Shown here: one piece after another, positions 1-64,000 of the stretch | How positions within the stretch are numbered: the first letter of the stretch is position 1 | Layout of the letters: the number at the start of each line of letters is the position of its first letter | DNA from: Cyanidioschyzon merolae | Lineage: Eukaryota | Assembly (NCBI GenBank): GCA_000091205.1 | Contig: AP006492.2 | Strand: one strand, 5' to 3' | DNA: 64,000 nt | The notes under the pieces: generated by a model | The model's database searches: none | Seen by the model: the letters and a program-made list of their open reading frames with translations, nothing else | Told to the model about the DNA's origin: nothing | Position numbers and translations under genes: made by a program

Positions 1-2929
1 GGCATTACGAAGGTCTCTCACGTCACTCCAGCTCAGTTGGCAGCGGTCGACGGATGCTGATGGCGGCGTTAATGCCCTATTTCACGGCTTCTGGATATTG
101 TCAAGGTTCTACATGCAGAGGCAAAAGTTGCGACGTAGGCTTCGCTTGCCATTTCCATCTTCCTTTTATATAGCATCAGTGTCCACGTCGTAACCATTTC
201 GCCGTACGGTTGTCAGGTGTTCTCATGTGTCCGCCACATGGCCGCCTCCGAGGACTGCAATTTGGGGCGTAAGCGCATGCTTCAACACTTGGTATATGCC
301 CTTGACAGGAACAGATGGGTCCCGCTATACGCTCCTCCGTTTCCAAGCCTGGTACCGTACACTGTTATCACGGACTTCTTCGGGGCAATGTGCTTGACGA
401 GTACTGGATATGCTGAAGATGCAAGCGCGCGCTTTTATATTCAAAAGACGACTAATAGAGCGTGATGTTTTCATGATGAAACAATTATCGGCAGGAAAAT
501 CCAGGCTGGAGAGCAAGTCAAGAAATTCGATCCGTTTACTCCTGCATTGTGCGAAGCGTTTACGCACGCTTCTCTGAAAACAATCTTCGCAATGGCTCAA
601 GTCCGGGCCAACGACCCTTTCCCATGCAAACAGAAGAGATGGAAGGCCCTGGGACATATCCCGTTAGCAGTATCATGCCGGTGTGGAATGCCTTTCGTCA
701 ATGGCCGCAGAGTAAAATTTGTCTTCCGAACAGATTCGATTATTGGACGTAAGGAGATCATTGAACTTTTGGCGCGACCTTGCAAAGAAACCTCCGAGCG
801 TTGACTTCTGGTTATTTTCCTTGTTAATCCAGCAACATAAATTTTTGCATCCTCGAGTTGCTCCGGAACCGTAAAATATTAAAAATGAAAAAGACGTGAC
901 GTAAATATATAACCCGTAATGAAAAGAGAAGAGCGACACTCATTCTTATGAACTGGATGATGCTATCCGATATCTTTTTACGAACCCTTATTCGAGTGTG
1001 TTGCAAATCATCGTGGCCCCGGAGAGGTGACGGATTCTAGCGGCAAATATTCGAAGGCGCCGCTCTACAAAGAAGGAAGACAATCCTAAGTCTGGTTAGG
1101 AAGCCGTATGCACTTATTCCTGCATTTGGATTGTCGATGTCGTGCATCTAAAAAATCTCAAAATAAACTTACAGGCATGGACAGAGTGAGCAGTTCCGTG
1201 TACCATTTTAGTATAAAAGGGTTAAGGAGCTGGGTTTCCGCGCCTAGATGGCTGGGAGTTCAACCATTTCTGATTCGATGAAAAATGAAAGCAAGGCAAC
1301 GAAAGAAAACATTATCTGAACGAACCCTGTCGTTTGGTTTACTGAAGTTGTATTCACCACATGCATCAGAAATGACTGCAAGGGACTGAAAGTGCGACTA
1401 ACATCCAGTAACGGATATCTATAAAGAAACGGTTTTCGGGAGGATAACTTTGGGAGTCGCGCCTGACGTAGGGAGTGAACAAGAATTTTAGGCCGCTATG
1501 ACGTGACATGAGTTTCACGGACAGCGACATATCAGGCGACCAACAGACCTCGTGTTGGAAAGACGATTACCAGTTTGTCTGCTTCTGTCGATCATACCAC
1601 GAAACTAAGAAGCAGCTTTAGAAATAGTCCTTCAGACTTTATGACGAGCAGTGCTCTATGGATGACGAGAAGTTTCTGCAAGAGATTCTTCCGTTCACAA
1701 ACATAAGCCGCATCAGTATTCAGGCATCAAGAGGGCGACGAGATCGCATTCCGAAGCACGGTTACCAGAAGGGTTCTATCTAGAGAAAGCAATGGGGAGG
1801 TATCCCGACTGAATCTCCGCTCATAAATTCTCGATCATCTCATTTCGGATAAGGATGAATTGGTGCATGTCGCCCGAATGCATGCTGGACGCCGCCGTCT
1901 GGAATCGAGTTACACTCGCGCTCCGACAGAATTCAGATTGCGCGCTCGTTTTCGTACGCCGCGCACGTCGATTTTCGCTTGCAGAAATAAAATTTTTTGA
2001 TCAGCGGAAGGCTGTCACTTACAAACGATCACCCGTTGTGCGATTGATATCGTCTATCGGGACACCGCCCAGCCTTCCGTATTCCTATGTCCATTTCCCA
2101 CCAGCTCCCACCCATGCCTCCTCTAGATGCTAAATTTTTAGTTCGCGAGTTCCGCCATACCCCGACCGTGCCGCAAGTGTTCGCAATGGCGCCTGCAGCG
2201 CTCGTGGGGACGCAGTTCGGAAAGTCATGCTTTGCTCTACCACTGGGGCGTTCGCTCGGGCCGTCCTTCACCCGAAGCTGGGCTGGAACTGGTCGCTTTT
2301 CCGGGATACAACAGGCGATTTAGACGGATTCAGTGCCGGCGGCCGGAAGATACATTCTGATAGATCATAGTAATCAGTGCGCTGCCTGTACGCAGCTAAA
2401 ACACTCCCTGTCCAAAAACACACTGCGTTGTGGACGAGAGCCTCAGAGCTTACGGCAGTGCCTGCCACTTGCGGCTCGCCGAGCACTAGCCTAACGCAGT
2501 CGTCGGGGTCGCGGGAACTCCTGCCTCGAAGATATACTTTCGAATAAATGGAAAAAATTTCCATATTTCATCTTCCGCCTACGGGGAATAAATATGTTAA
2601 CGACCTTCATTTTAGCGGTAAGCGTCAGTGATTTTTTCCCACAAGAGTTCAACAGAATTGTTTTGAGTGCATAGCTGTTTCGGTATCGAGCCTGGCCAGG
2701 AGACATAATGGCGCTGTCCACTGGCTGCCTCCATTAAGGCGATTCAAGACGTTTTGCTTGTATGCATTCATCGATCTTAGCAGAGGGAGCGTCCATGAAC
2801 ATTATTACATTACCCAACAGAATTTTTTACCAGCTGTGAAACTGGTTCTTTCAGCATAGATATTTTGGCGCCATCGAGTCTCCCATGACCTGCAATTTTT
2901 ACTCGGAAAGATGCAAAAATGGAACACAA

Positions 2930-5900
2930 TTACTTTTCACCGCTCTGCCAAGGAAAACGCCCCCGTTGTACGTAAACGGAGCTCCAGTACTGCTGGAGTC
3001 CTAAATCATAGCACAACAGTGCTGTGCTCCAAGAAAGAATCCAAGGCCTTCTTTCTTGGCCACCTGTTTTAATTTCTTCCCGAGTGCATTGGACTTTAGC
3101 GCAGTGGCCATCCTGAGGACTAAGCGATTGCATTGAAATTCCGCCCGAAATGAGACTGCAGAACGCTCCAGAATCAGATAACCTTTTCCGATATCGATCG
3201 AGGCGTTGAACTCTCTTTGCGGAAGTTGCTTGCGCACATTGTTGCCTGTGGATTCACAAAATCGCAAGCTGCTAACTTTCCATTGACTCACCATCTAAAG
3301 GGCATTCAGCCTTCCGTATTCCATCTCCAGCGTCCGGCTCAGCGTTAATCTCTTTGTTTCTAGTTTTCTAAGCGTATACCCCTGCTCATGATGCGTGAAT
3401 GTCGTCCTGAGCGCTCCGAGGAGAATCGTACAGGGTAGGTACTTGCACTCGTTCTATGCTCTCGTGGAAGGAGCGGGAGTGCAGTCATTACGAGGTACAG
3501 CGTGTCCACCACCATAGGCTACCACAAAGCGACGTGACCAGTCGCTAATTTGCCTCCCCAGCTCATTGAACAAGTTGATAAATGCACGCGTCCTTCCTTT
3601 GAACAATCGATACATTGGCCAAACTCGCTCAGTCTCACGTAATTCTACGAAAGCTCGTAAGCGAGAGCCATTTGGACCGTCATGCACGCCCTTGGAAAGA
3701 AGCGAATAACCCATCTCGCGGTGCTCAGTACGGTGCTTAGAGCTTCGAGTTTGATACTGACGCATGCGTTCCACTTGCTGGCATGTATGAAAACGTCCAT
3801 CATGCGTGATTCTCGAGGATAGAGGGCCGAGGAAAAGTTGATCAGCTTCATCTGTTTCCCGTTCAGGTACTTGGCTTGTTTCTTCCGTTTTGTATGTATG
3901 GTATAGGCCGTGACACCCCTCCCTTTTCAAACAGTAATCCATTCCCTTCACGATGTCTTTCTCTTCGTGTACCCCGAATGGTGGCAAATGACTTACGTTG
4001 CCGTACTCAAGCCTTGATCTAAGAAAGCGCATGCAGGTTGATAAGCTCTAGGTCTTCATTGCCTCTGCAAAATTCTTTCCATATCCTCATTCCAAACGTG
4101 AAAACTTGGATGAGGTCCTCGCAGTTTTCGACAAATTGTTAGAATGCTTTATAATTGTTCCCAGAGACCAGCCGTATCGTGCAAAGGAAGGCATACATTG
4201 GAGTGCACATGTTTTTTAGATTCTATGATGAGATTTAAAGCCATATATGGCGACCGCATCGCGTAGGCGCTCGAGAGGACGAGGGCGTCCGGAGTCGGTG
4301 AAGAAGTTTTTCTTGACTGTTGAGGGTTCTCTTCTGGAACACGTAGAATCGCAACATGAAAGGAAAGCAGGTATCAGGCTTCAGCCATCCTTTGGATTGG
4401 ACCAGGATACGTTCGATGCAGAGACCAACAAGACGAGCTTTGAATCTATCCAGCGACTCTCGCTCTCGTTGGGACACCTTTCCCAAACTAACATCCAATC
4501 CGATCTCGTCCACAAAGAGCTCCTTATTTGCCGCTATTGACACCCCGAGGATTGCCTCGATTCGTCCCCATTTTTCTGGGCCAGTCAGGTGAGGCTGGAG
4601 CACATACAGGGTGTGCCGTATGAAGCGCCCACATTGACTCACATATAATGCTGTTTTCGGGGTTAGTTTGATCTTTGCTGGCTCCCACGCTTGTGTTGCG
4701 ATCGCCAACGCAGCAAGGCGACGCTTAAAGGCCTTCTGAGAACCATGTGTGCAAATATATGATACTACGATATATCCGTATTTCCTACTCTGTCGGAGCA
4801 TCAGTCGTATTGTTACATGAAGCTTTCATCGAATATGACGAGAGGGTGACGTGCAGCTGGCAGCCGCGTGTCCGGAGCTCGAACATATAGTTGCTTTACA
4901 AGGTGCATCAAGACGAGGGAAGCTATGACAGCCTTTGCTCTGTTGGGAAACTATGCGATTTCGAACTGCATGCTATACCTAATGTTTGGAAGAATCTCGC
5001 CGTTCCTGGTTTTCAATAGAGAGGCCCCGACGATGGTTTCAGAGCAGTTTTTCAGCTTCGACAGTTTTCCTTCCTCTCGCTCCTTGTCCTCTTTTCGGCA
5101 GGAGTTTCCTCTCGTTTGTCTGCTGGGAACTTCTTCGCTATACATAGGAGGGGCGGCATTAATGTGGCCCCTACATTCCATATGCATTTTTTGGAACTAA
5201 TACGCACTGGGTGGACAATTGCGTTGAATCTCGTCTTTTCAATGGATGTATCGATAATTCCTTAAGTAAATTTTTGTCACGTTTTTCGCCGCGAGCACTA
5301 CCACGGACCAATGTGCGCATTTCGGCTTCTGCCGGTCCACAATCAGAGAAGCAGCAAAGCAGATCGGGGTTTGTGAATGTAGCCAAAGATTTGTCGAACG
5401 GCTGTGTCACGGATGCGAATAAGTGGTCTATTGAATCGTGAGCTTGGAAACGGAGGTTGAGAATATAGAAGATGCCTCAAACCGGATTAAACCAGGCAGA
5501 AAACGCTTGGAAGAAGAGCTGTTCAATTTCAATCTCAGCAGCGTACTCCCTGACCGCCTTAGAGTCATGGGAAGCGGTGTTAAGCGAGAACGGAACGGGA
5601 ATACGTGCAAAGGGGAATCTACGAATTGCTGCGACGAAGCGTGAGGTTTCTTTACAGATCCCATTCGTTTAACGCTTTGTGGACGACCACACGGGTGGCT
5701 CCCCATTAGCGTTGATATTGTCGTTATTCTCGATTGTCTCTCTCTAATGATGGGGGGTTGCCCCTTTCCGAGCACGTATTCACAGGTCTCGAACTTCTCC
5801 CGAATGAAGTACCATCGAGTGAGAAAAGCGCCGGCCCTTTCTATAAGAAATGTGCGTGTTTCAGTGTGAAATCGATAGAGTGTTTCGCAATGCAAGACAG

Positions 5901-6310
5901 TATCAAAGTGAAGAGGGGGTTCTCACTTTTCTATTGGCACCTTTTCATCACCGTTCGTAACAACGGAGCGGAAACTTCACGCCCTCTTGCTTCTCACACC
6001 AAATTTGTAGGAGAACTTGGATTATGAAATGGTTTGACGACGAGATCGTCGTGGAGATACATTTTTTCAAGTTATGTTCTTGGTGCGCGACGTGCAAGAA
6101 AAGGACAAGAAGAAGGGTGGTTGAGCCATCTGCAACCATAGAATGACTGACTTGGACAAGCAAGACCGGTTTTCGCAAGCTAACGGCGACAGCACAACGT
6201 GTTTCTGCGGCCCTTTCAGTCTAGAATATGCAGTTTTCAGTTGAGTATCTGTGAGAAAAATAAACGAGAACGAAAGGATTTGTGTTTCCAGGTATGTGGA
6301 ATTCGCTGCT
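2930..6310 (-). repeat. Copy A of a roughly 3.4 kb multi-copy decayed coding element (pseudogene family or dead mobile element). It is broken into ORFs 3454-4032, 4235-4801, 4951-5187, 5171-5410 and 5428-5895 on the minus strand
   Basis: Homology to copy B runs along the whole length at nucleotide and protein level. The 19-mer gtttcagtgtgaaatcgat is shared. RFHTETRTFLIERAGAFLTRWYFIREKFETC matches RFHTETSTLSPRETAARRTR*EFIREKSQTC in B. GRFIRHTLYVLQPHLTGPEKWG matches GASFIAYMSVQMAHMDGFGHGWG. There are frame breaks between the pieces. Confidence 0.6.
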
Positions 6311-7795
6311 CTGAGCACAGCGCATGTAGGCCTTGTTGTAGTGCGATCCTTACAAAGACCTAAATTCAGCTAAAATATGTTATAGGGCCCACGGTACGAA
6401 CCAAGCTTTCCTCAATTGACGAAAGATGCCTGTCGTCAGGAAGAAACCTTGGTTGCTATTCAGATGATTCTACGTTTAGTCGGCCTCAGAACGGTATTCC
6501 TCTGTGGAACAGAAGCGAGATGTGCGGTTCTTCTGGATTTTGTATCCAACGATGACGACACATGGATACCGGACAACCTGGTCATATCTTTGCGGTCTGG
6601 GGCTGGAGCCGTGGCTCACCCGCTGCCGCACCGGGAACCGTCGTCTATCTGGGATCCGACTGGCTGAGTGGACAGGACTGCTGGTGGTGATATGGAAAGG
6701 CACGCCGGAGGAACTTCACGACCGAGCAGAACCTCGGGAACTGAGCGCCGCCCACACCTGCGCAGAAGGAACGGGTTCCACTTGGACTGCGCAGACTATC
6801 TAGACTTGCCAACGGTCGCGAATTTTTGCGGATACCTGCCCAGCGTAGAAGTCCGCGGGACTCTCTACAGAGATGTTAAGCGTATTGAAGTGTGTGGGGC
6901 TTCTCCCGCAGGTATCGCTGGTGGAAAATTGCACACAGTACTGAATCTTCGGTTTCTGTGTTTGTTTGATATGAGATTCAATTCCTGCCAAACCTTTCCG
7001 TAGTATTATCTCGTATGATAGTAGAGTGGCAGTATCCAGCAGGCACAACTCGGGTCATCGTCGATTGTGGTGCGAACACTTATTATCGTTGGGGGCATTT
7101 CAACTTTTTGCAGATGAAATCGCACCCTTCCCTCTTTCTAATCGTCGTTCTTTTCGATGCGAAGGTGCTCATCTGGCAGAGAACAAGTGTTCATTGGTTA
7201 GGCTGTCTAAACAAAGATTTTTAATTCCCGGAGATGGCCGATCAGCTTCGGCGCAGTCATTTGATGGGTCCAACTGTCTCTTCAGTCCTATTTCAATGTT
7301 TCGACTTTTTAGGTTGCACGGCATCAGAGGCGTTCTCCGGGATCCGGCGCACTGTTCTACTCAGTTGCCTTGTGCAAGGTGGACAGTTTCGCAAGTCGAT
7401 TCGATATTGCGTTGCAATTCGTCCCAAGTCGAGGACGCGGAGACTACGTTGGCTAAAACCAATGCACCCATGCATTGCTAAAAAGCAGTCCGGAAGACGT
7501 GGTGACTGCCTCACCCACCTTTTTCAACCTCACTTAGCTTGCAAGAAGTCTCAGACGCTTTCTTTTTCGGATTAATTCTGAGCAGCATGAAACGAGTGTC
7601 TTTCTCGGTATGAGCTATGTATACGTGTTGTGCAGTTCACGTCTTGGTCATTATTCATCGATCGATTTCCAAAGGATACCAGTCTTTCCAGCCCCAAAGG
7701 AACGGGGCGAACCGCAAAAAAAATATACTTCATGCAGACTTCTCAGTCGACGAATTGCAAGCCTCGAGTAAGTTTATATCAGCTTGCTCTACTCA

Positions 7796-9223
7796 CTAGG
7801 ATCTAGCCCAAAGCATATTTGGTCGAACGTCCGCATAGAAAGCCGCCCTTTCTGGAGTCACAATGCGGCTTCTGCAAAATGTGCGGAAACCACTTTTGGG
7901 GGTTGCTTTGCAATATCGACGACGATCGGCTGGCAGCATATCACGTGGCGACGCCGGAGCGGTGATTACCGAGTCAATCGTCGGGAATCGGAATCTTTCA
8001 TTGAACGCATACTCCAAAGTTTCTCCCCGCCAAAATCTCAGAACGCGCATGCGCGAGCGGCGCCCGTTTCGAAATGTATCCGACGCGGTAAACTTAATTT
8101 TCTGCCGATGCGACATGTACTTCTCTCTTTCAGTTTGACTGAGGAAGTCGCCAGCGCACATCACACGCCGGGGTCTGTTCACCACTTCAAAAGTGGTTTC
8201 ATTCTCTGTTTGGATCGCTTTGGTAACCGTTGACGATGGCTCAGCAGGCAGCTGCACTATTCTTACCTCAGGATTTGCGCTCTCATCATGCGAAAGCTCT
8301 TTTTGATTCTCCGGAGTGTATTCGAATACTGGGCCCTGATCGCACTGTGGAGCATCATCCCCAAAACTCAGATCGAATCCATGTTCCAGTTGGCTCGCTC
8401 GGTATTTTTCTGGCGTGCAAATTTCAAGGCGTTGCACTTGAACGGATTCGTGGTGCTTTGTCTGTGGAGAATCCAATGTTGAATGCCCTTCGAGAGCATT
8501 TCGAGCGCTTCCTTCGCTCTCGGAGCTTTGAATTCTGCTGCGCTTGCGGCCTCTCACGAAATGGAAATCAGAGCTCTGATGATGCTCAGCTGGGCCGACG
8601 CTACTATGTATTGGTGTGTAGGAACTCGCACCGCGATCGTCTGTCGGGTCAAAGTTCAGGCGCTGAGCTACGGAGACCAAATTTCTATCAGGCGTATGCA
8701 AAACGCTTTCGCTCAGTGGTGAGTACCGATTGTGCAACGTGCTCACCTCTCTTGTCTCCATGTCGTCTATTTTTACATGATCTACACCAACTTTATTGTC
8801 CACTTTCGACGTACTTAGAGCTTTATATAGTGCCCAGAATTGCGCAACGTCCTCCAATCCGTGGATTTCTGTTGAAAGACGACGAGGAGCTCGCCCTCTC
8901 GTCCTTCGACTCGTTGCTCCGATCGCTGCACGAAGGCGCTGCTTTTGAGACTCATCCGAGCCTGTAACCCCATTTCCATCCGTTTCAGCTATAGAAGTAT
9001 CCACAATGCTGCAGAATGAACAGTGTGCTTCCTCCAAAAGAGAACCAGAATGGGACAAGGTTTGCTGGACCTCACCAGCGCGAGCTCGCAAAAGAAAGAG
9101 CTTTTCGCGGCGTCGCTTGCTCCAAGCCGAGGCACCCGGACACGTTGAACCCAGACTCGTTCCACTAGATGAGAGAGATCTAAGACGTAAAAGTTCTGCA
9201 AGTGAAAGGGCTTGAGCGCTCAT
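7796..9223 (-). CDS. Kinetochore protein with a C-terminal CENP-C motif (CENP-C-like). I moved the start from the track's non-ATG start to the first ATG
   Basis: GRRSRMRVLRFWRGETLEYAFNERF fits the CENP-C motif (R-R-S-x-R ... YWRGE..Y). The protein is low-complexity and S/R-rich. No cupin domain is visible, as in plant-type CENP-C. Confidence 0.45.
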   Translation of the reverse strand: MSAQALSLAELLRLRSLSSSGTSLGSTCPGASAWSKRRREKLFLLRARAGEVQQTLSHSGSLLEEAHCSFCSIVDTSIAETDGNGVTGSDESQKQRLRAAIGATSRRTRGRAPRRLSTEIHGLEDVAQFWALYKALSTSKVDNKVGVDHVKIDDMETREVSTLHNRYSPLSESVLHTPDRNLVSVAQRLNFDPTDDRGASSYTPIHSSVGPAEHHQSSDFHFVRGRKRSRIQSSESEGSARNALEGHSTLDSPQTKHHESVQVQRLEICTPEKYRASQLEHGFDLSFGDDAPQCDQGPVFEYTPENQKELSHDESANPEVRIVQLPAEPSSTVTKAIQTENETTFEVVNRPRRVMCAGDFLSQTEREKYMSHRQKIKFTASDTFRNGRRSRMRVLRFWRGETLEYAFNERFRFPTIDSVITAPASPRDMLPADRRRYCKATPKSGFRTFCRSRIVTPERAAFYADVRPNMLWARS

Positions 9224-9400
9224 GCTACGGTAAGAAATAAACAATGCTATTCGTAAGGAGCGGTAAGAAGTAAGCGGCTCGATATACCGCCCCAATGGGG
9301 ATCGCCATGACGGCACGCGGAGCGTATCCAAATCCGTAACGGCCGGCAGCTGCCAAAATCTCACGTGTATCCTGCACGCTCCCAGACGTTTTTGTGCAGC

Positions 9401-10966
9401 ATGTCCTCCACAGTTCTGCGCCTGTTGTCGCCTTATTCGAATATTGTTGAGCGTTCCAGTGGTTTATTCCGCTATTACTGTTCAAGCGTCAGTACATTGA
9501 GTCAGTTGCGACACGCGGGGCAAACGAAAGCTTCTAATTATGATAACAAAACGACGGTTGTCTTCCTCGTTTCTGACAGACCAGGATCCCTGCGGAAAGC
9601 GCTAAGTATTTTCGACGAGGAGCACTTCAACTTAAGCGGCATAAGGAGCCAAGCTTCCCTACCGGATGACTCCGCAAACGATCGAGCGTTTGAAATTACA
9701 GTTAATGCCGAGTACGTGGGTTCCCGCGAGGTTCAGGGAGCTGACTGCGACCACTCGCCGAACAATCACAAGTCTGCACTGCTTTCTCGCGTTGTTCAGA
9801 AACTCGAAGACACAGGCGCGAGAGTCCGCTATATAATGCCCTCCCGTAGCGATGAACAAGGAGCAGTTGAAAAAGGCGGGAGCTGCGAGCGCCCTGTACC
9901 GCCACTGGGCGCTGTTTCAAACGCGGAAGTGGCGCTGAGCATGCCCTGGTTCCCTCGCCGTATCTCGGATCTTGACCGTTTTGCTTCACGTTGTCTCCAG
10001 TTTGGGGCTGAATTGGATGCAGATCACCCCGGATTCAGGGATGACGCGTACCGGAAGCGACGTGAGGTGATTGCGAATGCTGCGGCGCGCTATAAGCACG
10101 GAGATTCACTGTCTGATGTTGACTACACAGCTGCGGAACTCGATACTTGGCGAACAGTTTACACAGAACTCAAAACTCTGCGAGCAACGCATACCTCTCG
10201 ACGTTATCAGCACTCAATTCAGCTCCTTGAACGAGAGATTGGTTTTGGATCATACCGCATCCCACAGCTGTCGGAAGTGAGCAGATTTCTCAGCGAATGC
10301 ACTGGATGGACACTTCGGCCCGTCATGGGTTTACTCTCATCGCGGGACTTTTTGAATGGGCTTGCTTTCCGAGTTTTTCACTCCACGCAATATGTTCGAC
10401 ATCATTCACAGCCGCTCTACACACCGGAACCTGATGTTTGTCACGAGCTTTTAGGTCACATTCCCATGCTCTGTGACGAGGCCTTTTCAGAGTTGAACCA
10501 TCTGCTCGGTCTCGCATCGCTGGGTGCATCTGATGAGGATATTGTCAAGCTTTCGAGGTGCTACTGGTTCAGCGTGGAATTCGGACTCTGTCGCGAGGGA
10601 CCTGCAGAGGAGCTCAGGGCATACGGGGCCGGTCTGCTGTCGTCTTTTGGTGAGCTCAAGTATGCGCTCAGTGGGAAGCCCCAGACGCTCCCATGGAATG
10701 CTTTTGAAGCCGCTAAGCGCGAGTATCCAATCACTGATTACCAACCATCATATTTTGTTGCTCGATCCATAGAGGATGCGGTTGATCAGCTGCGCCTGTT
10801 CACTGAATCCGTAGAGAAACCTTTCGAGCTCCGGTTTAATCCTCATAACCGTAGCGTGTCGATTATTGATGATGCAACTCAGGTCGCTGCTTTTTCTAAC
10901 CAACTTAGCAATGATCTGCGGACTTTGGCGCGTACGCTCAGAAGGCTCGGAGTTTCGACCTCATGA
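9401..10966 (+). CDS. PAH: Biopterin-dependent aromatic amino acid hydroxylase (phenylalanine-4-hydroxylase-like) with an N-terminal ACT regulatory domain. First ATG used; the track starts at a GTG at 9365
   Basis: PDVCHELLGHIPML carries the two iron-ligating His residues. YWFSVEFGLCREG carries the iron-ligating Glu. The GAGLLSSFGEL motif is present. ACT-like VVFLVSDRPGSLRKALSIFDEEHFNL lies upstream. There is a roughly 45 aa S/R-rich N-terminal extension. Confidence 0.85.
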   Translation: MSSTVLRLLSPYSNIVERSSGLFRYYCSSVSTLSQLRHAGQTKASNYDNKTTVVFLVSDRPGSLRKALSIFDEEHFNLSGIRSQASLPDDSANDRAFEITVNAEYVGSREVQGADCDHSPNNHKSALLSRVVQKLEDTGARVRYIMPSRSDEQGAVEKGGSCERPVPPLGAVSNAEVALSMPWFPRRISDLDRFASRCLQFGAELDADHPGFRDDAYRKRREVIANAAARYKHGDSLSDVDYTAAELDTWRTVYTELKTLRATHTSRRYQHSIQLLEREIGFGSYRIPQLSEVSRFLSECTGWTLRPVMGLLSSRDFLNGLAFRVFHSTQYVRHHSQPLYTPEPDVCHELLGHIPMLCDEAFSELNHLLGLASLGASDEDIVKLSRCYWFSVEFGLCREGPAEELRAYGAGLLSSFGELKYALSGKPQTLPWNAFEAAKREYPITDYQPSYFVARSIEDAVDQLRLFTESVEKPFELRFNPHNRSVSIIDDATQVAAFSNQLSNDLRTLARTLRRLGVSTS

Positions 10967-11777
10967 TATCCAGAAACGCTTCCGAGGATACTTGAGATGA
11001 CCGCGCGAGATCGGAGGGCACAGTGATGTCGGACAGCTTCTTATACCGTTCTGCCCTCCAGCGCAACAGTTCTGGATAGCACATTCGCAGATTCTCCTCA
11101 TCCGAGTTTGCCTCGGGAAGTCTGACATACTTATCGCCCCACACGACAGGTTTTGGGCATTTGAAAAAAGTCTCAATCATCTCTGCAATGGACGATTCTG
11201 CAATTTCGAGGTACACAATTAAATAGTCTCGACGAATTTTTTCCTGACATTCCGTGCTGAGATACACGACGCTGCCTGTGGTATCTAACGCGAAATTCGT
11301 TTTCTTGCGAGGCCGCGCATTGGAAGTAATATCTTCCTCTATTTGTAAATATCGCCGCTCGCGCTCACGAAATGTCTCATGAAAAGGAAATCCCATCCAG
11401 CTTGCCAGTGCATCGGTGCCCGCTCCCTGAATATCGCCGAGCTCCTGCTGCAACAACTTTTCGATTTCCTCGTCGACGCTCACGATATCGAAACCGAGTT
11501 CAGTGGCCAATTTCCGAGAGCGGAAACTTTTCCCAGAGTTCGACATGCCAACGAAAGCGATAGAGAGTTCGTTCCGAGTAAGTTTTTCGTCAAAAACCTC
11601 ACGACTAAGTAGTTCTGATACCAACCAAGAGCAAAAACGCTTCCGGGTCCTTTCTCTGTGGTGCGCGATCGTGCTGCACGTGGCTCGCCGAGTGCAGCAA
11701 ACCGCAGCTGCTTCCCTTCCTATCCCCAGCTGCCGCTTCGTGCTCACTGCGAAGCAAGTAATTTTAAAAGCAGTCAT
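10938..11777 (-). CDS. P-loop kinase of the shikimate-kinase-like/NMP-kinase fold with a roughly 70 aa Arg-rich N-terminal presequence. It is convergent with PAH and the two CDS 3' ends overlap by 29 nt
   Basis: Walker A IAFVGMSNSGKSFRSRKLATELGFDIVSVDEEIEKL resembles the shikimate kinase GxxGxGKST...DxDxxIE block. ALDTTGSVVY resembles the SK ATGGG motif. A real ATG start was verified. Confidence 0.5.
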   Translation of the reverse strand: MTAFKITCFAVSTKRQLGIGREAAAVCCTRRATCSTIAHHRERTRKRFCSWLVSELLSREVFDEKLTRNELSIAFVGMSNSGKSFRSRKLATELGFDIVSVDEEIEKLLQQELGDIQGAGTDALASWMGFPFHETFRERERRYLQIEEDITSNARPRKKTNFALDTTGSVVYLSTECQEKIRRDYLIVYLEIAESSIAEMIETFFKCPKPVVWGDKYVRLPEANSDEENLRMCYPELLRWRAERYKKLSDITVPSDLARSSQVSSEAFLDIMRSKLRAF

Positions 11778-12312
11778 TTGTGGAAGTGCACGCCTTCTCT
11801 AGCTCCGACGTCCTTCGATGCGCTTCAGAGACCGACTACTGCACGGCTCCATCGCCAGCCGCCGCTGTTTGCCCCAAATCGGCGTTGATGCGACGTCCAT
11901 TGATCCAGCCTTCGGACGATACCCGCAGAATCCTTGTTTCGAACGCATGTTGTTCGGCGCTCAAATGCTCCCAACTCAATTTTATTCTACCCCCGCTGCT
12001 CCATGCTCCAGGGGATCGAAATAACAATCCAATGATCCGTATATATTGCAGGCGGATAGCCTGTTAGATGTATTCTCTACTGAACAGTGCACGGAGGACT
12101 ACATTCCTTATTCAAATCAGTCATAACACAGTTCTTTGATGGCTGAGGTACACTGCAAGAAAGACGTAGATGCGCTCTGCGTGAAAAACTGGTATTTTCA
12201 GTGCGCGCTTGCGGTAAATGAAAGAAAACAGTCCTTTGCTCACCTTACTAAAACCAAAAAGCGACGGTAGGAGCCACTATGGGCGTCTCTTTTTTCTCAA
12301 CAGCTTGTTCGT

Positions 12313-12890
12313 GTGTTCCTGTACACACTGGGATTCTGTCGCAAAAAAAGAGTCCAGTTCCACACACGGTTATTCTCTACCGGAATCGCAACACCAGGAT
12401 TCCTGAAACTCAGAGATGGGTATGAAGCAAAGGGGCGTCGGTTTGTTTTTCAGTTGATGGGAATTCCTTCGGATGAAACGGTGGTATCGTGTATGGGTAT
12501 TCGAGCAGCAGGGTGTCCATTGTGTTTACGATCGAGCTCGAAGCGAACAAAAGCATCCTTTGATGTGGCTGCAGTAGATTCATTTAGCGGCCTCAGTTTC
12601 GCTCGTACAGAGGGCTCATACCACACCACCCACTTCGTTGAATCATTGAAGACTTTTGCTCTTATGTTTGGCGAAGTTCTTCAATCGGAGAATGTGGTAT
12701 TCCACCACTAACGTTGTTTTCGAGCTTTTGCCGATTTTATAATGTAGAGCTGCTTTTCATTCCTTCGCACGCTCCGTGGTTCGACCCCATCGAAAGGGTG
12801 TTTTCTATCTTGAAAGGTAATGATCGCTACACTGAGCGAAACGATGAAGCTTTCAGCGAGCTGACACATCGGGGCACATGATGCCATTCT
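12313..12890 (+). mobile_element. Decayed Tc1/mariner/IS630-superfamily DDE transposase remnant (C-terminal catalytic region, frameshifted)
   Basis: FARTEGSYHTTHFVESLKTF resembles the (V/I)FQQDNAxxHT block. In a +2 frame, NVELLFIPSHAPWFDPIERVFSILK matches the LPPYSPDLNPIE signature around the third catalytic acidic residue. An in-frame stop follows soon after. Confidence 0.5.
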
Positions 12891-12992
12891 TCCGCAAGTC
12901 CATCTCCCTCCAGAAAGGTTCTTACCTCGGGCATAAGAAGCGCGTTCGTTTTCAAAATTAAAAATCTAAGGGATGAGCTGGGGCGCAGGCTT

Positions 12993-13358
12993 TTGAAGGC
13001 CCAGATAGAGAGAATGCAACGGAGCGCCTCGGCTGTAGTAAAGCCTGGAGAGCTGGCAGAGGACCAAATGGCACTGGGGGCACGAGTTCTGGAAATCCTT
13101 GCACTAAAAAATTCTACCAGTCTTGATAAACGCATGGAGCTCGTGCACCGAGACTTCAACGCCCCCATCCATATCAGGATGTGTGCGGCGCTGAAAATGC
13201 GACCCGAGGTGTTGACGCGAACGAACTTTGTGGGGCAGCCGCTTAGGCTCGAAGTGTGCAAGGAGAAATTGAAGCCGATGGCAGGGGGCCATTCGAAAAA
13301 AACTGTGAGAAGTCTGTGGGTCGTTATTTATTTACCCCCAGGTCGCGAAAGGTTTTAG
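12993..13358 (+). repeat. Copy F1 of a second small dispersed coding-derived repeat (121 aa ORF)
   Basis: LEILALKNSTSLDKRMELVHRDFNAPIHIRMCAALKMRPEVLTRTNFVGQPLRLEV aligns with GGLLALVRTTNDGKKRMELVNHDFNAAVYDRRCAVLKTRPAELTRTKFVEQPFILYV* at 27926-28130. Nucleotide identity is about 75%. Confidence 0.55.
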
Positions 13359-14219
13359 CTCCACTGAGCAGCCGTGGAGCTTTCCCAGTCAAGATGCAAC
13401 GCACAGACCTATATGGAGATGTTACGACCTGCCCAAGCGATAGGGTGCAAACTTGAGTGTCCTTTTTGTTAGACTTTTCCCAACATAGGGTGCTCGGTGA
13501 ATCTGAATGAACTCTGGAGACTGCGGGACTCCAAAGGTGGCTGTGTTGGCGAGAATTATCGCACGGATCGGATTGCTGCCCGTTCAGGCTCGAAAAGAAG
13601 GTTTCTTAGGGGTTTCCACCACGAATGACTTCACCGAAGCCTTACTGCAGCCTGCTGAGAGCGATGTAGATTTATAAGAAGGATTGCAAACGTTCGCGCA
13701 TGAATGCTGAGGTCCTTACTTAATTCTTAGCATCGTTCTTTCAAAACGCTTGCGCGCTTTCATCACTTGCTCGTTGTTCGCTCTTTTCGGAGCAACATGT
13801 TCCGCAAGCACATTTCTTTCAATCAAATTCAAAACTGACTTAGATAGCGATTATGCTGTTCCCCAGAGGAACGAATCCGCCAAAAGTGAAATAAAAGGCA
13901 AGGTTCGAAGCTTCTCCACAAGGACCGAAAGCCATCCTCATCGAGCTCTTATCTGGTATGCGCATGTTCGCAAGGTTCTAGAAAATTACAGCTCAACGGG
14001 TTTAGCATCTCTCGGTTACCCTCTATAGACATCAAGAGCGCTGGAAATCTGCTCTCTGCTGTATCTGGGGAACCATGAGCATCAACACCGTTCGTGGCAA
14101 TCGAGCGTCAGCTACGAGCAAGCGACGCGCGAACAAATTAGGTACCAATCGGAGACACTTTTCAGCCGTTGTGCGCAGTTGTGGCGGAAGACCCTTGCGG
14201 TTATCATTTACCGACAGAG

Positions 14220-14447
14220 ATGCCTGTGTCCTTAAAGAGGTTGCAAGCGCGCCAGGAACGAGTCGCGAGTGGTCTGGAGAGAAAGGTAACACGAGTGACG
14301 TCGAAAGGTCCGAAGGCGAAGGGTGTGCAGTCGAAAAATCTCAATCCGTACCTTGTGGGGTTTTTACTCTTCATCCTTGTCGGAGGTGCTTTGTTGCCGC
14401 ACGTACAGCGGTACATTATGGGTTTTTTTGCTTCCGCAGAGATCTGA
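14220..14447 (+). CDS. Small tail-anchored protein, SERP1/RAMP4/Ysy6-like (75 aa)
   Basis: A basic N-terminal half is followed by a single C-terminal TM with the motif NPYLVGFLLFILVGGALL. Compare Ysy6 TWLGILLFLLVGGGVL and RAMP4 PWLLALFIFVVCGSAIF. ATG verified at 14220. Confidence 0.4.
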   Translation: MPVSLKRLQARQERVASGLERKVTRVTSKGPKAKGVQSKNLNPYLVGFLLFILVGGALLPHVQRYIMGFFASAEI

Positions 14448-14872
14448 GGTGTAGGAGAAAGACTAGAATGTTTCGAATGCGAGGAAATAAGTACGACCAG
14501 ATTGCTGAGGCAGAGGCGCGAAACTGAGGAGACCTTACCTGCTATCGTAGAGACTCGTAGGCTTCGCCCAGTGACTGCAGCCCTTTCAGAAGCAGATGGA
14601 ATATTGTAATTGTCGTAGCTAAGACGCGACTACAACGGTTCCGAACGCGACGGAGGGCACGGATCCGTCGTTGAGTCCCGGACCTTGTAAGATATGGTTC
14701 GTTCAAAGCATCACGCGATATGCTAGCGTGTTTGGCTCGTTGTTATCATACGAATACCCTTCTGGTTGCCGCAGCGATGCTTCAGAAACGTAGCCACGTA
14801 TCATTTAGGGCCGCTAATCTCATGTCAGAATAAAAGTGGAATGGGTCTGCGTACCTGACTCGAGCGTACTGT

Positions 14873-16450
14873 CTAGAGCATGTGGGTGTTCCTCTTGCCA
14901 TCAACTCCAGCCTCTGCGAGCGTTGACTTCGACGGCTTCCTTTTCCTATCTAATATCTCGGTCCTTAAACTTGCAGGTCGCTCCGTTCCATCCAGCTCAG
15001 GTGTCAGCAGTCGAAGGATATTGATGACAGCGCCCGTTTGCTGATTCTCGTGCCTCCGGATCTTCTTCCCGCATTCCATGGACGCACGGAGTTTGCGATC
15101 TGCACTTACCCTCCCGGTTTCGTCTTCTTTGTAGACACCCTCGGAGCGCCCTTCGCACCAGTGGCACTTGGCTGTGGTCAACCGTACCCATACATCCGCC
15201 AAACATCCTCGTTCGATTGCCGGCCCGCGGCTCGTCAACCCTTGCTTCGTCACCCTACACATGTATTCGACTGGTATAGGATGCTCCCTGCGATGCCCTC
15301 CTCCATTTCCGCACCCGGTGCTGTACCCAGCGATCACGGGTTTCTTCAAGACAATCCCGTAGAAAAGTACTCTGTCCGCTACACACGCAAGCGCACGCAA
15401 GCACACGGTGTTCCATTCGATAAAGTATTTGTGGAACGCTGTTATGCACAGGATCACACAAAGGCTGGAAGGAAAATCAGACAAGCAGAGCAAGTCGAGA
15501 ACTTTCGATTCATCTGCGTTCCCGGTGCATCAAGTAGAACCGCAAGCTCTATTGGAAGCGATCGCTGCGATGACTTACGTCCGAGTCCAAGAACATATGC
15601 CATTCAAACAGCTTGAATGGGTCTGCAGGCAACGTACCCCATGAGAGCCATTTTGCTGCTGAGGAATCGCATATCATAGATGGCTACGTGAAGCGGAGGC
15701 TTTGTCTATCGAACGGAATCGATTACTTCACGTGAGCAGCCCATTGAACATCGGCCATGATCTTGTAGAGCAGTCATCAAGTGCAGACGTCGTGTTTTTG
15801 TTTCCTCGTGGATGCATCGGCCCGTGATTCTGGGCCTACGAGTTTCCTTGAGAAAGCAAGATCGAAAATGGAGAATGTTTGACATGAGGATGCGACACGC
15901 ACGGAAATTAGAAGAGTGAACGCTCGTATTTCTGAACCGGATAATAATGTCATTTGTGTTATGAACCGTTATTCGTGGGCTTTGCAAAATATCTTGGTAC
16001 CCGTGATGAGACGCATTGCATAGGAGAAGACTCGATAGGACCTCCGCAAAGACGAATGAGATCCCTGCAACTGCTTATGAATCCATAAGTCCTTATTGCT
16101 GCTCGTTGAATGCCGAGGCTGTACATCCCAGAAAATTTCGGAACAAATCGAAATGCAGGAAGAAAGCAGTCAGTTCGATTTCCATTTTTACGCGGGACGA
16201 GTGTTTGAGCAGTTCTTCGCGCCGAGTAGCGGTCCCTCCATCGGTTCTGACCCGGCTCGATCCACAAATGGCTTCGTTGCCCTAGCTGTAATGGCCGTTT
16301 TTTAAGTATTTCGCCAACAATACAATGGTATATTATCTTGCAGAATACTCGAACCCTCGTCCAGCCTGAATCGAAAATTCTGCAAAGTGTATCACGCGCA
16401 TTATGCACCTCATCCCCAACTCGTAGCGTCATATCAGGCGGCAGTGCAAT
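14873..16450 (-). repeat. Copy C (partial, C-terminal half) of the roughly 3.4 kb decayed element family. It is truncated at the Miro gene
   Basis: IHEETKTRRL...DHGRCSMGC matches A's YKTEETSQV...HDGRFHTCQ. AGYSTGCGNGGGHRREHPIP matches A's VVAYGGGHAVPRNDCTPAP. AKCHWCEGRSEGVYKEDETGR matches A's HCAKVQCTREEIKTGGQERR. Confidence 0.55.
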
Positions 16451-16654
16451 GGTCGCATAAGCACTACGTCCAAGCGGAAACGACCGAAATAGTCAGCTAG
16501 ATGGCGCGTTCCCGTCAAGATCATCTTATCTTCCGACAAGAATATCCAAGTACACTTCACTCTACACGCTTTGGGTTAAGTACGACCCAGATTGAAGCCT
16601 CTGTGGAAGTTTAGGCGGGATCTTTTAGACGCTTTCTGGTATAGCTGCATCGCC

Positions 16655-18646
16655 CTAGTTTGCGCGCGCCGCTGGCCTCCCGTCCTTCACCATTTTGTAA
16701 ATTTTCTTACCCGCCAAATAGACGCAGCCAGCAACAGCGCCAATCAGGGCAGTGCCAGCAGCATACCGAAGCACTTGTCTTGTAACTGTGCTCTTTGACT
16801 CCATTTGTGGCCTGCCCGTGGGTGTCAAACAAAGCATCGCCACGGATGAATATACCTGCACAGGAGGGCTCTCACGGAAAGATATTTTTGTCGGCAACGA
16901 TAGACCCTCATCCATACAGAACTTCGAGGGACTGTCCGGCCACTCCTGTTCTACAGCGGGAAGATCTTGCTTGCTAGCCAGTATTAGGCACGGCAAATCG
17001 GGTCGTATCGTTCTGAGCGCCCCAAATAATCGCGCAACGTATCCGAACGATGAGGCATCGCTTAAATCGTAGATTAGGACGGCTGCGTCACATGACTCTA
17101 TCTCCCTCTCTGACGCCAGGAATTCATCCACCACATGGTCCGAAATCTCCGTGAGTACGAGGGTCCTTGTCAACACTCGGGGCTCAGTCGCAGATCCTGT
17201 ATTCGGAAGTGCAATTTTCAGGGATGCTGAAGCAGCAAGTCGACCTTTCGTGTGGGCAAGGTTTTCACTGAAACGCCTCCCAACAAAAGCTCGCAAAAAA
17301 CTAGTCTTCCCGGCCCCGGTTGGCCCCAGAATGCATGCATGCAGCACAGTGCGTGACGAGATCGTAGCGCGGCGCTCGCGGCGTCGGCGCTTCGTGACTC
17401 GTACCGCGGACAATGCGTCCCCGTCGTATCCAACGTATATGAGATTCAGCAGAGCGAGCTCTGGGTCAGCAAGGAATCGCTGGCACCAGCAGCTGATAAA
17501 TCCTTCCAGTTCAAGATGGCCCTTCGGATTCAGCCGGGTGAGAACAGGATACTGCGTTCCAACTGCCTCGGTGTTCGACTCGTTCTCGACTCCGAGGTAG
17601 AGATGGAAGCTCACGTCCGGCGGCACAGGGCTGAAAACCTCTGCTAGCTCCGTTGGTGAGAGTGCATTGTCCTTGTCGGCATCACAGAGCCCGAAGATGC
17701 GCTCCAGAAACTTGAGACAATGCTCCGTCATTTCTATGCTTTGATCTGGCTGGCGGCGCAGTTCAGGTACAACCTGTGCCAGGTTCAGCCGGAGATCGTC
17801 GTCGTACCCGAAACGCCGAAATACCGTCCAGCAAGTCTCTGCTCGTCCCTTGATAATGAAGAGAGTGTGCAAGTAAAGAAACCCATCAAAAGTGAGATTC
17901 CCGTCCGCGTCTAGCCCGCTCCGAGCATTCTCGCGCACGACGTTTTTGACTCCGACGAGCTCCTCGTTTCGCAAATGAACATTAAAGCACTTGAACTGAA
18001 ACTCATTCAACTCGTGATCATTCAGTTTTCCATCATGATCCGCATCACATAAGCGGAAAATCCGCTTCAGGGCGGCAACGGCAAGCGGTTTCAGCCGATG
18101 TTCCTTGACGTCATATATTGGTGCAGTTGGATGCAAGACAGCCTTTTGCGCAAAGTAAAATACCTCGGCTACGTTAAAAAGCTGCTTGGAAGATGCTTCG
18201 ATGCACGTTTCCAAATTTTTGTACTCGTTCATAATAGGCATGATTTCGTTTTCTAAGGAATACGATGGGTTCTCGGCCGAGCCCCCGCGCAGATCCATTT
18301 TATTACCCACAAGAATAACGGGCACATCCAGACGCAGTCGGTCGAATTCGTGTAGCCAGAACGAGCGGACACGTTGCAGAGCATCTTTCTTTGATACATC
18401 GTACACAAGGACGATAACGTCGGCCCTCAGAAGTTCCCCCTCCAGCTGGGCCTTGTCTGCTGGTTTTGAGGACGTGTCCACAATAGACACGTGCACTCTC
18501 TCAGGAACGACCTCCGGAGGGATCACAACCACCGGAAGCGTCGGGGGCACCTCATTATCAAACTCTTCGGAGATCAAAGTCTTGATCAGCGAGGTCTTTC
18601 CTGCGGAGTGGTCTCCGACCACCACGATTCGAACAGACTCCTTCAT
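16655..18646 (-). CDS. MIRO: Mitochondrial Rho GTPase (Miro): two GTPase domains flanking two EF-hands, with a C-terminal tail anchor. True ATG is at MKESVRIVVVGD; the track's TTG start is 5 codons upstream
   Basis: VVVGDHSAGKTSLI in GTPase 1. DADHDGKLNDHELNEF and DADKDNALSPTELAEVF are the EF-hands. ILGPTGAGKTSFLRAF in GTPase 2. The C-terminal TM is LIGAVAGCVYLAGKKIY. Confidence 0.9.
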   Translation of the reverse strand: MKESVRIVVVGDHSAGKTSLIKTLISEEFDNEVPPTLPVVVIPPEVVPERVHVSIVDTSSKPADKAQLEGELLRADVIVLVYDVSKKDALQRVRSFWLHEFDRLRLDVPVILVGNKMDLRGGSAENPSYSLENEIMPIMNEYKNLETCIEASSKQLFNVAEVFYFAQKAVLHPTAPIYDVKEHRLKPLAVAALKRIFRLCDADHDGKLNDHELNEFQFKCFNVHLRNEELVGVKNVVRENARSGLDADGNLTFDGFLYLHTLFIIKGRAETCWTVFRRFGYDDDLRLNLAQVVPELRRQPDQSIEMTEHCLKFLERIFGLCDADKDNALSPTELAEVFSPVPPDVSFHLYLGVENESNTEAVGTQYPVLTRLNPKGHLELEGFISCWCQRFLADPELALLNLIYVGYDGDALSAVRVTKRRRRERRATISSRTVLHACILGPTGAGKTSFLRAFVGRRFSENLAHTKGRLAASASLKIALPNTGSATEPRVLTRTLVLTEISDHVVDEFLASEREIESCDAAVLIYDLSDASSFGYVARLFGALRTIRPDLPCLILASKQDLPAVEQEWPDSPSKFCMDEGLSLPTKISFRESPPVQVYSSVAMLCLTPTGRPQMESKSTVTRQVLRYAAGTALIGAVAGCVYLAGKKIYKMVKDGRPAARAN

Positions 18647-20485
18647 AGATCCAGTGGCCAACCGATTGTCAAACTTAGAGGGTCAAGGTGCGTTCCAATA
18701 CAGCCCTCGAGCCACGTTTCGAGGCTATATAGGTCCTTGTGCCACGGAGATGTCAAAGATTGCCACGAACTAGCTTGAGCGTTCGTGGAACCTTCAGTGG
18801 TGCGTTGGCCCAGAGCAATCGTCAACCAAAAGTTTACTGCACCACAAACCGTGACGACTCGCTAGAAGACTGAGCGATTTCCTTGCGAAAAGCGGAAGCA
18901 ACTTTACCTTGCGAGCAATAGGAAAGGTGGTCGCGAAGCCGGTGCTGTGAATGCTGTTCAGGGAGTAGAGACGACGGCTGCTTACGTAGCGGCAAGTTCA
19001 TGATCTGGACATAAGGCAAGAATAAAATGTACATTTTGGACATTGACGTCGTTCCCGCCAGGAACATCCATGCACGTTATTGCAGCAGACATTTCCGAGA
19101 GAAGAACTTGCTTCACGAGGTTCAGCTTAAAATCGTTGGCCCCAGCTCGCAAAGTTTCCATTCCTGCCACCTGTGTAGTCTTCGTTGTGCCTCGAGCTGA
19201 CGCACGCAAGTACATAGCGACCGGTGCGAATACTCCAGAATTGCAGCATGTGCTCACGCCAGGCGCGGTAAGTGAACGGTTCGCTGAATCGAACGTCACC
19301 GTATCCCTGTCGGGAACACTCGCCTGCGGTAGGCGCACTGTAGAAGCCTCTGGGGAAGAACACACGTCTTTTGTCGGGTTGGTACAAGCAATAGCGCTTT
19401 TAAACCTGTGTCATATTGAAATAGAAAAATGAACTGCTCTCTCTGTTCCTGCCTTGCGATTGTTTTCCGAACTGGCTAGGGAATAATTTCTCAAAATTCG
19501 ACGCACAGAAATTACAGGTTAAAGATCTACACGCAGTTCTTGGATCCTCGCACGCCTTTTTCGAGTTGCTGCCTCGAAGCCTTGCCGCTGGAATTCGTTC
19601 ATTCATCGAATTCAAGATGATTCGCGAAGCCCACGAACAGTGGTTCGTCAAATAATCGATATCATCGCCCAACTCATACTTAAAAGCTTCTACTGCTCTA
19701 ACTTGCCTAGGTTTAACGTGTTCAAATGACGCATGCTCGAAATTTTCGATCTTTTTGCTTCAAGGCAGCATGCAAGTGCAGAAATTCGCGCCGCAGCATT
19801 GACGAGGATGAAAACTCGACATCGTCTCGTAACGGCTTCTCCACAAACTCATGCCAAAGAATCGATTTCGTTCGAAAGAAAAAAAAAAGTAGCCACGCTC
19901 TGTGGTATTCGATTAAAAGGCATTCCATGGCAGCATGAAACTTGCCAAGCAATCCATTTAAAGAGACTCTTTTTTCCTCTACATGGATGGAAATGGGTCT
20001 TGAACCCGGAATTCAGACACCGCAGCGATTGCTTCCAATGGGGACTACGTCGCCGCTCTGCAGAAAGAGAGCGCAGATAAATCGAAGCTTCTTGGGTTGA
20101 TCTTTAGTCTGGGTTTTCCTTCTGGTAGTTATTTCACTACAGACGACATTGTGTTCCTCAAATCCTATATTCAGTGGAGCAGCCTGCGCTTGCGCGTTCA
20201 GCGGACATGGCATCTACCGAGGGACTGCCATGAAAAAGCTTGCGATAGTATACTACGGCACTGCGCGCGTATAATGAGCGGGGTATCAAGGACGCTTTCA
20301 GTATTCGTTATAGGTATGAACCGGGCGATGAAGTAGGCGTACATGCACCAAAGAGGAGCCCTTTGAGGAGGGGCTGTCATGGACATTAGGGAACACCTGA
20401 AGATAACCATGTGTCTTTGCTACGAAAGGTGCTCCGAGATAGCATAAAAAGAGGATGAAAATGACATGCAATGCATAGATCGCAT

Positions 20486-23400
20486 CTATGCTCCGTTCAA
20501 AAATGCTTTGGCAACAGCCGGAATTGACGTAATCCAGACTTTATCGTTGCCTTTAACGTTTTTTCTGTCGATAACGGAGCTCGGAAGTCTGTAATACCGC
20601 CTTATTTGAAGCGTATGTGAGAGAGATGACCAGGAAGCATTCGTAAAAAGAAGCTTATACGTGCTACTGTTATAGACAGTTGTAAAAGACACGATTTTTC
20701 TAGCGTATGCTCATAGCGGATGACTCGTTCATTTTTATTTTTACATGTTTGTAGAGGATTCTGCTGTAAATCACTGATCTCACACAAGAGCAAATGCGTC
20801 CTCCAAGGAACCTGTGACAACTCCCAACGTGTTCAACGTCCGGCATTCGTCGCCGAGGCTGCACAGACTGTGTTACCATGAAGCAACATAGTTCTTATCC
20901 TTTGGCATACATTCGCAGTATATTAGAACTTTGGGCATCATAAATCAACATGTTTGGCGAAGCTTGACCATAGATTCATGTTACTCAGGTTGTGCACCCC
21001 TTGCAGAAGATGCAAACTTTTTGAGCATGGCGACGTACTCCGGCGGCGTACGAGTGCGTTATCGCTTTAACATTAGTTTCCGTCGACGTTCCATTGAGTA
21101 GCGACATGAACTCGATCGTTCGTTCGTACCCTGAAACAGACCAGCAGGACCGGACTGTGTAGACGAGGCAAGAAGCGCTATGTGAAAGCATTTACGTATA
21201 TTTTACCCTGTCATCGAGGTGCTGTACAAAAAGACAGCGAAATTACAACTGTTTCTGTTCCTTTGTTGAAGAGTATCCCACCAGCATTCAATAAGACAGG
21301 ATTTGTGTCCAGGTATTGGGTAAGGGATCGCCCTAAATGTGATAAAACGGAGAGGCTCCTGTACATAGTGATGTTGAATAGCAGAACACTACTGTGGTTC
21401 ACGAGTATTCCCGAAAAATTTCTCCCGGTGTATATCTACGGCGCTCCGGTCTTGGCAAAATGCTGAACTGAACCGTCCCTGTGCCATGGCCGAAGCGAGA
21501 ACCCAATGACCTCTCTCCTGATCACTGCTTCTTTTCATCGAAAGTCTTCAGTGTTTCTTCGAACTGCTCACACCTAGTACTGAAATATTTCCGCAAAATC
21601 TCGCCAGATGCAAAGCCGCTGGACATTGCAGAAGCACCAGACATTGCCGGATATTGATCAGGGCGTTCAAGTCTCGGTGTAGAAAAGTGCTTTCGTGCTG
21701 CGTCGCTGGTGAAATCCCATCTCAGCAATCCGTTCACATGTGATTGCCTCGCCGTCTGTCCTTCTGTTAGCGTACCGTACAGCATGCAGAGCATCTGGCT
21801 CTGTTTCACGCTCTTGTTCTCTAACTGATTCAGCATACAAGCGTGCTTGTGATGAATGTACGTCGTCTCGTAGTCATAGACGGAGATCGTACAATATCGA
21901 TTCCTGTGGTCTTTGAACGCTTCGGCAGCGGGCGCGAGCGTGCAGTATTCACGCTCTACAGCACGTGCAGCAATCTAGGCTTCCTTAAACCGACGCGGTA
22001 TGTTGGCAAGTTTTGCGTCCAACGAAGTGAATATGTTGGGAAATGTGCACCTGATGTACCCGTACACGCGGAAGCGCTGGCGAACCCAGCCCGATCGCAT
22101 GCACCCCCACCCGTGCCCGAAACCGTCCATATGAGCCATTTGGACGCTCATGTAAGCTATGAATGAAGCGCCCAGAGCGTTTCCCCTGTTCGATACAGGG
22201 CAGGGAACGTCGCGATGGGTCCTGACACCATCATTCGACCGGTGGTTGTACCTCGTGGCCTCCATCACGTCCCATTCCCAATGAAACCGAATCCAGGAAA
22301 ATCAGATTGTATGGTACGTTCAGCGCCGAGCACCAGTTGTTGCACAAAGGAGTTATCGAAAGATACCACAGCGATGTGTGCAGCAGGCATGCCCTGCGTC
22401 ATGAACGCCCCCGAGGAGGTGCTCGTCAATCTCCGTACAAGCGCGGAAGCTGTCCGAGGTAAATTCGAATAGAAGGCTATGCAAATCCGAATGGCGTTAT
22501 GCATGACAAGTTTTAAAAGATTCCCGCAGTTGATGTGTTTGGGTAGTGAGGCCTCGAAAAGTGTTTCAGCCTGGTCATTCCGATTTTGCAGGGGCTTACT
22601 TGCTGTCACCTCTCGTCCTCTTCTCGAGAGGATCCTTCTTTTTCTGGAAGTTTCTTCTCCTTCACCTTAAGTTGACGGCGCCGCATGAATGTTGCCGTTA
22701 TATTCAATATCCGTTTTTTTCGGATTCCAGACGCTCTGGATGGACGGCGGCACTGAGTCTTGCCTTTACTATGCATGTAGCGACTGTTCTTCAAGAACGT
22801 TTCCTCATGCTCTCCGTCGCGAGGGCGACAACGGCCCGACGCGTGCCCCTCCGCCTGCTCCGGTGCTCGAGTGGATGTGCAACACAGCAGTCCACGGCTA
22901 CTCAAAGCAGAGAACGCTACACCGAAGGACACGTCTTCACGGATGAGAGCAGCTCTTCTTTTGATCCGCGAGCATAAAAAAGGAGGTTTACGGCAGAAAA
23001 GACGTTTTCGACTGGATTTTTCGATGGAGAACATACTGGCACGAAGAGCAACTCCACGCCGATCGTAGCTGCTTCCTCTCTGTCCGGTTGCGATTGATGG
23101 AAAGCGGCATTGTCTGAGAGCGAAACAGATGGATCTGGAGCGCAGAAGCTCTATAATGGTTCGACGTAGCAAAATGTGCTGAACCGTGGTGTCGGTCGAG
23201 CGGTTCGTCGTTGACTCACGAATGCATCGCCGATGAGTCTCGTTTTGTGGCCATGCGGACTTGGCTCTTCTTTAATAACAGCCGTGAGCCTCTCTTTGAA
23301 TTCCCATATGCATGTCTGGCTCTTCTCCCGAATGAATTCTTATCGAGTGCGACGAGCAGCCGTCTCTCTTGGACTCAGCGTTGACGTTTCAGTGTGAAAT

Positions 23401-23880
23401 CGATCAAGCGCTATTCAACGCGCGACGGTGTCGCGCAGAAATGTGCTTTTCGCCTCGGCCACCAGCGTCTCTTCATCACCGTACGTGTCAACGGTTAGGA
23501 AACTTAGTATCCTGTTGATTATTCAGCAGAATTCATTAGAAAGCTTACGGAGTGAAATGGAATGACGAGGAGACAGCCGTGCAGGCACTGTTTGATGAGA
23601 TATGTTTCTTTGGCATGACATTCAGAATAAGAACTACAAGAAGGGTCGCTTATCCATCTGCTGACCTTAGAATGATTGAATTCTATAAGTAAAGCAGCTT
23701 TTCGCAAGCCAGCGACGACAGCAAAGCATCTTTCCGCGACCTTTTTCCAATAAAAACAAGAAATGCCTTGTGTTATATACCTGAGAGAACAAAAAACGAA
23801 CACAATAAGAGCCTAGTGGTATAATTATTCCAGAATCCGCTGCTCTAAATATATCTGCTAGCATGCTGGTGCTGTCGCGA
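20486..23880 (-). repeat. Copy B (full length, about 3.4 kb) of the decayed element family, with in-frame stops and frameshifts (pseudogene state)
   Basis: Colinear with copy A at an offset of about +17560 and about 65-70% nt identity. There is a stop codon where A has Trp in the conserved RFHTET...FIREK block. VKGNDKVWITSIPAVAKAF matches A's IKTGGQERRPWILSWSTAL. Confidence 0.6.
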
Positions 23881-24246
23881 GGCGCGAACGCTTTGTGTAG
23901 AGACCTCATGCGGTATCATGACGACCTTTTCACTTTTCCGGGAGAATGTGAACATCCTGGTATTTGGCAGCGGAGTAGCCAAGCACTTTAGCAACTGAGC
24001 ATTATTCACAAACAGCAGGCGCGAGTACGCAGATTCGGTTTTTAATCTCCCAAGATAGTACAGAGGACAGGTACACGAAAGCGCAACTCTGACTTGGGCT
24101 CATTCCGAATACGTTTCTTATCATTACACGCAACCAAACCTTCAAAAATAACGTTTCGACGGGCCCAAAGTCTGCGATTCTTGTCATAGCTACAGCGCTT
24201 AGAGGCATCTGTGGGAAAGCTGGATAGCAACAGCGGATGTAGCGCC

Positions 24247-25590
24247 TCACGGCTTCGTCTCGATGAAAACATCGTTCTTCGCCGTGGCAGTCTCATACCA
24301 AGACAAAAGTTGAGAAAAGCGCTGCTCAGCTCGCACGACAACTTCCCTCAGGTTTGCCTCGAAAGGTTTGTCTCCGTGCGTGCCCAGTAGATCCTGATCT
24401 GATAGACCACACCCAGGAGATTTAACCTCGCCCAGGAAGACGTGATAAGGCTGTAATCGCTGCCACGCGTCTACCTTGTTCAAAAACGGTGTATGTGCGT
24501 CTGGCTGGAGAACTTTCACGTAATCTCTTGTAGGTGCCATCTCAAGTCGCCGACGCTTGTGAGCTAGCTCCGTATCGGAAGCGAAGATAGTGCACTTTGG
24601 GGTTCGAGGTAGATCTGACGGTTTTCGGTCTTGAAAAGGCATCAACAGCGCTTCGTCGAAAACTTGATCCAGACCTTGGCGCTCAGGCTCACGAAAGAGA
24701 CTCGCCAACTCAGCGCCATAATGAAGCGCTTTTCTTATGGCTACTCGAGTCTCTCCAATACGCTGCTCCGCTTCTTCGCGCCGGAGCTTTTGCAGCGCGA
24801 GCGATATGTCATTTAGTGTTAAGTCATCTCGCTCTATGTGCTCTGTAGGCCGCGGTTTTTGCTCGGCGGCAAAAGATTGCGGTACTTTGTGCAACCCCTG
24901 TGCGTCTTGAATACCTAGAGCCGCATCGAGTTCCTCAAGGGCGACTTTGCTCCGAATAACTTCTGTCTCTGCCTGGTGTTGGAGCGCGAATAGCGCCTGT
25001 CGCGCGCGAAATAGATCAACTTCGAGCTTCCGTCGCGCGCCTTCGAGCTCCTCAAGAGAAGCGCTAACACTTGTCGTTGTACCGGATCGTTTTGCTCGAA
25101 TAGTTAATGTAATAGCGGCCAACTGTTGTTCCCGTCTTCGCAGAAACTCCTCCAATTGACTCTGGTCCGCCCTAAGACGCTCCGCAGGCGACCGGGCCGC
25201 CTTCGTCACGAACTCGTTCACGCTCGGCTTTGAACTAGACGCGTCTCGTAAACGTCCACTACTCCCCGAGACTCCGTCTAGCCCCGAGGAAAACTCACCT
25301 CTGCCCAAACTTGACAGCCCTGGCGAAGGAGGCGACCATCTCGGATCCGTCATACCAGCCGGAGAGTCGAACATCACTTGATCGGCGCTCCTGATGAGGC
25401 GACGTCTGCTTCGAGGTGATTGTAGCGGTGCACCGGAGCGCCGCCTGATGCGCTCCGTCGTCGACGCAACTGATGTCACGTGACATGGCGCTACTGCTGC
25501 CGCTTTTTTTCGTTTGACAAAACGTACATTGACCATGGATCCCGGATTACGGGATAGATGTGCATTGACCTTCGGGGAAGCGTCCAGCAT
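24247..25590 (-). CDS. Hypothetical coiled-coil protein (447 aa) with a low-complexity S/R-rich N-terminus
   Basis: Uninterrupted ORF with a verified ATG start (atgctggacgct). Central heptad-rich region (LEELEGARRKLEVDLFRARQALFALQHQAETEV). No family recognised. Confidence 0.5.
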   Translation of the reverse strand: MLDASPKVNAHLSRNPGSMVNVRFVKRKKAAAVAPCHVTSVASTTERIRRRSGAPLQSPRSRRRLIRSADQVMFDSPAGMTDPRWSPPSPGLSSLGRGEFSSGLDGVSGSSGRLRDASSSKPSVNEFVTKAARSPAERLRADQSQLEEFLRRREQQLAAITLTIRAKRSGTTTSVSASLEELEGARRKLEVDLFRARQALFALQHQAETEVIRSKVALEELDAALGIQDAQGLHKVPQSFAAEQKPRPTEHIERDDLTLNDISLALQKLRREEAEQRIGETRVAIRKALHYGAELASLFREPERQGLDQVFDEALLMPFQDRKPSDLPRTPKCTIFASDTELAHKRRRLEMAPTRDYVKVLQPDAHTPFLNKVDAWQRLQPYHVFLGEVKSPGCGLSDQDLLGTHGDKPFEANLREVVVRAEQRFSQLLSWYETATAKNDVFIETKP

Positions 25591-26161
25591 GCTGCGCTAT
25601 ACTCACTCCCAAGTTCCACTACTTATACTTCCTTTCTTCTATAAAGCGCGCTTGATATGCGCTCCTTCATATCTGGCAGGTATAAGATACGGCGGGTATC
25701 TCGCCGTATGGGCGAATCGCAGTCCTGATCGTTCGCAGACTCGGCTGGAAACACGCGATGCCAAGTTCGGAGCGTACACTATTGCTGGTGGCCTTATTTT
25801 ATTCACGACAGTGGCATGGCATGGCGAGCTCAAGGAAGTAGCCCTAAAGTACAAACTGCATCTGCGTTGAAGTCGTAGCAAAGTATAGTTTTTCAGTTGA
25901 ATCGTGTCTCTACCCCGAAGTGAGTGTATTCAAATGATTTTTCGCGGTTTATAGCAGAAGCGATCAATGTGCGTTCATTTGCAAAAATAAATAAAAAGGA
26001 TAGTTATGGAAATGGAAGTGGAGGGTCCTCGAAACACCGGTATCGCCGGCTGGCGGGAGCGACGGAAACGAGTCCCGACCAAAGTGAGACAAGACAAGAC
26101 CAAGAAGTAAAAGAGGGAGGCGCGACGTCAAAGGCTGCAAGAAAGACGACACTGCGACGAG

Positions 26162-26797
26162 ATGGTGGTGAAAGCCTGTCTTCTTGGACATATCAACGAT
26201 CCGTACAAGCAAAAGTTGCTAGAGGCCGTCAGAAAGCTTGTCGAGTCGTACTCGATGAGTATGATAAGGGACTCTTCAGGACGAATGCATTTGATGAAGG
26301 AGATATATCTCGACGTTATGGACATCAAAACCGTCGAGGCTCTGGAAGAGTTTTTCAACAAGACTTTTATTCGTCACCTGATGCTTGGCACAGGGGAAAC
26401 GTCGAGGAAAAGTGAGCGAGTGCACGACCTCCGCGAAAACATCGCCGACTTCCGCTTCAACCGTACTCGATACAGGGGTGACTGGCGCATTTACGCATAC
26501 GGGGCGATGAAGCACTTCACGATCCTACAGAACCATGTGACCATGAACCTCGAACGTTTCTTGATACGCTCTGTCTTCGTGCCGTACCCGGGCCTGTCTT
26601 ACAAAGCGATATGGGCCATCATCGGGGGCATCACGAACGATCGACAGAAGGAACAGGATATCGAATTCTTCGACAAGAAGGCATCACACTGGAGCATGAA
26701 TGAAGCTTCTGTGAAACATGCCGCTATTCAAGAGCACCGTGCGATCTTGGGGCTCGACAACCCAGCAGCAAAGGGTATCAGTTATAATAATGGATGA
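26162..26797 (+). CDS. Hypothetical protein (211 aa), no recognised domain
   Basis: Uninterrupted ORF with a verified ATG start and non-repetitive composition. Confidence 0.35.
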   Translation: MVVKACLLGHINDPYKQKLLEAVRKLVESYSMSMIRDSSGRMHLMKEIYLDVMDIKTVEALEEFFNKTFIRHLMLGTGETSRKSERVHDLRENIADFRFNRTRYRGDWRIYAYGAMKHFTILQNHVTMNLERFLIRSVFVPYPGLSYKAIWAIIGGITNDRQKEQDIEFFDKKASHWSMNEASVKHAAIQEHRAILGLDNPAAKGISYNNG

Positions 26798-27925
26798 AGA
26801 CAGGTGTTATCCCATCATTCTGTGGTGTTTAGTGTTTCTGAATCGAGAACTCGAACGCAAGCGGAGATGGAGCAGAGTGTGCGAAAAATGAAGAGTCGTT
26901 GAAACTGAAGAGTTCCCTACTAGAAAAGCGCGTGAACGTCGTCCCGTTTTGGAACATCAAAAGACATTTTGTTCCAATCGACTCCGCAGCGCTCAATGGC
27001 AACATAAAGGAGATCACTCCGGAGTTCGATATACGGAATATAGAGTTCACCGGCGAAAACCAGGAGACGTACTGGAAGAATATCTTCGATTTGAAACGTA
27101 TCAAAACGAACAAAAAAACTATTCACCGGGATGATCGACACCGATAGAGTCTTCATTTGTGTTCATTATCGGCGCTTGAAAGCGGGCCGCCCTTGTACGT
27201 CTTCGATATCGCCCTCGGCGAAGCATGAAGATGTGAACGAGGCAGGTCCTGCGACGCGGGAAGTGCAGAAAAACGACTTTGTCATAGGCGCGGGCCCGGG
27301 AACATGAATATCGTTACCATCGCGGCACACAAAAATGGGGAAGATGGCATTGACGGTATCTCAAGTCAGAAAGACTTGGATCTTGTAAAGAGCTCAAGAG
27401 CAAGACATTACCGAGACTCGGGTTTAATGAATGCAAGGGCGAAATGTGAGACGTGCAGTGCAAGAGTGAAAGAGAATCTGGAAGCGATCAGCCAGGAGAC
27501 GAGTCGCGGAGCGGACTTAAGAGCTTTTCGGGAGTTCACGAAAATTTGCGTTGCTCATGACGAGGCGCTCTGGAACGAGTGTACAAAGCCCCAGTGGGCT
27601 CGTCTGCGTATGAATCTATACTGTGGGAAGCAGCGTGCATTCGCTAACGTTTTGAATCAGATGAGCGCCCTCAAGGGGGACAAGAGTCAGAGGCGTGTAA
27701 TAGCATACAGAGCAGGGCGCAGGGTGTCCAAAAAAGAAGCATACCTGCTCCACCGACAAGAGCGTCCAAGGAGTGCGCACACCGTTTTGTCACAATACCT
27801 ATAGATCAGTTCCGGACGTCCTATACACACCATGAGCTGGGATGTACACTTCAGAGGGTCGAGATAGTAAAGTGCCAGCGGAGCCATAAGGATATTGAAA
27901 ATGCGTAGTGCTGACGGAAGAGTAA

Positions 27926-28130
27926 AGGGGAAGAAGGGCGAAAGTTGGAGGATTGCTTGCACTGGTGCGTACAACCAACGACGGCAAGAAACGCATGGAG
28001 CTTGTGAATCATGACTTTAATGCCGCCGTCTATGACAGGAGATGTGCAGTGCTAAAAACAAGACCGGCGGAGTTGACGCGAACGAAATTCGTGGAGCAGC
28101 CTTTCATACTCTATGTGTAAAACAAGCTGA
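27926..28130 (+). pseudogene. Copy F2 of the F repeat, with a TAA where F1 has Cys (pseudogene fragment)
   Basis: See F1. The in-frame stop at GRRAKVG marks the 5' boundary and TAA replaces TGC at the 3' end. Confidence 0.5.
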
Positions 28131-28245
28131 AACCCATAACAGGCGGCCGGTAGATAGAGTTCGGGAGGCAGCTTCGAGTCAGTGAATATATGTCCTCTAT
28201 GGTCGCGAAACGTTTTCGCTCCTTTGATCACCTTGCTGGTTGTCA

Positions 28246-29322
28246 ATGTGGCTTCAGTATGTTGCCCGTCATACCTTGCAGAACAAACCGTTTGCTGACG
28301 TTTTCCGTAACGACTTGAAAACACAAGGTTTGTCGCGGAAATCCGGCCTAGGTTCGCTGAGGACTTGGTGCTGTTGTGGCTACGCGAATGAGCGGCGGCG
28401 CTTCCTCTGGAGTCTGGGGTGCTTCCTCACGTTCTCGTGTGCCTCTGGTGTACTGGGGGCCCACGGAGGTGAGGCTTCTGGTTCAGCTACGAAATCGTCG
28501 AGGCCGCTTTACGACCAGTGGGCAAGCACCTACGACGCACTGAATGATAGAAACTGCATTACAAAGCTCAGTGGGTTGGACAAAGCACGCGAGCTCGCAA
28601 TATCTTACACTTTTGGCCGAGTGTTAGAGATTGGCTTTGGAACGGGTATATCTCTTCGCTCTTTCATCCAAAGGGAGAAAGACCACCAGAGTCAGGCGTC
28701 GCGCCCACTAAAACCGCTCGTTCAGTCTATTGTTGGTCTCGATGCAAGTTCGGAAATGCTGCAGACAGCCCGGGAACGCGCTTACCATCTCGATGAAGAC
28801 CTACCGTTCGAACTGCGATTAGTGCATGCGGACTTGCTTGCGGCGCTACCATTTGAAGAGGAGGCCTTCGACTGTGTGCTTTGCGCGTATACGCTTTGCA
28901 CCATGCCGGACCTCGATGCAGCACTTCGGACTGCTTTGAGACTCGTCCGCCCTGGCGGACGGCTCATCCTTCTTGACCATGTTCGCTCGAATGCGAAACT
29001 TATTGCAGCATATCAGGATGTGGTGGCGCCTCTCGTCCAGAGAACAGCCAAAGACTGTCGATGGAATCGTGACCTCGAGCGCGCCCTAGACGAGAATCTA
29101 GAAGGGAGTTATCATATTCTGGAAAGTCGTCGTTTCCTAGGTGGTACCGTCGAGCTCTTGGTTGCAGAGCGGTTGGGCGCACATGACCAAAATCGGCTTT
29201 TTCGACGTGAGCCGAGCGCTGCGGATGCTTGGCAATCATGTGTGGACTCACGGAGGTGCTCGGGGCCGGCTTCACGAAATGTCGGTCACGATCCTGGGCT
29301 AGACAGCGTATTGGAATCTTAA
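28246..29322 (+). CDS. Class I SAM-dependent methyltransferase (Methyltransf_11/UbiE-COQ5-like) with an N-terminal hydrophobic anchor or presequence
   Basis: Motif I is VLEIGFGTGISL. The post-I acidic residue is VGLDASSEMLQTA. Motif III is LVRPGGRLILLDH. The hydrophobic stretch is FLWSLGCFLTFSCASGVLGA. First ATG is at 28246; the track starts at a TTG at 28240. Confidence 0.7.
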   Translation: MWLQYVARHTLQNKPFADVFRNDLKTQGLSRKSGLGSLRTWCCCGYANERRRFLWSLGCFLTFSCASGVLGAHGGEASGSATKSSRPLYDQWASTYDALNDRNCITKLSGLDKARELAISYTFGRVLEIGFGTGISLRSFIQREKDHQSQASRPLKPLVQSIVGLDASSEMLQTARERAYHLDEDLPFELRLVHADLLAALPFEEEAFDCVLCAYTLCTMPDLDAALRTALRLVRPGGRLILLDHVRSNAKLIAAYQDVVAPLVQRTAKDCRWNRDLERALDENLEGSYHILESRRFLGGTVELLVAERLGAHDQNRLFRREPSAADAWQSCVDSRRCSGPASRNVGHDPGLDSVLES

Positions 29323-29370
29323 CTAGCCTCAATAAATACTACTGAACGTCAGAATATTACGCACATTGGT

Positions 29371-30441
29371 TTACGAATGCGATATGGCGTATGTGAGGAG
29401 TTCCTCCTGCTCCGCGACAATAACTCGATACCAGTCGAGCTGATGACGCAGCCAATCACATTCGCGCGTGAGTCTTTCGAACTCTATCGCCGTATCTACG
29501 TTCCGATCAATCTCTTTGAAATTGTTCGCGGATTGTTGAAGTCGTCCAACCGTCTTGGCCTTGTGTGCTTTCGGAGAAAACGGGGGATGCCTCTCTGCAG
29601 GAGAGCTGGTATGCGGTTCCCTCGCTGGGCTAGGCTGACTCGCTTTCCGTTTCGCACGATACTGTTGTCGCTGTTTTGTCGCAGAGCAAAAAGGAACCGA
29701 TGGTGCCTTCGCGATGGCGCTCTGCATATCTGAATTTTGTTGCGTAGTGGCGTAGTGCACTGTATTGGTTGTGGCTAGATCATACCTGTTTGTCGCCCGG
29801 TGCGGTACGCTGGATGGCCTCGCACGATCATCACAGTTACGGTTACTTACGCTATGTGTCCTATCAATGAAGCTCCTCAAGTGGTGGATTTCCGACTGAA
29901 GCTGCCGTGACTGACTTTCTGCTTTCAACTTTTTATCCGATAGCTCTGCGTTTTGCCTTCGGAGCGCTTCCACCTGACTCCGGCCTTCCTCTATCAATCT
30001 ACGCATCTGCTCGCGCTCTTTTTCAAATATTTGGCCTGTCTTGGCAAGTTCTGTGCGGACCTGTAGTTTTTCCTCCCGAAGTCGCTCGAGTGTTCCCTGC
30101 TGTGTGTCCAGCTCTGCACGAAGTGCCCGCACCTGTGCGTCATAGTACTGTGCCGTGAGCGGCTGCTCTCTTATTTGATTAATTAGCGCGAATATTACAT
30201 TTAGAGCCTCCGCAAGGGCATATTCAGTAGCTGGTGGTTTTTGAAGCTTCCCTGTCTGAGGTCCTTCGTCGGAATTACGCTCAGCAAGGGGTTGTCTCCG
30301 CTCCGAAAGCTCCGCTTGTTCTGGAGGCAGAATAAGCCTTGGCGCTATTCCTATGCTCGTTAACTCTTCGTTCAGAAAGTTGATACAGGATCGAATAGAG
30401 TTCACGGAGCAAAAGCGGCTTCGGTCGCTATTCGAGGTCAT
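29371..30441 (-). CDS. Hypothetical coiled-coil protein (first ATG used; the track begins at a GTG at 30585)
   Basis: Long heptad region (LRAELDTQQGTLERLREEKLQVRTELAKTGQIFEKEREQMRRLIEEGRSQVEALRRQNAELSDKKLKAESQSRQLQSEIHHLR). ATG verified at 30439-30441. Confidence 0.45.
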   Translation of the reverse strand: MTSNSDRSRFCSVNSIRSCINFLNEELTSIGIAPRLILPPEQAELSERRQPLAERNSDEGPQTGKLQKPPATEYALAEALNVIFALINQIREQPLTAQYYDAQVRALRAELDTQQGTLERLREEKLQVRTELAKTGQIFEKEREQMRRLIEEGRSQVEALRRQNAELSDKKLKAESQSRQLQSEIHHLRSFIDRTHSVSNRNCDDRARPSSVPHRATNRYDLATTNTVHYATTQQNSDMQSAIAKAPSVPFCSATKQRQQYRAKRKASQPSPAREPHTSSPAERHPPFSPKAHKAKTVGRLQQSANNFKEIDRNVDTAIEFERLTRECDWLRHQLDWYRVIVAEQEELLTYAISHS

Positions 30442-30779
30442 TAGTGTCTTGCGAGAACGTCGATAGCGTTTAATCCCCCGATTCGAGGCTAGCAGTCCGA
30501 CGGCCGTCGAGCGGCATTGCGGATCGCAACGGTTTTCGCGTGCCCGGATGCCGTCGCTCTGCGCTACGGAAACGCTTGCGATCACAGGCCGCCCTACTCC
30601 GGAGAGTTTACGACAGCATCAGTATGAAATGGAACGGGTCTTCGTTGTGAACTCGCACCTTCACACTAAAATTCGGAACTCTTCCCACTTCCATGAACAG
30701 CAATCTCTTGGGGATGTTCTAGATACTGCGACCTGTTCCTCGTTCTCTTATGTCCGGCTTTACAAACGAACGTCTCTTT

Positions 30780-31600
30780 CCTTTCCAACGAGCTCTCTTG
30801 TCAGCAGTCGAAGGACGTTGACGACAGCGCTCGGTTCCAGATTTAGCGGCTTCTGGCTTTTCTCTTCGCAGCTGTTTCACAGATAGAAGTTTTGATCTGA
30901 GCTCTGCTTCCCACGTTCAACATTTTTGCATACAGCCTCGGTACACGCCTTGCTGCAGTAATACTTAACTGTGATCAGGTGTTTCCGCACGTCCACCAGG
31001 TCTTCTCCTCCGAGCTCCGCGCTGTCACGTCCGAAGGTTTCCTTCATCGCTCGGTACCTGACCATGACGGGTTCAGAGGGATCCCCCTGGGCGCCTTCTT
31101 CTGTTCCCGCGCTCGGTGCCGTCGACTGCGAACACGGGCCTCTTTCAGATGATCCACTCGAAAAGTACCCCGTCTACCGCACACTCCGGTGCATGCTGTC
31201 CGTCCGATACACAGGATTTGCGGAACACGATGCTGTTCAAGATGAAAAAAAAGTACCGGAACGAACGTCGGCTATGTTCCAAGGTCGAGAGATATCTATC
31301 CATCGGTGTAACCGTCGTGCGAAGCGATAATGCGATCTCCACTGGGAGCGATTGCTGGAATAACCGAATTCCGAGCACGAGTCCCTTTTCAGTGCAAGTA
31401 GAAGAGACGGGAGCCTCTGGAAGCGAATCCCAGGAGGCATATCAAGCCGCTGCTGAATGCCGTTTCCTCGATAGCCATGGAATAACGAGACAATGTCATT
31501 CGAAGGGACTCTATTTTTCACGTAAAAATTTCGGAGAAATTTTGATCAGTGCTTGCGAACAAGTCGTAAAATGTCGATGAAGTATGTTTTGCCTTGTCCA
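30780..31600 (-). repeat. Copy D (partial) of the decayed element family
   Basis: gtcagcagtcgaaggacgttgacgacagcgc matches C's gtcagcagtcgaaggatattgatgacagcgc. ALGAVDCEHGPLSDDPLEKYPVYR matches C's APGAVPSDHGFLQDNPVEKYSVRY. YYCSKACTEAVCKNVERGKQ matches C's AKCHWCEGRSEGVYKEDETGR. Confidence 0.5.
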
Positions 31601-32466
31601 AACAGCAACCTGAATCGCTATGCCAAGGAGATGGTGTCAAACGAACGATCAAATCCTTGAGAAACGCGTGACCGGAGCGTACTACATGCGAGCTTAGGTG
31701 ACGCGTAGAGCCTTTTGCCTGAAAGCTGCTACATGATATCGGCTATTTTACGAATCCGGACTTGAGGGCGTCGCGAATGATCTTTATGACGATCATGCGA
31801 CGAATTTAAAATTGAAGCATCGAAGGAACCGTTCCGAAAAGACGAGCGAGCATCCTGAATTACGTATGAATCCGTAATTCATTATTCCTGGACATCCAAT
31901 ATCAAGGCTAAACACCTGAAAATTCCGGAAAGAAACAGAGCTGCCGGAACAGAGCGAGTAATTCAGGGTTCTATTTTTATCTGAGATGGTTGAAAATCGT
32001 CGCTGGTGTGTACTGCGAGTACATGCAAGATCCCGTACAGCGTCCTCGGCGACATCTCGGGCGTTTCGCAGGCGCTAATATGCTGGAGCCCGCGTCCACC
32101 AAGCAGGTCCCTCGGAAGGACCTCCTTTCCATATCCGCATAGAGAAAAAGGCACCGCGGAACGTGGAGGCATCCACCAAATCGAAAAGATTGAAGTCCCT
32201 GTGGCTTCCTGCGTTCGCCTGCCCGAGCTGGGTTCTGCTTCGATTAGGCGATCCTGTCTGGTGCAAGACTGCAGTGTTTTGCAATCGCTAGGCGCAAGAG
32301 ATATATGCCGTGGAATCGTTGATACGAGCAAGGAATTACCTTTTGCTTGAAGCTTATCGGCATGCGGGGACGCCTCCACACAGGCATTAGTACGCCTGCG
32401 ATGTTTATTTGGGTGCAGGATCTTTTACAATAGAAGCGGATTCCCTTTTGCGTGAAGGTCATCTGC

Positions 32467-34467
32467 ATGAAAGGCAGCGTCCAAGCACGCATTGATGTGC
32501 CGCAAGACAGAGGCGCGCGCACATCAGTTGCTGCAGATCGGCGACTCGACCAAGAGGCGCGGCTTCTTGCGGATGGGTTACTTACGGCAGACGTCGAACT
32601 CCGATACAGAGTTCGGCAGATGAGCTCCAAAGAAAAACCAGGTTCCTCGCTAAGCAAACCTAACCCTAGAGAGAAAGAGAGACCTCCCGTTGCAACGAAT
32701 GAGGAAGGCTTTGCGACTCCGATTTCACGCAAGCTTCTGCACGAACCTGCAGTTGTTCGAGTAGAGCTGTTGCAGACGCGAACCCCTGTGGAGGGGTGTG
32801 AACTGACACCTTTTGTTCTTCTTAAGGACTTGAACGGTGATCAGCGCACAGCAGAAGCTATGGAAACGCGAACGAAAGGGGTCTTAGCAGCACAGTACCG
32901 TTGGTATCGTCGGGAGTACCGGTTTGTGTGCGCGAAGACGGGTTTGCCGGCCCAGTTTGAGTGCCTGGAGCTTGGACGTGTCCGTACTGAGCTGGAACGC
33001 CTAGGAGATACATCCGTTGCTAATATAGCAGGACTCGCGTATTTTCACCAAAGTACTGAGATCATAGATATATGGTCAACGTTTCGGGAACTCTGGCGGA
33101 GAGTTCGTGTTTTACAGCAACAAAAGGAGGCCCGCAGAGAGCCCGCGCTTCGCAACAAAAATGCATTACGCATCGACCAGAGCAGAGACGAAGCCTTGGT
33201 GTGCGAGATTCCGCCGGAAAATGACTCGAAGTTGGTGGAATGTGGTTTTGTGCGGAACTATGCCCCCACTATGGTTGACATCGGGAGGACTCTTGTACTC
33301 GAGTGTCGATATATCTGGAAAGTGCCCAATGAGGAGATCCGTATCGGTCCGCCAGTTTACTTTGAAACTCTACCGGTCATACCGTTTCCACCACCGCCTC
33401 CGGAGAGGCGCATGTTTCTGGTTGCCGACACAAACTGTGATTACTCCGTCAAGGATCGCGTCTGCAGTGGTGAACCGAACTGCTTCCCTTTGCGCCTGCT
33501 ATCATACAATTGCTTGGCAGAGATATACGCGAATTCAGACCTCTACTCATATTGCCCAGACTGGGCGCTGTCTTGGAATTATCGCCGACGGAATCTGCTG
33601 CGGGAAATTCTGAGCCTTGAGGCTGATGTGGTTTGCTTGCAGGAGATCCAGGCGGATCACTTTGAAGAGCATTTCAACCCAGCAATGCGTCGCGCTGGCT
33701 ACGAGGGAATATACAAAGCGAAGATGCGAGAGTCCATGGGGCGTAAGGGCAAAGTCGATGGATGTGCAACATTTTACCGTCGGGATCGCTTTCAACTTAT
33801 TGAGAAACACGAGATTGAGTACAGTACGGTAGCCCGCGAAAAGGTGAAAGAAAAACGTCTACTCAATCGACTTATGAAAGACAATGTTGCTTTGCTTGTT
33901 GTTCTCGAGGATACTGCAACAAACAGCAGAGTCTGTGTCGCGAACACGCATATTTTCTGGGATCCTGACCAAACGGATGTCAAACTTTTTCAAGTAGATA
34001 CTTTTCTGCAAGAGGCGGAACGTTACATTGGGCCTCGCAACCTTCCGCTTCTCATCGCAGGCGATTTCAACTCGCTTCCTGAGAGTTCTATATATGAACT
34101 GGTAGTAGGAAACGAAGTCAGCGGTCAACGACCAGATGTTATTGATGGGATGCTTGAAATATTGAAAATTTCTCCATGTCAACATAACATGTTGCTTCGA
34201 TCCGTGTACGGTCTAGGAGGCGAGTTCACGGAGCCTGCATATACGAACTATACTGGACACTTTGTTGGGACCCTAGATTTCATCTTTTTTACTCCTGACA
34301 AGATCGTGCCGGTTGGAACGCTTGAGATCCTCGATGAGGCGCGGTTACTTGGGGAAGAATATACCGCGCTCCCGAATCCGCGCTGGTCCTCGGATCATAT
34401 CTCGATCATGGCGGACTTTGACATCCGCGTGCTTCATCCGGGGCAAAGCACAGCCTCGTGGGCCTGA
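32467..34467 (+). CDS. CCR4/nocturnin/PDE12-family deadenylase (C-terminal endonuclease-exonuclease-phosphatase domain). There is no LRR at the N-terminus
   Basis: LRLLSYNCLAEIYANSDLYSYCPDWALSWNYRRRNLLREILSLEADVVCLQEIQ, GKVDGCATFYRRDRFQLIEKHEIEY and CVANTHIFWDP...LLIAGDFNSLPES are the catalytic EEP motifs. First ATG is at 32467, with an in-frame TAG upstream of the track's GTG start. Confidence 0.8.
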   Translation: MKGSVQARIDVPQDRGARTSVAADRRLDQEARLLADGLLTADVELRYRVRQMSSKEKPGSSLSKPNPREKERPPVATNEEGFATPISRKLLHEPAVVRVELLQTRTPVEGCELTPFVLLKDLNGDQRTAEAMETRTKGVLAAQYRWYRREYRFVCAKTGLPAQFECLELGRVRTELERLGDTSVANIAGLAYFHQSTEIIDIWSTFRELWRRVRVLQQQKEARREPALRNKNALRIDQSRDEALVCEIPPENDSKLVECGFVRNYAPTMVDIGRTLVLECRYIWKVPNEEIRIGPPVYFETLPVIPFPPPPPERRMFLVADTNCDYSVKDRVCSGEPNCFPLRLLSYNCLAEIYANSDLYSYCPDWALSWNYRRRNLLREILSLEADVVCLQEIQADHFEEHFNPAMRRAGYEGIYKAKMRESMGRKGKVDGCATFYRRDRFQLIEKHEIEYSTVAREKVKEKRLLNRLMKDNVALLVVLEDTATNSRVCVANTHIFWDPDQTDVKLFQVDTFLQEAERYIGPRNLPLLIAGDFNSLPESSIYELVVGNEVSGQRPDVIDGMLEILKISPCQHNMLLRSVYGLGGEFTEPAYTNYTGHFVGTLDFIFFTPDKIVPVGTLEILDEARLLGEEYTALPNPRWSSDHISIMADFDIRVLHPGQSTASWA

Positions 34468-35619
34468 GCAAGATGTTTAAGCCAATGGCAAGTGTGGGTC
34501 CTCGAAACTCCACCTCAAGCTAGGTTTTGGCACAGCGTCGTGACTGCACCGGGGAGCCGTTGCTGCAATAAAGAGAGTGCGGCAATATCAGTCGTGGATT
34601 CCGGAAGCGGGGGCGCTTCTTTCATCTGGCAACAGTAAGGATTGTATTGGACGCAGACGCGAGTGCACAAGGTCAAAAAGTTTAAGACTTTATGAGCACG
34701 AGCCTGCGGAAGTGTGAGCCCAGAAACTGTAGAGTAGCTGTAGGACCTTACGCTTCGAGGCAGCCTCGGCTACACTTTCCCATGAGCTTCAACTGGAACT
34801 TGCCTGCTCTGTGGACCTTGTACAAGGAGACAATACCTTGGAGTTTCCCGAAAATCTGCACGATTTCGGTGGGAGCTGAATACTCATCAGAAGAACGAAT
34901 AAACGCAGCTCCCTCATTCACTGAAACTGGCTGGTATACCAAGCCCAAGAGATGCAAAAGGGCGCACTCCGAGCCGAAAGTCTGAATAGTCTGTGAAACG
35001 CCAACGCAAGTCTTCGCGGAGCCTCTGCCGCACTCCAGCCGTGTTCGATGTTGACCAGAGTGCTTAAAGGCTGCTGAGCGCCCCTGTGAAAATAGTAAAA
35101 ACGCTTGTTCTTGCACTGCTCAGCTGCAGGCGCAATCTACTGCACAAGCCTCATGCTTCCGACCAAACGCATTCTTTAGCAGTTGTGCACGAAATACAGT
35201 GCCAGCAGGCCACTGAGCATACCTGCGAAAACTTCAAAAAGCTTCTGTGTGCGCTGGTCTACAGCAGAAGCTATCAATCCAAGCACACACCTCTTACATT
35301 AGCTCTAAACTCAAAGTTCCGCAACCGTGAAAAAGCTCAGCAAACGCTGAGTTTTCAATACACCCACGAAGTTTGCTCGTAACAGGTGCAAAACTATACT
35401 AGAGCAGTCCGCACTGGCCTGCTCCACGTGTGCTCTGGTAGCAGCACCTAAAACTTCGCCTCTTCGACAAGCCCGCGCTCCGAATGCATTCGACCCAGCA
35501 TCACGGGTTTCATTGCACAAACAGTGTGCTTTCGAGCCTCGTGACACTTTTGCCTCATCAGCTAGAGGCAACCGGTCTGGACGTGAAAAACCTTTGCAAC
35601 TTTTCAACAGCACAAACTT

Positions 35620-37146
35620 ATGCTCCCAGCTAGCGTTGGAGGATCAATCAGCTTGGAAACAGACAACCGTGGCGAGCGCACCGAGCGGGCTGCACGGAGA
35701 AGCTTCCGAGGTCGCCTAGCGTTCCTAGGTCCCAAACTTGGGGCTTGGGGACCCACGCAGAGCTGTTCGGCTGCTCCAAACTGTGCGATATCTGAAGCAC
35801 AGCCACGGAAAGGAGCTGGTCGCGGGACGGCTTACCGGCAGGGGAACTCTCTGCGGAACGTGAGGTTCGTTTTGAACGCGAACCAGGAGACGGGCGCTGT
35901 TGGACCAGCGGAAGCCCCCCATCGACGGCTGTCTAACTGGGGAGGCCTTGGCGGCGCATACGACACAAAAGTCTACCCGGCCAAGAGTTTGTGCTCTCAC
36001 TGCGGCTTGTGTGATACCCGCTACATCACCTATGTGCGCGACAGCTGCGCGTTCCTGAACCAGCACATTGCAGAGCTCGAGCAAAAGGTGCATGGACGCA
36101 GTCGCGCTCTGGATTCCGAAGATGAGCTCTATTTTGGTGTATTCCAGAGCATGCTGGTTGCACGCAAGAAGAAGCCTATTGCTGGCGCCCAGTGGACAGG
36201 CATTGTTTCATCGCTTGCTATTGCAATGCTAGAAAGCGGTCTCGTTGAGGGTGTGGTGTGCGTCCAGAGCAGCAAGGACGATCGTTTCAAGCCCGTGCCG
36301 GTAATTGCACGCAATCGAGCTGAAATCTTAGCGGCTAGGGTGAACAAGCCGACGCTGTCACCAAACCTGTCCGTGCTGGACGCAGTAGAACGAAGCGGTA
36401 TCAAACGTCTGCTTTTCATTGGCGTAGGCTGTCAGGTGGAAGCGCTCCGATCCGTTCAAGATCGAATCGGACTCGAAAAACTTTACGTTTTAGGGACTCC
36501 ATGCGTGGATAATGTGACGCGAGCCGGGCTTCAAAAGTTTCTCGATACGACCTCATCGTCACCGGAGACTGTCGTCTACTATGAGTTCATGCAGGACTTT
36601 CGGGTCCATTTTAAACACGATGATTCCGTGATTGGAGGCCCTGGAAGAAAGTGGGACGAAATCGTACCTTTTTTTGCGCTGAACACACAAGAGTTGAAGG
36701 AAGTTTTCGCTCCATCATGTCTATCTTGTTTTGACTATGTGAATGGTTTAGCGGATCTCGTGGTGGGTTACATGGGGGCACCTTTCGGATGGCAATGGCT
36801 TGTTGCACGGAACGAAACCGGACTGGAGATGCTAGAGCTCGCCCGACAGGTCTGCGGTCTGGAGGAGGGCCCCGTCGACGCATGCGGCGATCGACGCGCT
36901 GCTGTCCAGCAGTCGATCACTGCCTACGATCGAGCGCTTACCCTGCCTCGATGGATCGCTGAGTTTTTGGCCATCATCATCGGTAAGATTGGCCCAAAGG
37001 GTCTGGAGTATGCTCGCTTCTCCATCGACAGCCATTTTACCAGAAATTATCTTTACGTGCGGCGCCGATACCCGGAGAAGCTCGATGCTCATGTTCCCGA
37101 GTACGCGAAGCGTATCGTGTCCCAGTACAAGTTGCCGGATACATGA
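35620..37146 (+). CDS. HCAR: FrhB-like Fe-S flavoprotein of the HCAR/BciB family: 7-hydroxymethyl chlorophyll a reductase or ferredoxin-dependent divinyl reductase. It has a roughly 110 aa transit-peptide-like N-terminus
   Basis: PAKSLCSHCGLCDTRYITYVRDSCAFL is the Cys cluster. HGRSRALDSEDELYFGVFQSMLVARKKKPIAGAQWTGIVSSLAIAMLESGLVEGVVCVQS, LLFIGVGCQVEALRSV, LYVLGTPCVDN and GPKGLEYARFSIDSHFTRNYLYV follow. The protein is colinear with plant HCAR. Confidence 0.8.
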   Translation: MLPASVGGSISLETDNRGERTERAARRSFRGRLAFLGPKLGAWGPTQSCSAAPNCAISEAQPRKGAGRGTAYRQGNSLRNVRFVLNANQETGAVGPAEAPHRRLSNWGGLGGAYDTKVYPAKSLCSHCGLCDTRYITYVRDSCAFLNQHIAELEQKVHGRSRALDSEDELYFGVFQSMLVARKKKPIAGAQWTGIVSSLAIAMLESGLVEGVVCVQSSKDDRFKPVPVIARNRAEILAARVNKPTLSPNLSVLDAVERSGIKRLLFIGVGCQVEALRSVQDRIGLEKLYVLGTPCVDNVTRAGLQKFLDTTSSSPETVVYYEFMQDFRVHFKHDDSVIGGPGRKWDEIVPFFALNTQELKEVFAPSCLSCFDYVNGLADLVVGYMGAPFGWQWLVARNETGLEMLELARQVCGLEEGPVDACGDRRAAVQQSITAYDRALTLPRWIAEFLAIIIGKIGPKGLEYARFSIDSHFTRNYLYVRRRYPEKLDAHVPEYAKRIVSQYKLPDT

Positions 37147-37184
37147 AATTGAAGTTCCATGCGGCTTGGAATGAGCTGATTGCG

Positions 37185-39326
37185 TTAAGGCACCGGATGC
37201 GATTCTGGTGCTGGATTGCTTGTCTGCTCACCACGTCTGCGATACGTAAGTTCGAGGTCTTTCGGACTTTTCCAGATGAGCCAGCGCACGGTGCCCAGGT
37301 TCATATTGGGATCCAAAACGTGGCCTCGGCAGAGTATTTCGATCTCCTGCGGGGGCGGGACTATCGGCTCGGACGAGAGGGCATCTGTGGCGGCCCGGCT
37401 GGCGCCCAGGGCCCCTCGGTGACCACCAGGCGAGGCCCGTTGATTCGCAGACGTTGTCTGTTCGGAGAGCTTCGCGGAAACGTACGCCATGGCTTTGCGG
37501 ATTCGCAATATTCGAGGTGCAGTCAGTTTGCTCTGGCGAAGGCTCTGTAATGTGCTCCCAATGGCGGGTTCCAGACCGAACGATATCTTGACTTGCTCTT
37601 TGGCAAGCGTGCGATTTCGTCCGACAATGTCGATGACCCATGAAGGCATGAGCCGCTCTTCAATTTCGGATCCATCAAAGCGATGCGCAAGCTTATGAAT
37701 CAGAGGTTCGATGTGGCCCTGCTCGTTGACCACCACCGGAATGTCGCCGGGGAAAACAAATGGTGTAAGTACCGCAGCTTTCTTCTCCGCCGTCGTTGAT
37801 CCTGTATCACTGGATTGGCCCGAACCTGTATTCAAGGTTTCCGCTACATGAGGGTTGCGCTTTAACCACTGCTTTCGCCACCAGTGAAAGAGCCCTCGGA
37901 GCGTGTGCTCGCCAATATTGACTTTTTGGTCTTCGGATTCGGCCTCCAGACCAATATCCACTGCGTAGACATCTGCGTCGCTCACAGTGCTTTTGCGCAA
38001 ACGGATACCGAGGCTACCCATACGAGTGTCCACGTTGAACCAGGACGGCACGTAAACGAGCTCATCGATCTCTGCGATGACATCATCAAGGCTTCGATCG
38101 CGACCGAAACTTCGAATGTTCAGCGCTCGACATACATCCCACAAGTGAATGCCATGTTCGCTATCTCGGACCAAAACGTGACGTCGATTGTTCAAGACTC
38201 GATAGTCGACTACGGATGGGAGCCCTTCAATGACGCATTCATGAGTCGGATCTGGATGTTTCATGGAAACGCATCGGAGTTGAGATTCACCAAATCCGAT
38301 CCATAAATTGGAGGAATAGTTGGCTGTCGGTGCAATGCAAACATCTAAAACAGCCTTAGACCAGTCACATACCTGCTCTCTGCGCGCCGAGTGCCCGTCG
38401 GGCTCGAACAGCCTTCGTGTCTCTTTCGAATTCCGGAGATCGGTGCGGCAGACAGTCCCGTCACGTGAACCGGACACGAACCACGAAAAAGACGGTGGTA
38501 CATCAAGCGACCACACAGAGTCTTCATGAACGTGGTGGAAGACACTGAGGCAACGCTGTTGCCGAATATCCCAGAGCCGAACCGCCCCGTCGCTGCCGCC
38601 ACTAAGACACAAAAGTCCGTTCGAAGATAGTCGAATGCGACGAACGATATCAGCATGTCCATGCAGCCTCATGACATCTCGACTCGTTCGCAAGTCGTAC
38701 AGCCGAATAGATCGATCTGAGTGCCCTGCGGCGACAACAAAACAGTCTGCCGAGCCGTTCAGTGCACCATCCCGATGAAGCGCTGAAGCAATGCAATAGA
38801 TCGACTCATTTTCATCGCCTCTCATTTCAGAAAAGGCCACCATACGATCTAGATCCCACAGAATGATACGATTGTCGTATGCGGTGCTCACGAACTGTCG
38901 GCTACTGACGTTCGCGAGAGCTCGCACATAGTCCTGGTGTTCAACGAGCGTCGCAAGGCACGCTCCGGCCGATAGGTCCCAAACTTTCACGGTCGCATCA
39001 GAGGAGCACGAAACCAGCGTAGGATAGCCTCCTGGGGACACAACGTCGTTCACCCAGTCGGTATGCTCTTCCAGAGAGCGCAAATGTGCCTGCTTAGCGA
39101 TCCGCCCCTGTTGCGCTCTATGGTCGATGGACCACAGCCGCACTGACCCATCCCGACCGGCTGAAACGAGAAGGTAGGCGTCCGACTGAGATTCGGGCTT
39201 CTGTAAGGCCAGCACAGCGTTAATGCCGTAGCGATGCTGTTGCTCTGGAAAGCGACACCAGTACGTAACCGTCCGCTGCTCAGACCTGGCGTTCCGCGGG
39301 AACGACAAACTTTGCGCGTCCGTCAT
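37185..39326 (-). CDS. WDR48: WD40-repeat protein WDR48/UAF1 orthologue (deubiquitinase cofactor)
   Basis: HTDWVNDVV, LVSCSSDATVKVWD, SIRLYDLRT, GGSDGAVRLWDIRQQRC, VYVPSWFNVD and C-terminal LCRGHVLDPNMNLGTVRWLIWKS match the WDR48 N-terminal WD repeats and SLD region. ATG verified. Confidence 0.85.
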   Translation of the reverse strand: MTDAQSLSFPRNARSEQRTVTYWCRFPEQQHRYGINAVLALQKPESQSDAYLLVSAGRDGSVRLWSIDHRAQQGRIAKQAHLRSLEEHTDWVNDVVSPGGYPTLVSCSSDATVKVWDLSAGACLATLVEHQDYVRALANVSSRQFVSTAYDNRIILWDLDRMVAFSEMRGDENESIYCIASALHRDGALNGSADCFVVAAGHSDRSIRLYDLRTSRDVMRLHGHADIVRRIRLSSNGLLCLSGGSDGAVRLWDIRQQRCLSVFHHVHEDSVWSLDVPPSFSWFVSGSRDGTVCRTDLRNSKETRRLFEPDGHSARREQVCDWSKAVLDVCIAPTANYSSNLWIGFGESQLRCVSMKHPDPTHECVIEGLPSVVDYRVLNNRRHVLVRDSEHGIHLWDVCRALNIRSFGRDRSLDDVIAEIDELVYVPSWFNVDTRMGSLGIRLRKSTVSDADVYAVDIGLEAESEDQKVNIGEHTLRGLFHWWRKQWLKRNPHVAETLNTGSGQSSDTGSTTAEKKAAVLTPFVFPGDIPVVVNEQGHIEPLIHKLAHRFDGSEIEERLMPSWVIDIVGRNRTLAKEQVKISFGLEPAIGSTLQSLRQSKLTAPRILRIRKAMAYVSAKLSEQTTSANQRASPGGHRGALGASRAATDALSSEPIVPPPQEIEILCRGHVLDPNMNLGTVRWLIWKSPKDLELTYRRRGEQTSNPAPESHPVP

Positions 39327-40649
39327 GCGCTGTGTGGCTTCGTAGAAAGCACAGTCCGCTGCACGACGCCTTCAAACACCAGGCTCCTAAGAAACCTTGT
39401 GCATTCCTCAGTGCGATGCAACAACGCACCGTAGCCCTTAGACGCTACGGATTGTAACGAAAAAGGCGGTTAAGCGCGACATCTGCGTGCGAATTGGCCG
39501 TCACAGCCTTGGAAACGTCCACGGGCTTGAAGCGTTCGCAGAGCGCGAACAATTCTCCTGCAATCGCCATGGGTAATGTTTTACTTTAGTTCAGGTTCCC
39601 AGAATCATTTGAATGCTTAGGTTTGGTGCTTCCGTGGAGAGTTCCCTGTCTCCAGGATATAATGCATCGGTGAGATCCGAGCGATCTGCTTCTCGGATAC
39701 TGCACACCACAGGTCACGCGCATGGGTCGTGTCCTATTATCGTCACTATCTCTGATTTGATACGTTTTTCGTTTGGTTATTCTACGATGGGCGCTCAATG
39801 GCTTCGTTCGTAGGATACGTTTTCGCCCAACCAGAGGCGTCTATACGGCTGCAAAGCTGTTTGCGTCCGCGTTCAGGCACGGGTGTCGCATGGAAAGGCC
39901 TTTCGGGCATCGACTCGACATCCGCACTGGGCGCTTGATTCCATAGAGCGATGTATCGCTCCGGATGCGAAACAGGGCAGGATACTTTTTACATCGCCGG
40001 TTTTCCCTCTGGATATAATGTTCATGCTGCATGGAATATAGCGATGACCACAGTGCTACCCAGAGGCTTTACGTAGGAATACTCCATTTGAATGATGTCC
40101 ATCCTTGGCCCCTGCTGAAGAAGAAGACGCCTCTGTCAAGGCCAGTCGGACCATTGCAACAATCCGCGCCCGGTAATCATAGACTAGTGGTGTTGGAGAT
40201 CCGCATGCCATGGCGCTCCAGGTCGGCGCCAAGCTCACGTCTGATGGGGTGCTTGAAACCTTGGGATCCTTCGAAAGGAGCACAACGACACCGACGCTTC
40301 ATGAAAGATAATGGGTATGAACTAGTCGGCATCGCTCGCAGAGCCCCGAATATGTCGATGCAGAGAAGTCCCGCGCATCATACGTTGTCTGCACGGCGAG
40401 CTAGGTTCCGAGCGCCGCCCGTGCGAATCGGCACGCTGCAACGACTCGAACTGTGAAAATGGAACATTTAGGAACAATAAGTATTTATTTGATATGGATT
40501 TGGTATTTGTGGACGTATGACGGCCGGCGCCCGTCTCGAAAGCGCTGATGGCGATGGAATCGTACGCCGTTCGTACCCCTAGCAGACTTTCGAAAGTTTC
40601 GCGTACCCGGCAGTCTTCGGAGACGCGGCGCTGACGCTCAGGATCGGGT

Positions 40650-41504
40650 ATGGGCGCTTCAGGTAGAGAGGCAGCGGCCAAGCTGGCAAAGACGCTGAAC
40701 ACGGCAGCCAAGTACTCCATTGCGCTGGGCGTACTGGGAAGCCTCCTGCAGACGTCGCTGTATACTGTGGAAGGCGGTCATCGCGCCGTTATCTTCAACC
40801 GCTTTACCGGAGTTGAACAGCGTGTCGTTGGTGAAGGCACACATCTGCGCATTCCCTGGGTTCAGAAACCCATTATCTATGACGTGCGCACACGTCCGCG
40901 CACGATCACTTCCGTAACAGGTACGAAAGATCTTCAGATGGTGAACCTAACGCTCCGAGTTCTCAGCAAGCCAGATAAACAGCAGCTTCCACGGATATAC
41001 TCGAGGCTAGGTGTGGACTATGATGAGCGGGTGCTGCCCTCCATTGGCAACGAGGTTCTCAAGGCGATCGTTGCACAGTACAACGCCGAGCAGTTGCTGA
41101 CGCAGCGGGAGAAAGTTAGTCGTCAGATTCGCGAGACACTCACGGCACGAGCGAAATCCTTTGACATTGAGCTCGACGACGTATCTATGACACATCTGAC
41201 GTTTGGACGCGAGTTTGCGCAGGCAATTGAGCAAAAACAGGTTGCACAGCAGGAAGCTGAACGCAGTCGATACATCGTCGCCATCGCTGAACAAGAGCGG
41301 CAAGCTGCCATCACTCGTGCCGAGGGCGAGTCCGAGGCCGCGGCCCTTGTTAGTCAAGCGCTACAAGAGAGTGGTGCCGGTTTTATTCAGCTGAGACGCA
41401 TTGAAGCTGCACGGGAAATCGCGGAAACACTTTCAAAGGCACCAAACGTCGTGTACTTACCGGCGACACATGGAACAAATATCCTTCTGAACCCAGGAAT
41501 ATAA
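40650..41504 (+). CDS. PHB1: Prohibitin (PHB1-type, SPFH/band-7 domain)
   Basis: [55 protein letters not shown] and [36 protein letters not shown] are near-identical to conserved PHB1 blocks. Confidence 0.9.
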
Positions 41505-41992
41505 CGAAGCAAGTTCAACACAAGCTTTTTTGTGGACAAGTTGCATCGGCCTGGGCAATAGATAAATTCACACTCAAGTGAATTCGTCCGCTTTGAGTGT
41601 ACATGCATCCTGTTCTAGAAGCTGAAACCGAGCCAAAAGAACACAAATGTTATCGTTGCTGGCCAGTTCCTTGTTGGCTACCATGAAATCCTCGCATTGG
41701 TTGCACCGGCTATCAGTTGATGCCGAACGAATTGAAACTGGATGCAGTCTTTTCGCTGCCGAGAAGACAGACGCGTCAAGCACACATACGCACCAGTGCT
41801 GCGAGCCCAATGCGCGTAGCGAGGTTGTGAAGATGCCTCGGGAGAAACACGATGCTGCCCTGCCTGTACTGGGCGATATGCAGATTCGCGAAATTTGCTT
41901 TGAAAGATACGCACACATCATGTATTCCTCATATCGAGCAAGCAGCATGATGCTTACAGAGAAACCGAAAATACCCCGTTTTCCAGTTAAAG

Positions 41993-43123
41993 TTAGTCGT
42001 AAAAAATAACGCTGTGCCTTGAATCATCCCTGCCGAATACATTGGGGGAATGGGCGCGCCGAAGCGAGCACAGTTCTCCCAGAGCTGAATCGTTCAACAG
42101 CTGGGGTGCCTGGGAGAACTCCGACAACGATGTCGCCGCTGTGGTGCTGGGCGACGCTGCCAACCGAATCGGATTCACAATGCGCATGAGACTCCTCGCA
42201 ATTTGAAAAGTTTGAGCGTTCTCGTGAAAATAATGGAAAGCTGTCTGGCCGAAACAGCACAAAGCGATGCCTATGGCATGGCCTCCCACGCCGCACGCGA
42301 TCGACCTCGTGAAGGCCGTACCCTGCATGTGTTCGACAGTGTGCAGCGCAGCCTGCTCAAGAGAAAAAATGGACAAATCTACTTGGCATCGAAGGCCCTT
42401 TGGTGTCACACGTGAGGCACCACAAGTATCAGCGAAAATGATTCGTGACCCGTGGGCGAAAACCATGCTCCAGACAAAGTGCGATGTGGACGGTGCTGGT
42501 TGACCATTGGCCAGCTCGCCCCGGTGAAATTCATGCCACAGAACACTGGGCAGTTGATCAGCGTCTACCTGCTCCGCTGTGTAGAGCGTACGAATTAACT
42601 CTACGTCGTTCTCATCAAAACGATATTCTGTTGCATGTAAACAGACAGCCGCTGGGCTGGTCGCAAGCTTTCTCCTGATATCCTGCGCAGCGAGAAGCAT
42701 CACGCGCCGCAGCGTGGTGGACTTCCCCGTCATATGGCCGCCATACGTAAAGATGCAAACGTCCGCAACTCCGGCTATTGCGGCCGAAATGGCATCCTGG
42801 ATAGACCATACAGGCTGGGACGTTGGTACCGATGCGTCCTGCTCACGCAAGTTTTGACTCCGGAAAGCTGCATCGAAGTAGAGCTGACTCGGGCTATCGT
42901 TGCTCCCGAACACAAACGCACCATCAAACGCGAGCCGCTGGCAAGATAACCGGTCAAGTATAACGCTCGAGTCGCCGTAGCACGTATACACAGACTCGTC
43001 GCGCGCAGTGAACAGCGTACTCTGCGAGAAACGTTCAGAATCCACGAGCGGTCGTCCACAAAGTGCAACACCTATTGGCAGCGCAGTGTGAAGCCAGCGG
43101 AACCTATCATCACTTTTATTCAT
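41993..43123 (-). CDS. Divergent kinesin-like protein. It is a motor domain only, with no stalk or tail
   Basis: LAFDGAFVFGSNDSPSQLY resembles FxFDxVF...Q..VY. The P-loop VCIFTYGGHMTGKSTTL replaces GQTGSGKT. Switch I is STSHFVW. Switch II is IIFADTCGASRV. ATG at 43123; the track starts at a TTG at 43180. Confidence 0.5.
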   Translation of the reverse strand: MNKSDDRFRWLHTALPIGVALCGRPLVDSERFSQSTLFTARDESVYTCYGDSSVILDRLSCQRLAFDGAFVFGSNDSPSQLYFDAAFRSQNLREQDASVPTSQPVWSIQDAISAAIAGVADVCIFTYGGHMTGKSTTLRRVMLLAAQDIRRKLATSPAAVCLHATEYRFDENDVELIRTLYTAEQVDADQLPSVLWHEFHRGELANGQPAPSTSHFVWSMVFAHGSRIIFADTCGASRVTPKGLRCQVDLSIFSLEQAALHTVEHMQGTAFTRSIACGVGGHAIGIALCCFGQTAFHYFHENAQTFQIARSLMRIVNPIRLAASPSTTAATSLSEFSQAPQLLNDSALGELCSLRRAHSPNVFGRDDSRHSVIFYD

Positions 43124-43639
43124 CAAAATTTTTGGTTTTTTTTCAGGAGCGAAAATAACCCTAGACTTCCGGCTATTCAAAACGGCGACTAGAACACACG
43201 CTGCGGTTCGATGTTGAACGCGGGCTTTCCAGCTGTCGAGCCGCGACAGCCACCAGAGCGTTCCGAGTGCTCCTAGTACCGCCCAGGGAAGAGAATGATG
43301 AAAGCAGGATCACGCCCTAGAGGTCAAGAAAAGAGAGGCACAGGTGAGCTTTCCGAAAAACGTCGAGTGGAGGCGGTATCTAATGGAAACAGCGTGCAGA
43401 CGCTATTGATGCGTCGGAACGACGCAACGTAAGGATGCTTCGCGATCCGCGAACGCCACGATGAACAGATAGGATCGATGAAAACCTTTACAGTGTACTG
43501 TTCTAACTCAGAAACAGAGGAAATGGCTACGCCTGTCCCATTCTACGTACTTGGATGTATATTGAACAACGCCTCTGCTCGGCTGAGCGGTGGTCAATGG
43601 GTCGTTCATCTGGTTACCGATGTGCCCCGGGGAAAGCGT

Positions 43640-45292
43640 TCATGCGCTTTCGCTGCCGTTAGGTCGAGCGAGGCTCTCTGGAAGCCGGAACTCGACACAG
43701 TACATATACTTCTCCGGCGCGACGTGTCGTACGCAGCGAACTCGCAGTTGATCGCGGTCTGGGTCCAACTGGAACGAGTCCACCCGAGGTCGCTTCGAAT
43801 GCCGATCGATTGGAGCAGCGTCGGTGCCTGCATGCCTTGTGGGATTGACCTCCTCTGCGGCTTTCCCGCTATTGCGCTGCAACGCTGCGTCGAAAACCTC
43901 ATTCATCTGGTCGACGATCCATTCGTACGCGTTCTCGCCGTGCGCGAAGCAATAGCAGTAGATATACGGAAGCGGATTTGCTGGTGCAATACTACCTACC
44001 AGCGCATCTAGAAAATGGATTGCTTCAGCCGGCAGATTCATGATAATATGCTGAATCGGCAAACGATCTGAATGAAGGAGCTTCTTCAAAAAGGCGCGGG
44101 CGTCCATGCAGCACGTCGTACAGCGCCCTGGAGGAATCCGGTTTTCGCGAATATTTCGGTCCAGATATTCTACAGCGTCGGGATTGATATCGTTGGCGTA
44201 GACAATGAATCCATGCTTTGCCAGGGGGACGGCGAAAGGTCCTATTCCCGCGAAAGCATCCGCCACAAGCACCGGCTTTTGGCCGGAGGAAAGCCTCATG
44301 GAAGCAGCCGTATGTGGCACGGCATTCGGTCCAGCGGCCACGGGTGGCGTCACCAGCGGTAGCTTTGACGAATCTCGCAGAGGCTCGCTTCCATCCGCGA
44401 ATATCATTTGTTTCCTTTCGTCGATACGTGAGACATCGCGAGGATCAGCATCAAGTCCAGTCTGCGTTGATCCGTGGAGCGTTCGAATTGCATCGATGAC
44501 TCGCCGATGCTCAGTCTCTAGACGCGAATTCCAGTACACTCTGCTCATATCGACGTGAAACACACATCCATTCTCGCGCACGCATGTCTCTAGCGAGCAA
44601 CCAGGTACTGCTGCGAGGACTTCCATTTCGAACGTGCGGAATACGCCACCGACATTCGCTGCCTTGTTCACGACAACCCGGATGCCAGGTATCTTCTCTC
44701 GGAGTACTTGGCCAATGAGATACTTATATGGATGGTGTACGTCCCGTAGGTTCAGGTGGAGCACATGACCAGTTGCCTCAAAGGCTTTTGGAACCGGTAT
44801 ACTGGCCGGTAGAAGCTGTCGAAGGACATCATCATGTCCGAAATCGTCATAATCGAGCTTCAGTGGGTAAGTTGTAAACATGGATTCCTTCCATTCTCGG
44901 GTCACTGCACCGTTTGCCTCTGAAGACCGGGTCCCGGAACGCTCTTCGTTGAGCATGTGCACGAGCGCGGCCACATCTCGCGACTGAAAGTCAGTCGAAA
45001 AATTGGACTCTTGTGGTAAAAACTGTTCTCGAGGTTGCTGTCCCGCCAGGTATCGGAGCAGAATGATGCGCACCTGGTCGCTAGCTGTGTGGTTTGGTGA
45101 CGGCGCCACAACGCTCCGCTTCCGGGCGAGTCGCAACACATGCCGCGGGGATAACATACGACGGGCCGTTGCAACCTCCGCCAGTGGAACCCGTACTGCA
45201 TAGACGACCCATTCCTGCTGAAAACGAGTCTTGAGTTCTGCCGGGACCCCAGCACATATCTCGTTGTGGGTTGCCTCGCTGTGCGTAGCCAT
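43640..45292 (-). CDS. TRM5: tRNA (guanine37-N1)-methyltransferase Trm5 (Met_10 family) with a roughly 100 aa N-terminal extension. First ATG used
   Basis: GHVLHLNLRDVHHPYKYLIGQVLREKIPGI, VYWNSRLETEHRRV, VADAFAGIGPFAVPLAKHGFIVYANDINPDAVEYL and IIMNLPAEAIHFL are colinear with human TRMT5. Confidence 0.8.
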   Translation of the reverse strand: MATHSEATHNEICAGVPAELKTRFQQEWVVYAVRVPLAEVATARRMLSPRHVLRLARKRSVVAPSPNHTASDQVRIILLRYLAGQQPREQFLPQESNFSTDFQSRDVAALVHMLNEERSGTRSSEANGAVTREWKESMFTTYPLKLDYDDFGHDDVLRQLLPASIPVPKAFEATGHVLHLNLRDVHHPYKYLIGQVLREKIPGIRVVVNKAANVGGVFRTFEMEVLAAVPGCSLETCVRENGCVFHVDMSRVYWNSRLETEHRRVIDAIRTLHGSTQTGLDADPRDVSRIDERKQMIFADGSEPLRDSSKLPLVTPPVAAGPNAVPHTAASMRLSSGQKPVLVADAFAGIGPFAVPLAKHGFIVYANDINPDAVEYLDRNIRENRIPPGRCTTCCMDARAFLKKLLHSDRLPIQHIIMNLPAEAIHFLDALVGSIAPANPLPYIYCYCFAHGENAYEWIVDQMNEVFDAALQRNSGKAAEEVNPTRHAGTDAAPIDRHSKRPRVDSFQLDPDRDQLRVRCVRHVAPEKYMYCVEFRLPESLARPNGSESA

Positions 45293-46225
45293 AAGCGTGG
45301 CCGATGTGCCTCGCCGGATACGCCCGAAATCGATGCCAGCCGAGTCCGAGCTCCTCCTCAAGACGGACACCTTCGACACAGCAAAGCGACCAACAAACGC
45401 AGAGCACTGGATTTCAAAGCGTCCTAACGATTCTCCAGGTTGCTCGCTGAACTTGCAGCGCTGCAGTCGGAAATTAGGCAGCGATTCACCTGCCGCGCTC
45501 AATCGGTTGCTTCTCGCTTCGCGCCAGCTGAAAAACGCCCGTCGACCACAGGCACGAACATGACCTCCAGCGAGTCCCCAGCAAAAGCTCAATAGCTGCC
45601 TTAGGGCCTTCAGTTTGCCTTGCGTGCACGCCCTGGTCCCTTGTACTCACCTTGCAAGATCGTTGCGCGTCGCTCAGTGCGGAGCTTTTCCAGAAGCCCA
45701 GCAACTGCGTTTGCTGTCCCAAGACGTATCTAGAGTTATGGTGCTCGAGCAGTTGCTGCACCAAGACAAACAGCCTGAGAGAAAGAAGAAAAAGCGAGCT
45801 CACCCACGATGCTCCAAGTTAACGCCACCGCGAGTCTATAAACGAAAGCAAGAGAAACTGCACCCACGCACAAGCACACACACGTCTCAAGCAACCGTTA
45901 CCCCGGAGGCACAAAGGAACAGCAACAGGATCTGGATACGTATGTACAAGCTCCCAGCAATTGTTACCCCAGTGAAATAGGAAGAGAAACAAGTTCTCCC
46001 CGCTGCTCCTCGACGATCAAGCTACTGATATGAGAAGACGCAAGGCGTCACCGATCGACAGATGGGCACGCATGCCACACCCGCATGCATTCGGCGGTGT
46101 CGTCGCAGCGGCGGCGAAACGGCCGTCGACGGGCGCTTCTGACTTTCGCGGACACTGGAACACTACTGCACTGAAACGTTGAGCGAAAGGTTCGTTTGCA
46201 AGCCATCGACTCTTTTCGGTAGTCA

Positions 46226-47395
46226 ATGTTTATCCAATTGGAAGCATTCTGTGTTCAACCTTTAACTGGACGCGAATTTTGTGCTGGGAGGCCTCTCGTG
46301 TGCACGCAACCTAGCAGGTGGCAATTGCAGGCGTTTTCGCGGCGGCAGCTTTCGGTGCGAACCGGGAGCACGCTCCGAATGAGCAGTGCGGGGGGTACGG
46401 TGGCGGCTGACATTGACTATCGTAGCGTTCCAGATGTTCTCAAAGAAATACTACGGCGAAAACAGCAGGAAGTTGCCAGTCTGAAGGCTGAGGTCGCCCA
46501 GGCAGGTGCTGAGCACCCGCTGCAGCGTCGCCTCGATGCAGCCGCGGCTGGTCAGATTCCAAAGTCACGTCAGTTTAGCAGCGCAATTCGTAAACCGAAA
46601 GGAAGCATCTCTGTTATTGCGGAGATTAAGCGACGGTCACCGAGCTCTGGTTTAATTGCCGAAATCCCGGACGTGCGACAGCTCAGTGACCTGTACTACA
46701 ACGGAGGCGCAGCCGCAATCTCGGTACTAACAGATGCTGCCTTCGATGGAACACTGGATGATCTGCAAACCGTGGTGAAGCATCAACAAAAATTTCGAGG
46801 AAGATATCCCGGTCCTTGTCCGGTCCTCCGCAAGGACTTTATCATTGATGAAATCCAAATCGCTGAAGCTGCAGAGCGAGGTGCAGCAGCAGTGCTTTTG
46901 ATTGTTGCTGCAATTGGGGAAGCAGGGCTGCGCAAACTGCTTGAGGCAACACATCGGCACGGTCTTGAAGCACTCGTAGAGATTCATGACGAAGAAGAGC
47001 TGGAGATCGCAAAGGCTGCCGGTGCAGAGATCATCGGCACTAACGCACGCGACCTGCGCACTTTCAACGTCGACCTCAACCGTTGTTTCGAGCTCATCGG
47101 CCGGTATCCCCCGAATGTGATTCCAGTGGCGGAAAGCGGTATCCACGATGTGATGGATGCTTGGCGTTTGCGGGACGCTGGCTACTCGTCGATTCTAGTT
47201 GGTGAGGCACTCATTCGCGCCGCAGAATCCTCGAAACTACCGAGTAATGCTTACCAATCGAGCTTTAACGAAGCGTATGGATTGTTGAGAGCCTTTACGT
47301 CAAAAGGAAGCACCAAGTTTGGGCCAATTAGCACCACGAGAATTTTCGGGAAAGGTGAAGGAGCAAAAGAGTCGCTTGGGTATTTGGAGATGTAA
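46226..47395 (+). CDS. Indole-3-glycerol phosphate synthase, stand-alone (not fused to PRAI/TrpG), with a roughly 70 aa transit-peptide-like N-terminus
   Basis: KGSISVIAEIKRRSPSSG, ISVLTDAAFDG, LRKDFIIDEIQIAEA, GAAAVLLIVAAI, EALVEIHDEEELE, IIGTNARDLRTF and IPVAESGI are the IGPS TIM-barrel motifs. Confidence 0.85.
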   Translation: MFIQLEAFCVQPLTGREFCAGRPLVCTQPSRWQLQAFSRRQLSVRTGSTLRMSSAGGTVAADIDYRSVPDVLKEILRRKQQEVASLKAEVAQAGAEHPLQRRLDAAAAGQIPKSRQFSSAIRKPKGSISVIAEIKRRSPSSGLIAEIPDVRQLSDLYYNGGAAAISVLTDAAFDGTLDDLQTVVKHQQKFRGRYPGPCPVLRKDFIIDEIQIAEAAERGAAAVLLIVAAIGEAGLRKLLEATHRHGLEALVEIHDEEELEIAKAAGAEIIGTNARDLRTFNVDLNRCFELIGRYPPNVIPVAESGIHDVMDAWRLRDAGYSSILVGEALIRAAESSKLPSNAYQSSFNEAYGLLRAFTSKGSTKFGPISTTRIFGKGEGAKESLGYLEM

Positions 47396-48456
47396 AAAGC
47401 CTCACCTCGACCACCATGAGGTACTCGGACACGTTACACGCTTTCAAAGTTCTCACAACAATCCCGTCAGTTGCGAGATGCGGCTCCCAGATTCGGCGTA
47501 TATACTGAGGGAAGGATGCTCCGCAGGGCTCAGGTTGTGGGGTAGCGTCTCCGCCCGAGTGACGGGCCGCTCCTCATCGATGACATGACCTGGTGCATCA
47601 GCCTGCGCGGGTTACCAGTCTCGGCTCGATGAGATGGATAGTGTTTGATAGGATTCGTCGTCGAGAGACCTCGGAGAATCCGCTCGTTAGGCAGCCCAAC
47701 GGACTCGGCGCATTGCAGGTCATTGCGCTATCACCTGCTGATACGCCCGCGCACGAAGCTAGCGCTTTCTGCTGCTTGTCCGCCAGTGTCAGCTGTGAGC
47801 GTTAGCACCGGGCGTTGTGCCGGTTTTCGCGTGTTCGTCCGCGATTCCCGGCGAAACGCGGAGCCTGTTATCCGGCACGCCAGTACTCAAGCAAATCAAA
47901 AGTCCCACTTTCTGCAGTTGCTCTGGTCGTCGATAAAAGCGCTGTGCCAGAATTCGCGGAAGACGAAACGCGTACTGAACACGATCCCGTATCCATGCCT
48001 GCTTTACTGCATCATTTCTGAATAACTTCCGATTAACTTCCATCAGACGTCGGTAGAGACGGGGAAACCCGTACGTTTTCGCCACCGCGAACACCGCAAC
48101 CTTCTTCAAAACGGAGAGCATCAAGAGTTTCAAGAGCACGCCTGGCATCGAACGGTTACTCAGAAACGAGTGCGTACTCTGTTTCACCTAAAGACTTCAC
48201 CGCAAACCATGTTGAGCGCTAGAGAGTAGCAACAGTTTGGCGTATGCTAACGCTGGTACTCGGCGACGCGCTCGAGTCTAGGATACGGACGGTCCGGGGG
48301 TTCTATTGCCGCACGAGCGCACCGCTAGACGCCGGTAGGGAACGGCTTCGTTGAACCCAGCAACGATGCAAGTCAGGAAAAGGGGATCTCTGTAGGGTGC
48401 GGTAAGCAACGATTTTCGAACTCACTCGACAAGGACTAAGCAAAGGTTTCGCAAGG

Positions 48457-49773
48457 ATGCGATCCTGGCTACCTGAGCGGAGCCTCGGACCGCAGCCCTC
48501 GTGGCGGCTGTGGTACGCAGAAGCGAGCTTGGAAGCGCTAGAAAGGCTCTTTCGCGAGCAACAGCTCCCTGTCTATGTTGGAATTCTGGTCTTGTCTCCA
48601 GTGTCTGAAGAAAACGCTTCATATGATCATTGGACGGAACCGATACGGGCTTGTTTTACGGAGCTCGAAAGCATCCAGTTTGTTACACAAAAGTGTCAGC
48701 TCTCGCCTTTTGAGCTCGTGCAGTGCTTGCTCGGAGCTCGACAAGCCGGTTCAGCCCCGGCAGTTGCGCTGTCCCAAGAGGTGCACACACAATCTCGGAC
48801 AGGGTCCAGCGCTTCTGCCGCGGCTCACGTTGCCCCTGGTGGTCCAGCGTGTACTGCGCTCACCCGGGACCCGCAGCAACTCATGGCTGTCGATGCAAAG
48901 AGACGTTTCATACTGCCGTTAGAGGAAGCGCTATATCGTCGACTGGGCCTGATCGGACGGGGCCACCAGCCTCGTCTGGCTCGTCGACGATACCGCAGAC
49001 CGGTCTACGGCGATGGAGCATTTGTTATTATTGATCTTGCGCTATTGCAAGAAAAGCCAGAAAGCAAGTATCGACAGCAGGTCACGAGAGGCCTTCAGAG
49101 GTTCACGGATCGGCTCGAGTGGCAACTCACATCCATCAGCGGCACTGATGCGCCGCTCTCGCCCGAGCTTGGTGTCGTTGAAGACACAGCGTGCCGTGTT
49201 TACACGGGAACCGCCACGTCGACTTTCCCGTGGTTGTATCGAAACGTACTTCCTCAAGCTTACACGACCGCAGAAGAATTTCATGATCCATTAGAGCGTG
49301 CGGAGAACTTTTCGATGCTCATGGATGCGCTGGGGTTTTTGATGCGAGCACCCCGCGGCAAATGCATCGAAGACGCCTCACAGGAGACTCGATCCTACTT
49401 GCAACCTATGTGGAGCGCTCGGGCTGATGCAGACACCCAGGCTGAGCAGCTTTCGTTTTACCGCTTTGAGTGGGGTGCTACTCAAGCATCTCTCCTGCCA
49501 CACGCATGGTGGAAGAGAATTCTGCCCCTTGTATGGAAGCTGCACAGCACACCGACCGATTCGTCTCTGCAGATCGTGCTGCAGGTCAGGTACCAGGGAC
49601 TAGCTGATGAAGCTACCTCCCGGAAGCATCGATACAACACATTACAACACTCGCCGTACACTAGGAATCTTGTCGGATTTTTCGGTTCTACGTCGGAGCT
49701 GCCGTTCTCGAGCACGCGGGTAAACGGCGCTCACGATCAGATTCCTTTCGTGTCGTTCGAGCAACCGCTTTGA
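48457..49773 (+). CDS. Hypothetical protein (438 aa), no recognised domain
   Basis: Uninterrupted ORF with a verified ATG (aggatgcgatcc). It is convergent with midasin. Confidence 0.4.
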   Translation: MRSWLPERSLGPQPSWRLWYAEASLEALERLFREQQLPVYVGILVLSPVSEENASYDHWTEPIRACFTELESIQFVTQKCQLSPFELVQCLLGARQAGSAPAVALSQEVHTQSRTGSSASAAAHVAPGGPACTALTRDPQQLMAVDAKRRFILPLEEALYRRLGLIGRGHQPRLARRRYRRPVYGDGAFVIIDLALLQEKPESKYRQQVTRGLQRFTDRLEWQLTSISGTDAPLSPELGVVEDTACRVYTGTATSTFPWLYRNVLPQAYTTAEEFHDPLERAENFSMLMDALGFLMRAPRGKCIEDASQETRSYLQPMWSARADADTQAEQLSFYRFEWGATQASLLPHAWWKRILPLVWKLHSTPTDSSLQIVLQVRYQGLADEATSRKHRYNTLQHSPYTRNLVGFFGSTSELPFSSTRVNGAHDQIPFVSFEQPL

Positions 49774-50476
49774 AGTTTGATTCCAGATTTTGGACACACG
49801 ATGAAACCCCGCTCCTTTTCATCACGACATTACAGTCTGAGGTACAGAGAGCACTCGACAGGGCGTTTACTGTTCACACCATAACATCCACTTGGTTGCT
49901 GCGGGGAATTCCAGCGCTCCGCATGCATCCATCAAGGAATCGCTGGCAACTGGACATTACCCAGGCACCACTGCATACATTTCAAAATTTGCGCACCTTT
50001 TCATGCCGCAGCGCTCAGGATGCTCGGTGCGTCGGTCATCCACACCGCTGTGAACACTCGAATCCGGTATCTTGGTCGAGAAACGAGTCCGCGTTGCCAG
50101 GTATCGCCACGGCGTCTTGGGGCACTTGCGCCGCAGACCGGTGTACACCAGCTGCGCCCTGTGCTCGCGTTATAGCTATGCTTGCGACGGTCTGTTCCAG
50201 TGAATCGCTGTACTGCACTGCCGATGGACTCGTACCGATCACCTTGAACACGAGCAACATCCACAGCAAACTGCAAAAACATCGATCATACAGTGTCGGC
50301 ATAAGCGTGAAACGCGCTGGGATTCCGATGCCTCGCGAAGCTCGGCGCTCACCGTGGGCACTCGGCATCGCGGGCGCTTGTCGCGAGCGCACCCAGGCAC
50401 AGACCCCCGACACAACGTCGCAATCAGGCACGATACCGTGAAAAGCACCTGGCAAACGCGGCGCTCTCGTGTGCTG

Positions 50477-53400
50477 CTAGCATCCGGAATCCATGCCGGC
50501 TGCGAGCCATTGCCGTAACGTGTCCCCGAATACCGCCGGCAAAGCGGCAATCTCCTCTACAATGACATAGAAAGGAAAGGGAAAATCTTCCAGGTAGCGT
50601 CGCACCTGCATGCGTCCACCCGGGGCAAAACCGACCTGCTTCATATCGAGAACAGAGGTACGCCGGACCGCGCTCGACGCCTGCTGCTCTTGTTCTCGAG
50701 TGCCAGCAACCTGATCCAATATGAAAAACACGATCCGCAGACGTTGTGCATTCGCTTCTCGAATGAGCGCGCGGAGGGCGTCTCGCTCTCCTAGTCGCCC
50801 GTCGGAAAGAATCAGCAACAGCTGCCAAGAATCGATCACACCGGCTTGCTGCTCCCGTGCCTCTCGGAACAACGCCGACGCACATTCTAACAGAGCGACC
50901 ACATTGGTCGCCTGCTGCTGGAACGTAAACTGACCAAGCAGCTGATCACCAACAGAGCCAGCGGCGGGTATTCCGGCGTGTAAGGAATGCACGACTTGTG
51001 CATCGCAACCGAAACGGATAACACCCAGATGTGCCAGTTCGAGTCGCTGCAGCGCCGCTGCAACCACCACCAGAGACTCTAGTGCCAAGCGAGACGCACC
51101 TGATTCGTGCATACTCGCAGAGTCGTCGACCGCAACAACGATATCGTATCGACGACGGTCTGGACGAATACGACGCATCCAGATACGATCGCGGGTGTAG
51201 TTGCTGGCCACATAATCAATGAGACGACGCATATGGAGCCGCTTCCCGGTGCGAAAGTCGCCTGCAAAACGCGTCATTTGGTTGTACTCGAGGACGGGTT
51301 CCAGTCGACGGCTGAGGTGTGCAATCGTCGCCTCATGAGAACGTTCAAGTGCGAACCAGGTGATCAAATCAGCATCAGCAGCCGCTTGTTCCAGCGAGTA
51401 TCGCGTATGGTCCGCGTCCATGTGCTGTGGTGCGATATCCTGGTTGTCATCCTTGTCGTTTTCGTCGTCGCGATGATGCAGGGACTCTTGGCGTTGCGTT
51501 GCGCGCTGGCGTTCAGGTTCTGGTGTCTTCGCGGTAGACGTCTGGCGTCCTGGTGACGCTTCCGCTGGTGACAGTGTCGACGACGCGCTCCACTGTGCAT
51601 TGCGATGGCTTGCAGCTGGTACCACCAGGTCGTCGACATTCGAACCGGTCATCTGCTGCACCTGCGGCTGATGCGGCACGCCCGTTGGATCCTGGTTGTC
51701 GCTCCAGAGATCGTCCGTCAACGCAGGCATACGATGTTGTTCATCTGCCGCAGCTGGTTTGTTCTGTTCCAACGAAGTTGATGTTTCCCCAGTGTACGGG
51801 TATGGCAAGTCAAGGGGTGTTGCGGTTGGCGCGGCTCCACTAGACCATTCTGCTGCTACGCTTGACGCAACATGAGCCTGCCGGTCCGGAGCGAGTGACA
51901 CCGCCGCCTCTGCTGCATACGCGGGTGCGCCTTGCGCCGAGGCGCTCCGCTGCTCTTCGGTGCTTTCCCAGGATGCTGGCTGGGGCGGCGTTGTCCAGTG
52001 CATAGCGTCCTGGCTCCAGATCGTCTCCGGCACATTCCTGGCTGCGAGCGGCATCGTTGTCGCAGCATCGACCTCGGTATGAGCCGCTCCGGGCCTCTCC
52101 CTGGGATTTTCCGATACCGCTTGCATGACCGGTGCCTCTGCGGATGCTGGAAGCGTACCTGACGACGCGGCTGCGGCTCCAGTTGCTGCTGCGGATTGCG
52201 ACGGTGCACTTGCAGCGTTTCCAGACTCGCCTCCGGTAGCCAGTTCGGGGAGCGCAGCATTGGCTAGTATCGAGGATTCAGAGACGGGCGAGCGGCCTGT
52301 GTGCTCTCTCGTCTCCGAGGTATCCCGAGCGTCAGACTGAGACCTCTCGGCATCTGCGGGAGACGCGTTCATCGTATCTCCATTGTCGGACAGAGCGTCC
52401 TCGTCTGAATGCAACGCGCTCCTCGCTTCGGCCTCCTCCGAGGCGTCAACAGAGACAGAGTCGACAGCAGGTTCGTCGCATTCCCAGTCTTCAGCGAATG
52501 GCAAGCCTTCAGATGCCTCTGACACCCTATCCGGAGACGAGTTGCCGTCCGGATGCACCAGGTCCTCGAGGATGTCGGGAGCGTCCTGCTCGGGCTCGTT
52601 CAGCGACGCTTCCGGGCTCATGGAGGGTTGCGCAGGCCCCGTGACTGCACACGGTAACCGCGGGGCAGCTTCTGCATCCACGGTGCTCTCGTTGCCAGAT
52701 GCAACCACCTCCGCTGGTGCATCTGTCATCGAGTCGGGTGCCGCTTCCTCCATACTCGTCGCAGCTAGAGCTGTTGCTGAGGTCGCTGTCCTGTCAGCAG
52801 GCAACGCGCGCTCCTCCGGGCAGGGCGTTGGTGCAGTCTCCGTCGCGGGCGGCGCTTCCGTGCCCCCTGGGTTGTTCATGTCACCGTCGACGTCGATGTC
52901 GTCTTCTGGGGCTTGCCCCAGAGTCTCGTTCTCTGTAAACGGTGCCGAGAACGCCGCTGTGGTGAGCAGCTCCTCATTCGATTCGAGGTCATCAGAGGAG
53001 CGCGGCACGCCCTGCTCCGCTGCACTATTCGTCGCTCTGTCGGAGGCGAAGAGCTCCTCACCAAGCTCGGATGCTGCCAGGTCGGCGGAACAGTCACGAG
53101 CATCCGCATTCAATGCTCCGGTGTCAGCAAAGCCCGCTCCCTGGCGCATCACATCCTTACCAACTGCATCGCGCTGTGCATCCACTGCTGCATTGTGAAG
53201 CAGCATCAGCGAACGATCCGCAAGACACAACAAAACCTGAACGATACGCACAAGCGACCAGTGCAGACGCCGCAACATGGCCAGTTTGCGCTCAAGTGCG
53301 CCATGCTGGTGCTCAGAGACATTCGCAGTGCCGTGCACTTGTCCCAGGCACAATACAAACGCTTCGCTTGACGACGGACGCCAGTGCAGGAGCTCCATCA

Positions 53401-56400
53401 GTGTCCAGTCCGGCGTTGCAGTCGGTGTCGCCGTCTGGCACTCTGGAGACGCTCGAGGGCTCGCTTCGGGGTGGCGTTCAGACGCGGGACCCTCGTTATC
53501 CCGACGAGAGTCTTCGGATACTGGAATTGGACCCGCCTCCATTTGGCCATTACCCCGCAGCGATGCAGGCACTCGTCGCTGGAGTTGGAGTCGGAGCCTT
53601 GCAACTTGCTCCAGAGCACATCGGTACAGTTGCGTACGCAATGCCGTTGCCGCAGCACTTGTCGTGCGAGACGTGCCAGACTGAAACGTACGCAGCAGTT
53701 GCTCGAGGTCGGTTGCGCTGCTTTCGATGCCGTCCCAGTCGTGCTGATGGAGCTGACGCCCAAGTTCCGCCGCCAAGGCCGCAAAGCGAGCCCCCAGTGA
53801 CGCAGCGTCTGGCCAACAGCGACACAGTACGGCCAGTTCCAGCGCAACACGGCGAGTATCCATTGTTGAGACAGACGCTTCATCGATTATCGAATATTCG
53901 GCAGCATGACGCTGCGTCTGTGTATCCAGTTCCGTGACTGGAGCACCACGCCCCGGGACCGCTCCCTTCGACAGCACTCGAGTCGCGTCGTGCGCACAAG
54001 TCCAGCTCGCGACCGCCTCCGAGTTCGAAGGCGACGTTTCCGCCGCTGCCGCTGCTGCTGCTGCGCAACGTACGGATGCTTGCGTCTGGACTTGCACAGC
54101 TGGATGAGCATGCGCGATCTGCCAGGTTTCGCGTTGGTCAGCGAGGTCGCTGAGCAGCCCGCGCACCAACGCCAGCAACGTAGCCACGGTGCGCAAGCCT
54201 CGCAGCTCTGCCGGATCCGTAGTAGCCGTCAGCTGCTCCCAGAACTTGGTATCCACCAGCAGCAACATGTCCAGCACATCGAAAAGAGCTGCATGATCGT
54301 CGTCGCCGTCGTCCGTATTGCTCATGTACGGTGTGTTTGGCTGCTGTTGCTGTTGCTGTGGCTGTTGTTGCGTCCGAAGACGCTCCGCTTGTCCCAGGGG
54401 GTATCCCCAGGGCGCCCGCCCGTAATAGAGCACGCCAGCGGGCCAGTGCAACCGCAAAGGCTCTCGCAATGGACGCTTTCGTATCCTCATTGGACGCAGC
54501 AGTTGAAAGATAGAGCGATAACAACGCTCTATAGATGCCCAACAGCACTTGTTCTGGTGCGCTAGGCGCTCCAGTTCCCTCAGTGCAGCCAACGACGCCT
54601 CGTGTACCAGCGATAACTGCTCCAACGCTGGTCCAGCTGCCTTCACGTTGGTGTCCATGAACGATTCTTGCGTCGAGCTGACCAATGCGGTTTGCGAACG
54701 CTCCAAGAGCTGCTTAGCGACGCGTTCACGAGCTCGCTGCCAGAGCGACTGCACACTGCTGTCCAGCAGGTGGTCCAGGGCTCGCCACTGCTGGCGCTCC
54801 TCCTGCTGCAGCTGCTGGACTGCTGCTCGGTAGCGCTCCCAGTCGGCAAGCTGTCGCCACGGTCGCTGCATCTGCATCCCGAAGCGCAGTCGCTGCAGTT
54901 GCCACTGGGGGAGCTGTTTCTGTTGAAGCTCATCAATCGCTTCCTGCACTATCTCGCAGTATCGTACGTAGTAACGGTAGACAAGTACCAGTTGCGCTTG
55001 GATAGCTTGCAAGCGAGGCTCCAGCTGGCTACCGTAGCGCGCAAGCAACCGCCACAGCTGTAGCAACGGAAAGACATATCCCACGGCGAGCGTCTCCATG
55101 CCCTGTCCACAACAGACGAGCCACTGGGGCACACGCTCATCGCCGAGGAGCATCTCTGGGTCTTGTCCAGCGCTCGTACGCTTTCCCATTGCATCCATCA
55201 ACGAGCATCCTGCCCTGGACTGTTCAGAGACTGCGGCGCTCTCGGCGAGCGTCGCAACCTGCAACCAACACGGGAGCGTGTCGATGACCCGCTTCGAATA
55301 GCGCAGAGCACGCTCTTCACGTTGCCAACGAGTCTGGGCGAAACAAGCGAGTCGCATCGAGACTAGCAGCGAGCCGAGCTGCTCCCAAGTGTCGCGCAGC
55401 GCACCATTAGTCGAATCATCTGCATCGGAGAAAGCACAACGCTGGGCAATCTCTTGTGCCAGGGGTTCAAGGAGCTCTCCCAGGAGCAGCTCGAGCGCTT
55501 CCCGCTCCCGGCCAAGGGCTCGCAATTGTTCGCTTCGCTTGGAACAACTATCCCAGCGCGTCGCAAGGTGCATCCAGAGGGCTCGGTCCGGCTCTTGACG
55601 CGCCCAGGCACGCAGCTGGTCACCCAGGCTAGAGAGCGCTGCTCCGTAGCGCCACGTAGGTTCGGCTGCGCTTCCATGCAGCGAGGCACTGGACTCTGCA
55701 ACCGGTCTCTGCCACGCAGTCCATAAATAGGGCAGGGAGTGTGGATGCTGGAGGACGCTCCACCAGGTAGTTGCCGGTTGGATACGCAACAACTGTATGG
55801 ATGCCACCACGTAACTCCGCAGAAGCGCTTCATAGCTGTGCTTTTGCAGTGCTGCGAGCACTTGAGCAGGGAGCTCTTGCGTACAACTCAAAGCTTCCAT
55901 TCCGATGAGCAGCAGCGCGAGAGCTACGACCACACCAGAGCACCACTGAGTCGTTTTCGTATCCACAGAGGAAGTACCAGGGGCAGCAGTGTTGACCAAT
56001 TGAGCCAACAGCCCGGGCAGCGATTGCCAACAGGTGCTCCCTGGCGGTACTGCTGGGTGCTCGCTCGAGTTCCAGCGTCGACCGCAGCCACCATCCGTAG
56101 CTATCTGACCAGAAGCAATCGCATTGCGCTCCGAGAGTGCTGCATTCCGTACAAAAGCAGTACTGCATGCTATCTGTCCAGCAGCAAGGACGTCGATCTC
56201 CGAGAGCACTGCATTCGGGACAGAAGCAGCACCAGTGGGTATCGCTAAAGGGACAGGTAGTGCGTCCGCCCTGCGCTCCAAGTCCTTAATCACGCTCACA
56301 TACGAATCCGAAGGCGCTACTGCTGCTGCTGCTCGCTGCGAATCTCGTGTCCCGTGAGTTGCCTCCAGAGACAGCAAACTGTATTGGTGCCAAAGACGCA

Positions 56401-59400
56401 ACGCTTCCCATTGTGGGGTTTCGTCGGGATCCAGGTCCATTCGAGCACATGCAGTGCCGGTTGATGCGGTGCGCTCTGGCGAGCCTTGCCGCAGTGGCTC
56501 TAGTTCGGACTCGAAGAGGCGCCTACAGTGTGCAAGCGCCTCATCGGAAGCTTCCGCGGCTGCAACAGCACCTGCTCGACTCCACGGCATTCCAGCTGCT
56601 GCAGCAAGCGTTCGCCAAGCCTCTTGTGCGGACGTTTCCGGAGCCGCTCCATTGGGAATCGATGCAGACGCCTGGGCGCGTCGTTCATCGAGACCAGGAA
56701 CACCTCCGGCAAGCACCACATCCAACAAGACTGCCCAGGCATGCCAGAAACGGGTTTGTGCGCTTTCCTGTCTACAAAGCAGTTGCTGCAACGAAACTAG
56801 CAGCCGTCGAGGTGCTCGAGCAAGGCGCACTGGTGCCAACAGGCCGCCTCTCGCTCCAAGTGATGGCTCAGGCTCGCGCTCAGACGCAAACACCGACTCG
56901 AGAAGCAACAACATCCGCGGCCTCCAGAGCGTCGACCAGTCCAGTGCGTCGGTGGTGCACATCCCAGCGACACTCTTTTCGGCATCGAGAAGCAGCCTCT
57001 CATGGTATTCCTGGTACCAGTCAAGCACGACAAGTCCGGCGGTATCATGCAGGGCGTGAAAACGTCCACCTGGCAGCAGTGCTTCCGCTGCTTGCAGTCC
57101 CTCCAAAGCCCCCAGGCGTTCCGCTGCACTCCAGACGTGTGTCCAGCCTGCAGCGGATTCTCGAGGAAGCATTCGGAGCAGCGGTTCCTGCTGCTCCCTC
57201 CAAGCATGACCGTACGCGAGTGCCGCTTCCAACGTCGGTACCGATGGGCGATAAAACCTACGCGCTCTAGCCTCGGCGCGTAGAGCCGCAAGCTGTGCTT
57301 CCGACAGGTCCACACGACGAAGGAGACTTCGATCTGCGGACCCAGGCAGCGTACAGCTGTAGCCGTTAAAGGCCTGCTCCACAATGCGATCATCACGCTG
57401 ACGCAGGGCCTCCATCCACGGGAGCAGCTCCTCATCCAGATAGCCATATACCTCGGCAGGATCGACCACTGCAGGCAACGACGGCATGCGACTCGCGGAC
57501 TGCTCGGTTTCCGAACGACCGTGCTCTTCGATGCCAAGCACCGGTGCAGCAGTCGGATGTTGAAAGCGACTCGCTGACTGCCCGGTTTCCGAACGACCGT
57601 GCTCTTCGATGCCAAGCACCGGTGCAGCAGTCGGATGTTCAAAGCGACTCGCGGACTGCTCGGTTTCCGAACGATCGTGCTCTTCGATGCAAAGCACCGG
57701 TGCAGCAGTCGGATGTTCAAAGCGAGGAATGCGCCACCAGAGCACCGCATGTCTCTGGGGTACAGTTCCAGGAGCCGTCGTACCTCCAGTGGTCGCAGGC
57801 GCGTTCCGAGAGCGACCTGCGGGCCCCGGTGCGCCCCGTTGAGCGTCCAGCGTCGGCACTAGACCTCGTTCCCAGAGTGCTTCCCAGAGATAGGCATCGA
57901 GCGCGTCGGCGGGCGTGCTAGTGCTGGGCTTGATATGCTGGGCGTCATTATAGGCCCCAAAGTCGTACTGCCGCTGCAACAAGGCATCGGCGAGGCAATG
58001 AAACGCGCATGAACCCGACATGAGTGACTCCCAGTGGTGCGGTAAACCGCAGCAGGTGCGCTGCGGGTCGAAATAACGCTCCTTGGCCTGTTCGCTTGAC
58101 TGCATGGCGTGCAACGTCTCCGAGGCCTCGCTGTCGTCCAGCAGGTGCAGCGCCCAGCACACGAGATGCCAAGACAGCGCTACCTGACGAAGCGCACACC
58201 GCACAAACCAGTCGTTTTCTCGTTCGGGAGCGCCCAGCGCAAGCGCTACCCGCATGGTGGCAACCACGACCACGAGAGGCCATGAAAAGCGCACTAGCCA
58301 GTTGTTCAGCTGCATCCAACGGCGTTGCAAGGCTCCGCGTTCCTGGGTGTTCGCGAAAGCAGCCTCGTGGCTAAGAAGCCTCTCGCTTGCACACAGCAGA
58401 CCCGCTAGATCCATCAGCACAAACCAGGCAAGCCATCGTGGCGTGGAACGCGGAAGCAACGCACTCACTGCGCGCTGTGCGGGTTGCTCAGCAAGCCAAC
58501 GAGTGCGAACGCTAGCATCCGTCGTAAAAGCAGCAACAGCAGCAGCAGCAGCAGCAGCAGCAACAGCATTGGCTGGTGTGCTCTTCTCGACTGCTGCGCT
58601 TTCGCCGGGGTCATCGAGCTCCGCATACGCCCCGTCCTGTTGGACCAAGGTATTCGATGTGAATGATTCACGTGCCGGATCACCGGGGGGCATCGTGAGG
58701 CGACAACATGCCTTGGCGGCGGCAGTCAACCAGTCCACAGAGGCCGCATATGCCGCCTCCCTGCCCTGGTTGTAGAAACGTTGCAAGAGACTGGATGCAT
58801 TCGACGTGTACGCATTCGGCAGGGCGCGTTGCCACCAGCACCAGCGCTCACCGCTCGACGAGCATACCTGGAAGCATGCAGCGTCAAGTTCAAGTGCGCT
58901 GCGTATTCTTTTCCAAGCTGGCTGAAACACAGCAACATACCCACGGGTGCTTGATCCAACTGGATGCATTATTGATGCTCGCCAGCGTGCATCGTTTCCA
59001 CTCTCCTGAAAGCGTTTTCGGGACAGGCTCTCGAGAGCATCCAGTCGAATGGCCGTAATCTGCTTCCTGAACGGGCCCTGTATCGTTGACGTCGACCAGG
59101 GAATCTGCCATGGCCAAAAACAACGCCAGTAAAGGAGCAACCACACGAGCACTTGCTGCTGCTGCATTGCAAAAGTCGATTCTGTGCCTGTATCGGGTAT
59201 GGGATGCAGCTGCAGCGTATCCAGTAGAGGTTCACCGCTCAATGACGCGGATCCGGTACGCCCAGGACTGGACGCTCCATCTCTGGGCAGTCGTGCAACC
59301 GGGGCAAGCGAACGAGATGCTCTGCGAAACGTCTCTGCGGAGAACGGCATCAATGGATACGATTCTGGTCCTAGACCGATGAGCGCGAGACGCAAACCCA

Positions 59401-62400
59401 AGTCCAGTGGCGAACTCATCATCAGGAAGAGGCCAGCAGCTTCCGCGTGCTGTCGCAGAGCCTGGATGACGCGGGTGCGGCACAGGTGCACCTGACGGCT
59501 CGCCCAAAAAGCCAGAACGTTCGCTTCGGTAGCGCGTGAAGGAGCGCTGCCCCAGATAGAGGCGTTTGTTGCATCCTCGTGACTCACCGCGGCTGGTGCA
59601 GACCGCTCACCTCCGACGCTGATGGCAACTGGCAACGTCGAGTTTTGCTCGCACCAGCTAGCGGCAGCTGTATCGAACAAGTCCAGCACCCGTGCCAATC
59701 GATCCAGATCGTATTCAATTACCGGACGTAATGGATCATAGAACAAGGAGATCGATGTTCGAGTGATACCGCTCCAAAGCGCTTCGGCAGGTACTTCGCT
59801 TGCCGCTGCAAAACACCGAGCATCCATGGGCTTTGTCGCAGACGCTGCTAGAGCATTCCCTCGTCCAGTAACGTCGCCACAAGGCAATGCTTGCCCCTGG
59901 AAAGCTGACGCTTGCGCGTGTGCTGCCTCGACGGGCTGCTCGGAAGCAGCGCTGCCGCCTACCCACAGCGTCAAACAACGGCTCATGAGCGCCTCGGAGA
60001 GAGCCGGGCTCTGACGTGCAGCACACCCTGCAGCAGCTTCCGAACAAGTTGCCGTCAGAAAAATACGACACCTGGGATGGATGACAAAGCGTCGGATGCC
60101 GGTGTCGCTGGGGTCATCGTGTTGGGATAACATTGGTGGCGCTTCGGGTACCGGGAGCTCGAAAACATCCTCCTCAAGCAGCGGATTCAAACGATCCAGT
60201 AGAGCCGGTGACAACGCCTCCACGTGCCGCAGTAAGAGCCAGTGTCCTTGTTCAAGGGCAGTCAGCAGGCGCGACGGACGCCAAACGAAGTACTCAGGGT
60301 CTTGTCTTGCGGACGATGAAGACGAACGTGCTCTACTGGAGTTGTGCAGCGACGACGAGGCGCATATCGTTTCCCTAGTCCGCTGCTCTGAAGCGTGGCT
60401 GTAACCCCCGAACAGATCCGTAATATCGGTTTGGTTGCTGAGCACCACCTCTGTGAGCGGCATCGCCAGGATTTGCGCCATACCCTGAACAAGGCTGGCT
60501 TTGCCGCAGCTCGCTGGACCAACCAGCAAGCAGGGCCATCGCTGGGTAACCGCTACGGCTAAGGCTGTCCAGTGGGGTGCCTGACAGGGCCTCCATTCCG
60601 GCACGCTCTCAATGGCGAGACTGGGTCCCAGCAGACCGTGTGCACTGGGACCCTGCACCTCGCGTCCCGCTACGAGAACTGGACCCCAGCAAAAGCACCA
60701 CTTCAAGTTGCGGGATGCGTCTGGTGTTTGGATCGTATCCCCGATGTACAAGTCAGAGGCGCTTGGCAGCTGTTTCGATTCGTGTGCGGATACTGTGCCC
60801 AGGGGAACCGCATCACCCGAGTTTTCCGCCAGAGCGTCCCCCGAGACTGCTACAGGAACGTTGTTCCCAGTCTGGAACTGGGGTGCTATCTCAGAGGATT
60901 GCTCTGCCTCCATGGAATGCGGGGTCCGTGAAGAATCGTCTCGAGTTAGCGACTGAGACAGTGGACCTGCGTGCATCGCTGTTGCCCTGTCTGCGCGGTG
61001 CTCGCTAGTGTTGTTGCGACAGAAAAGTGCACAAGGATCCATTTGGAGCCACTTTCGGAAAAGCTGCTCCCGGAACGCAGAAACATACCGAGGCTGCCAG
61101 CAACTGCACGTCACGAGCGATGCAGTGCCGCCCACAACCGGGTCTACGATACCGCAAAGGTGATCCTCCTCAGTGGATGCTGCATCCATCCGGAGCACAA
61201 CTTGCGGCAACGGGGTCCGAAACGACCACCAGGAACCATCTGGTGCTGGCGGATATTTCTCAAAAGTGACTCGTTTGCGCCCGGGTGTCGGTATAACTTG
61301 GTTTCCTGCATTTGACTCGCCGTTGTGTGCATCCAAGCGCTGCGTAACGAAAACTCGTGATAGAGAAAGCGAACCTTTTGGATGCTTTTCCGTGACCGTC
61401 TGTGAAAGGTATCCTTTCCGGTGCGCATGATCACTATCATCGTTATCCTTGTTCTTATCGTCATCATCGTCGTCGTCGTCGTCAGCAGCGGCAGCAGCAG
61501 CAGCACCGGATTTAGTTGCATGCTCATGGACTGCCGCCAATACACGAGATGCTTTCCCGGGTGCTTCCGCATCTCCAGGGCTTGACCCCTGCACAGTATC
61601 CTTCCCAAATACCGGATGCACGGCAACATCCACTTTGCGCCCTGTATGCGCAACAGCTAGAGTCTCGGGGACTGAAACCGCTCGTTGGGCAACCTCCAGC
61701 GGCATCGGCAGAAGCAGCTGAGCCCAGCTGCGCAGCGGCACACTGGGGTACGCATTCCAGAGCGTTGCCAGACGCAGCACATCCCGCATCGTGGCTGGTT
61801 GTGCATGAACCAGGCTCAACTTTTGAGGCCACCAGTGCGTCAGCTGTTGCAACACGTCAGGAAACTGCTCCAATGATGGAAATCGTAGCCTCAGAACCGC
61901 TTCATAGTCTGCAGCATCATAGTCGTCGCAGGGAATCCGCCAAAAGCGGTTCAGAAAACTGCGTGGGAGCGAACGCCGCCCCAGCGTCGTTCCCGCAGGA
62001 TTCTGTGTTGCGAAGAAACGAAAACCCTCGGATGCTGGAAGCGAAAGTGCAAGCTCCGGAACATGGAGCATTCGGCGATGATCCAACACTGCATTGAGAC
62101 CTTCGAGAACCGACTGACTCGCCAGGTTCAGTTCATCAACGAGAATCCAGTCGCCTCGCTCCATTGCCGTATACAGTGGACCTCTCCGGAAGCAGAACCC
62201 GCTGCCGTGGGGAACAAAGGTCCCCACCAGGTCCATCATTTCGGTGAACTCGCTGAGATTCACCCGGTGCACCTTTTTGGAGAGCGTTTCAGCAAGCGCC
62301 AAAACAAGTTGGGTCTTCCCGACCCCTGGCGGGCCCTCCAGCAGAACAGGTCGCTGATCCACAGCACGAACTCGCTCCAAGCGTCGCAGGTTGCGTTGCA

Positions 62401-63759
62401 CTGTGGGAGCAGTCCAGCACCAGGAAGGGCGCCCGGTCGACTCGACCGGTTGGCGCTGGTGCTGCAGTACTTGTCGCTCATGTTGCAGTTGCACACCATG
62501 TATCGCAACTGCATGTTCGTCTTGAAAAAGGCTCTGCAACTCGTTCCGAAGCGAGAGTCGAGACACTGGCGACAAACTCCAGGCACTCTCCCAGAAGGCT
62601 TCGAGGGCCTCGTAGAGGGCCGCAACCACAGCACCTCGATGTTGCTGTTGCTGTTGCTGTTGCTGTTGCGCTCGATAGATACGAATACAGGCCACGAGGT
62701 CCCGAATGCTCATAGCAGGCTGCTGGAGCATACGCTGACGCTGGAGAAGCCATTCGAGGGCGCGCTTCCAGAGTTCCAGCACCAGCGGTGGTTCGCTTGC
62801 CAACAGCTCCGCAGCCACCGGGAAGAGATCATCGCAGGAGCCCTCATAGGGTATCCATATCTCGGTAAAGCGATTCCGTATGGCAGCGGAGAGTTCCTTC
62901 TTGCCAAAGTCACCGCTGGGGTTCATACAAGCGAAGACGCCAAAGCCCGGAGCTGCCTGCACCTCTGGAAGGGGTTCACCTCCGTGTTCACTGAGCACCA
63001 GTTTGCCTGCGGGTTCTAGCACACTGTTCAGACGCTCCACCACAGCGTCGTCGATCATGTTGATTTCATCAATCAGGAGGAACGCACCTTGTCTCATCGC
63101 CGAGGTGAGTGCTCCATCTTGCCACTTGAAACGAGGTTTTCTCGTGCTCGTAACCACTTTGGATGCCGTTGTAGCGCAACTCTGCGGCACGGCAGTCGAT
63201 GGAGGATCGTTCAGGGCCTCTGTGCTCACTACGGGAACGTAACGACCTACGAGGTCCGCAGCTTCCGTATGACGATGACCATTCAGGGTATAGAGTGGCC
63301 GATTCAGGGCAGCAGCTAATACGGCACAGACCGTGCTTTTGCCGATACCGGTCTCACCAATTAGAAGTACCGGTTCTTGGTTAAGAATGGCGTGTAAAGC
63401 GAGTCCTAGTACGCGTTGCAGACTCGGAACCATGACGAGTCCCAATGCCTCCACCGCAGTTGCCTCAATGCGTTGCCACAGGAGTGTCCCCAACGGCACC
63501 GAGCCCGATCGATGCAACGCGTTGCCAGTTTGGTGATGTCGCTGCTGTTGCTGCTGCTGCGTCTGATAGACTTGATCTGCGCTTGCTTGGGGCTGCTGTT
63601 GCGGCATTTCTGCCTCATGGTCTTGATCTGCGCCTGTACTGTCGAATAGATTCAACCAGGGACACTGGTCGCGCTCAGGTAGCGAATCCAGCAGTTCCCG
63701 GAGCGTCAACGGTGGAAGCACATCCACCATCGCCATGATGGTATGCTCCCTAGTCACCG

Positions 63760-63801
<42 letters not shown>

Positions 63802-64000
63802 GCTCGCTTGTCGACGCTTGCACGCCACTGGACGTCCTCGCGTCATTTCGTGGTGACTCCTCCACGACACCCAGACCTATGTGTTGACAGAGTACTCTCC
63901 AGACAGCGTTACGTTCCGCGGGTTCGCGCAGGCGCTCCACCAGCAAACAACGACCGTGGAAACGTAGCGCTTGCCGATCACGTGCTCGCCGGTTGGCCCA
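50477..64000 (-). CDS. MDN1: Midasin (MDN1), partial. The C-terminal roughly 4500 aa including the VWA/MIDAS domain are present. The N-terminus (AAA1) lies beyond the window end because the reading frame is still open at 64000
   Basis: Successive AAA P-loops are GETGIGKST, GPPGVGKTQ and GPASCGKAS, with Walker B ILVDELNLA. The long D/E-rich linker is present. C-terminal DIVVAVDDSASMHESGA...LLLILSDGR is the MIDAS/VWA motif. Confidence 0.9.
57489..57724 (-). repeat. In-frame 78-bp x3 tandem repeat inside the midasin CDS, encoding a 26-aa unit
   Basis: The unit gcgactcgcggactgctcggtttccgaacgaccgtgctcttcgatgccaagcaccggtgcagcagtcggatgttgaaa repeats with period 78 (cggttt at 57505, 57583, 57661). 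The protein reads FEHPTAAPVL(C/G)IEEH(D/G)RSET(E/G)QSASR three times. Confidence 0.85.
63756..63800 (-). repeat. (CAG)n / (GCT)n trinucleotide run encoding poly-Ala in midasin. It is one of several codon-triplet microsatellites in this gene
   Basis: cagcagcagcagcagcagcagcagcagcagcagca. Similar runs are at 58535-58566, 62650-62680 (gttgct x5, poly-Gln) and 61455-61500. Confidence 0.8.

Follow-up and report, generated by a model that had tools for sequence, protein, structure and literature searches.

Gene layout at the locus

Two genes lie tail-to-tail on chromosome 10 of Cyanidioschyzon merolae 10D, within the 64,000-nucleotide stretch of DNA that was analysed (the window), and are transcribed convergently. 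The plus-strand gene encodes a protein 100% identical to C. merolae 10D BAM80205.1, previously annotated as 'phenylalanine hydroxylase' (PAH). The product of the minus-strand gene is 100% identical to BAM80206.1 (CYME_CMJ067C, hereafter CMJ067C), which is annotated as "hypothetical protein". Judged by these identities, and by orthologues in which the conserved C-terminal helices run into the overlap, both open reading frames are real genes. An earlier note made from the DNA alone had placed both frames, and a 29-nt tail-to-tail overlap between them, exactly where they are given in Table 1, and these positions were borne out. The same note had counted an IGPS gene at 46226 as a third member of an aromatic pathway nearby. 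That gene is real (46226..47395; Pfam IGPS, 219.6 bits), but it is 35 kb away with about 15 unrelated genes between, and adds nothing to the interpretation of the locus.

Table 1. Coordinates of the genes and features at the locus (positions within the window).
Feature	Position	Strand	Description
PAH coding sequence	9401..10966	+	521 aa plus stop; open frame from 9365, ATG at 9401; BAM80205.1
PAH N-terminal extension, residues 1-50, ahead of ACT	9401..9550	+	6 Arg/Lys, 2 Asp/Glu, 14 Ser/Thr; Ser/Thr-rich, mildly basic
PAH ACT core, residues 51-86 matched by Pfam	9551..9658	+	Domain goes on with a lineage-specific insertion
PAH catalytic Biopterin_H domain, residues 182-513	9944..10939	+	H348 10442-10444, H353 10457-10459, E393 10577-10579
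PAH C-terminal tetramerisation-type helix, about residues 488-516, ...QLSNDLRTLARTLRRL	10862..10948	+	Placed by alignment with tetrameric PAHs
Coding overlap, 29 nt	10938..10966		PAH L513 (part)-S521 plus stop; kinase I271 (part)-F279 plus stop
CMJ067C coding sequence, SK-fold P-loop kinase	10938..11777	-	279 aa plus stop; putative homoserine kinase; BAM80206.1
Kinase family motif D165-T-T-G-S169	11271..11285	-	Replaces the S/A-x-G-G-G shikimate-binding loop of shikimate kinase; invariant across the family
Kinase Walker A / P-loop, G77-M-S-N-S-G-K83-S84	11526..11549	-	Family motif VGMSNxGKS; invariant in 91 sequences; aligns to M. tuberculosis SK G9-S16
Kinase presequence, residues 1-57	11607..11777	-	11 Arg/Lys vs 3 Asp/Glu; Phe 4, Phe 9; pLDDT about 50

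Phenylalanine hydroxylase

In the Pfam search, Biopterin_H (PF00351; cut-off 22.7) matched PAH with 480.4 bits, and 330 of the 331 profile positions were covered. ACT gave 24.4 bits (E 2.4e-5) and fell just short of its gathering score, 27. PF01842 is present in the precomputed annotation of an identical protein. The enzyme was aligned with PAHs of Galdieria, amoebozoans, insects and mammals; the Fe ligands H348, H353 and E393 were invariant, as were the ACT residues G62, L64, N77, I81 and S83. Identity to amoebozoan, fungal and metazoan ACT-PAHs was 43-47%, and the C-terminal 30 residues lined up with the part of tetrameric PAHs that holds the terminal helix. The best NCBIfam model was TIGR01268 (tetrameric PAH) at 487 bits, against 454 for Trp hydroxylase, 422 for Tyr hydroxylase and 151 for bacterial monomeric PAH. 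All scores to the PAH, Trp hydroxylase and Tyr hydroxylase models were below the trusted cut-offs of 655-705 (705 for TIGR01268), and Phe, not Tyr or Trp, is the presumed substrate. By these matches the protein is an ordinary, full-length eukaryote-type PAH in which the ACT and catalytic domains, a tetramerisation-type helix and the Fe ligands are all present, and its earlier description as an ACT-domain enzyme with a complete set of iron ligands was correct. Most likely it would convert Phe to Tyr with a pterin cofactor and non-haem iron.

The ACT and catalytic domains, the C-terminal helix and the 2-His-1-Glu iron site are shared with the eukaryotic tetrameric PAHs (human, Dictyostelium, Acanthamoeba; TIGR01268; identity 42-47%), from which the C. 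merolae enzyme differs by a longer N-terminus, by an insertion in the ACT/linker region and, throughout the Cyanidioschyzon clade, by 'IRSQ' at the position of the 'IESRPS' motif. The N-terminus exceeds those of amoebozoan and mammalian PAHs by 15-40 residues and varies in length among Cyanidiophyceae; its composition would suit either a presequence or a regulatory tail. The plastid PAHs of non-flowering plants and green algae are likewise aromatic amino acid hydroxylases of photosynthetic eukaryotes, but reportedly have no ACT domain and are similar to bacterial monomeric PAH, whereas the C. merolae enzyme scored far higher with the tetrameric than with the monomeric model (487 vs 151 bits). 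Since Galdieria PAH is also of the ACT type, cyanidiophytes have this type as a rule, and the locus is not unusual in this respect.

Fold, presequence and active site of the kinase

The best Pfam match of CMJ067C was SKI, at 27.2 bits against a gathering score of 22.1, with AAA_33 at 25.5 bits; adenylate and gluconate kinase families gave no match in this search, and no GHMP family was found among Pfam or NCBIfam matches at E<=1. An AlphaFold model (pLDDT 86.9) was compared with the PDB using Foldseek. All of the top 30 matches were shikimate kinases, with about 20% identity and target TM-scores of 0.6-0.7, and adenylate kinases ranked below every one of them. The earlier note had called the protein shikimate-kinase-like and had proposed a SKI profile search, in which a higher score for an adenylate or gluconate kinase profile would speak against that label. 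As SKI was the best Pfam family and the top 30 structures were shikimate kinases, no such preference was seen.

Residues 1-57 form the Arg-rich presequence that had been noticed before, disordered in the model. In the alignment it was present in all red-algal members and in none of the bacterial or archaeal homologues, and every aligned red-algal member had a Phe near the N-terminus, which may be the rhodophyte transit-peptide Phe motif. The segment is probably a plastid transit peptide; it is these sequence features that suggest a plastid location.

The closest solved structures are those of the shikimate kinases AroK/AroL (EC 2.7.1.71; PF01202; PDB 1KAG, 2IYQ, 4Y0A), which have the fold and the Walker A motif in common with CMJ067C. 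Residues were compared with M. tuberculosis shikimate kinase (MtSK) using hhalign. The catalytic Asp (D34=D102), the carboxylate-binding Arg (R136=R241) and the equivalent of G80 (G168) are kept, and the basic residue of the lid is conserved in character (R117 to K209). R58 is replaced by L144, a near-invariant Leu, G79 and G81 by T167 and S169, and D32 by S100. The D165-S169 motif maps to MtSK S77 and G79-G81, so that GGG reads T-G-S. Inserts were found in the substrate-binding lobe, which has extra helices, and in the lid, which is longer. The set of shikimate-binding residues (MtSK D34, R58, G79-G81, R136) is thus incomplete: D34 and R136 are kept, and R58 and the GGG motif are lost, here and across the CMJ067C family. 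What stands of the earlier label is the fold and the best Pfam family; two of the shikimate-binding elements that it would imply are absent.

Extent and relatives of the kinase family

Among 1.84 billion representatives, the CMJ067C family profile matched 1253 proteins at E<=1e-3 and 415 at E<=1e-30, and the family is small and sharply bounded, with about 415 clusters. Its hosts are red algae, CPR bacteria, Woesearchaeota and some (Maricaulales-type) Alphaproteobacteria. In a crude neighbour-joining tree the red-algal kinases formed one clade nested among CPR sequences. Members are named 'shikimate kinase' in UniProt and IMG, and a Robiginitomaculum member is named 'nucleoside/nucleotide kinase family protein' by NCBI PGAP.

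Scores to the curated shikimate kinase equivalog models were low. The best was 27.4 bits to NF010553 (cut-off 204), and the others were 23 bits or less, against cut-offs of 161-560. The top NCBIfam match was NF040667, a Desulfovibrio SK-fold homoserine kinase model, at 38.6 bits (E 9e-10). This model matched 88 of the 91 family members searched, with a best E-value of 8.3e-13, whereas each shikimate kinase model matched 13-19 of them. None of the 91 members reached a curated equivalog cut-off. On these grounds the CMJ067C family is distinct from canonical shikimate kinase.

NF040667 ('hom_kin_desulfo') describes DvMF_0971 of D. vulgaris Miyazaki F, likewise a P-loop kinase of the SK superfamily that was mis-annotated as shikimate kinase. 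DvMF_0971 replaces the GHMP enzyme ThrB in threonine synthesis; it was validated as a homoserine kinase by mutants that threonine rescued and by its ability to complement E. coli thrB- (Price et al., 2018; PMC5764234). CMJ067C was not placed in NF040667 because its score is far below the cut-off of 197 bits. It matches profile positions 2-110 of 163 only, family members have about 215 aa compared with about 163 aa for the DvMF_0971 type, and the family has invariant motifs of its own (VGMSNxGKS, WMGxP, DTTGS, PKPVxWG, CYPxLLxxRxxxY). The hosts listed above also differ from those of the DvMF_0971 type. The two would be sister families at best, and the function of the CMJ067C family may differ.

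Genomic context of prokaryotic members

The dominant neighbour of the kinase gene in prokaryotes is thrC, the threonine synthase gene, which adjoins it in 41 of 81 loci and occurs in both gene orders. The two genes are on the same strand in 38 of the 41 pairs, with gaps of -56 to +195 nt, mostly -4 to +25, and the linked loci span Alphaproteobacteria and several CPR lineages. About half of the 81 loci, mainly from one Paceibacterota clade and Woesearchaeota, lack threonine synthase within 6 kb. These loci showed no other conserved neighbour; a DAO-family neighbour was seen only in near-identical genomes. No aro genes were found among the conserved neighbours at the 81 loci.

Fusions of two architectures were also found. 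In the first, represented by P0395 and P0419/P0511, the order is aspartokinase-ACT-homoserine dehydrogenase-kinase; in the second, represented by P0410, the kinase precedes aspartokinase-ACT-homoserine dehydrogenase. Threonine synthase comes next after the P0395 fusion gene, overlapping it by 1 nt. The arrangements with the kinase adjacent to thrC, fused to thrA, or fused to thrA and followed by thrC mirror thrA-thrB-thrC. The context of the family is thus threonine synthesis and not the chorismate synthesis of AroK/AroL, and it points to the reaction catalysed by DvMF_0971.

The 3' overlap

The orthologous kinase and PAH genes overlap by 62 nt in Cyanidiococcus (L001), 86 nt in another cyanidiophyte (L002-L005) and 59 nt in Cyanidium caldarium (L006). 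With the 29 nt of C. merolae, the overlap is kept in four cyanidiophyte lineages at varying length, and in all four it lies within a syntenic block made up of a Miro GTPase, the kinase, PAH and a gene whose product has about 500 aa. It is ancestral to these lineages. The neighbourhood was not found in Galdieria or Porphyridium, where the two genes are unlinked.

Five well-supported convergent gene pairs are present in the window, with stop-to-stop gaps of -29, 35, 38, 48 and 488 nt; in four of the five the stops are less than 50 nt apart. Given these gaps, near-zero tail-to-tail spacing is a habit of the genome. An unrelated ADIP-like/methyltransferase pair in Cyanidium overlaps by 62 nt.

The kinase stop codon is antisense within the codons of the PAH C-terminal helix. 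We propose that the 29-nt overlap is an ancestral by-product of extreme tail-to-tail packing that would have become 'locked', the kinase stop codon falling within the tetramerisation-helix codons in all four lineages and a poorly conserved PAH tail continuing over the end of the kinase gene for 8-27 codons. The 3' ends of the two mRNAs would have to overlap; there is no sign of co-regulation at the pathway level.

Proposed function and alternative explanations

Most likely, CMJ067C is a plastid-targeted, non-GHMP homoserine kinase; this prediction draws on its family relationships, the gene context of its relatives and its presequence. It would phosphorylate the gamma-hydroxyl of L-homoserine with ATP, yielding O-phosphohomoserine. 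Threonine synthase acts on O-phosphohomoserine, as does cystathionine gamma-synthase where methionine is made by the plant-type route. The proposed reaction and the operon logic are those of GHMP ThrB (E. coli thrABC; plant plastid HSK), and CMJ067C is proposed to act in the plastid, like plant HSK. The P-loop fold is unrelated to that of GHMP ThrB, and CMJ067C would be a non-orthologous displacement. It would supply a step for which C. merolae has no gene model according to the survey of Bromke and Hesse (2015; PMC4523565), the one paper from which the absence of a GHMP homoserine kinase from this alga is taken. The locus would then consist of two functionally unrelated, convergent nuclear genes. 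The whole explanation, in which PAH is ordinary, CMJ067C is a plastid-targeted homoserine kinase and the overlap is a by-product of packing, is considered quite probable.

The reading closest to the earlier note is that CMJ067C is the shikimate kinase of the plastid, or else an SK-like paralogue with a regulatory role, forming a co-regulated aromatic pair with PAH through the shared 3' sequence. It would account for the best Pfam match, for the closest solved structures, for the retained equivalents of D34, R136 and G80 and for the automatic names in UniProt and IMG, and the gene pair with its overlap is conserved in four cyanidiophyte lineages. Against it, scores to all shikimate kinase equivalog models are about 27 bits or less, the family as a whole has other residues in place of R58 and of two Gly in the GGG loop, and its members are found in operons with thrC or fused to aspartokinase-homoserine dehydrogenase and, at the loci examined, never beside aro genes. 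Many members also belong to CPR bacteria and DPANN archaea, which to our knowledge generally lack the shikimate pathway. The pairing itself is weakened by the unlinked genes of Galdieria and Porphyridium and by the tight convergent spacing found generally in the genome. We regard this reading as very unlikely, although CMJ067C might be a real or bifunctional shikimate kinase if C. merolae has no canonical one elsewhere. Quite unlikely, too, is a kinase family for another substrate, either a hydroxy-amino acid (4-hydroxythreonine, threonine, serine) or a nucleoside, with the link to thrC reflecting a side-pathway or regulation. The PGAP name of the Robiginitomaculum member, the half of the prokaryotic loci without an adjoining thrC and the failure of every member to reach a curated equivalog cut-off are in line with it, and biosynthesis in CPR and DPANN is so reduced that a full threonine pathway is not assured. 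Homoserine dehydrogenase is the enzyme that makes homoserine, however, and its fusion to the kinase in two architectures, followed by thrC, is exactly the logic of thrA-thrB-thrC. Moreover, loci without thrC offer no other conserved partner, and adenylate kinases came after all shikimate kinases in the fold search.

CMJ067C, read as a homoserine kinase, probably stands outside the aromatic pathway, and the aromatic-amino-acid pair of the earlier note is not upheld, given the threonine operons and fusions and the separate genes of Galdieria and Porphyridium. The suggestion in that note that 3'-end processing or regulation is coupled within a pathway pair thereby loses its premise, and tight convergent spacing is general in the genome. 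The overlap could still be functional in itself, through antisense or transcriptional-interference coupling of PAH and the kinase. It has been retained in four lineages though the proteins are only 43-64% identical to those of C. merolae, and each stop codon lies inside the coding sequence of the other gene, so that the mature 3' ends would have to be complementary over at least the overlap. Its length is not conserved, however, and varies by drift of the unconserved PAH tail; most well-supported convergent pairs in the window are nearly as close; and retention is explained by the damage to both genes that a rearrangement breaking the overlap would cause. A function of the overlap is therefore held to be unlikely. 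Packing, the preferred explanation, makes it an example of extreme compaction freezing convergent neighbours together; PAH and the overlap are otherwise ordinary.

Implications

Homoserine kinase is among the steps most often "missing" from genome-based reconstructions of amino-acid biosynthesis; in GapMind the step was of low confidence in 20% of 148 prototrophic prokaryotes (PMC7311316). Members of the CMJ067C family are now labelled "shikimate kinase", "nucleoside/nucleotide kinase" or "hypothetical" in public databases, a warning that a match to PF01202/COG0703 is insufficient to call a shikimate kinase. With its operon and fusion evidence, the family is a testable candidate for homoserine kinase in red algae and in poorly understood prokaryotic lineages. 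The prediction could be settled quickly, since genes can be targeted in C. merolae and complementing E. coli thrB- is routine. We think it rather likely that CMJ067C and its relatives constitute a previously unrecognised family of SK-fold homoserine kinases, in red-algal plastids and in CPR, Woesearchaeota and Maricaulales-type Alphaproteobacteria, and that the red-algal gene derives from a single ancient bacterial transfer. If true, CMJ067C would be the first homoserine kinase outside the GHMP family to be recognised in eukaryotes, and the gap reported for C. merolae would be filled.

Annotation of the locus

The kinase ORF of the window was matched to Cyanidioschyzon merolae 10D CMJ067C (CYME_CMJ067C; BAM80206.1, XP_005534813.1, UniProt M1URF8) with 100% identity over 279 residues. 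This protein is listed as 'hypothetical protein' by NCBI and carries the automatic name 'Shikimate kinase' in UniProt. The convergent ORF belonged to the C. merolae cluster BAM80205.1, 'phenylalanine hydroxylase' (PAH). An earlier note, made from the sequence alone, had described an ACT-type PAH with its iron ligands, lying tail to tail with a shikimate-kinase-like gene and sharing 29 nt with it; this description was accurate, since ORF coordinates and Pfam matches agree. Literature searches returned no paper naming CMJ067C and none joining 'phenylalanine hydroxylase' with Cyanidioschyzon.

Positions of the gene pair and of other features in the window
Feature	Position	Strand	Size or spacing
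PAH ORF	9365/9401..10966	+	521 aa counted from ATG at 9401
Kinase ORF (CMJ067C), convergent to PAH	10938..11777	-	279 aa
PAH/kinase coding overlap	10938..10966	both	29 nt
ORF-poor spacer upstream of the kinase gene	11778..14000		
Short ORF within the spacer	12714..12881	+	
Methyltransferase/ADIP-like convergent pair	28246..30441		stops 48 nt apart
FrhB-family/WD40-DUF3337 convergent pair	35620..39326		stops 38 nt apart
FrhB_FdhB-family protein	35620..37146	+	508 aa
172-aa ORF/midasin-like giant convergent pair	49923..63736		stops 35 nt apart
Midasin/Rea1-like ORF	50477..63946	-	about 4,400-4,490 aa

The other window genes encoded a Miro GTPase, a GLTSCR1-domain protein, a methyltransferase, an ADIP-like protein, an Exo_endo_phos protein, an FrhB-family protein, a WD40/DUF3337 protein, IGPS, a Band_7 protein, a TYW2/TRM5 methyltransferase and a midasin-like AAA_5 giant, a content that fits a compact, nearly intron-free red-algal chromosome. 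Rfam and tRNA scans across the window found no tRNA or Rfam RNA genes. The midasin-like protein was encoded by a single ORF with dynein-related AAA_5 domains, and at its position G+C jumped from about 50-54% to 57-62%. The FrhB_FdhB-family protein was red-algal and resembled the F420-hydrogenase beta subunit; divinyl chlorophyllide reductase of the cyanobacterial type and the plant 7-hydroxymethyl chlorophyll a reductase are among the members of this family. The short ORF in the spacer ended in '...LLFIPSHAPWFDPIERVFSILKG', which appears similar to the motif at the C-terminus of DDE (Tc1/mariner- or IS630-like) transposases; the ORF could be what is left of a decayed mobile element.

PAH covered the entire Pfam Biopterin_H profile (480 bits) and gave a weak ACT match (24.4 bits, E 2.4e-5; the gathering score is 27). 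The best NCBIfam model was TIGR01268 (tetrameric PAH, 487 bits), followed by the tryptophan (454), tyrosine (422) and bacterial monomeric phenylalanine (151-216) hydroxylase models; scores against every NCBIfam hydroxylase model were under the trusted cut-off. The nearest relatives beyond Cyanidiophyceae were ACT-containing PAHs of Amoebozoa, early-diverging fungi and animals (42-47% identity), and an annotated orthologue was found in Galdieria sulphuraria (46%). When aligned with ACT-containing relatives, iron ligands H348, H353 and E393 and five ACT-domain positions were invariant and the C-terminal helix was conserved; an insertion in the ACT/linker region was found in the Cyanidioschyzon clade. 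The N-terminus (50 residues, mildly basic, rich in Ser/Thr) exceeded amoebozoan and mammalian lengths and may serve for targeting or as a regulatory tail. The PAH gene is an ordinary member of a known, previously annotated family, and the interest of the locus is the kinase.

Convergent overlap

Orthologous kinase/PAH pairs were convergent and overlapping in Cyanidiococcus yangmingshanensis (locus L001, 62 nt), a further cyanidiophyte (L002-L005, 86 nt) and Cyanidium caldarium (L006, 59 nt), within a conserved block of Miro GTPase, kinase, PAH and a gene of about 500 aa. The stop codon of the kinase gene fell, antisense, in the PAH sequence encoding the C-terminal helix in each of the four lineages. 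Overlap length varies because the PAH tail past this stop, 8-27 poorly conserved residues, extends over the last helix of the kinase.

Close packing was general in the window. Well-supported convergent pairs had stop-to-stop distances of -29, +35, +38, +48 and +488 nt, and divergent and tandem spacers measured 149-5600 nt. These pairs suggest that near-zero tail-to-tail spacing is a rule across the C. merolae genome. The ADIP-like/methyltransferase pair, separated by a gap in C. merolae, overlapped by 62 nt in Cyanidium. The PAH/kinase overlap is thus nothing special to that pair. Its simplest reading is ancestral: the overlap would have arisen by tail-to-tail compaction in the ancestor that the Cyanidioschyzon/Cyanidium lineages share, and once formed it would resist rearrangement. 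Overlap of the two 3' UTRs is unavoidable, and comparison of gene layout in the window and in relatives showed nothing linking it to pathway regulation. The proposal in the earlier note of an aromatic-amino-acid pair with coupled 3' regulation found no support, since prokaryotic relatives of the kinase occur in a threonine-pathway context and tight convergent spacing is common in the window. IGPS, counted there as a third pathway member, is a real gene; about 15 unrelated genes and a distance of 35 kb separate it from the pair, and its proximity was taken as coincidence.

PAH and kinase were unlinked in Porphyridium, where unrelated genes flanked the kinase, and in Galdieria, where PAH lay between an amino-acid transporter and tryptophan 2,3-dioxygenase. 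The latter region (Galdieria sulphuraria L007, KB454514.1, 6482..11471) resembles a neighbourhood for aromatic-amino-acid catabolism. In Galdieria phlegrea, one gene model (P0132, 868 aa) joined Aa_trans to PAH.

Kinase family and fold

Red-algal homologues of CMJ067C were found in Cyanidiococcus (70% identity), a further cyanidiophyte (61%), Cyanidium caldarium (49%) and, at 39-48% in the homology search, Purpureofilum, Rhodosorus, Porphyridium and Gracilariopsis. Homologues of about 215 aa were found in CPR bacteria and Woesearchaeota (37-43%), and a scan taking one genome per prokaryotic species yielded members from the free-living Alphaproteobacteria Robiginitomaculum antarcticum DSM 21748, Litorimonas, Hellea and Algimonas. 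When 1.84 billion representatives were searched exhaustively with the family profile, no more than 415 clusters passed E<=1e-30 and 1253 passed E<=1e-3, which makes this a small family with sharp limits. Invariant motifs were VGMSNxGKS, D102, WMGxP, E147, DTTGS, PKPVxWG and CYPxLLxxRxxxY (CMJ067C numbering).

The likeness to shikimate kinase (SK) seen in the earlier note holds for the fold. SKI was the best Pfam family (27.2 bits, gathering score 22.1), with AAA_33 second. An AlphaFold model computed from an alignment of 91 sequences was confident for residues 58-279 (mean pLDDT 86.9) and disordered for residues 1-57. The best 30 Foldseek matches in the PDB were all shikimate kinases (about 20% identity, target TM-score 0.6-0.7), adenylate kinases ranked next, and the PDB sequence best matching the family profile was E. 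coli AroK (E 2.6e-8). An adenylate or gluconate kinase identity was rejected: neither was among the Pfam matches, and such folds ranked beneath every shikimate kinase.

An N-terminal extension was present in every red-algal member, and prokaryotic members were without it. In CMJ067C it contained 11 Arg/Lys vs 3 Asp/Glu, in agreement with the Arg-rich presequence noted earlier, and Phe at positions 4 and 9; every red-algal member had an aligned Phe close to its N-terminus. Rhodophyte transit peptides contain Phe, and the extension resembles these. Plant homoserine kinase is plastidial. In a crude neighbour-joining tree without support values, red-algal sequences formed one clade nested within Gracilibacteria/Peribacteria-type CPR, and not with Alphaproteobacteria or cyanobacteria, which hints at an ancient transfer of the gene from a bacterium to a red alga.

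Comparison with shikimate kinase

Residues were mapped to M. tuberculosis shikimate kinase (MtSK) by hhalign profile alignment (probability 92.7%). MtSK K15, D34, E61 and R136 were kept as K83, D102, E147 and R241, and R117 was changed to another basic residue, K209. In contrast, D32 was replaced by S100, R58 (which binds the shikimate carboxylate) by L144, G79-G80-G81 by T167-G168-S169, and S77 by an invariant D165; the lid was lengthened and the substrate-binding lobe contained inserts. Scores against all SK equivalog HMMs were 27 bits or less, with cut-offs of 161-560. The mapping, inserts, low equivalog scores and fold match therefore indicate a kinase that retains the SK fold and phosphoryl-transfer machinery, with a rebuilt substrate pocket. 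A literature search for a separate canonical shikimate kinase gene in C. merolae gave no usable published evidence.

Proposed assignment as homoserine kinase

The top NCBIfam match of the kinase was NF040667, 'hom_kin_desulfo' (38.6 bits, E 9e-10). This model was matched by 88 of 91 family members, and each SK model by 13-19. NF040667 represents DvMF_0971 of Desulfovibrio vulgaris, annotated as shikimate kinase and shown to be a homoserine kinase (Price et al., 2018; PMC5764234): threonine rescues its mutants, and E. coli thrB- was complemented (PMC5764234). Because 38.6 bits is far under the cut-off of 197, the CMJ067C family is at most a relative of this model, not a member. The likeness is to a known kind of enzyme on the same SK fold; the CMJ067C family differs in motifs, length and a very different taxonomic range that includes eukaryotes.

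Threonine synthase (thrC) directly adjoined the kinase ORF in 41 of 81 prokaryotic loci, on the same strand in 38 and divergently in 3. Gaps ranged from -56 to +195 nt, the majority from -4 to +25, and the neighbour was confirmed by Pfam as Thr_synth_N + PALP + THR4_C. The order was thrC then kinase in Alphaproteobacteria and part of Gracilibacteria and Peribacteria, and kinase then thrC in other CPR groups; arrangement states were dispersed across the family tree. The Robiginitomaculum unit consisted of a regulator, thrC and the kinase, the last two overlapping by 1 nt. In about half of the 81 loci thrC was absent within 6 kb; these came mainly from one Paceibacterota clade and Woesearchaeota (L011-L029, L057, L069-L088), which had no consistently informative neighbour. 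An FAD-oxidoreductase (DAO) gene beside the kinase in L011 was rejected as a conserved partner, being repeated only among near-identical genomes, as were the Woesearchaeota neighbours, which, judged by sequence, appear to be plain local synteny.

Fusions in three representative clusters retained the family motifs in their kinase domains. The kinase was C-terminal to aspartokinase-ACT-homoserine dehydrogenase in P0395 (1031 aa; L093 781..3876) and P0419/P0511, and N-terminal to the same domains in P0410 (1055 aa). Directly after the P0395 gene, on its 350-kb contig, came threonine synthase, overlapping it by 1 nt. This locus reproduces the order thrA-thrB-thrC, with the kinase-family domain at the position of homoserine kinase (ThrB).

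CMJ067C is proposed as a candidate plastid homoserine kinase on five lines of evidence, among them the NF040667 match, thrC adjacency, the fusions and the N-terminal extension; from these sequence comparisons the homoserine-kinase assignment is considered probable. D102 would then serve as catalytic base, K83 and K209 would act at the ATP phosphates, and R241 would bind the substrate carboxylate. From conservation alone, the family-specific acidic residues E147 and/or D165 may bind the alpha-amino group.

Family members are named 'hypothetical' or 'nucleoside/nucleotide kinase family protein' by NCBI and 'shikimate kinase' by UniProt and IMG; homoserine kinase was absent from all three sets of names, and a search of the literature since 2018 found no paper proposing it for this family. 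GapMind counts ThrB among the gaps most often left unexplained in prototrophs (PMC7311316). CMJ067C is a strong candidate, open to direct testing, for the homoserine kinase that is missing in red algae and several prokaryotic lineages.

Follow-up and report, generated by a model that had tools for sequence, protein, structure and literature searches.

A decayed IS630-type transposase gene joined to a Fanzor1 stub on chromosome 10 of Cyanidioschyzon merolae

Close to a shikimate-kinase-like gene of Cyanidioschyzon merolae lie broken reading frames that recall a DDE transposase, and the question raised by this locus is what kind of element they belonged to, how far it extended and whether any part of it could still be a gene. 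The window (the whole stretch of 64,000 nucleotides analysed) is part of chromosome 10 of C. merolae 10D, with exact protein matches including CMJ067C and CMJ082C. The neighbouring genes in it are ordinary C. merolae genes (an aromatic amino-acid hydroxylase, the shikimate-kinase-like gene, Miro and a methyltransferase), and Rfam and tRNA scans of the whole window gave no matches. In C. merolae 1755 class II elements have been annotated (bioRxiv 10.1101/2022.10.24.513474); the available surveys of its transposable elements list Mutator, Helitron, CACTA and 40% “unknown”, with the Tc1/mariner or IS630 type absent. We conclude that positions 11972-13369, hereafter copy 1, very probably represent one decayed copy of a DNA transposon family of about 1.4 kb belonging to Cyanidiales red algae.

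The transposase pseudogene

An earlier note on this DNA had proposed a fossil Tc1/IS630-type DDE transposase beside the shikimate-kinase-like gene CMJ067C, and this proposal was borne out. The PIE block of copy 1 alone matched Pfam PF13358 (DDE_3) over about 30 residues (3.9e-6, 27.2 bits), a naive stitch of the frames reached 8e-7 (29.5 bits; cut-off 28.6) and the stitched copy 2.2e-8 (34.5 bits), the latter covering profile positions 13-135 of 146; the profile search on stitched frames that had been suggested is thus positive. Against the NCBIfam IS630 profile (NF033545, cut-off 100) the decayed copy matched in its PIE block only (5.6e-7, 29.3 bits), and the scores of better preserved sequences were 113 bits (P0099), 130.5 (P0068), 127.2 (the family consensus described below) and 135.7 (the transposase of locus L055). 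The same consensus matched DDE_3 at 9.3e-23 (81.1 bits).

Homology is not confined to the motif. A frameshift-aware alignment joined copy 1 to the relatives P0068 and P0099 over residues 7-297 (280 codons) at 38-39% identity, and its score against an intact relative was 302, whereas 25 shuffles scored 37 on average and at most 50, and the reverse complement 35. By tblastn, relatives matched the window with E values from 1e-19 to 3e-36. HMMER on 1.84 billion proteins returned 101 matches, including intact proteins of 295-301 aa with HTH and DDE_3 domains, aligned to residues 6-178 of the query; the naive stitch, when searched by word index against 5.8 billion proteins, had no match. The intact relatives match HTH_23, HTH_Tnp_Tc3_2 and HTH_32, and the corresponding part of copy 1 is still readable, with “ISHNTVL*WL” (asterisk, stop codon) where they have “VSHSTIARWL”. 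Consensus and intact relatives share a triad of D (SxDET), D (LLDNV) and E (NPIE), the second and third being separated by 35 residues, a DD35E spacing counted on the family consensus. By DDE_3 profile, triad and HTH region, copy 1 is a member of the IS630/Tc1/mariner superfamily.

Table 1. Features located in the window, with strand and the comparison on which each one rests
Feature	Position	Strand	Basis
Copy 1, whole decayed element (IS630-type transposase pseudogene and Fanzor1 3' stub)	11972..13369	+	blastn of 1417-bp family consensus
Copy 1 transposase pseudogene, ~290 codons, DD35E type	12032..12919 (ATG 12032; alignable from 12050)	+	frameshift-aware alignment to P0068/P0099
HTH part of copy 1 transposase	~12050-12250	+	alignment to relatives' HTH region
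First catalytic block, FSVDGNSFG*	12447..12476	+	alignment; relatives have FSxDETSFGR
SYHTTH, the conserved GSYNTxxF(V/L)EFL block upstream of the second Asp	12616..12633	+	alignments, family fragments
Second catalytic block, QSENVVFHH*	12682..12711	+	alignments; relatives have LLDNVxFHHS
Third catalytic block, LLFIPSHAPWFDPIERVFSILKG	12750..12818	+	Pfam DDE_3 and alignments; relatives have LLxxPPYSPWFNPIExxFSIVKR
Fanzor1 stub of copy 1, equivalent to the final ~130-150 codons of CMe-1 as published	12936..13322	+	tblastn/blastn with CMe-1, CMe-1A
Transposase fossil copy 2, older	22923..23746	-	P0099 alignment residues 7-282, 34% identity; tblastn E 7e-30
Fanzor1 C-terminal part, downstream of copy 2, same strand	21590..22301	-	tblastn CMe-1p 464-699, 29-50%, E 1.5e-24
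Transposase fossil copy 3, older than copy 1	5399..6181	-	P0099 alignment residues 19-281, 33% identity; tblastn E 7e-18
Fanzor1 part, downstream of copy 3, same strand	3058..4104	-	tblastn CMe-1p 363-715, 27%, E 1.5e-22
CMe-1A copy, frameshifted, without adjacent transposase	25838..28183	+	blastn CMe-1A consensus nt 740-3092, 81.3%

The fossil does lie where the earlier note had placed it, at 12313-12890, yet these limits are too narrow for the transposase and for the whole element alike (Table 1). In that note two hallmark blocks were recognized in the open frames. ORF 12313-12711 terminates “...EGSYHTTHFVESLKTFALMFGEVLQSENVVFHH*” and ORF 12714-12881, in a different frame, reads “...NVELLFIPSHAPWFDPIERVFSILKG...”. 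The block “FIPSHAPWFDPIE” is a genuine PIE/DDE_3 block, whereas “SYHTTH”, which had been taken for a DNAxxH-like block, aligns to the conserved GSYNTxxFxEFL block and the real second-Asp block is “SENVVFHH”, with Asp changed to Glu at 12688-12690 and an in-frame TAA at 12709-12711. The first catalytic block stands in another frame than the open ORF 12313-12711; it keeps its Asp codon (12456-12458), has Gly in place of Glu and ends on a TGA stop (12474-12476). “PSDETVV” of the open frame was rejected as the first catalytic motif, the frameshift-aware alignment giving “FSVDGNSFG*” instead. The catalytic Glu codon is kept at 12792-12794, so that the triad retains its first Asp and its Glu and has a Glu for the second Asp.

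The damage is also greater than the single frameshift previously claimed. The alignment gives about 5 stops (12065, 12137, 12167 or 12249, 12474 and 12709) and about 6 frameshifts, near 12164/12212, 12294, 12445, 12510, 12709-12737 and 12867. The family-type stop TGA is found at 12879-12881, and past it the likeness to the C-termini of intact relatives extends in another frame to 12919.

The Fanzor1 stub and its repeat family

Directly downstream of the transposase, within a stop-free frame at 12882-13358, lies a stub of a Fanzor1 gene. Residues 576-728 of CMe-1p matched 12864-13322 by tblastn (44% identity, E 1.6e-27) and nt 2737-3083 of the CMe-1A consensus matched 12973-13316 by blastn (69% identity, E 8e-31); Bao & Jurka (PMC3627910) list CMe-1 among the Fanzor1 proteins and align it with them. 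The stub keeps the RuvC-III motif “RDFNA” (13149-13163), within “HRDFNAPIHI” at 13146-13175, and is without RuvC-I and RuvC-II; the three motifs of intact relatives read GADPGNTNI, VDEFRTS and NRDFNAAINI. With its split RuvC site incomplete, the stub is a gene remnant and not a Fanzor protein.

Compared with the stub consensus of the family, the window stub shows no lesion over 127 codons, and across the family the lesion density of the stub is about half that of the transposase, a difference that may reflect alignment bias. Selection on the stub was considered and set aside: its amino acids are no closer to the consensus, and the lesion count is skewed by short local alignments. When the last ~230 nt of 20 copies were folded together with RNAalifold, the energy was -1.44 kcal/mol and the covariation term +0.3, and no conserved RNA structure of the omega RNA kind was found. 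An AlphaFold2 model of the Fanzor relative P0001 from a 17-sequence alignment was unusable (mean pLDDT 34.4, pTM 0.21). Among solved structures the diverse family profile had a sole and weak match, the Fanzor1 of G. theta (9cer, E 0.029), and narrow-profile sequence searches had none.

Transposase and stub recur together in hot-spring metagenome contigs as a repeat family of 1.4 kb, of which the window copy is a member. From 21 copies a family consensus of 1417 bp was built; its nt 9-1415 aligned to 11972-13369 with 79.7% identity (blastn), and the consensus restores a near-intact transposase with SVDETCFGR, LLLDNVAFHHS and PPYAPWFNPIE. Dozens of copies were found in these contigs in a scan that used a single consensus peptide as query. 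In the majority of transposase-bearing loci, a transposase fossil has downstream of it, at about 0-150 bp and on the same strand, CMe-1 residues ~607-730 only. Conservation between copies begins and ends abruptly at the borders of the ~1.4-kb element, with unrelated flanks, and the lesions differ in all 21 copies. Since contigs 99-100% identical to the window come from the same samples, we attribute the hot-spring contigs, indirectly, to Cyanidiales.

The ends of the element were less informative. A search of the flanks of copy 1 for terminal inverted repeats gave no convincing repeat, and no TA duplication is present at its borders, where the flanks read CAAA|...|AGCC. The only inverted-repeat candidate in the family consensus was a 7-nt GTTTCAC/GTGAAAC match, which was reached by 111 of 500 shuffles. 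Majority-rule flanks of the 21 copies read ..TATA|element|TATATA..

The earlier note had further called such remnants rare and had seen in this one a date for an ancient invasion. Neither view holds: besides the dozens of hot-spring copies, the 64-kb window itself has two more such transposase fossils and a CMe-1A element (Table 1), and the only syntenic sequences retrieved are strains 99-100% identical, which leaves nothing to date by. Its third statement, a position in the promoter region of the metabolic gene, is plausible: from the left end of copy 1 to the start codon of CMJ067C at 11777 the distance is about 195 bp, the element being upstream. Copy 2 carries 6 stops and 1 frameshift, retains D, D and E, and when stitched matches DDE_3 at 1.3e-5; the Fanzor1 part downstream of it is also matched by residues 351-586 of P0001. 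Copy 3 carries 5 stops and 3 frameshifts, has lost the second Asp and has a stop in place of the catalytic Glu codon. Once stitched and translated, the CMe-1A copy shares 51% identity with intact 586-aa proteins (E 1e-175).

Two-gene relatives and competing explanations

Fanzor1 within Mariner/Tc elements has been published (PMC3627910; PMC10530073), so this kind of element is already known; the family itself was not found within the searchable literature. Eight loci among the relatives (L006, L007, L011, L053, L055, L063, L065 and L079) carry a transposase and, after it, a full-length Fanzor1, and intact two-gene relatives are found on giant-virus-type contigs, L007 and L008 bearing GVMAG names. 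In L007 exactly the two genes are enclosed by an inverted repeat of 28 nt, 75% complementary, with TA on its outer side.

The published counterparts are PUl-1 of Pythium ultimum and PGv-1 of Phaeocystis globosa virus, Fanzor1-carrying Mariner/Tc elements (Bao & Jurka 2013, PMC3627910). Both have the DDE transposase 5' and Fanzor1 3' on the same strand, in a unit of 3.4-3.6 kb with TA target duplications and terminal inverted repeats of 24-33 bp. The giant-virus relative L007 is laid out in the same way, and its inverted repeat has AGAATGTTCC, close to GAGAATGTCC in PUl-1. Unlike these elements, the window copy measures 1.4 kb and holds only the last ~130-150 Fanzor codons, and no clear terminal inverted repeat or TA duplication survives. 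Its family is of DD35E type, compared with the DD44E counted in PUl-1, and tblastn of the PUl-1 transposase gave no match to the window, the two being too distant.

The family resembles bacterial IS630 (NF033545, DDE_3) in its HTH N-terminus, DDE triad, length of ~300 aa and PPYSPxxNPIE motif. In contrast to it, the family resides in a eukaryotic nuclear genome and giant-virus contigs, has the characteristic signature PPYSPWFNPIE with LLDNVxFHHS, and is coupled to Fanzor1, a linkage foreign to bacterial IS630. The Tc1/mariner structures (Sleeping Beauty 5cr4 and Mos1 3hos) have a related catalytic domain, the profile of the intact relatives giving E 1e-5 for SB100X and 1e-3 for Mos1, yet they are far more distant than IS630, and the window family is shorter (~300 aa) and DD35E rather than DD34E/DD34D.

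Could transposase and stub be two unrelated fossils that happen to adjoin, namely a transposase-only IS630-type element and a separate 5'-truncated insertion of CMe-1A type? The window region is rich in repeats, CMe-1A has about 150 copies (PMC3627910) and nesting does occur: in L038 a transposase fossil paralogous to this one is split by the 5' end of TE-N2_CMe/CMe-1A (consensus nt 6-622). (L038 had been considered as a composite of transposase and CMe-1A 5' UTR; its junction looks like a nested TE-N2_CMe insertion and is uninformative.) We nevertheless regard two separate insertions as improbable, as this junction, with CMe-1 residues ~607-730 placed 0-150 bp beyond the transposase end on the same strand, is seen again in most hot-spring copies and is present in the consensus, and intact relatives hold both genes in the same order within one unit bounded by inverted repeats.

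Still less probable is that the locus is what remains of an integrated giant-virus segment rather than a cellular transposon. The closest intact two-gene relatives do stand on giant-virus MAG contigs (L007, L008), and L055 adjoins an ORF of 1109 aa that resembles, by eye, a viral D5-type primase-helicase. Against a viral segment, however, speak the ordinary C. merolae genes around copy 1, the sharp end of conservation among copies at 1.4 kb and the multi-copy nature of the element with its unrelated flanks.

A live or domesticated gene, with short introns and a transposase-derived or transposase-Fanzor fusion product, is hardly tenable. A GT-AG interval at 12697-12749 (53 nt) would restore the frame between both ORFs, transposase tail and stub share one frame in the window and in the consensus alike, and the window stub is free of lesions, as noted above. 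This interval was nevertheless rejected as an intron, as it contains sequence homologous to coding parts of the relatives (“SGCVRAFADSIG” is the counterpart of “*RCFRAFADF”, and the Pfam match includes “NVE”) and at least 10 further stops or frameshifts are spread throughout the ORF. Moreover, only 26 genes of C. merolae bear introns (PMC11050394), the lesions differ between all family copies and the stub has neither RuvC-I nor RuvC-II.

Finally, a chance PIE-like motif in non-coding DNA, to which the shortness of the first Pfam match (~30 residues, at the gathering threshold when stitched and at 27.2 bits alone) and the empty word-indexed search might point, can be dismissed in view of the homology over residues 7-297 (302 against a shuffle maximum of 50), tblastn values down to E 3e-36 and 79.7% DNA identity to a 21-copy consensus.

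Proposed origin of the family and its possible link to CMe-1A

A single decayed transposon copy thus remains the preferred reading of 11972-13369. Its ancestor would have been a two-gene element, with an IS630-type DD35E transposase followed on the same strand by Fanzor1, a TnpB-like RNA-guided nuclease. An internal deletion may then have taken most of Fanzor1, so that only its last ~130-150 codons stayed between the transposase and the right end. As no full-length composite was recovered from a demonstrably Cyanidiales contig, this deletion is only inferred. The shortened element would have multiplied after the deletion, presumably as a cut-and-paste transposon that entered TA or TATA sites, a targeting suggested only by the “TATA” majority in the flanks of the other copies. 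Given its ~20% divergence, broken transposase, second Asp changed to Glu and stub without two of the three RuvC motifs, copy 1 encodes nothing functional, and it is probably now drifting neutrally.

The relation to CMe-1A deserves attention. CMe-1A is a 3169-bp element with a 734-aa Fanzor1 and without transposase (Bao & Jurka 2013), described as lacking terminal inverted repeats and of unknown TE classification (PMC3627910). Homology links the stub to the 3' end of the CMe-1 ORF, with a DNA identity of 77% between the two consensus sequences (69% for the window copy), and CMe-1A and the transposase-stub family are each ~20% diverged from their own consensus. Their right ends differ, the family stopping approximately at the Fanzor stop codon and CMe-1A ~60 nt further, and a transposase remnant was looked for in the CMe-1A consensus and none was found. 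Perhaps, and we offer this tentatively since we consider it rather doubtful, the IS630-type transposase family is the lost autonomous partner or the direct ancestor of CMe-1A: one transposase-Fanzor1 element, probably delivered by a giant virus, would have entered Cyanidiales and split into a transposase-stub lineage and a Fanzor-only lineage.

If this is true, CMe-1A, the only described Fanzor family of C. merolae and so far unclassified (PMC3627910), could be assigned to the IS630/Tc1/mariner superfamily, and it would be a natural example of a Fanzor gene that persisted after its transposase was lost. The known working of such elements is unchanged by our analysis, and copy 1 itself is inert. 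For the annotation of the alga, the anatomy of the pseudogene is corrected and this part of chromosome 10 becomes a small graveyard of transposase-Fanzor elements. Moreover, a reconstructable IS630-type family joined to a CMe-1-like stub, with two-gene relatives on viral contigs, offers a hypothesis for the source of the Fanzor genes of this alga.

Transposase fossil and its setting

The earlier note had proposed a Tc1/IS630-type fossil at 12313-12890, and both peptides that it quoted were found in the sequence as stated. The PIE block matched Pfam DDE_3 alone (3.9e-6) and also NCBIfam IS630, and a naive stitch reached 8e-7 (29.5 bits, cut-off 28.6). When 5.8 billion proteins were searched by word index, no match was returned; HMMER, run exhaustively over 1.84 billion representatives, gave 101, of which one was the same ORF, metagenome-derived, dozens were short decayed fragments (40-57% identity) and the remainder were intact proteins of 295-301 aa in which an N-terminal HTH is combined with a full DDE_3 domain. 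Using a frameshift-aware protein-to-DNA aligner written for this analysis, two intact relatives (P0068, P0099) were compared with 11900-13000; residues 7-297 of ~300 were aligned to 12050-12919 at 38-39% identity over 280 codons, with a score of 302 (25 shuffles: mean 37, maximum 50; reverse complement: 35). Stitched along this path, the copy matched DDE_3 at 2.2e-8 (34.5 bits, profile positions 13-135); thus the Tc1/IS630-type DDE transposase fossil, which the earlier note had made dependent on such a match, stands.

The alignment carries ~5 in-frame stops and ~6 frameshifts, and the second-to-third catalytic residue spacing is DD35E. The peptide 'GSYHTTHFVESL' is not the DNAxxH block it was taken for, because it aligns instead to a conserved 'GSYNTxxFVEFL' block. 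An intron reading of a 53-nt GT-AG interval was rejected, since the interval holds sequence homologous to the relatives' coding sequence and the other lesions are left unaccounted for; C. merolae is nearly intron-free, with 26 intron-containing genes (PMC11050394). Many fragments (proteins P0047-P0078 in alignment A3) share the terminal stop '...AEAFSTR*', intact relatives being ~25 residues longer, and the missing C-terminal tail is still recognisable in the window in another frame (12869-12919). Therefore, the amplifying master copy may already have had a frameshifted tail.

The copy is part of the nuclear DNA of a red alga from hot springs and lies ~195 bp from CMJ067C, to whose promoter it might contribute; 6 of 7 long ORFs looked up, CMJ082C among them, exactly match annotated proteins of strain 10D. 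An aromatic amino-acid hydroxylase gene (9365-10966, +; Biopterin_H 3.5e-144, N-terminal ACT-like region) is convergent with CMJ067C, their ORF 3' ends overlapping by 29 nt. A single 4489-codon midasin-like ORF with three dynein-related AAA_5 domains (50477-63946, -) accounts for the GC rise from ~0.50 to ~0.60 over the last 14 kb.

Coordinates of the transposase fossils, Fanzor1 matches and neighbouring gene
Feature	Position	Strand	Basis or remark
Transposase start codon	12032	+	'MIRIYCRRIAC*MYSLLNSARR...' vs 'MYPLDRRRVAVNVYECIQSLRK...'
First catalytic block 'FSVDGNSFG*'	12447-12476	+	Alignment; frame differs from that of the open ORF
True second-Asp block 'QSENVVFHH*', Asp→Glu	12682-12711	+	Alignment to intact relatives
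Third block 'LLFIPSHAPWFDPIE', flagged in the earlier note	Glu codon 12792-12794	+	Alignment
CMe-1 residues 576-728	12864-13322	+	Comparison with published protein
CMe-1A nt 2737-3083	12973-13316	+	69% identity, E 8e-31
CMe-1A nt 740-3092	25838-28183	+	81% identity
Second transposase fossil	23746-22923	-	Fanzor1 C-terminal part downstream, same strand, 22301-21590
Third transposase fossil	6181-5399	-	Fanzor1 C-terminal part downstream, same strand, 4104-3058
CMJ067C, shikimate-kinase-like ORF	10938-11777	-	Exact match to annotated protein

Fanzor1 stub and the 1.4-kb family

Directly 3' of the transposase fossil lies a stop-free frame (12882-13358) that resembles 27989-28101. The protein stitched from 26.0-28.1 kb shares 51% identity (E 1e-175) with intact metagenome proteins of ~590 aa that contain DUF8286 and the motifs GADPGNTNI, VDEFRTS and NRDFNAAINI. 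One Fanzor1 family, CMe-1A, is listed for C. merolae (Bao & Jurka 2013, PMC3627910), with ~150 copies at ~80% identity to a 3169-bp consensus and a 734-aa product; it is given as 'TE classification unknown' and as lacking terminal inverted repeats (PMC3627910). The CMe-1A consensus and its protein CMe-1, from the supplementary files of that work, were compared with the window, and from the matches at 12864-13322 the transposase fossil leads straight into a Fanzor1 gene's final ~150 codons. Of the RuvC motifs, this stub retains just the third. Against solved structures, a diverse family profile matched only Guillardia theta Fanzor1 (9cer), weakly (E 0.029), and a structure prediction of a Fanzor relative was too poor for use (pLDDT 34). 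A frameshifted CMe-1A element at 25515-25636 and 25838-28222 (+), without consensus nt ~119-739, overlaps with its first ~120 nt (25515-25636) the 5' end of an ORF with a GLTSCR1-like domain (24247-25590, -), so that the start region of this gene may rest on transposon sequence or border it.

A majority-rule consensus was built from 21 copies aligned with their flanks, among which a sharp rise and fall of conservation delimits a ~1.42-kb unit; all 21 are dead. The window copy (11972-13369) is 79.7% identical to it over its full length. The consensus restores a 279-aa transposase with SVDETCFGR, LLLDNVAFHHS and PPYAPWFNPIE, with a single stop and a single homopolymer frameshift left (DDE_3 9e-23; NCBIfam IS630 127 bits, cut-off 100), and its stub part shares 77% identity with CMe-1A nt 2737-3084. 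In the flank consensus TATA stands to the left and to the right of the element, in keeping with TA targeting; no TA duplication was found at the window copy borders, no significant terminal inverted repeat in the family consensus and no conserved RNA structure in the 3' end. A hairpin with a perfect 7-bp stem (GCTCCAC TGAGCAGCC GTGGAGC; 13350-13382, +) spans the right border of the window copy, its distal arm lying outside the family consensus, and no covariation support was found for it; the published CMe-1A consensus also terminates in a GC-rich hairpin, GCCGCCA...TGGCGGC.

Pairing of transposase and Fanzor1

The pairing is not accidental, since it is seen in the window, on viral contigs and at metagenome loci. 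Two further fossils in the window are followed by Fanzor1 C-terminal parts. When viral contigs were scanned with the alignment of intact transposases, loci L006, L007 and L011 showed an intact transposase and then a full-length Fanzor1; in L007, a giant-virus MAG contig, the two ORFs (403-1353 and 1343-3649) lie between the arms of a 28-nt inverted repeat with TA outside, the inner motif of which is similar to the terminal repeat of PUl-1. A metagenome scan with a consensus peptide gave 75 loci. Most transposase-bearing hot-spring loci hold a ~0.9-1.0-kb fossil and then, on the same strand after ~0-150 bp, CMe-1 residues ~607-730 only; brine and other samples hold full-length Fanzor1 genes after intact transposases (L053, L055, L063, L065, L079). 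Some hot-spring samples with family loci also contain contigs 99-100% identical to the window.

Intact pairs were observed on giant-virus-type contigs with GVMAG names (L055:1395-7921, L007, L008), and an adjacent 1109-aa ORF in L055 resembles, by eye only, a D5-type primase-helicase. This suggests that live members of the family are carried by giant viruses. In a hot-spring contig (L038:244-1654), a paralogous transposase fossil with 70% DNA identity to 12103-12840 is broken near its 3' end by a copy of TE-N2_CMe, an element of 635 bp that is the 5' end of CMe-1A (77% identity; consensus nt 6-622); it is one Cyanidiales repeat nested inside another.

Probable history and meaning of the element

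The simplest account has three steps. A two-gene IS630-type and Fanzor1 transposon would have existed, of a kind known from earlier work on Mariner/Tc elements (PMC3627910; PMC10530073); an internal deletion would have taken out the greater part of its Fanzor gene; and the resulting 1.4-kb transposase-stub element would have spread in Cyanidiales and then died out. Fanzors are DNA endonucleases guided by RNA (PMC10432273, PMC10530073), and their part in maintaining transposons is so far a hypothesis (PMC10530073).

In the window copy, 127 aligned stub codons hold 0 stops or frameshifts, against 12 lesions in 272 codons of the adjoining transposase; in the 21 family copies (L039-L102) stub density is about half (32 lesions in 2212 codons against 173 in 5706). 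In amino-acid sequence the stub is no closer to the consensus than the transposase is, and thus the lower density is possibly an alignment or counting bias. Nothing suggests a present function of the window copy.

Both Fanzor1 within Mariner/Tc elements and the CMe-1A family were published before (PMC3627910). In the searchable literature, Repbase itself lying outside that scope, no IS630/Tc1/mariner-type element was found mentioned for C. merolae, and one TE survey of this alga names Mutator, Helitron and CACTA, with 40% of elements unknown (bioRxiv 10.1101/2022.10.24.513474). The gain is modest: the unclassified Fanzor lineage of C. merolae is tied to a transposase of IS630 type that has relatives in giant viruses.

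Follow-up and report, generated by a model that had tools for sequence, protein, structure and literature searches.

The sequence analysed here (the window) is a 64-kb stretch of chromosome 10 of Cyanidioschyzon merolae 10D. The organism was identified by looking up the proteins of four neighbouring genes, which gave exact matches. Its minus strand carries a 13.5-kb intron-less ORF (50477..63946) that is still open at the window edge (64000), and the N-terminal ~1,500 codons of the gene fall outside the window. From its sequence, we identify the ORF as the gene for midasin (Rea1/MDN1), as the sequence-only reading of this DNA had proposed. Overall, it matched Rea1 (S. cerevisiae) and Mdn1 (S. 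pombe) with E-values of 5e-223 and 8e-226, respectively, and the part inside the window contained three AAA_5 stretches (2.6e-59) aligning to the AAA4-AAA6 region of Rea1. The other three AAA modules lie beyond the window edge. Direct reading of the near-identical full-length protein P0078 revealed six P-loops (GEPATGKR, GETGVGKT, GATAVGKT, GETGIGKS, GPPGVGKT, and GPASCGKA), which correspond to the six-module dynein-type AAA+ ring of midasin.

At the C-terminal end, residues 4160-4483 matched the MIDAS structure of Rea1 and included the DxSxS motif (DDSAS); the score with the Pfam VWA model was weak (20.2 bits vs. a cutoff of 23.8 bits). A D/E-rich region was found between the linker and the MIDAS domain. 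The protein therefore shares the layout of Rea1/Mdn1 and human MDN1, in which dynein-type AAA+ modules are followed by a long linker and a D/E-rich region, and a MIDAS domain carrying DxSxS forms the C-terminus. At ~6,003 aa, the C. merolae-type midasin is larger than Rea1 (4,910 aa). The features of the locus are listed in Table 1.

Table 1 Features of the midasin locus in the 64-kb window. Partial aa, residue numbering of the C-terminal part of midasin contained in the window.
Feature	Coordinates	Strand	Details
Midasin (Rea1/MDN1) CDS, C-terminal 4,507 codons, no introns	50477..64000	-	Pfam and PDB matches
MIDAS (VWA-type) domain with DxSxS motif (VAVDDSASM)	50498..51469	-	E 1.2e-60 to 6qt8
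D/E-rich region, canonical for midasin	51947..53296	-	Partial aa 3551-4000; D+E 18-25% per 200 aa
Length-variable, disordered-looking linker segment with the repeat, 127 aa	57470..57850	-	Partial aa 2033-2159
CGC microhomology	57488..57490	-	Start of downstream flank, identical to first 3 nt of each unit
Unit U2	57491..57568	-	Translation RFQHPTAAPVLGIEEHGRSETEQSAS
Unit U1	57569..57646	-	Translation RFEHPTAAPVLGIEEHGRSETGQSAS
Unit U0, 26 codons	57647..57724	-	Translation RFEHPTAAPVLCIEEHDRSETEQSAS
AAA6 module region	60047..60568	-	Partial aa 1127-1300; residues 1219-1300 match Rea1 AAA6 Walker-B (5jcs 2191-2262)

A 78-bp tandem repeat in the midasin linker

Three 78-bp units (U0, U1, and U2) are arranged head-to-tail on the minus strand at 57491-57724, within 2 nt of the interval 57489-57724 at which the sequence-only reading had placed a triplication. 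Tandem Repeats Finder reported the array at 57488..57725 with a period of 78, 3.1 copies, 95% matches, 0% indels, and a score of 441, and found no other repeat with a period >6 across the window. A 48-nt piece of the unit had three matches in the window with <=2 mismatches, and none in each of 100 dinucleotide-preserving shuffles. Since the unit equals 26 codons and the ORF runs uninterrupted through the array, the triplication is indeed in frame. The array thus has the properties of a coding minisatellite, with head-to-tail copies far beyond chance, a unit length that is a multiple of three, and a preserved reading frame.

Relative to their consensus, U0, U1, and U2 carry two, two, and one nucleotide changes, respectively, which agrees with the one to three substitutions per unit noted earlier, and two, one, and one amino acid changes. 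Four of the five variable sites among the 10D units are non-synonymous and one is synonymous, and U1 carries G65 and A72. The inter-unit divergence is ~4%. The CGC at the start of the downstream flank and the T at 57725, just before the array, which is likewise shared, together give 4 nt of junction homology. The unit has a net charge of -3 and a pI of 5.07, in keeping with its description as acidic. Its description as Ser-rich was found to be marginal (11.5% Ser in the repeat vs. 8.2% in the whole protein).

The repeat covers residues 3589-3666 of the ~6,003-aa protein (partial aa 2075-2152) and lies within the linker, ~850 aa after AAA6. It is not part of the D/E-rich region, because that region begins ~1,400 aa downstream, and we rejected such an assignment on account of both the site (partial aa 2075-2152 vs. 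~3551-4000) and the D+E content of the repeat (17.9%). Like the D/E-rich region, the array is acidic, of low complexity, and probably disordered. However, the D/E-rich region reaches 25% D+E, whereas the array has 18%, and its sequence is genuinely repeated in tandem instead of being just biased in composition.

In a charge-hydropathy analysis, the repeat fell on the disordered side, as did the 42 aa immediately before it, and the flanks looked folded. An AF2 model built on the three-sequence alignment had a mean pLDDT of 36.7, lowest at the repeat segment, and was unreliable overall. The composition of the repeat segment and its length variation among three species suggest that it is probably disordered and may form a surface loop. 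Directly adjoining the array is a segment that is conserved in three genera. The interval between AAA6 and the D/E-rich region is ~2,150 aa long, with helices predicted by the same poor AF2 model, compared with a helical linker of ~1,700 aa (stem, middle, and top) in Rea1. The C. merolae linker showed no sequence match to the linker of yeast Rea1: neither single-sequence phmmer nor a three-species profile retrieved a Rea1 linker match from the PDB. A 26-aa tandem repeat is not described for Rea1 in the structural work examined (PMC6286127).

Relatives and independent haplotypes

An exhaustive HMMER search of 1.84 billion representatives recovered only three relatives of the repeat-bearing linker region, and no non-midasin protein matched the repeat-inclusive query. 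A homologue search with the linker around the repeat against 90% cluster representatives returned nothing, likely because the cluster representative P0061 begins downstream of the queries. The surrounding linker shows 32-37% identity to the sister genera and is undetectable against yeast. Conservation of the protein outside the repeat, as claimed by the sequence-only reading, therefore holds for the AAA and MIDAS domains but not for the local linker.

In the midasins of the sister genus Cyanidiococcus (P0062/P0067) and a second relative (P0063/P0066), both flanks of the array aligned, with a 60-column gap opposite units 2 and 3. In Cyanidiococcus and P0063, the interval matching the 127-aa segment has a length of just 36-40 aa, and the ancestral loop position in the relatives is that of the first unit. 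Units 2 and 3 are thus absent from Cyanidiococcus yangmingshanensis and the second relative in the alignment, which is the comparison that the sequence-only reading had recommended. As far as these alignments reach, the triplication is specific to the C. merolae lineage.

The P0063/P0066 midasins contain private in-frame tandem duplications of their own, namely a 20-aa unit in four copies and a 28-aa unit in two copies. Another 28-aa unit is present once or twice, so that copy number differs between P0063 and P0066, within one 90%-identity cluster. No tandem duplication was found in the Cyanidiococcus midasin at >=70% identity. The P0063/P0066 duplications resemble the C. merolae array in occurring in the same protein and algal class, with units of 20-28 aa in variable regions. 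However, their sequences are unrelated to it, and they are located in the N-terminal AAA part, between AAA modules, and in the early linker, with none of them at the C. merolae site.

Other identities for the array were considered and rejected. An intron is contradicted by the open frame and by the position of the first unit at the ancestral loop of the relatives; introns are also rare in C. merolae, where they occur in only 0.5% of the genes. An RNA element is not supported, as no Rfam match was found anywhere in the 64-kb window, and a dispersed or mobile module was rejected as there is no further copy in the window and no match outside midasin among the proteins searched. The PCF11 RFEGP repeat (PF20844) scored 17.9 bits (E 0.0038) against a gathering cutoff of 43 bits. 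A likeness to the Nog1 C-terminus just after the repeat (E 0.003-0.007) had no Pfam support and was taken as chance or compositional.

Three collinear units were found in 10D and in four independent environmental haplotypes (L003, L010, L011, and P0077), which were assembled de novo, with samples and pipelines that differed among them (e.g., P0077 from ENA and L011 from JGI). In every three-unit haplotype read as DNA, A50 (Asp) marks U0 and C7 (Gln) marks U2, and P0077 has the matching Asp and Gln at these positions. P0077 and L011 agree independently on unit content. Because they share U0-A50 and U2-C7, the array already had three units before any of the sampled haplotypes, whose flanks diverge by 0.4-0.9%, arose. 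Judged from these markers and the alignments above, the triplication is older than the sampled haplotypes and much younger than the genus. The recent duplication or concerted evolution proposed earlier is consistent with units ~4% apart in flanks that differ far less and with the shifting of G65 and C7 between units, provided that recent is understood in a relative sense.

Fewer units were found in three environmental contigs, with two in L015 (JGI 3300050377) and one each in L012 (3300005861) and L016 (SRR29605863, from Logan). L012/L023 is chimeric, since its first 707 nt have no match to the locus and are joined to the rest at a (GCT)n tract 900 nt away, and L012 was accordingly rejected as proof of copy-number polymorphism. 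Logan assemblies use k=31, and L016 corresponds to a path switch in a 38-nt identical stretch of an L015-like two-unit array. The two-unit state of L015 is suggestive, although it could reflect partial collapse. As the one-unit contigs are unreliable, the copy-number polymorphism between strains that was anticipated from the repeat is no more than plausible.

Probable exchange between the units

The clonal reference 10D carries G65 in U1, whereas L003 and L011 carry it in U2, and C7 is also present in U1 of L003. U0 of L015 is a hybrid, with a U0 head (T20, A26) and a 10D-type U1 tail (G65, A72). The junction falls within the identical stretch 27-49, making this an exact crossover-type unit, and the same hybrid occurs in L016. 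Only 25 nt separate its A26 from its G50, so that with any k >=31 real reads must have contained both. Variability also peaks here: 9 of the 56 segregating sites of 6 kb lie inside the 234-bp array, which is the top window (binomial P 3e-4). These mosaic variants and the peak in variability suggest exchange between units. It should be noted that the mosaic-unit data come from metagenome assemblies, and part of the mosaics and raised variability could be short-read assembly errors inside the repeat.

The ratio of synonymous to non-synonymous sites was 1:8 in the array and 14:33 in the flanks, pN/pS was 2.5 and 0.79, respectively, and the density of non-synonymous sites in the array was ~6 times the flank value. 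The ratio in the array, like its peak in variability, fits a weakly constrained sequence. Diversifying selection could be the source of this contrast, but the difference was not significant (Fisher P 0.42).

Origin and significance of the array

We consider it highly likely that the array is a lineage-specific coding minisatellite, formed when a 78-bp piece of a loop was duplicated twice, tolerated, and left with units that still exchange sequence. The starting point would be a surface loop of the midasin linker that was already disordered and variable in length. In the C. merolae lineage, the 26-codon piece would have been tandemly duplicated twice, likely through slippage during replication or through unequal exchange between sister chromatids at the 4-nt microhomology (T...CGC). 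The essential ribosome-biogenesis motor would have accepted the extra 52 residues because a unit length divisible by three keeps the frame and because constraint on the loop is weak. Continuing gene conversion or unequal crossover among the three units may then generate mosaic alleles, and shorter (two-unit) alleles probably exist in natural hot-spring populations.

The most serious competitor, which we nevertheless think unlikely, is a stable lineage-specific triplication without current turnover, in which the mosaics, the variability, and the one- and two-unit versions would all stem from mixed-haplotype short-read assembly. Assemblers clearly struggle at this locus, as five JGI contigs (L001, L002, L013, L014, and L024) end 13-16 nt inside the array. 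The chimeric L012/L023, the k-mer path switch that accounts for L016, and a single N within U2 of L011 point in the same direction. However, the clone-sequenced 10D itself differs from the environmental haplotypes in the unit that bears G65, the hybrid unit joins markers close enough to share the same reads, and P0077 and L011 are concordant in unit content. An expansion artefact in the reference assembly, with a single unit at the true locus, was the outcome that the sequence-only reading had named as its refutation. Assembly errors classically arise at tandem repeats, and two environmental contigs do show one unit. Nonetheless, four independent assemblies have exactly three units whose specific markers follow one another in the same order, the clone-based 10D genome is gap-free (BAC or shotgun based), and the units are non-identical, unlike those of a duplicated-read artefact; we regard this explanation as almost certainly wrong.

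The array might instead be a functional repeat under selection, its acidic Ser/Thr units representing a multiplied linear motif (e.g., for phosphorylation or partner binding) or a tunable spacer affecting the mechanics of the linker, and with diversifying selection acting on the sequence and number of units. The predominance of non-synonymous changes (8 of 9, with the elevated pN/pS), the retention of three units in all complete haplotypes, and the conservation of the neighbouring segment would fit such a role. We find it improbable nonetheless, as the excess lacks significance, 8:1 is close to the neutral ~3:1 given so few sites, the units match no known family or motif (the best Pfam score being the one given above), and the extra units are missing from the sister genera. 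Moreover, the repeats that the relatives carry elsewhere in the protein are unrelated in sequence, a pattern that speaks for a mutational process and not for a function tied to this site. More improbable still is a fast-evolving functional linker module in which the number and sequence of units are shaped by diversifying or balancing selection among the populations of hot springs. If this were true, natural one-, two-, and three-unit alleles would differ in 60S ribosome maturation, e.g., through tuning of linker length or flexibility, or through an acidic phospho-motif multiplied beside the conserved segment. We therefore retain the coding minisatellite as our explanation, with an array that is probably ordinary and neutral.

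Intragenic minisatellites (VNTRs) have reportedly been found in yeast cell-wall genes. The midasin array resembles yeast intragenic VNTRs in its head-to-tail arrangement, units that are multiples of three, high inter-unit identity, and mosaics, and in that whole units were apparently gained or lost via recombination or slippage. Unlike them, it has three units only and no copy-number-linked phenotype, and its host is not a surface adhesin but an AAA+ motor that is nuclear and essential.

The array may have practical uses. Within 6 kb, no other 234 bp are as variable, and the array also offers position-specific markers and units that were apparently gained or lost. It could thus be convenient as a PCR marker with which to type strains and populations of Cyanidioschyzon. 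Its locus is also one at which short-read contigs systematically break, which metagenome assemblers should take into account. For midasin biology the array has little consequence, beyond indicating that a linker segment of this essential motor tolerates 52 additional residues. Together with the recurrence of unrelated private in-frame tandem duplications in the midasins of relatives, it shows that the giant midasins of Cyanidiophyceae enlarge partly through such duplications.

A three-unit array within the midasin gene

Tandem Repeats Finder recovered the array with a period of 78, 3.1 copies, 95% matches, no indels and a score of 441, and no other array with a period above 6 was found in the 64-kb window. 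With up to 2 mismatches allowed, a 48-nt piece of the unit had three matches in the window, and 100 dinucleotide-preserving shuffles gave none. Together with the unit read-out, these results bear out the position and description of the three 26-residue units in the sequence-only reading. The units, numbered U0 to U2 in coding order, carry 2, 2, and 1 nt changes from the unit consensus, respectively, and four of the five sites that vary among the 10D units are non-synonymous. CGC opens both the downstream flank and each unit, and the T preceding the array is the final base of every unit, which gives 4 nt of microhomology at the junction. The units had also been described as acidic and Ser-rich; they are indeed acidic (net charge −3 each, pI 5.07), whereas Ser is only mildly enriched (11.5% vs 8.2% in the whole protein).

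The array sits in the coding strand of a giant ORF, the frame of which is open up to the window edge. Only 0.5% of C. merolae genes have introns (PMC1955436), which accounts for an uninterrupted ORF of 13.5 kb. The ORF contains three dynein-type AAA_5 modules, a weak VWA match, and a readable metal-site motif (DDSAS). It matches yeast Rea1 (E 5e-223) and S. pombe Mdn1 (E 8e-226) in seven stretches, and over its final 324 residues it matches the structure of the Rea1 MIDAS domain (E 1.2e-60). The window encodes the C-terminal 4,489 midasin residues; full-length environmental proteins that are nearly identical run to 6,001–6,003 residues, with six P-loops. Four neighbouring ORFs are identical to C. 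merolae 10D proteins, including CMJ082C, indole-3-glycerol-phosphate synthase, and a WDR48-like protein.

Other features of the window were also recorded. G+C content is 57–62% across the midasin gene (50001–64000) vs 47–55% in 1–50000. Trinucleotide and hexanucleotide repeats within midasin encode poly-Ala and poly-Gln runs, and run lengths vary between haplotypes: the poly-Ala run that follows STSEH is 13 residues long in 10D and 6 and 8 in P0077 and P0078, respectively (both C. merolae-type midasins), and a poly-Asp run is 9 or 10 long. A purine-rich stretch (AT and GC skews of 0.19 and 0.13 in the 26–28 kb bin) contains several short plus-strand ORFs, mutually out of frame and with no Pfam match, and could be the remains of a gene or element. 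A further gene of this red alga combines FrhB_FdhB_N and FrhB_FdhB_C, the two domains of the coenzyme F420 hydrogenase/dehydrogenase beta subunit, and is so annotated in 10D; this family includes the 7-hydroxymethyl chlorophyll a reductase of phototrophs.

Coordinates of the array, its units and other features
Feature	Coordinates	Strand	Remark
Midasin ORF	50477..63946	−	
Repeat array	57488..57725	−	
U0	57724..57647	−	translation RFEHPTAAPVLCIEEHDRSETEQSAS
U1	57646..57569	−	translation RFEHPTAAPVLGIEEHGRSETGQSAS
U2	57568..57491	−	translation RFQHPTAAPVLGIEEHGRSETEQSAS
Segment C-terminal of repeat	57230-57490		partial aa 2153-2232
(GCT)n	56316-56339		within midasin
(AGC/GCT)n	58529-58568		within midasin; misjoin site of one metagenome contig
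(AGC/GCT)n	63761-63800		within midasin
(TGTTGC)5	62640-62669		within midasin
Purine-rich stretch	~25900-28000	+	
F420 beta-subunit family gene	35620-37146	+	

Copy number and exchange between units in natural haplotypes

Environmental haplotype contigs, collected from close alleles of the neighbouring gene and one metagenome scan, were 99.0–99.4% identical to the window. Three units were present in the 10D reference genome, in L003 (JGI 3300053653), L010 (a 112,790-bp contig of Ga0078972) and L011 (JGI24721J44947), and in P0077 (ENA, protein only); L015 (JGI 3300050377) had two, and L016 (Logan SRR29605863) and L012/L023 (JGI 3300005861) had one. The 10D genome was finished without gaps from shotgun and BAC clones (PMC1955436). 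Every three-unit array is collinear with that of 10D and has Asp (A50, base and position within the unit) in U0 and Gln (C7) in U2. These independent haplotypes rule out an assembly artefact in 10D, and their shared position-specific markers indicate that the triplication is older than their divergence. The 10D units differ from one another by 3–4 of 78 nt (~4%) vs a flank divergence of 0.4–0.9% between haplotypes, which makes the duplications several times older than the sampled diversity; Cyanidiococcus is only 36% identical in this region, so they are far younger than that split.

The proposal that copy number is polymorphic is plausible. The L015 array, [T20 A26 G50 G65 A72][C7], is the exact product of one unequal crossover in the identical stretch 27–49 between an L010-type U0 and a 10D-type U1. 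Since A26 and G50 are just 25 nt apart and co-occur in L015 as well as L016, real reads must carry the hybrid unit. A two-unit allele is likely; one-unit alleles are unproven. Logan assembles at k=31, and the L016 unit (T20, A26, G50, A65, C72) is the expected outcome of a path switch in the 38-nt identical stretch 27–64 of an L015-like array, and thus gives no independent support. L012/L023 is chimeric (its first 707 nt have no match to the locus and join at the (GCT)n tract, which lies 900 nt away from the repeat), so its single unit carries little weight. Furthermore, five JGI contigs assembled independently from different samples (L001, L002, L013, L014, L024; ~34.8 kb) end at 57503–57506, 13–16 nt into the array; short-read assemblies of this species break here systematically. 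One study reports that short-read metagenomes (JGI) of Lemonade Creek in Yellowstone are dominated by a "C. merolae 10D-like isolate" (PMC11662350), and the contigs analysed here may or may not belong to that project.

Judged from the haplotype sequences, exchange between units is real. G65 (Glu to Gly) lies in U1 in 10D, but in U2 in L003 and L011, and C7 is also present in U1 of L003, making that unit identical to U2 of 10D. Across 6 kb of the four three-unit haplotypes available as DNA, 56 sites segregate, and 9 of them lie within the 234-bp array, more than in any other sliding window (binomial P 3e-4). Non-synonymous changes account for 8 of 9 in the array vs 33 of 47 in the flanks, which is not significant (Fisher P 0.42); pN/pS of the flanks is already 0.79, so constraint on this stretch of the linker is weak.

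Structural setting and relatives

The repeat occupies residues 3589–3666 of the near-identical full-length proteins (2075–2152 of the partial protein encoded in the window). Partial residues 1219–1300 align to the Rea1 AAA6 Walker-B region (2191–2262 in 5jcs), and the repeat is therefore ~850 residues into the linker. It is not part of the canonical D/E-rich region (18–25% D+E), which lies at partial 3551–4000, ~1,400 residues further on. The Rea1 linker has been described as stem, middle, and top domains (PMC6286127); neither the single sequence nor a three-species profile matched the yeast linker, so the repeat is not placed on any of these. By charge-hydropathy, the 78-residue repeat and the preceding 42 residues (Pro/Gly/Ala/Thr-rich) fall on the disordered side, and both 200-residue flanks appear folded. 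An AlphaFold2 model from a three-sequence alignment was unusable (mean pLDDT 36.7), with the lowest values (24–30) over the repeat and helices predicted on either side. The segment directly C-terminal of the repeat is conserved across three cyanidiophycean genera; its weak, repeatable phmmer match to the Nog1 C-terminus (8i9r_CH 436–512, E 0.003–0.007), with no Pfam support, is probably due to chance.

HMMER, run exhaustively over 1.84 billion representative proteins with 1,100 residues around the repeat, yielded only three relatives: a 99%-identical fragment, the midasin of Cyanidiococcus yangmingshanensis (KAF6004501.1; full length KAK4529759.1, 5,188 aa), and a metagenomic relative (5,337 and 5,365 aa). 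The flanks align well on both sides (…YLWEALWERG… and …VVDPAEVYGYLDEELLPWM…), and the interval between them is 36–40 residues in relatives vs 127 in 10D, with a clean 60-column gap facing units 2 and 3. The residual stretch aligns loosely to unit 1 (IPRFEHP vs LPCFEAF), a correspondence too weak to rely on. The short interval and the gap show the expansion to be specific to the Cyanidioschyzon lineage, within a stretch whose length was already variable. The units matched no non-midasin protein among these representatives, and no Pfam family above threshold.

Midasin of the metagenomic relative has unrelated private in-frame tandem repeats (20 aa ×4 and 28 aa ×2; P0063 aa 819–916 and 2942–3015), and P0063 has one copy of another 28-aa unit, of which P0066 (aa 2149–2220), from the same 90%-identity cluster, has two. 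No such private tandem duplications were found in Cyanidiococcus midasin. On these protein comparisons, in-frame tandem duplication is recurrent in midasins of this algal class.

Origin and significance of the array

A coding minisatellite is the simplest account of the array. It may have arisen by slippage or unequal exchange over the 4-nt microhomology, in a disordered, already length-variable linker loop; it would have been retained since each unit spans an integral number of codons and constraint on the loop is weak, and conversion or unequal crossover may still shuffle the units. No sign of function was found for the units, and we consider a selected role very improbable. The earlier interpretation was, with qualifications, essentially right. 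The triplication is real and lineage-specific, and its units exchange. It adds one more case of a familiar phenomenon, from a genome already published; its general importance is low, and its modest practical value lies in marking strains and in being a recognised place where assemblies break.
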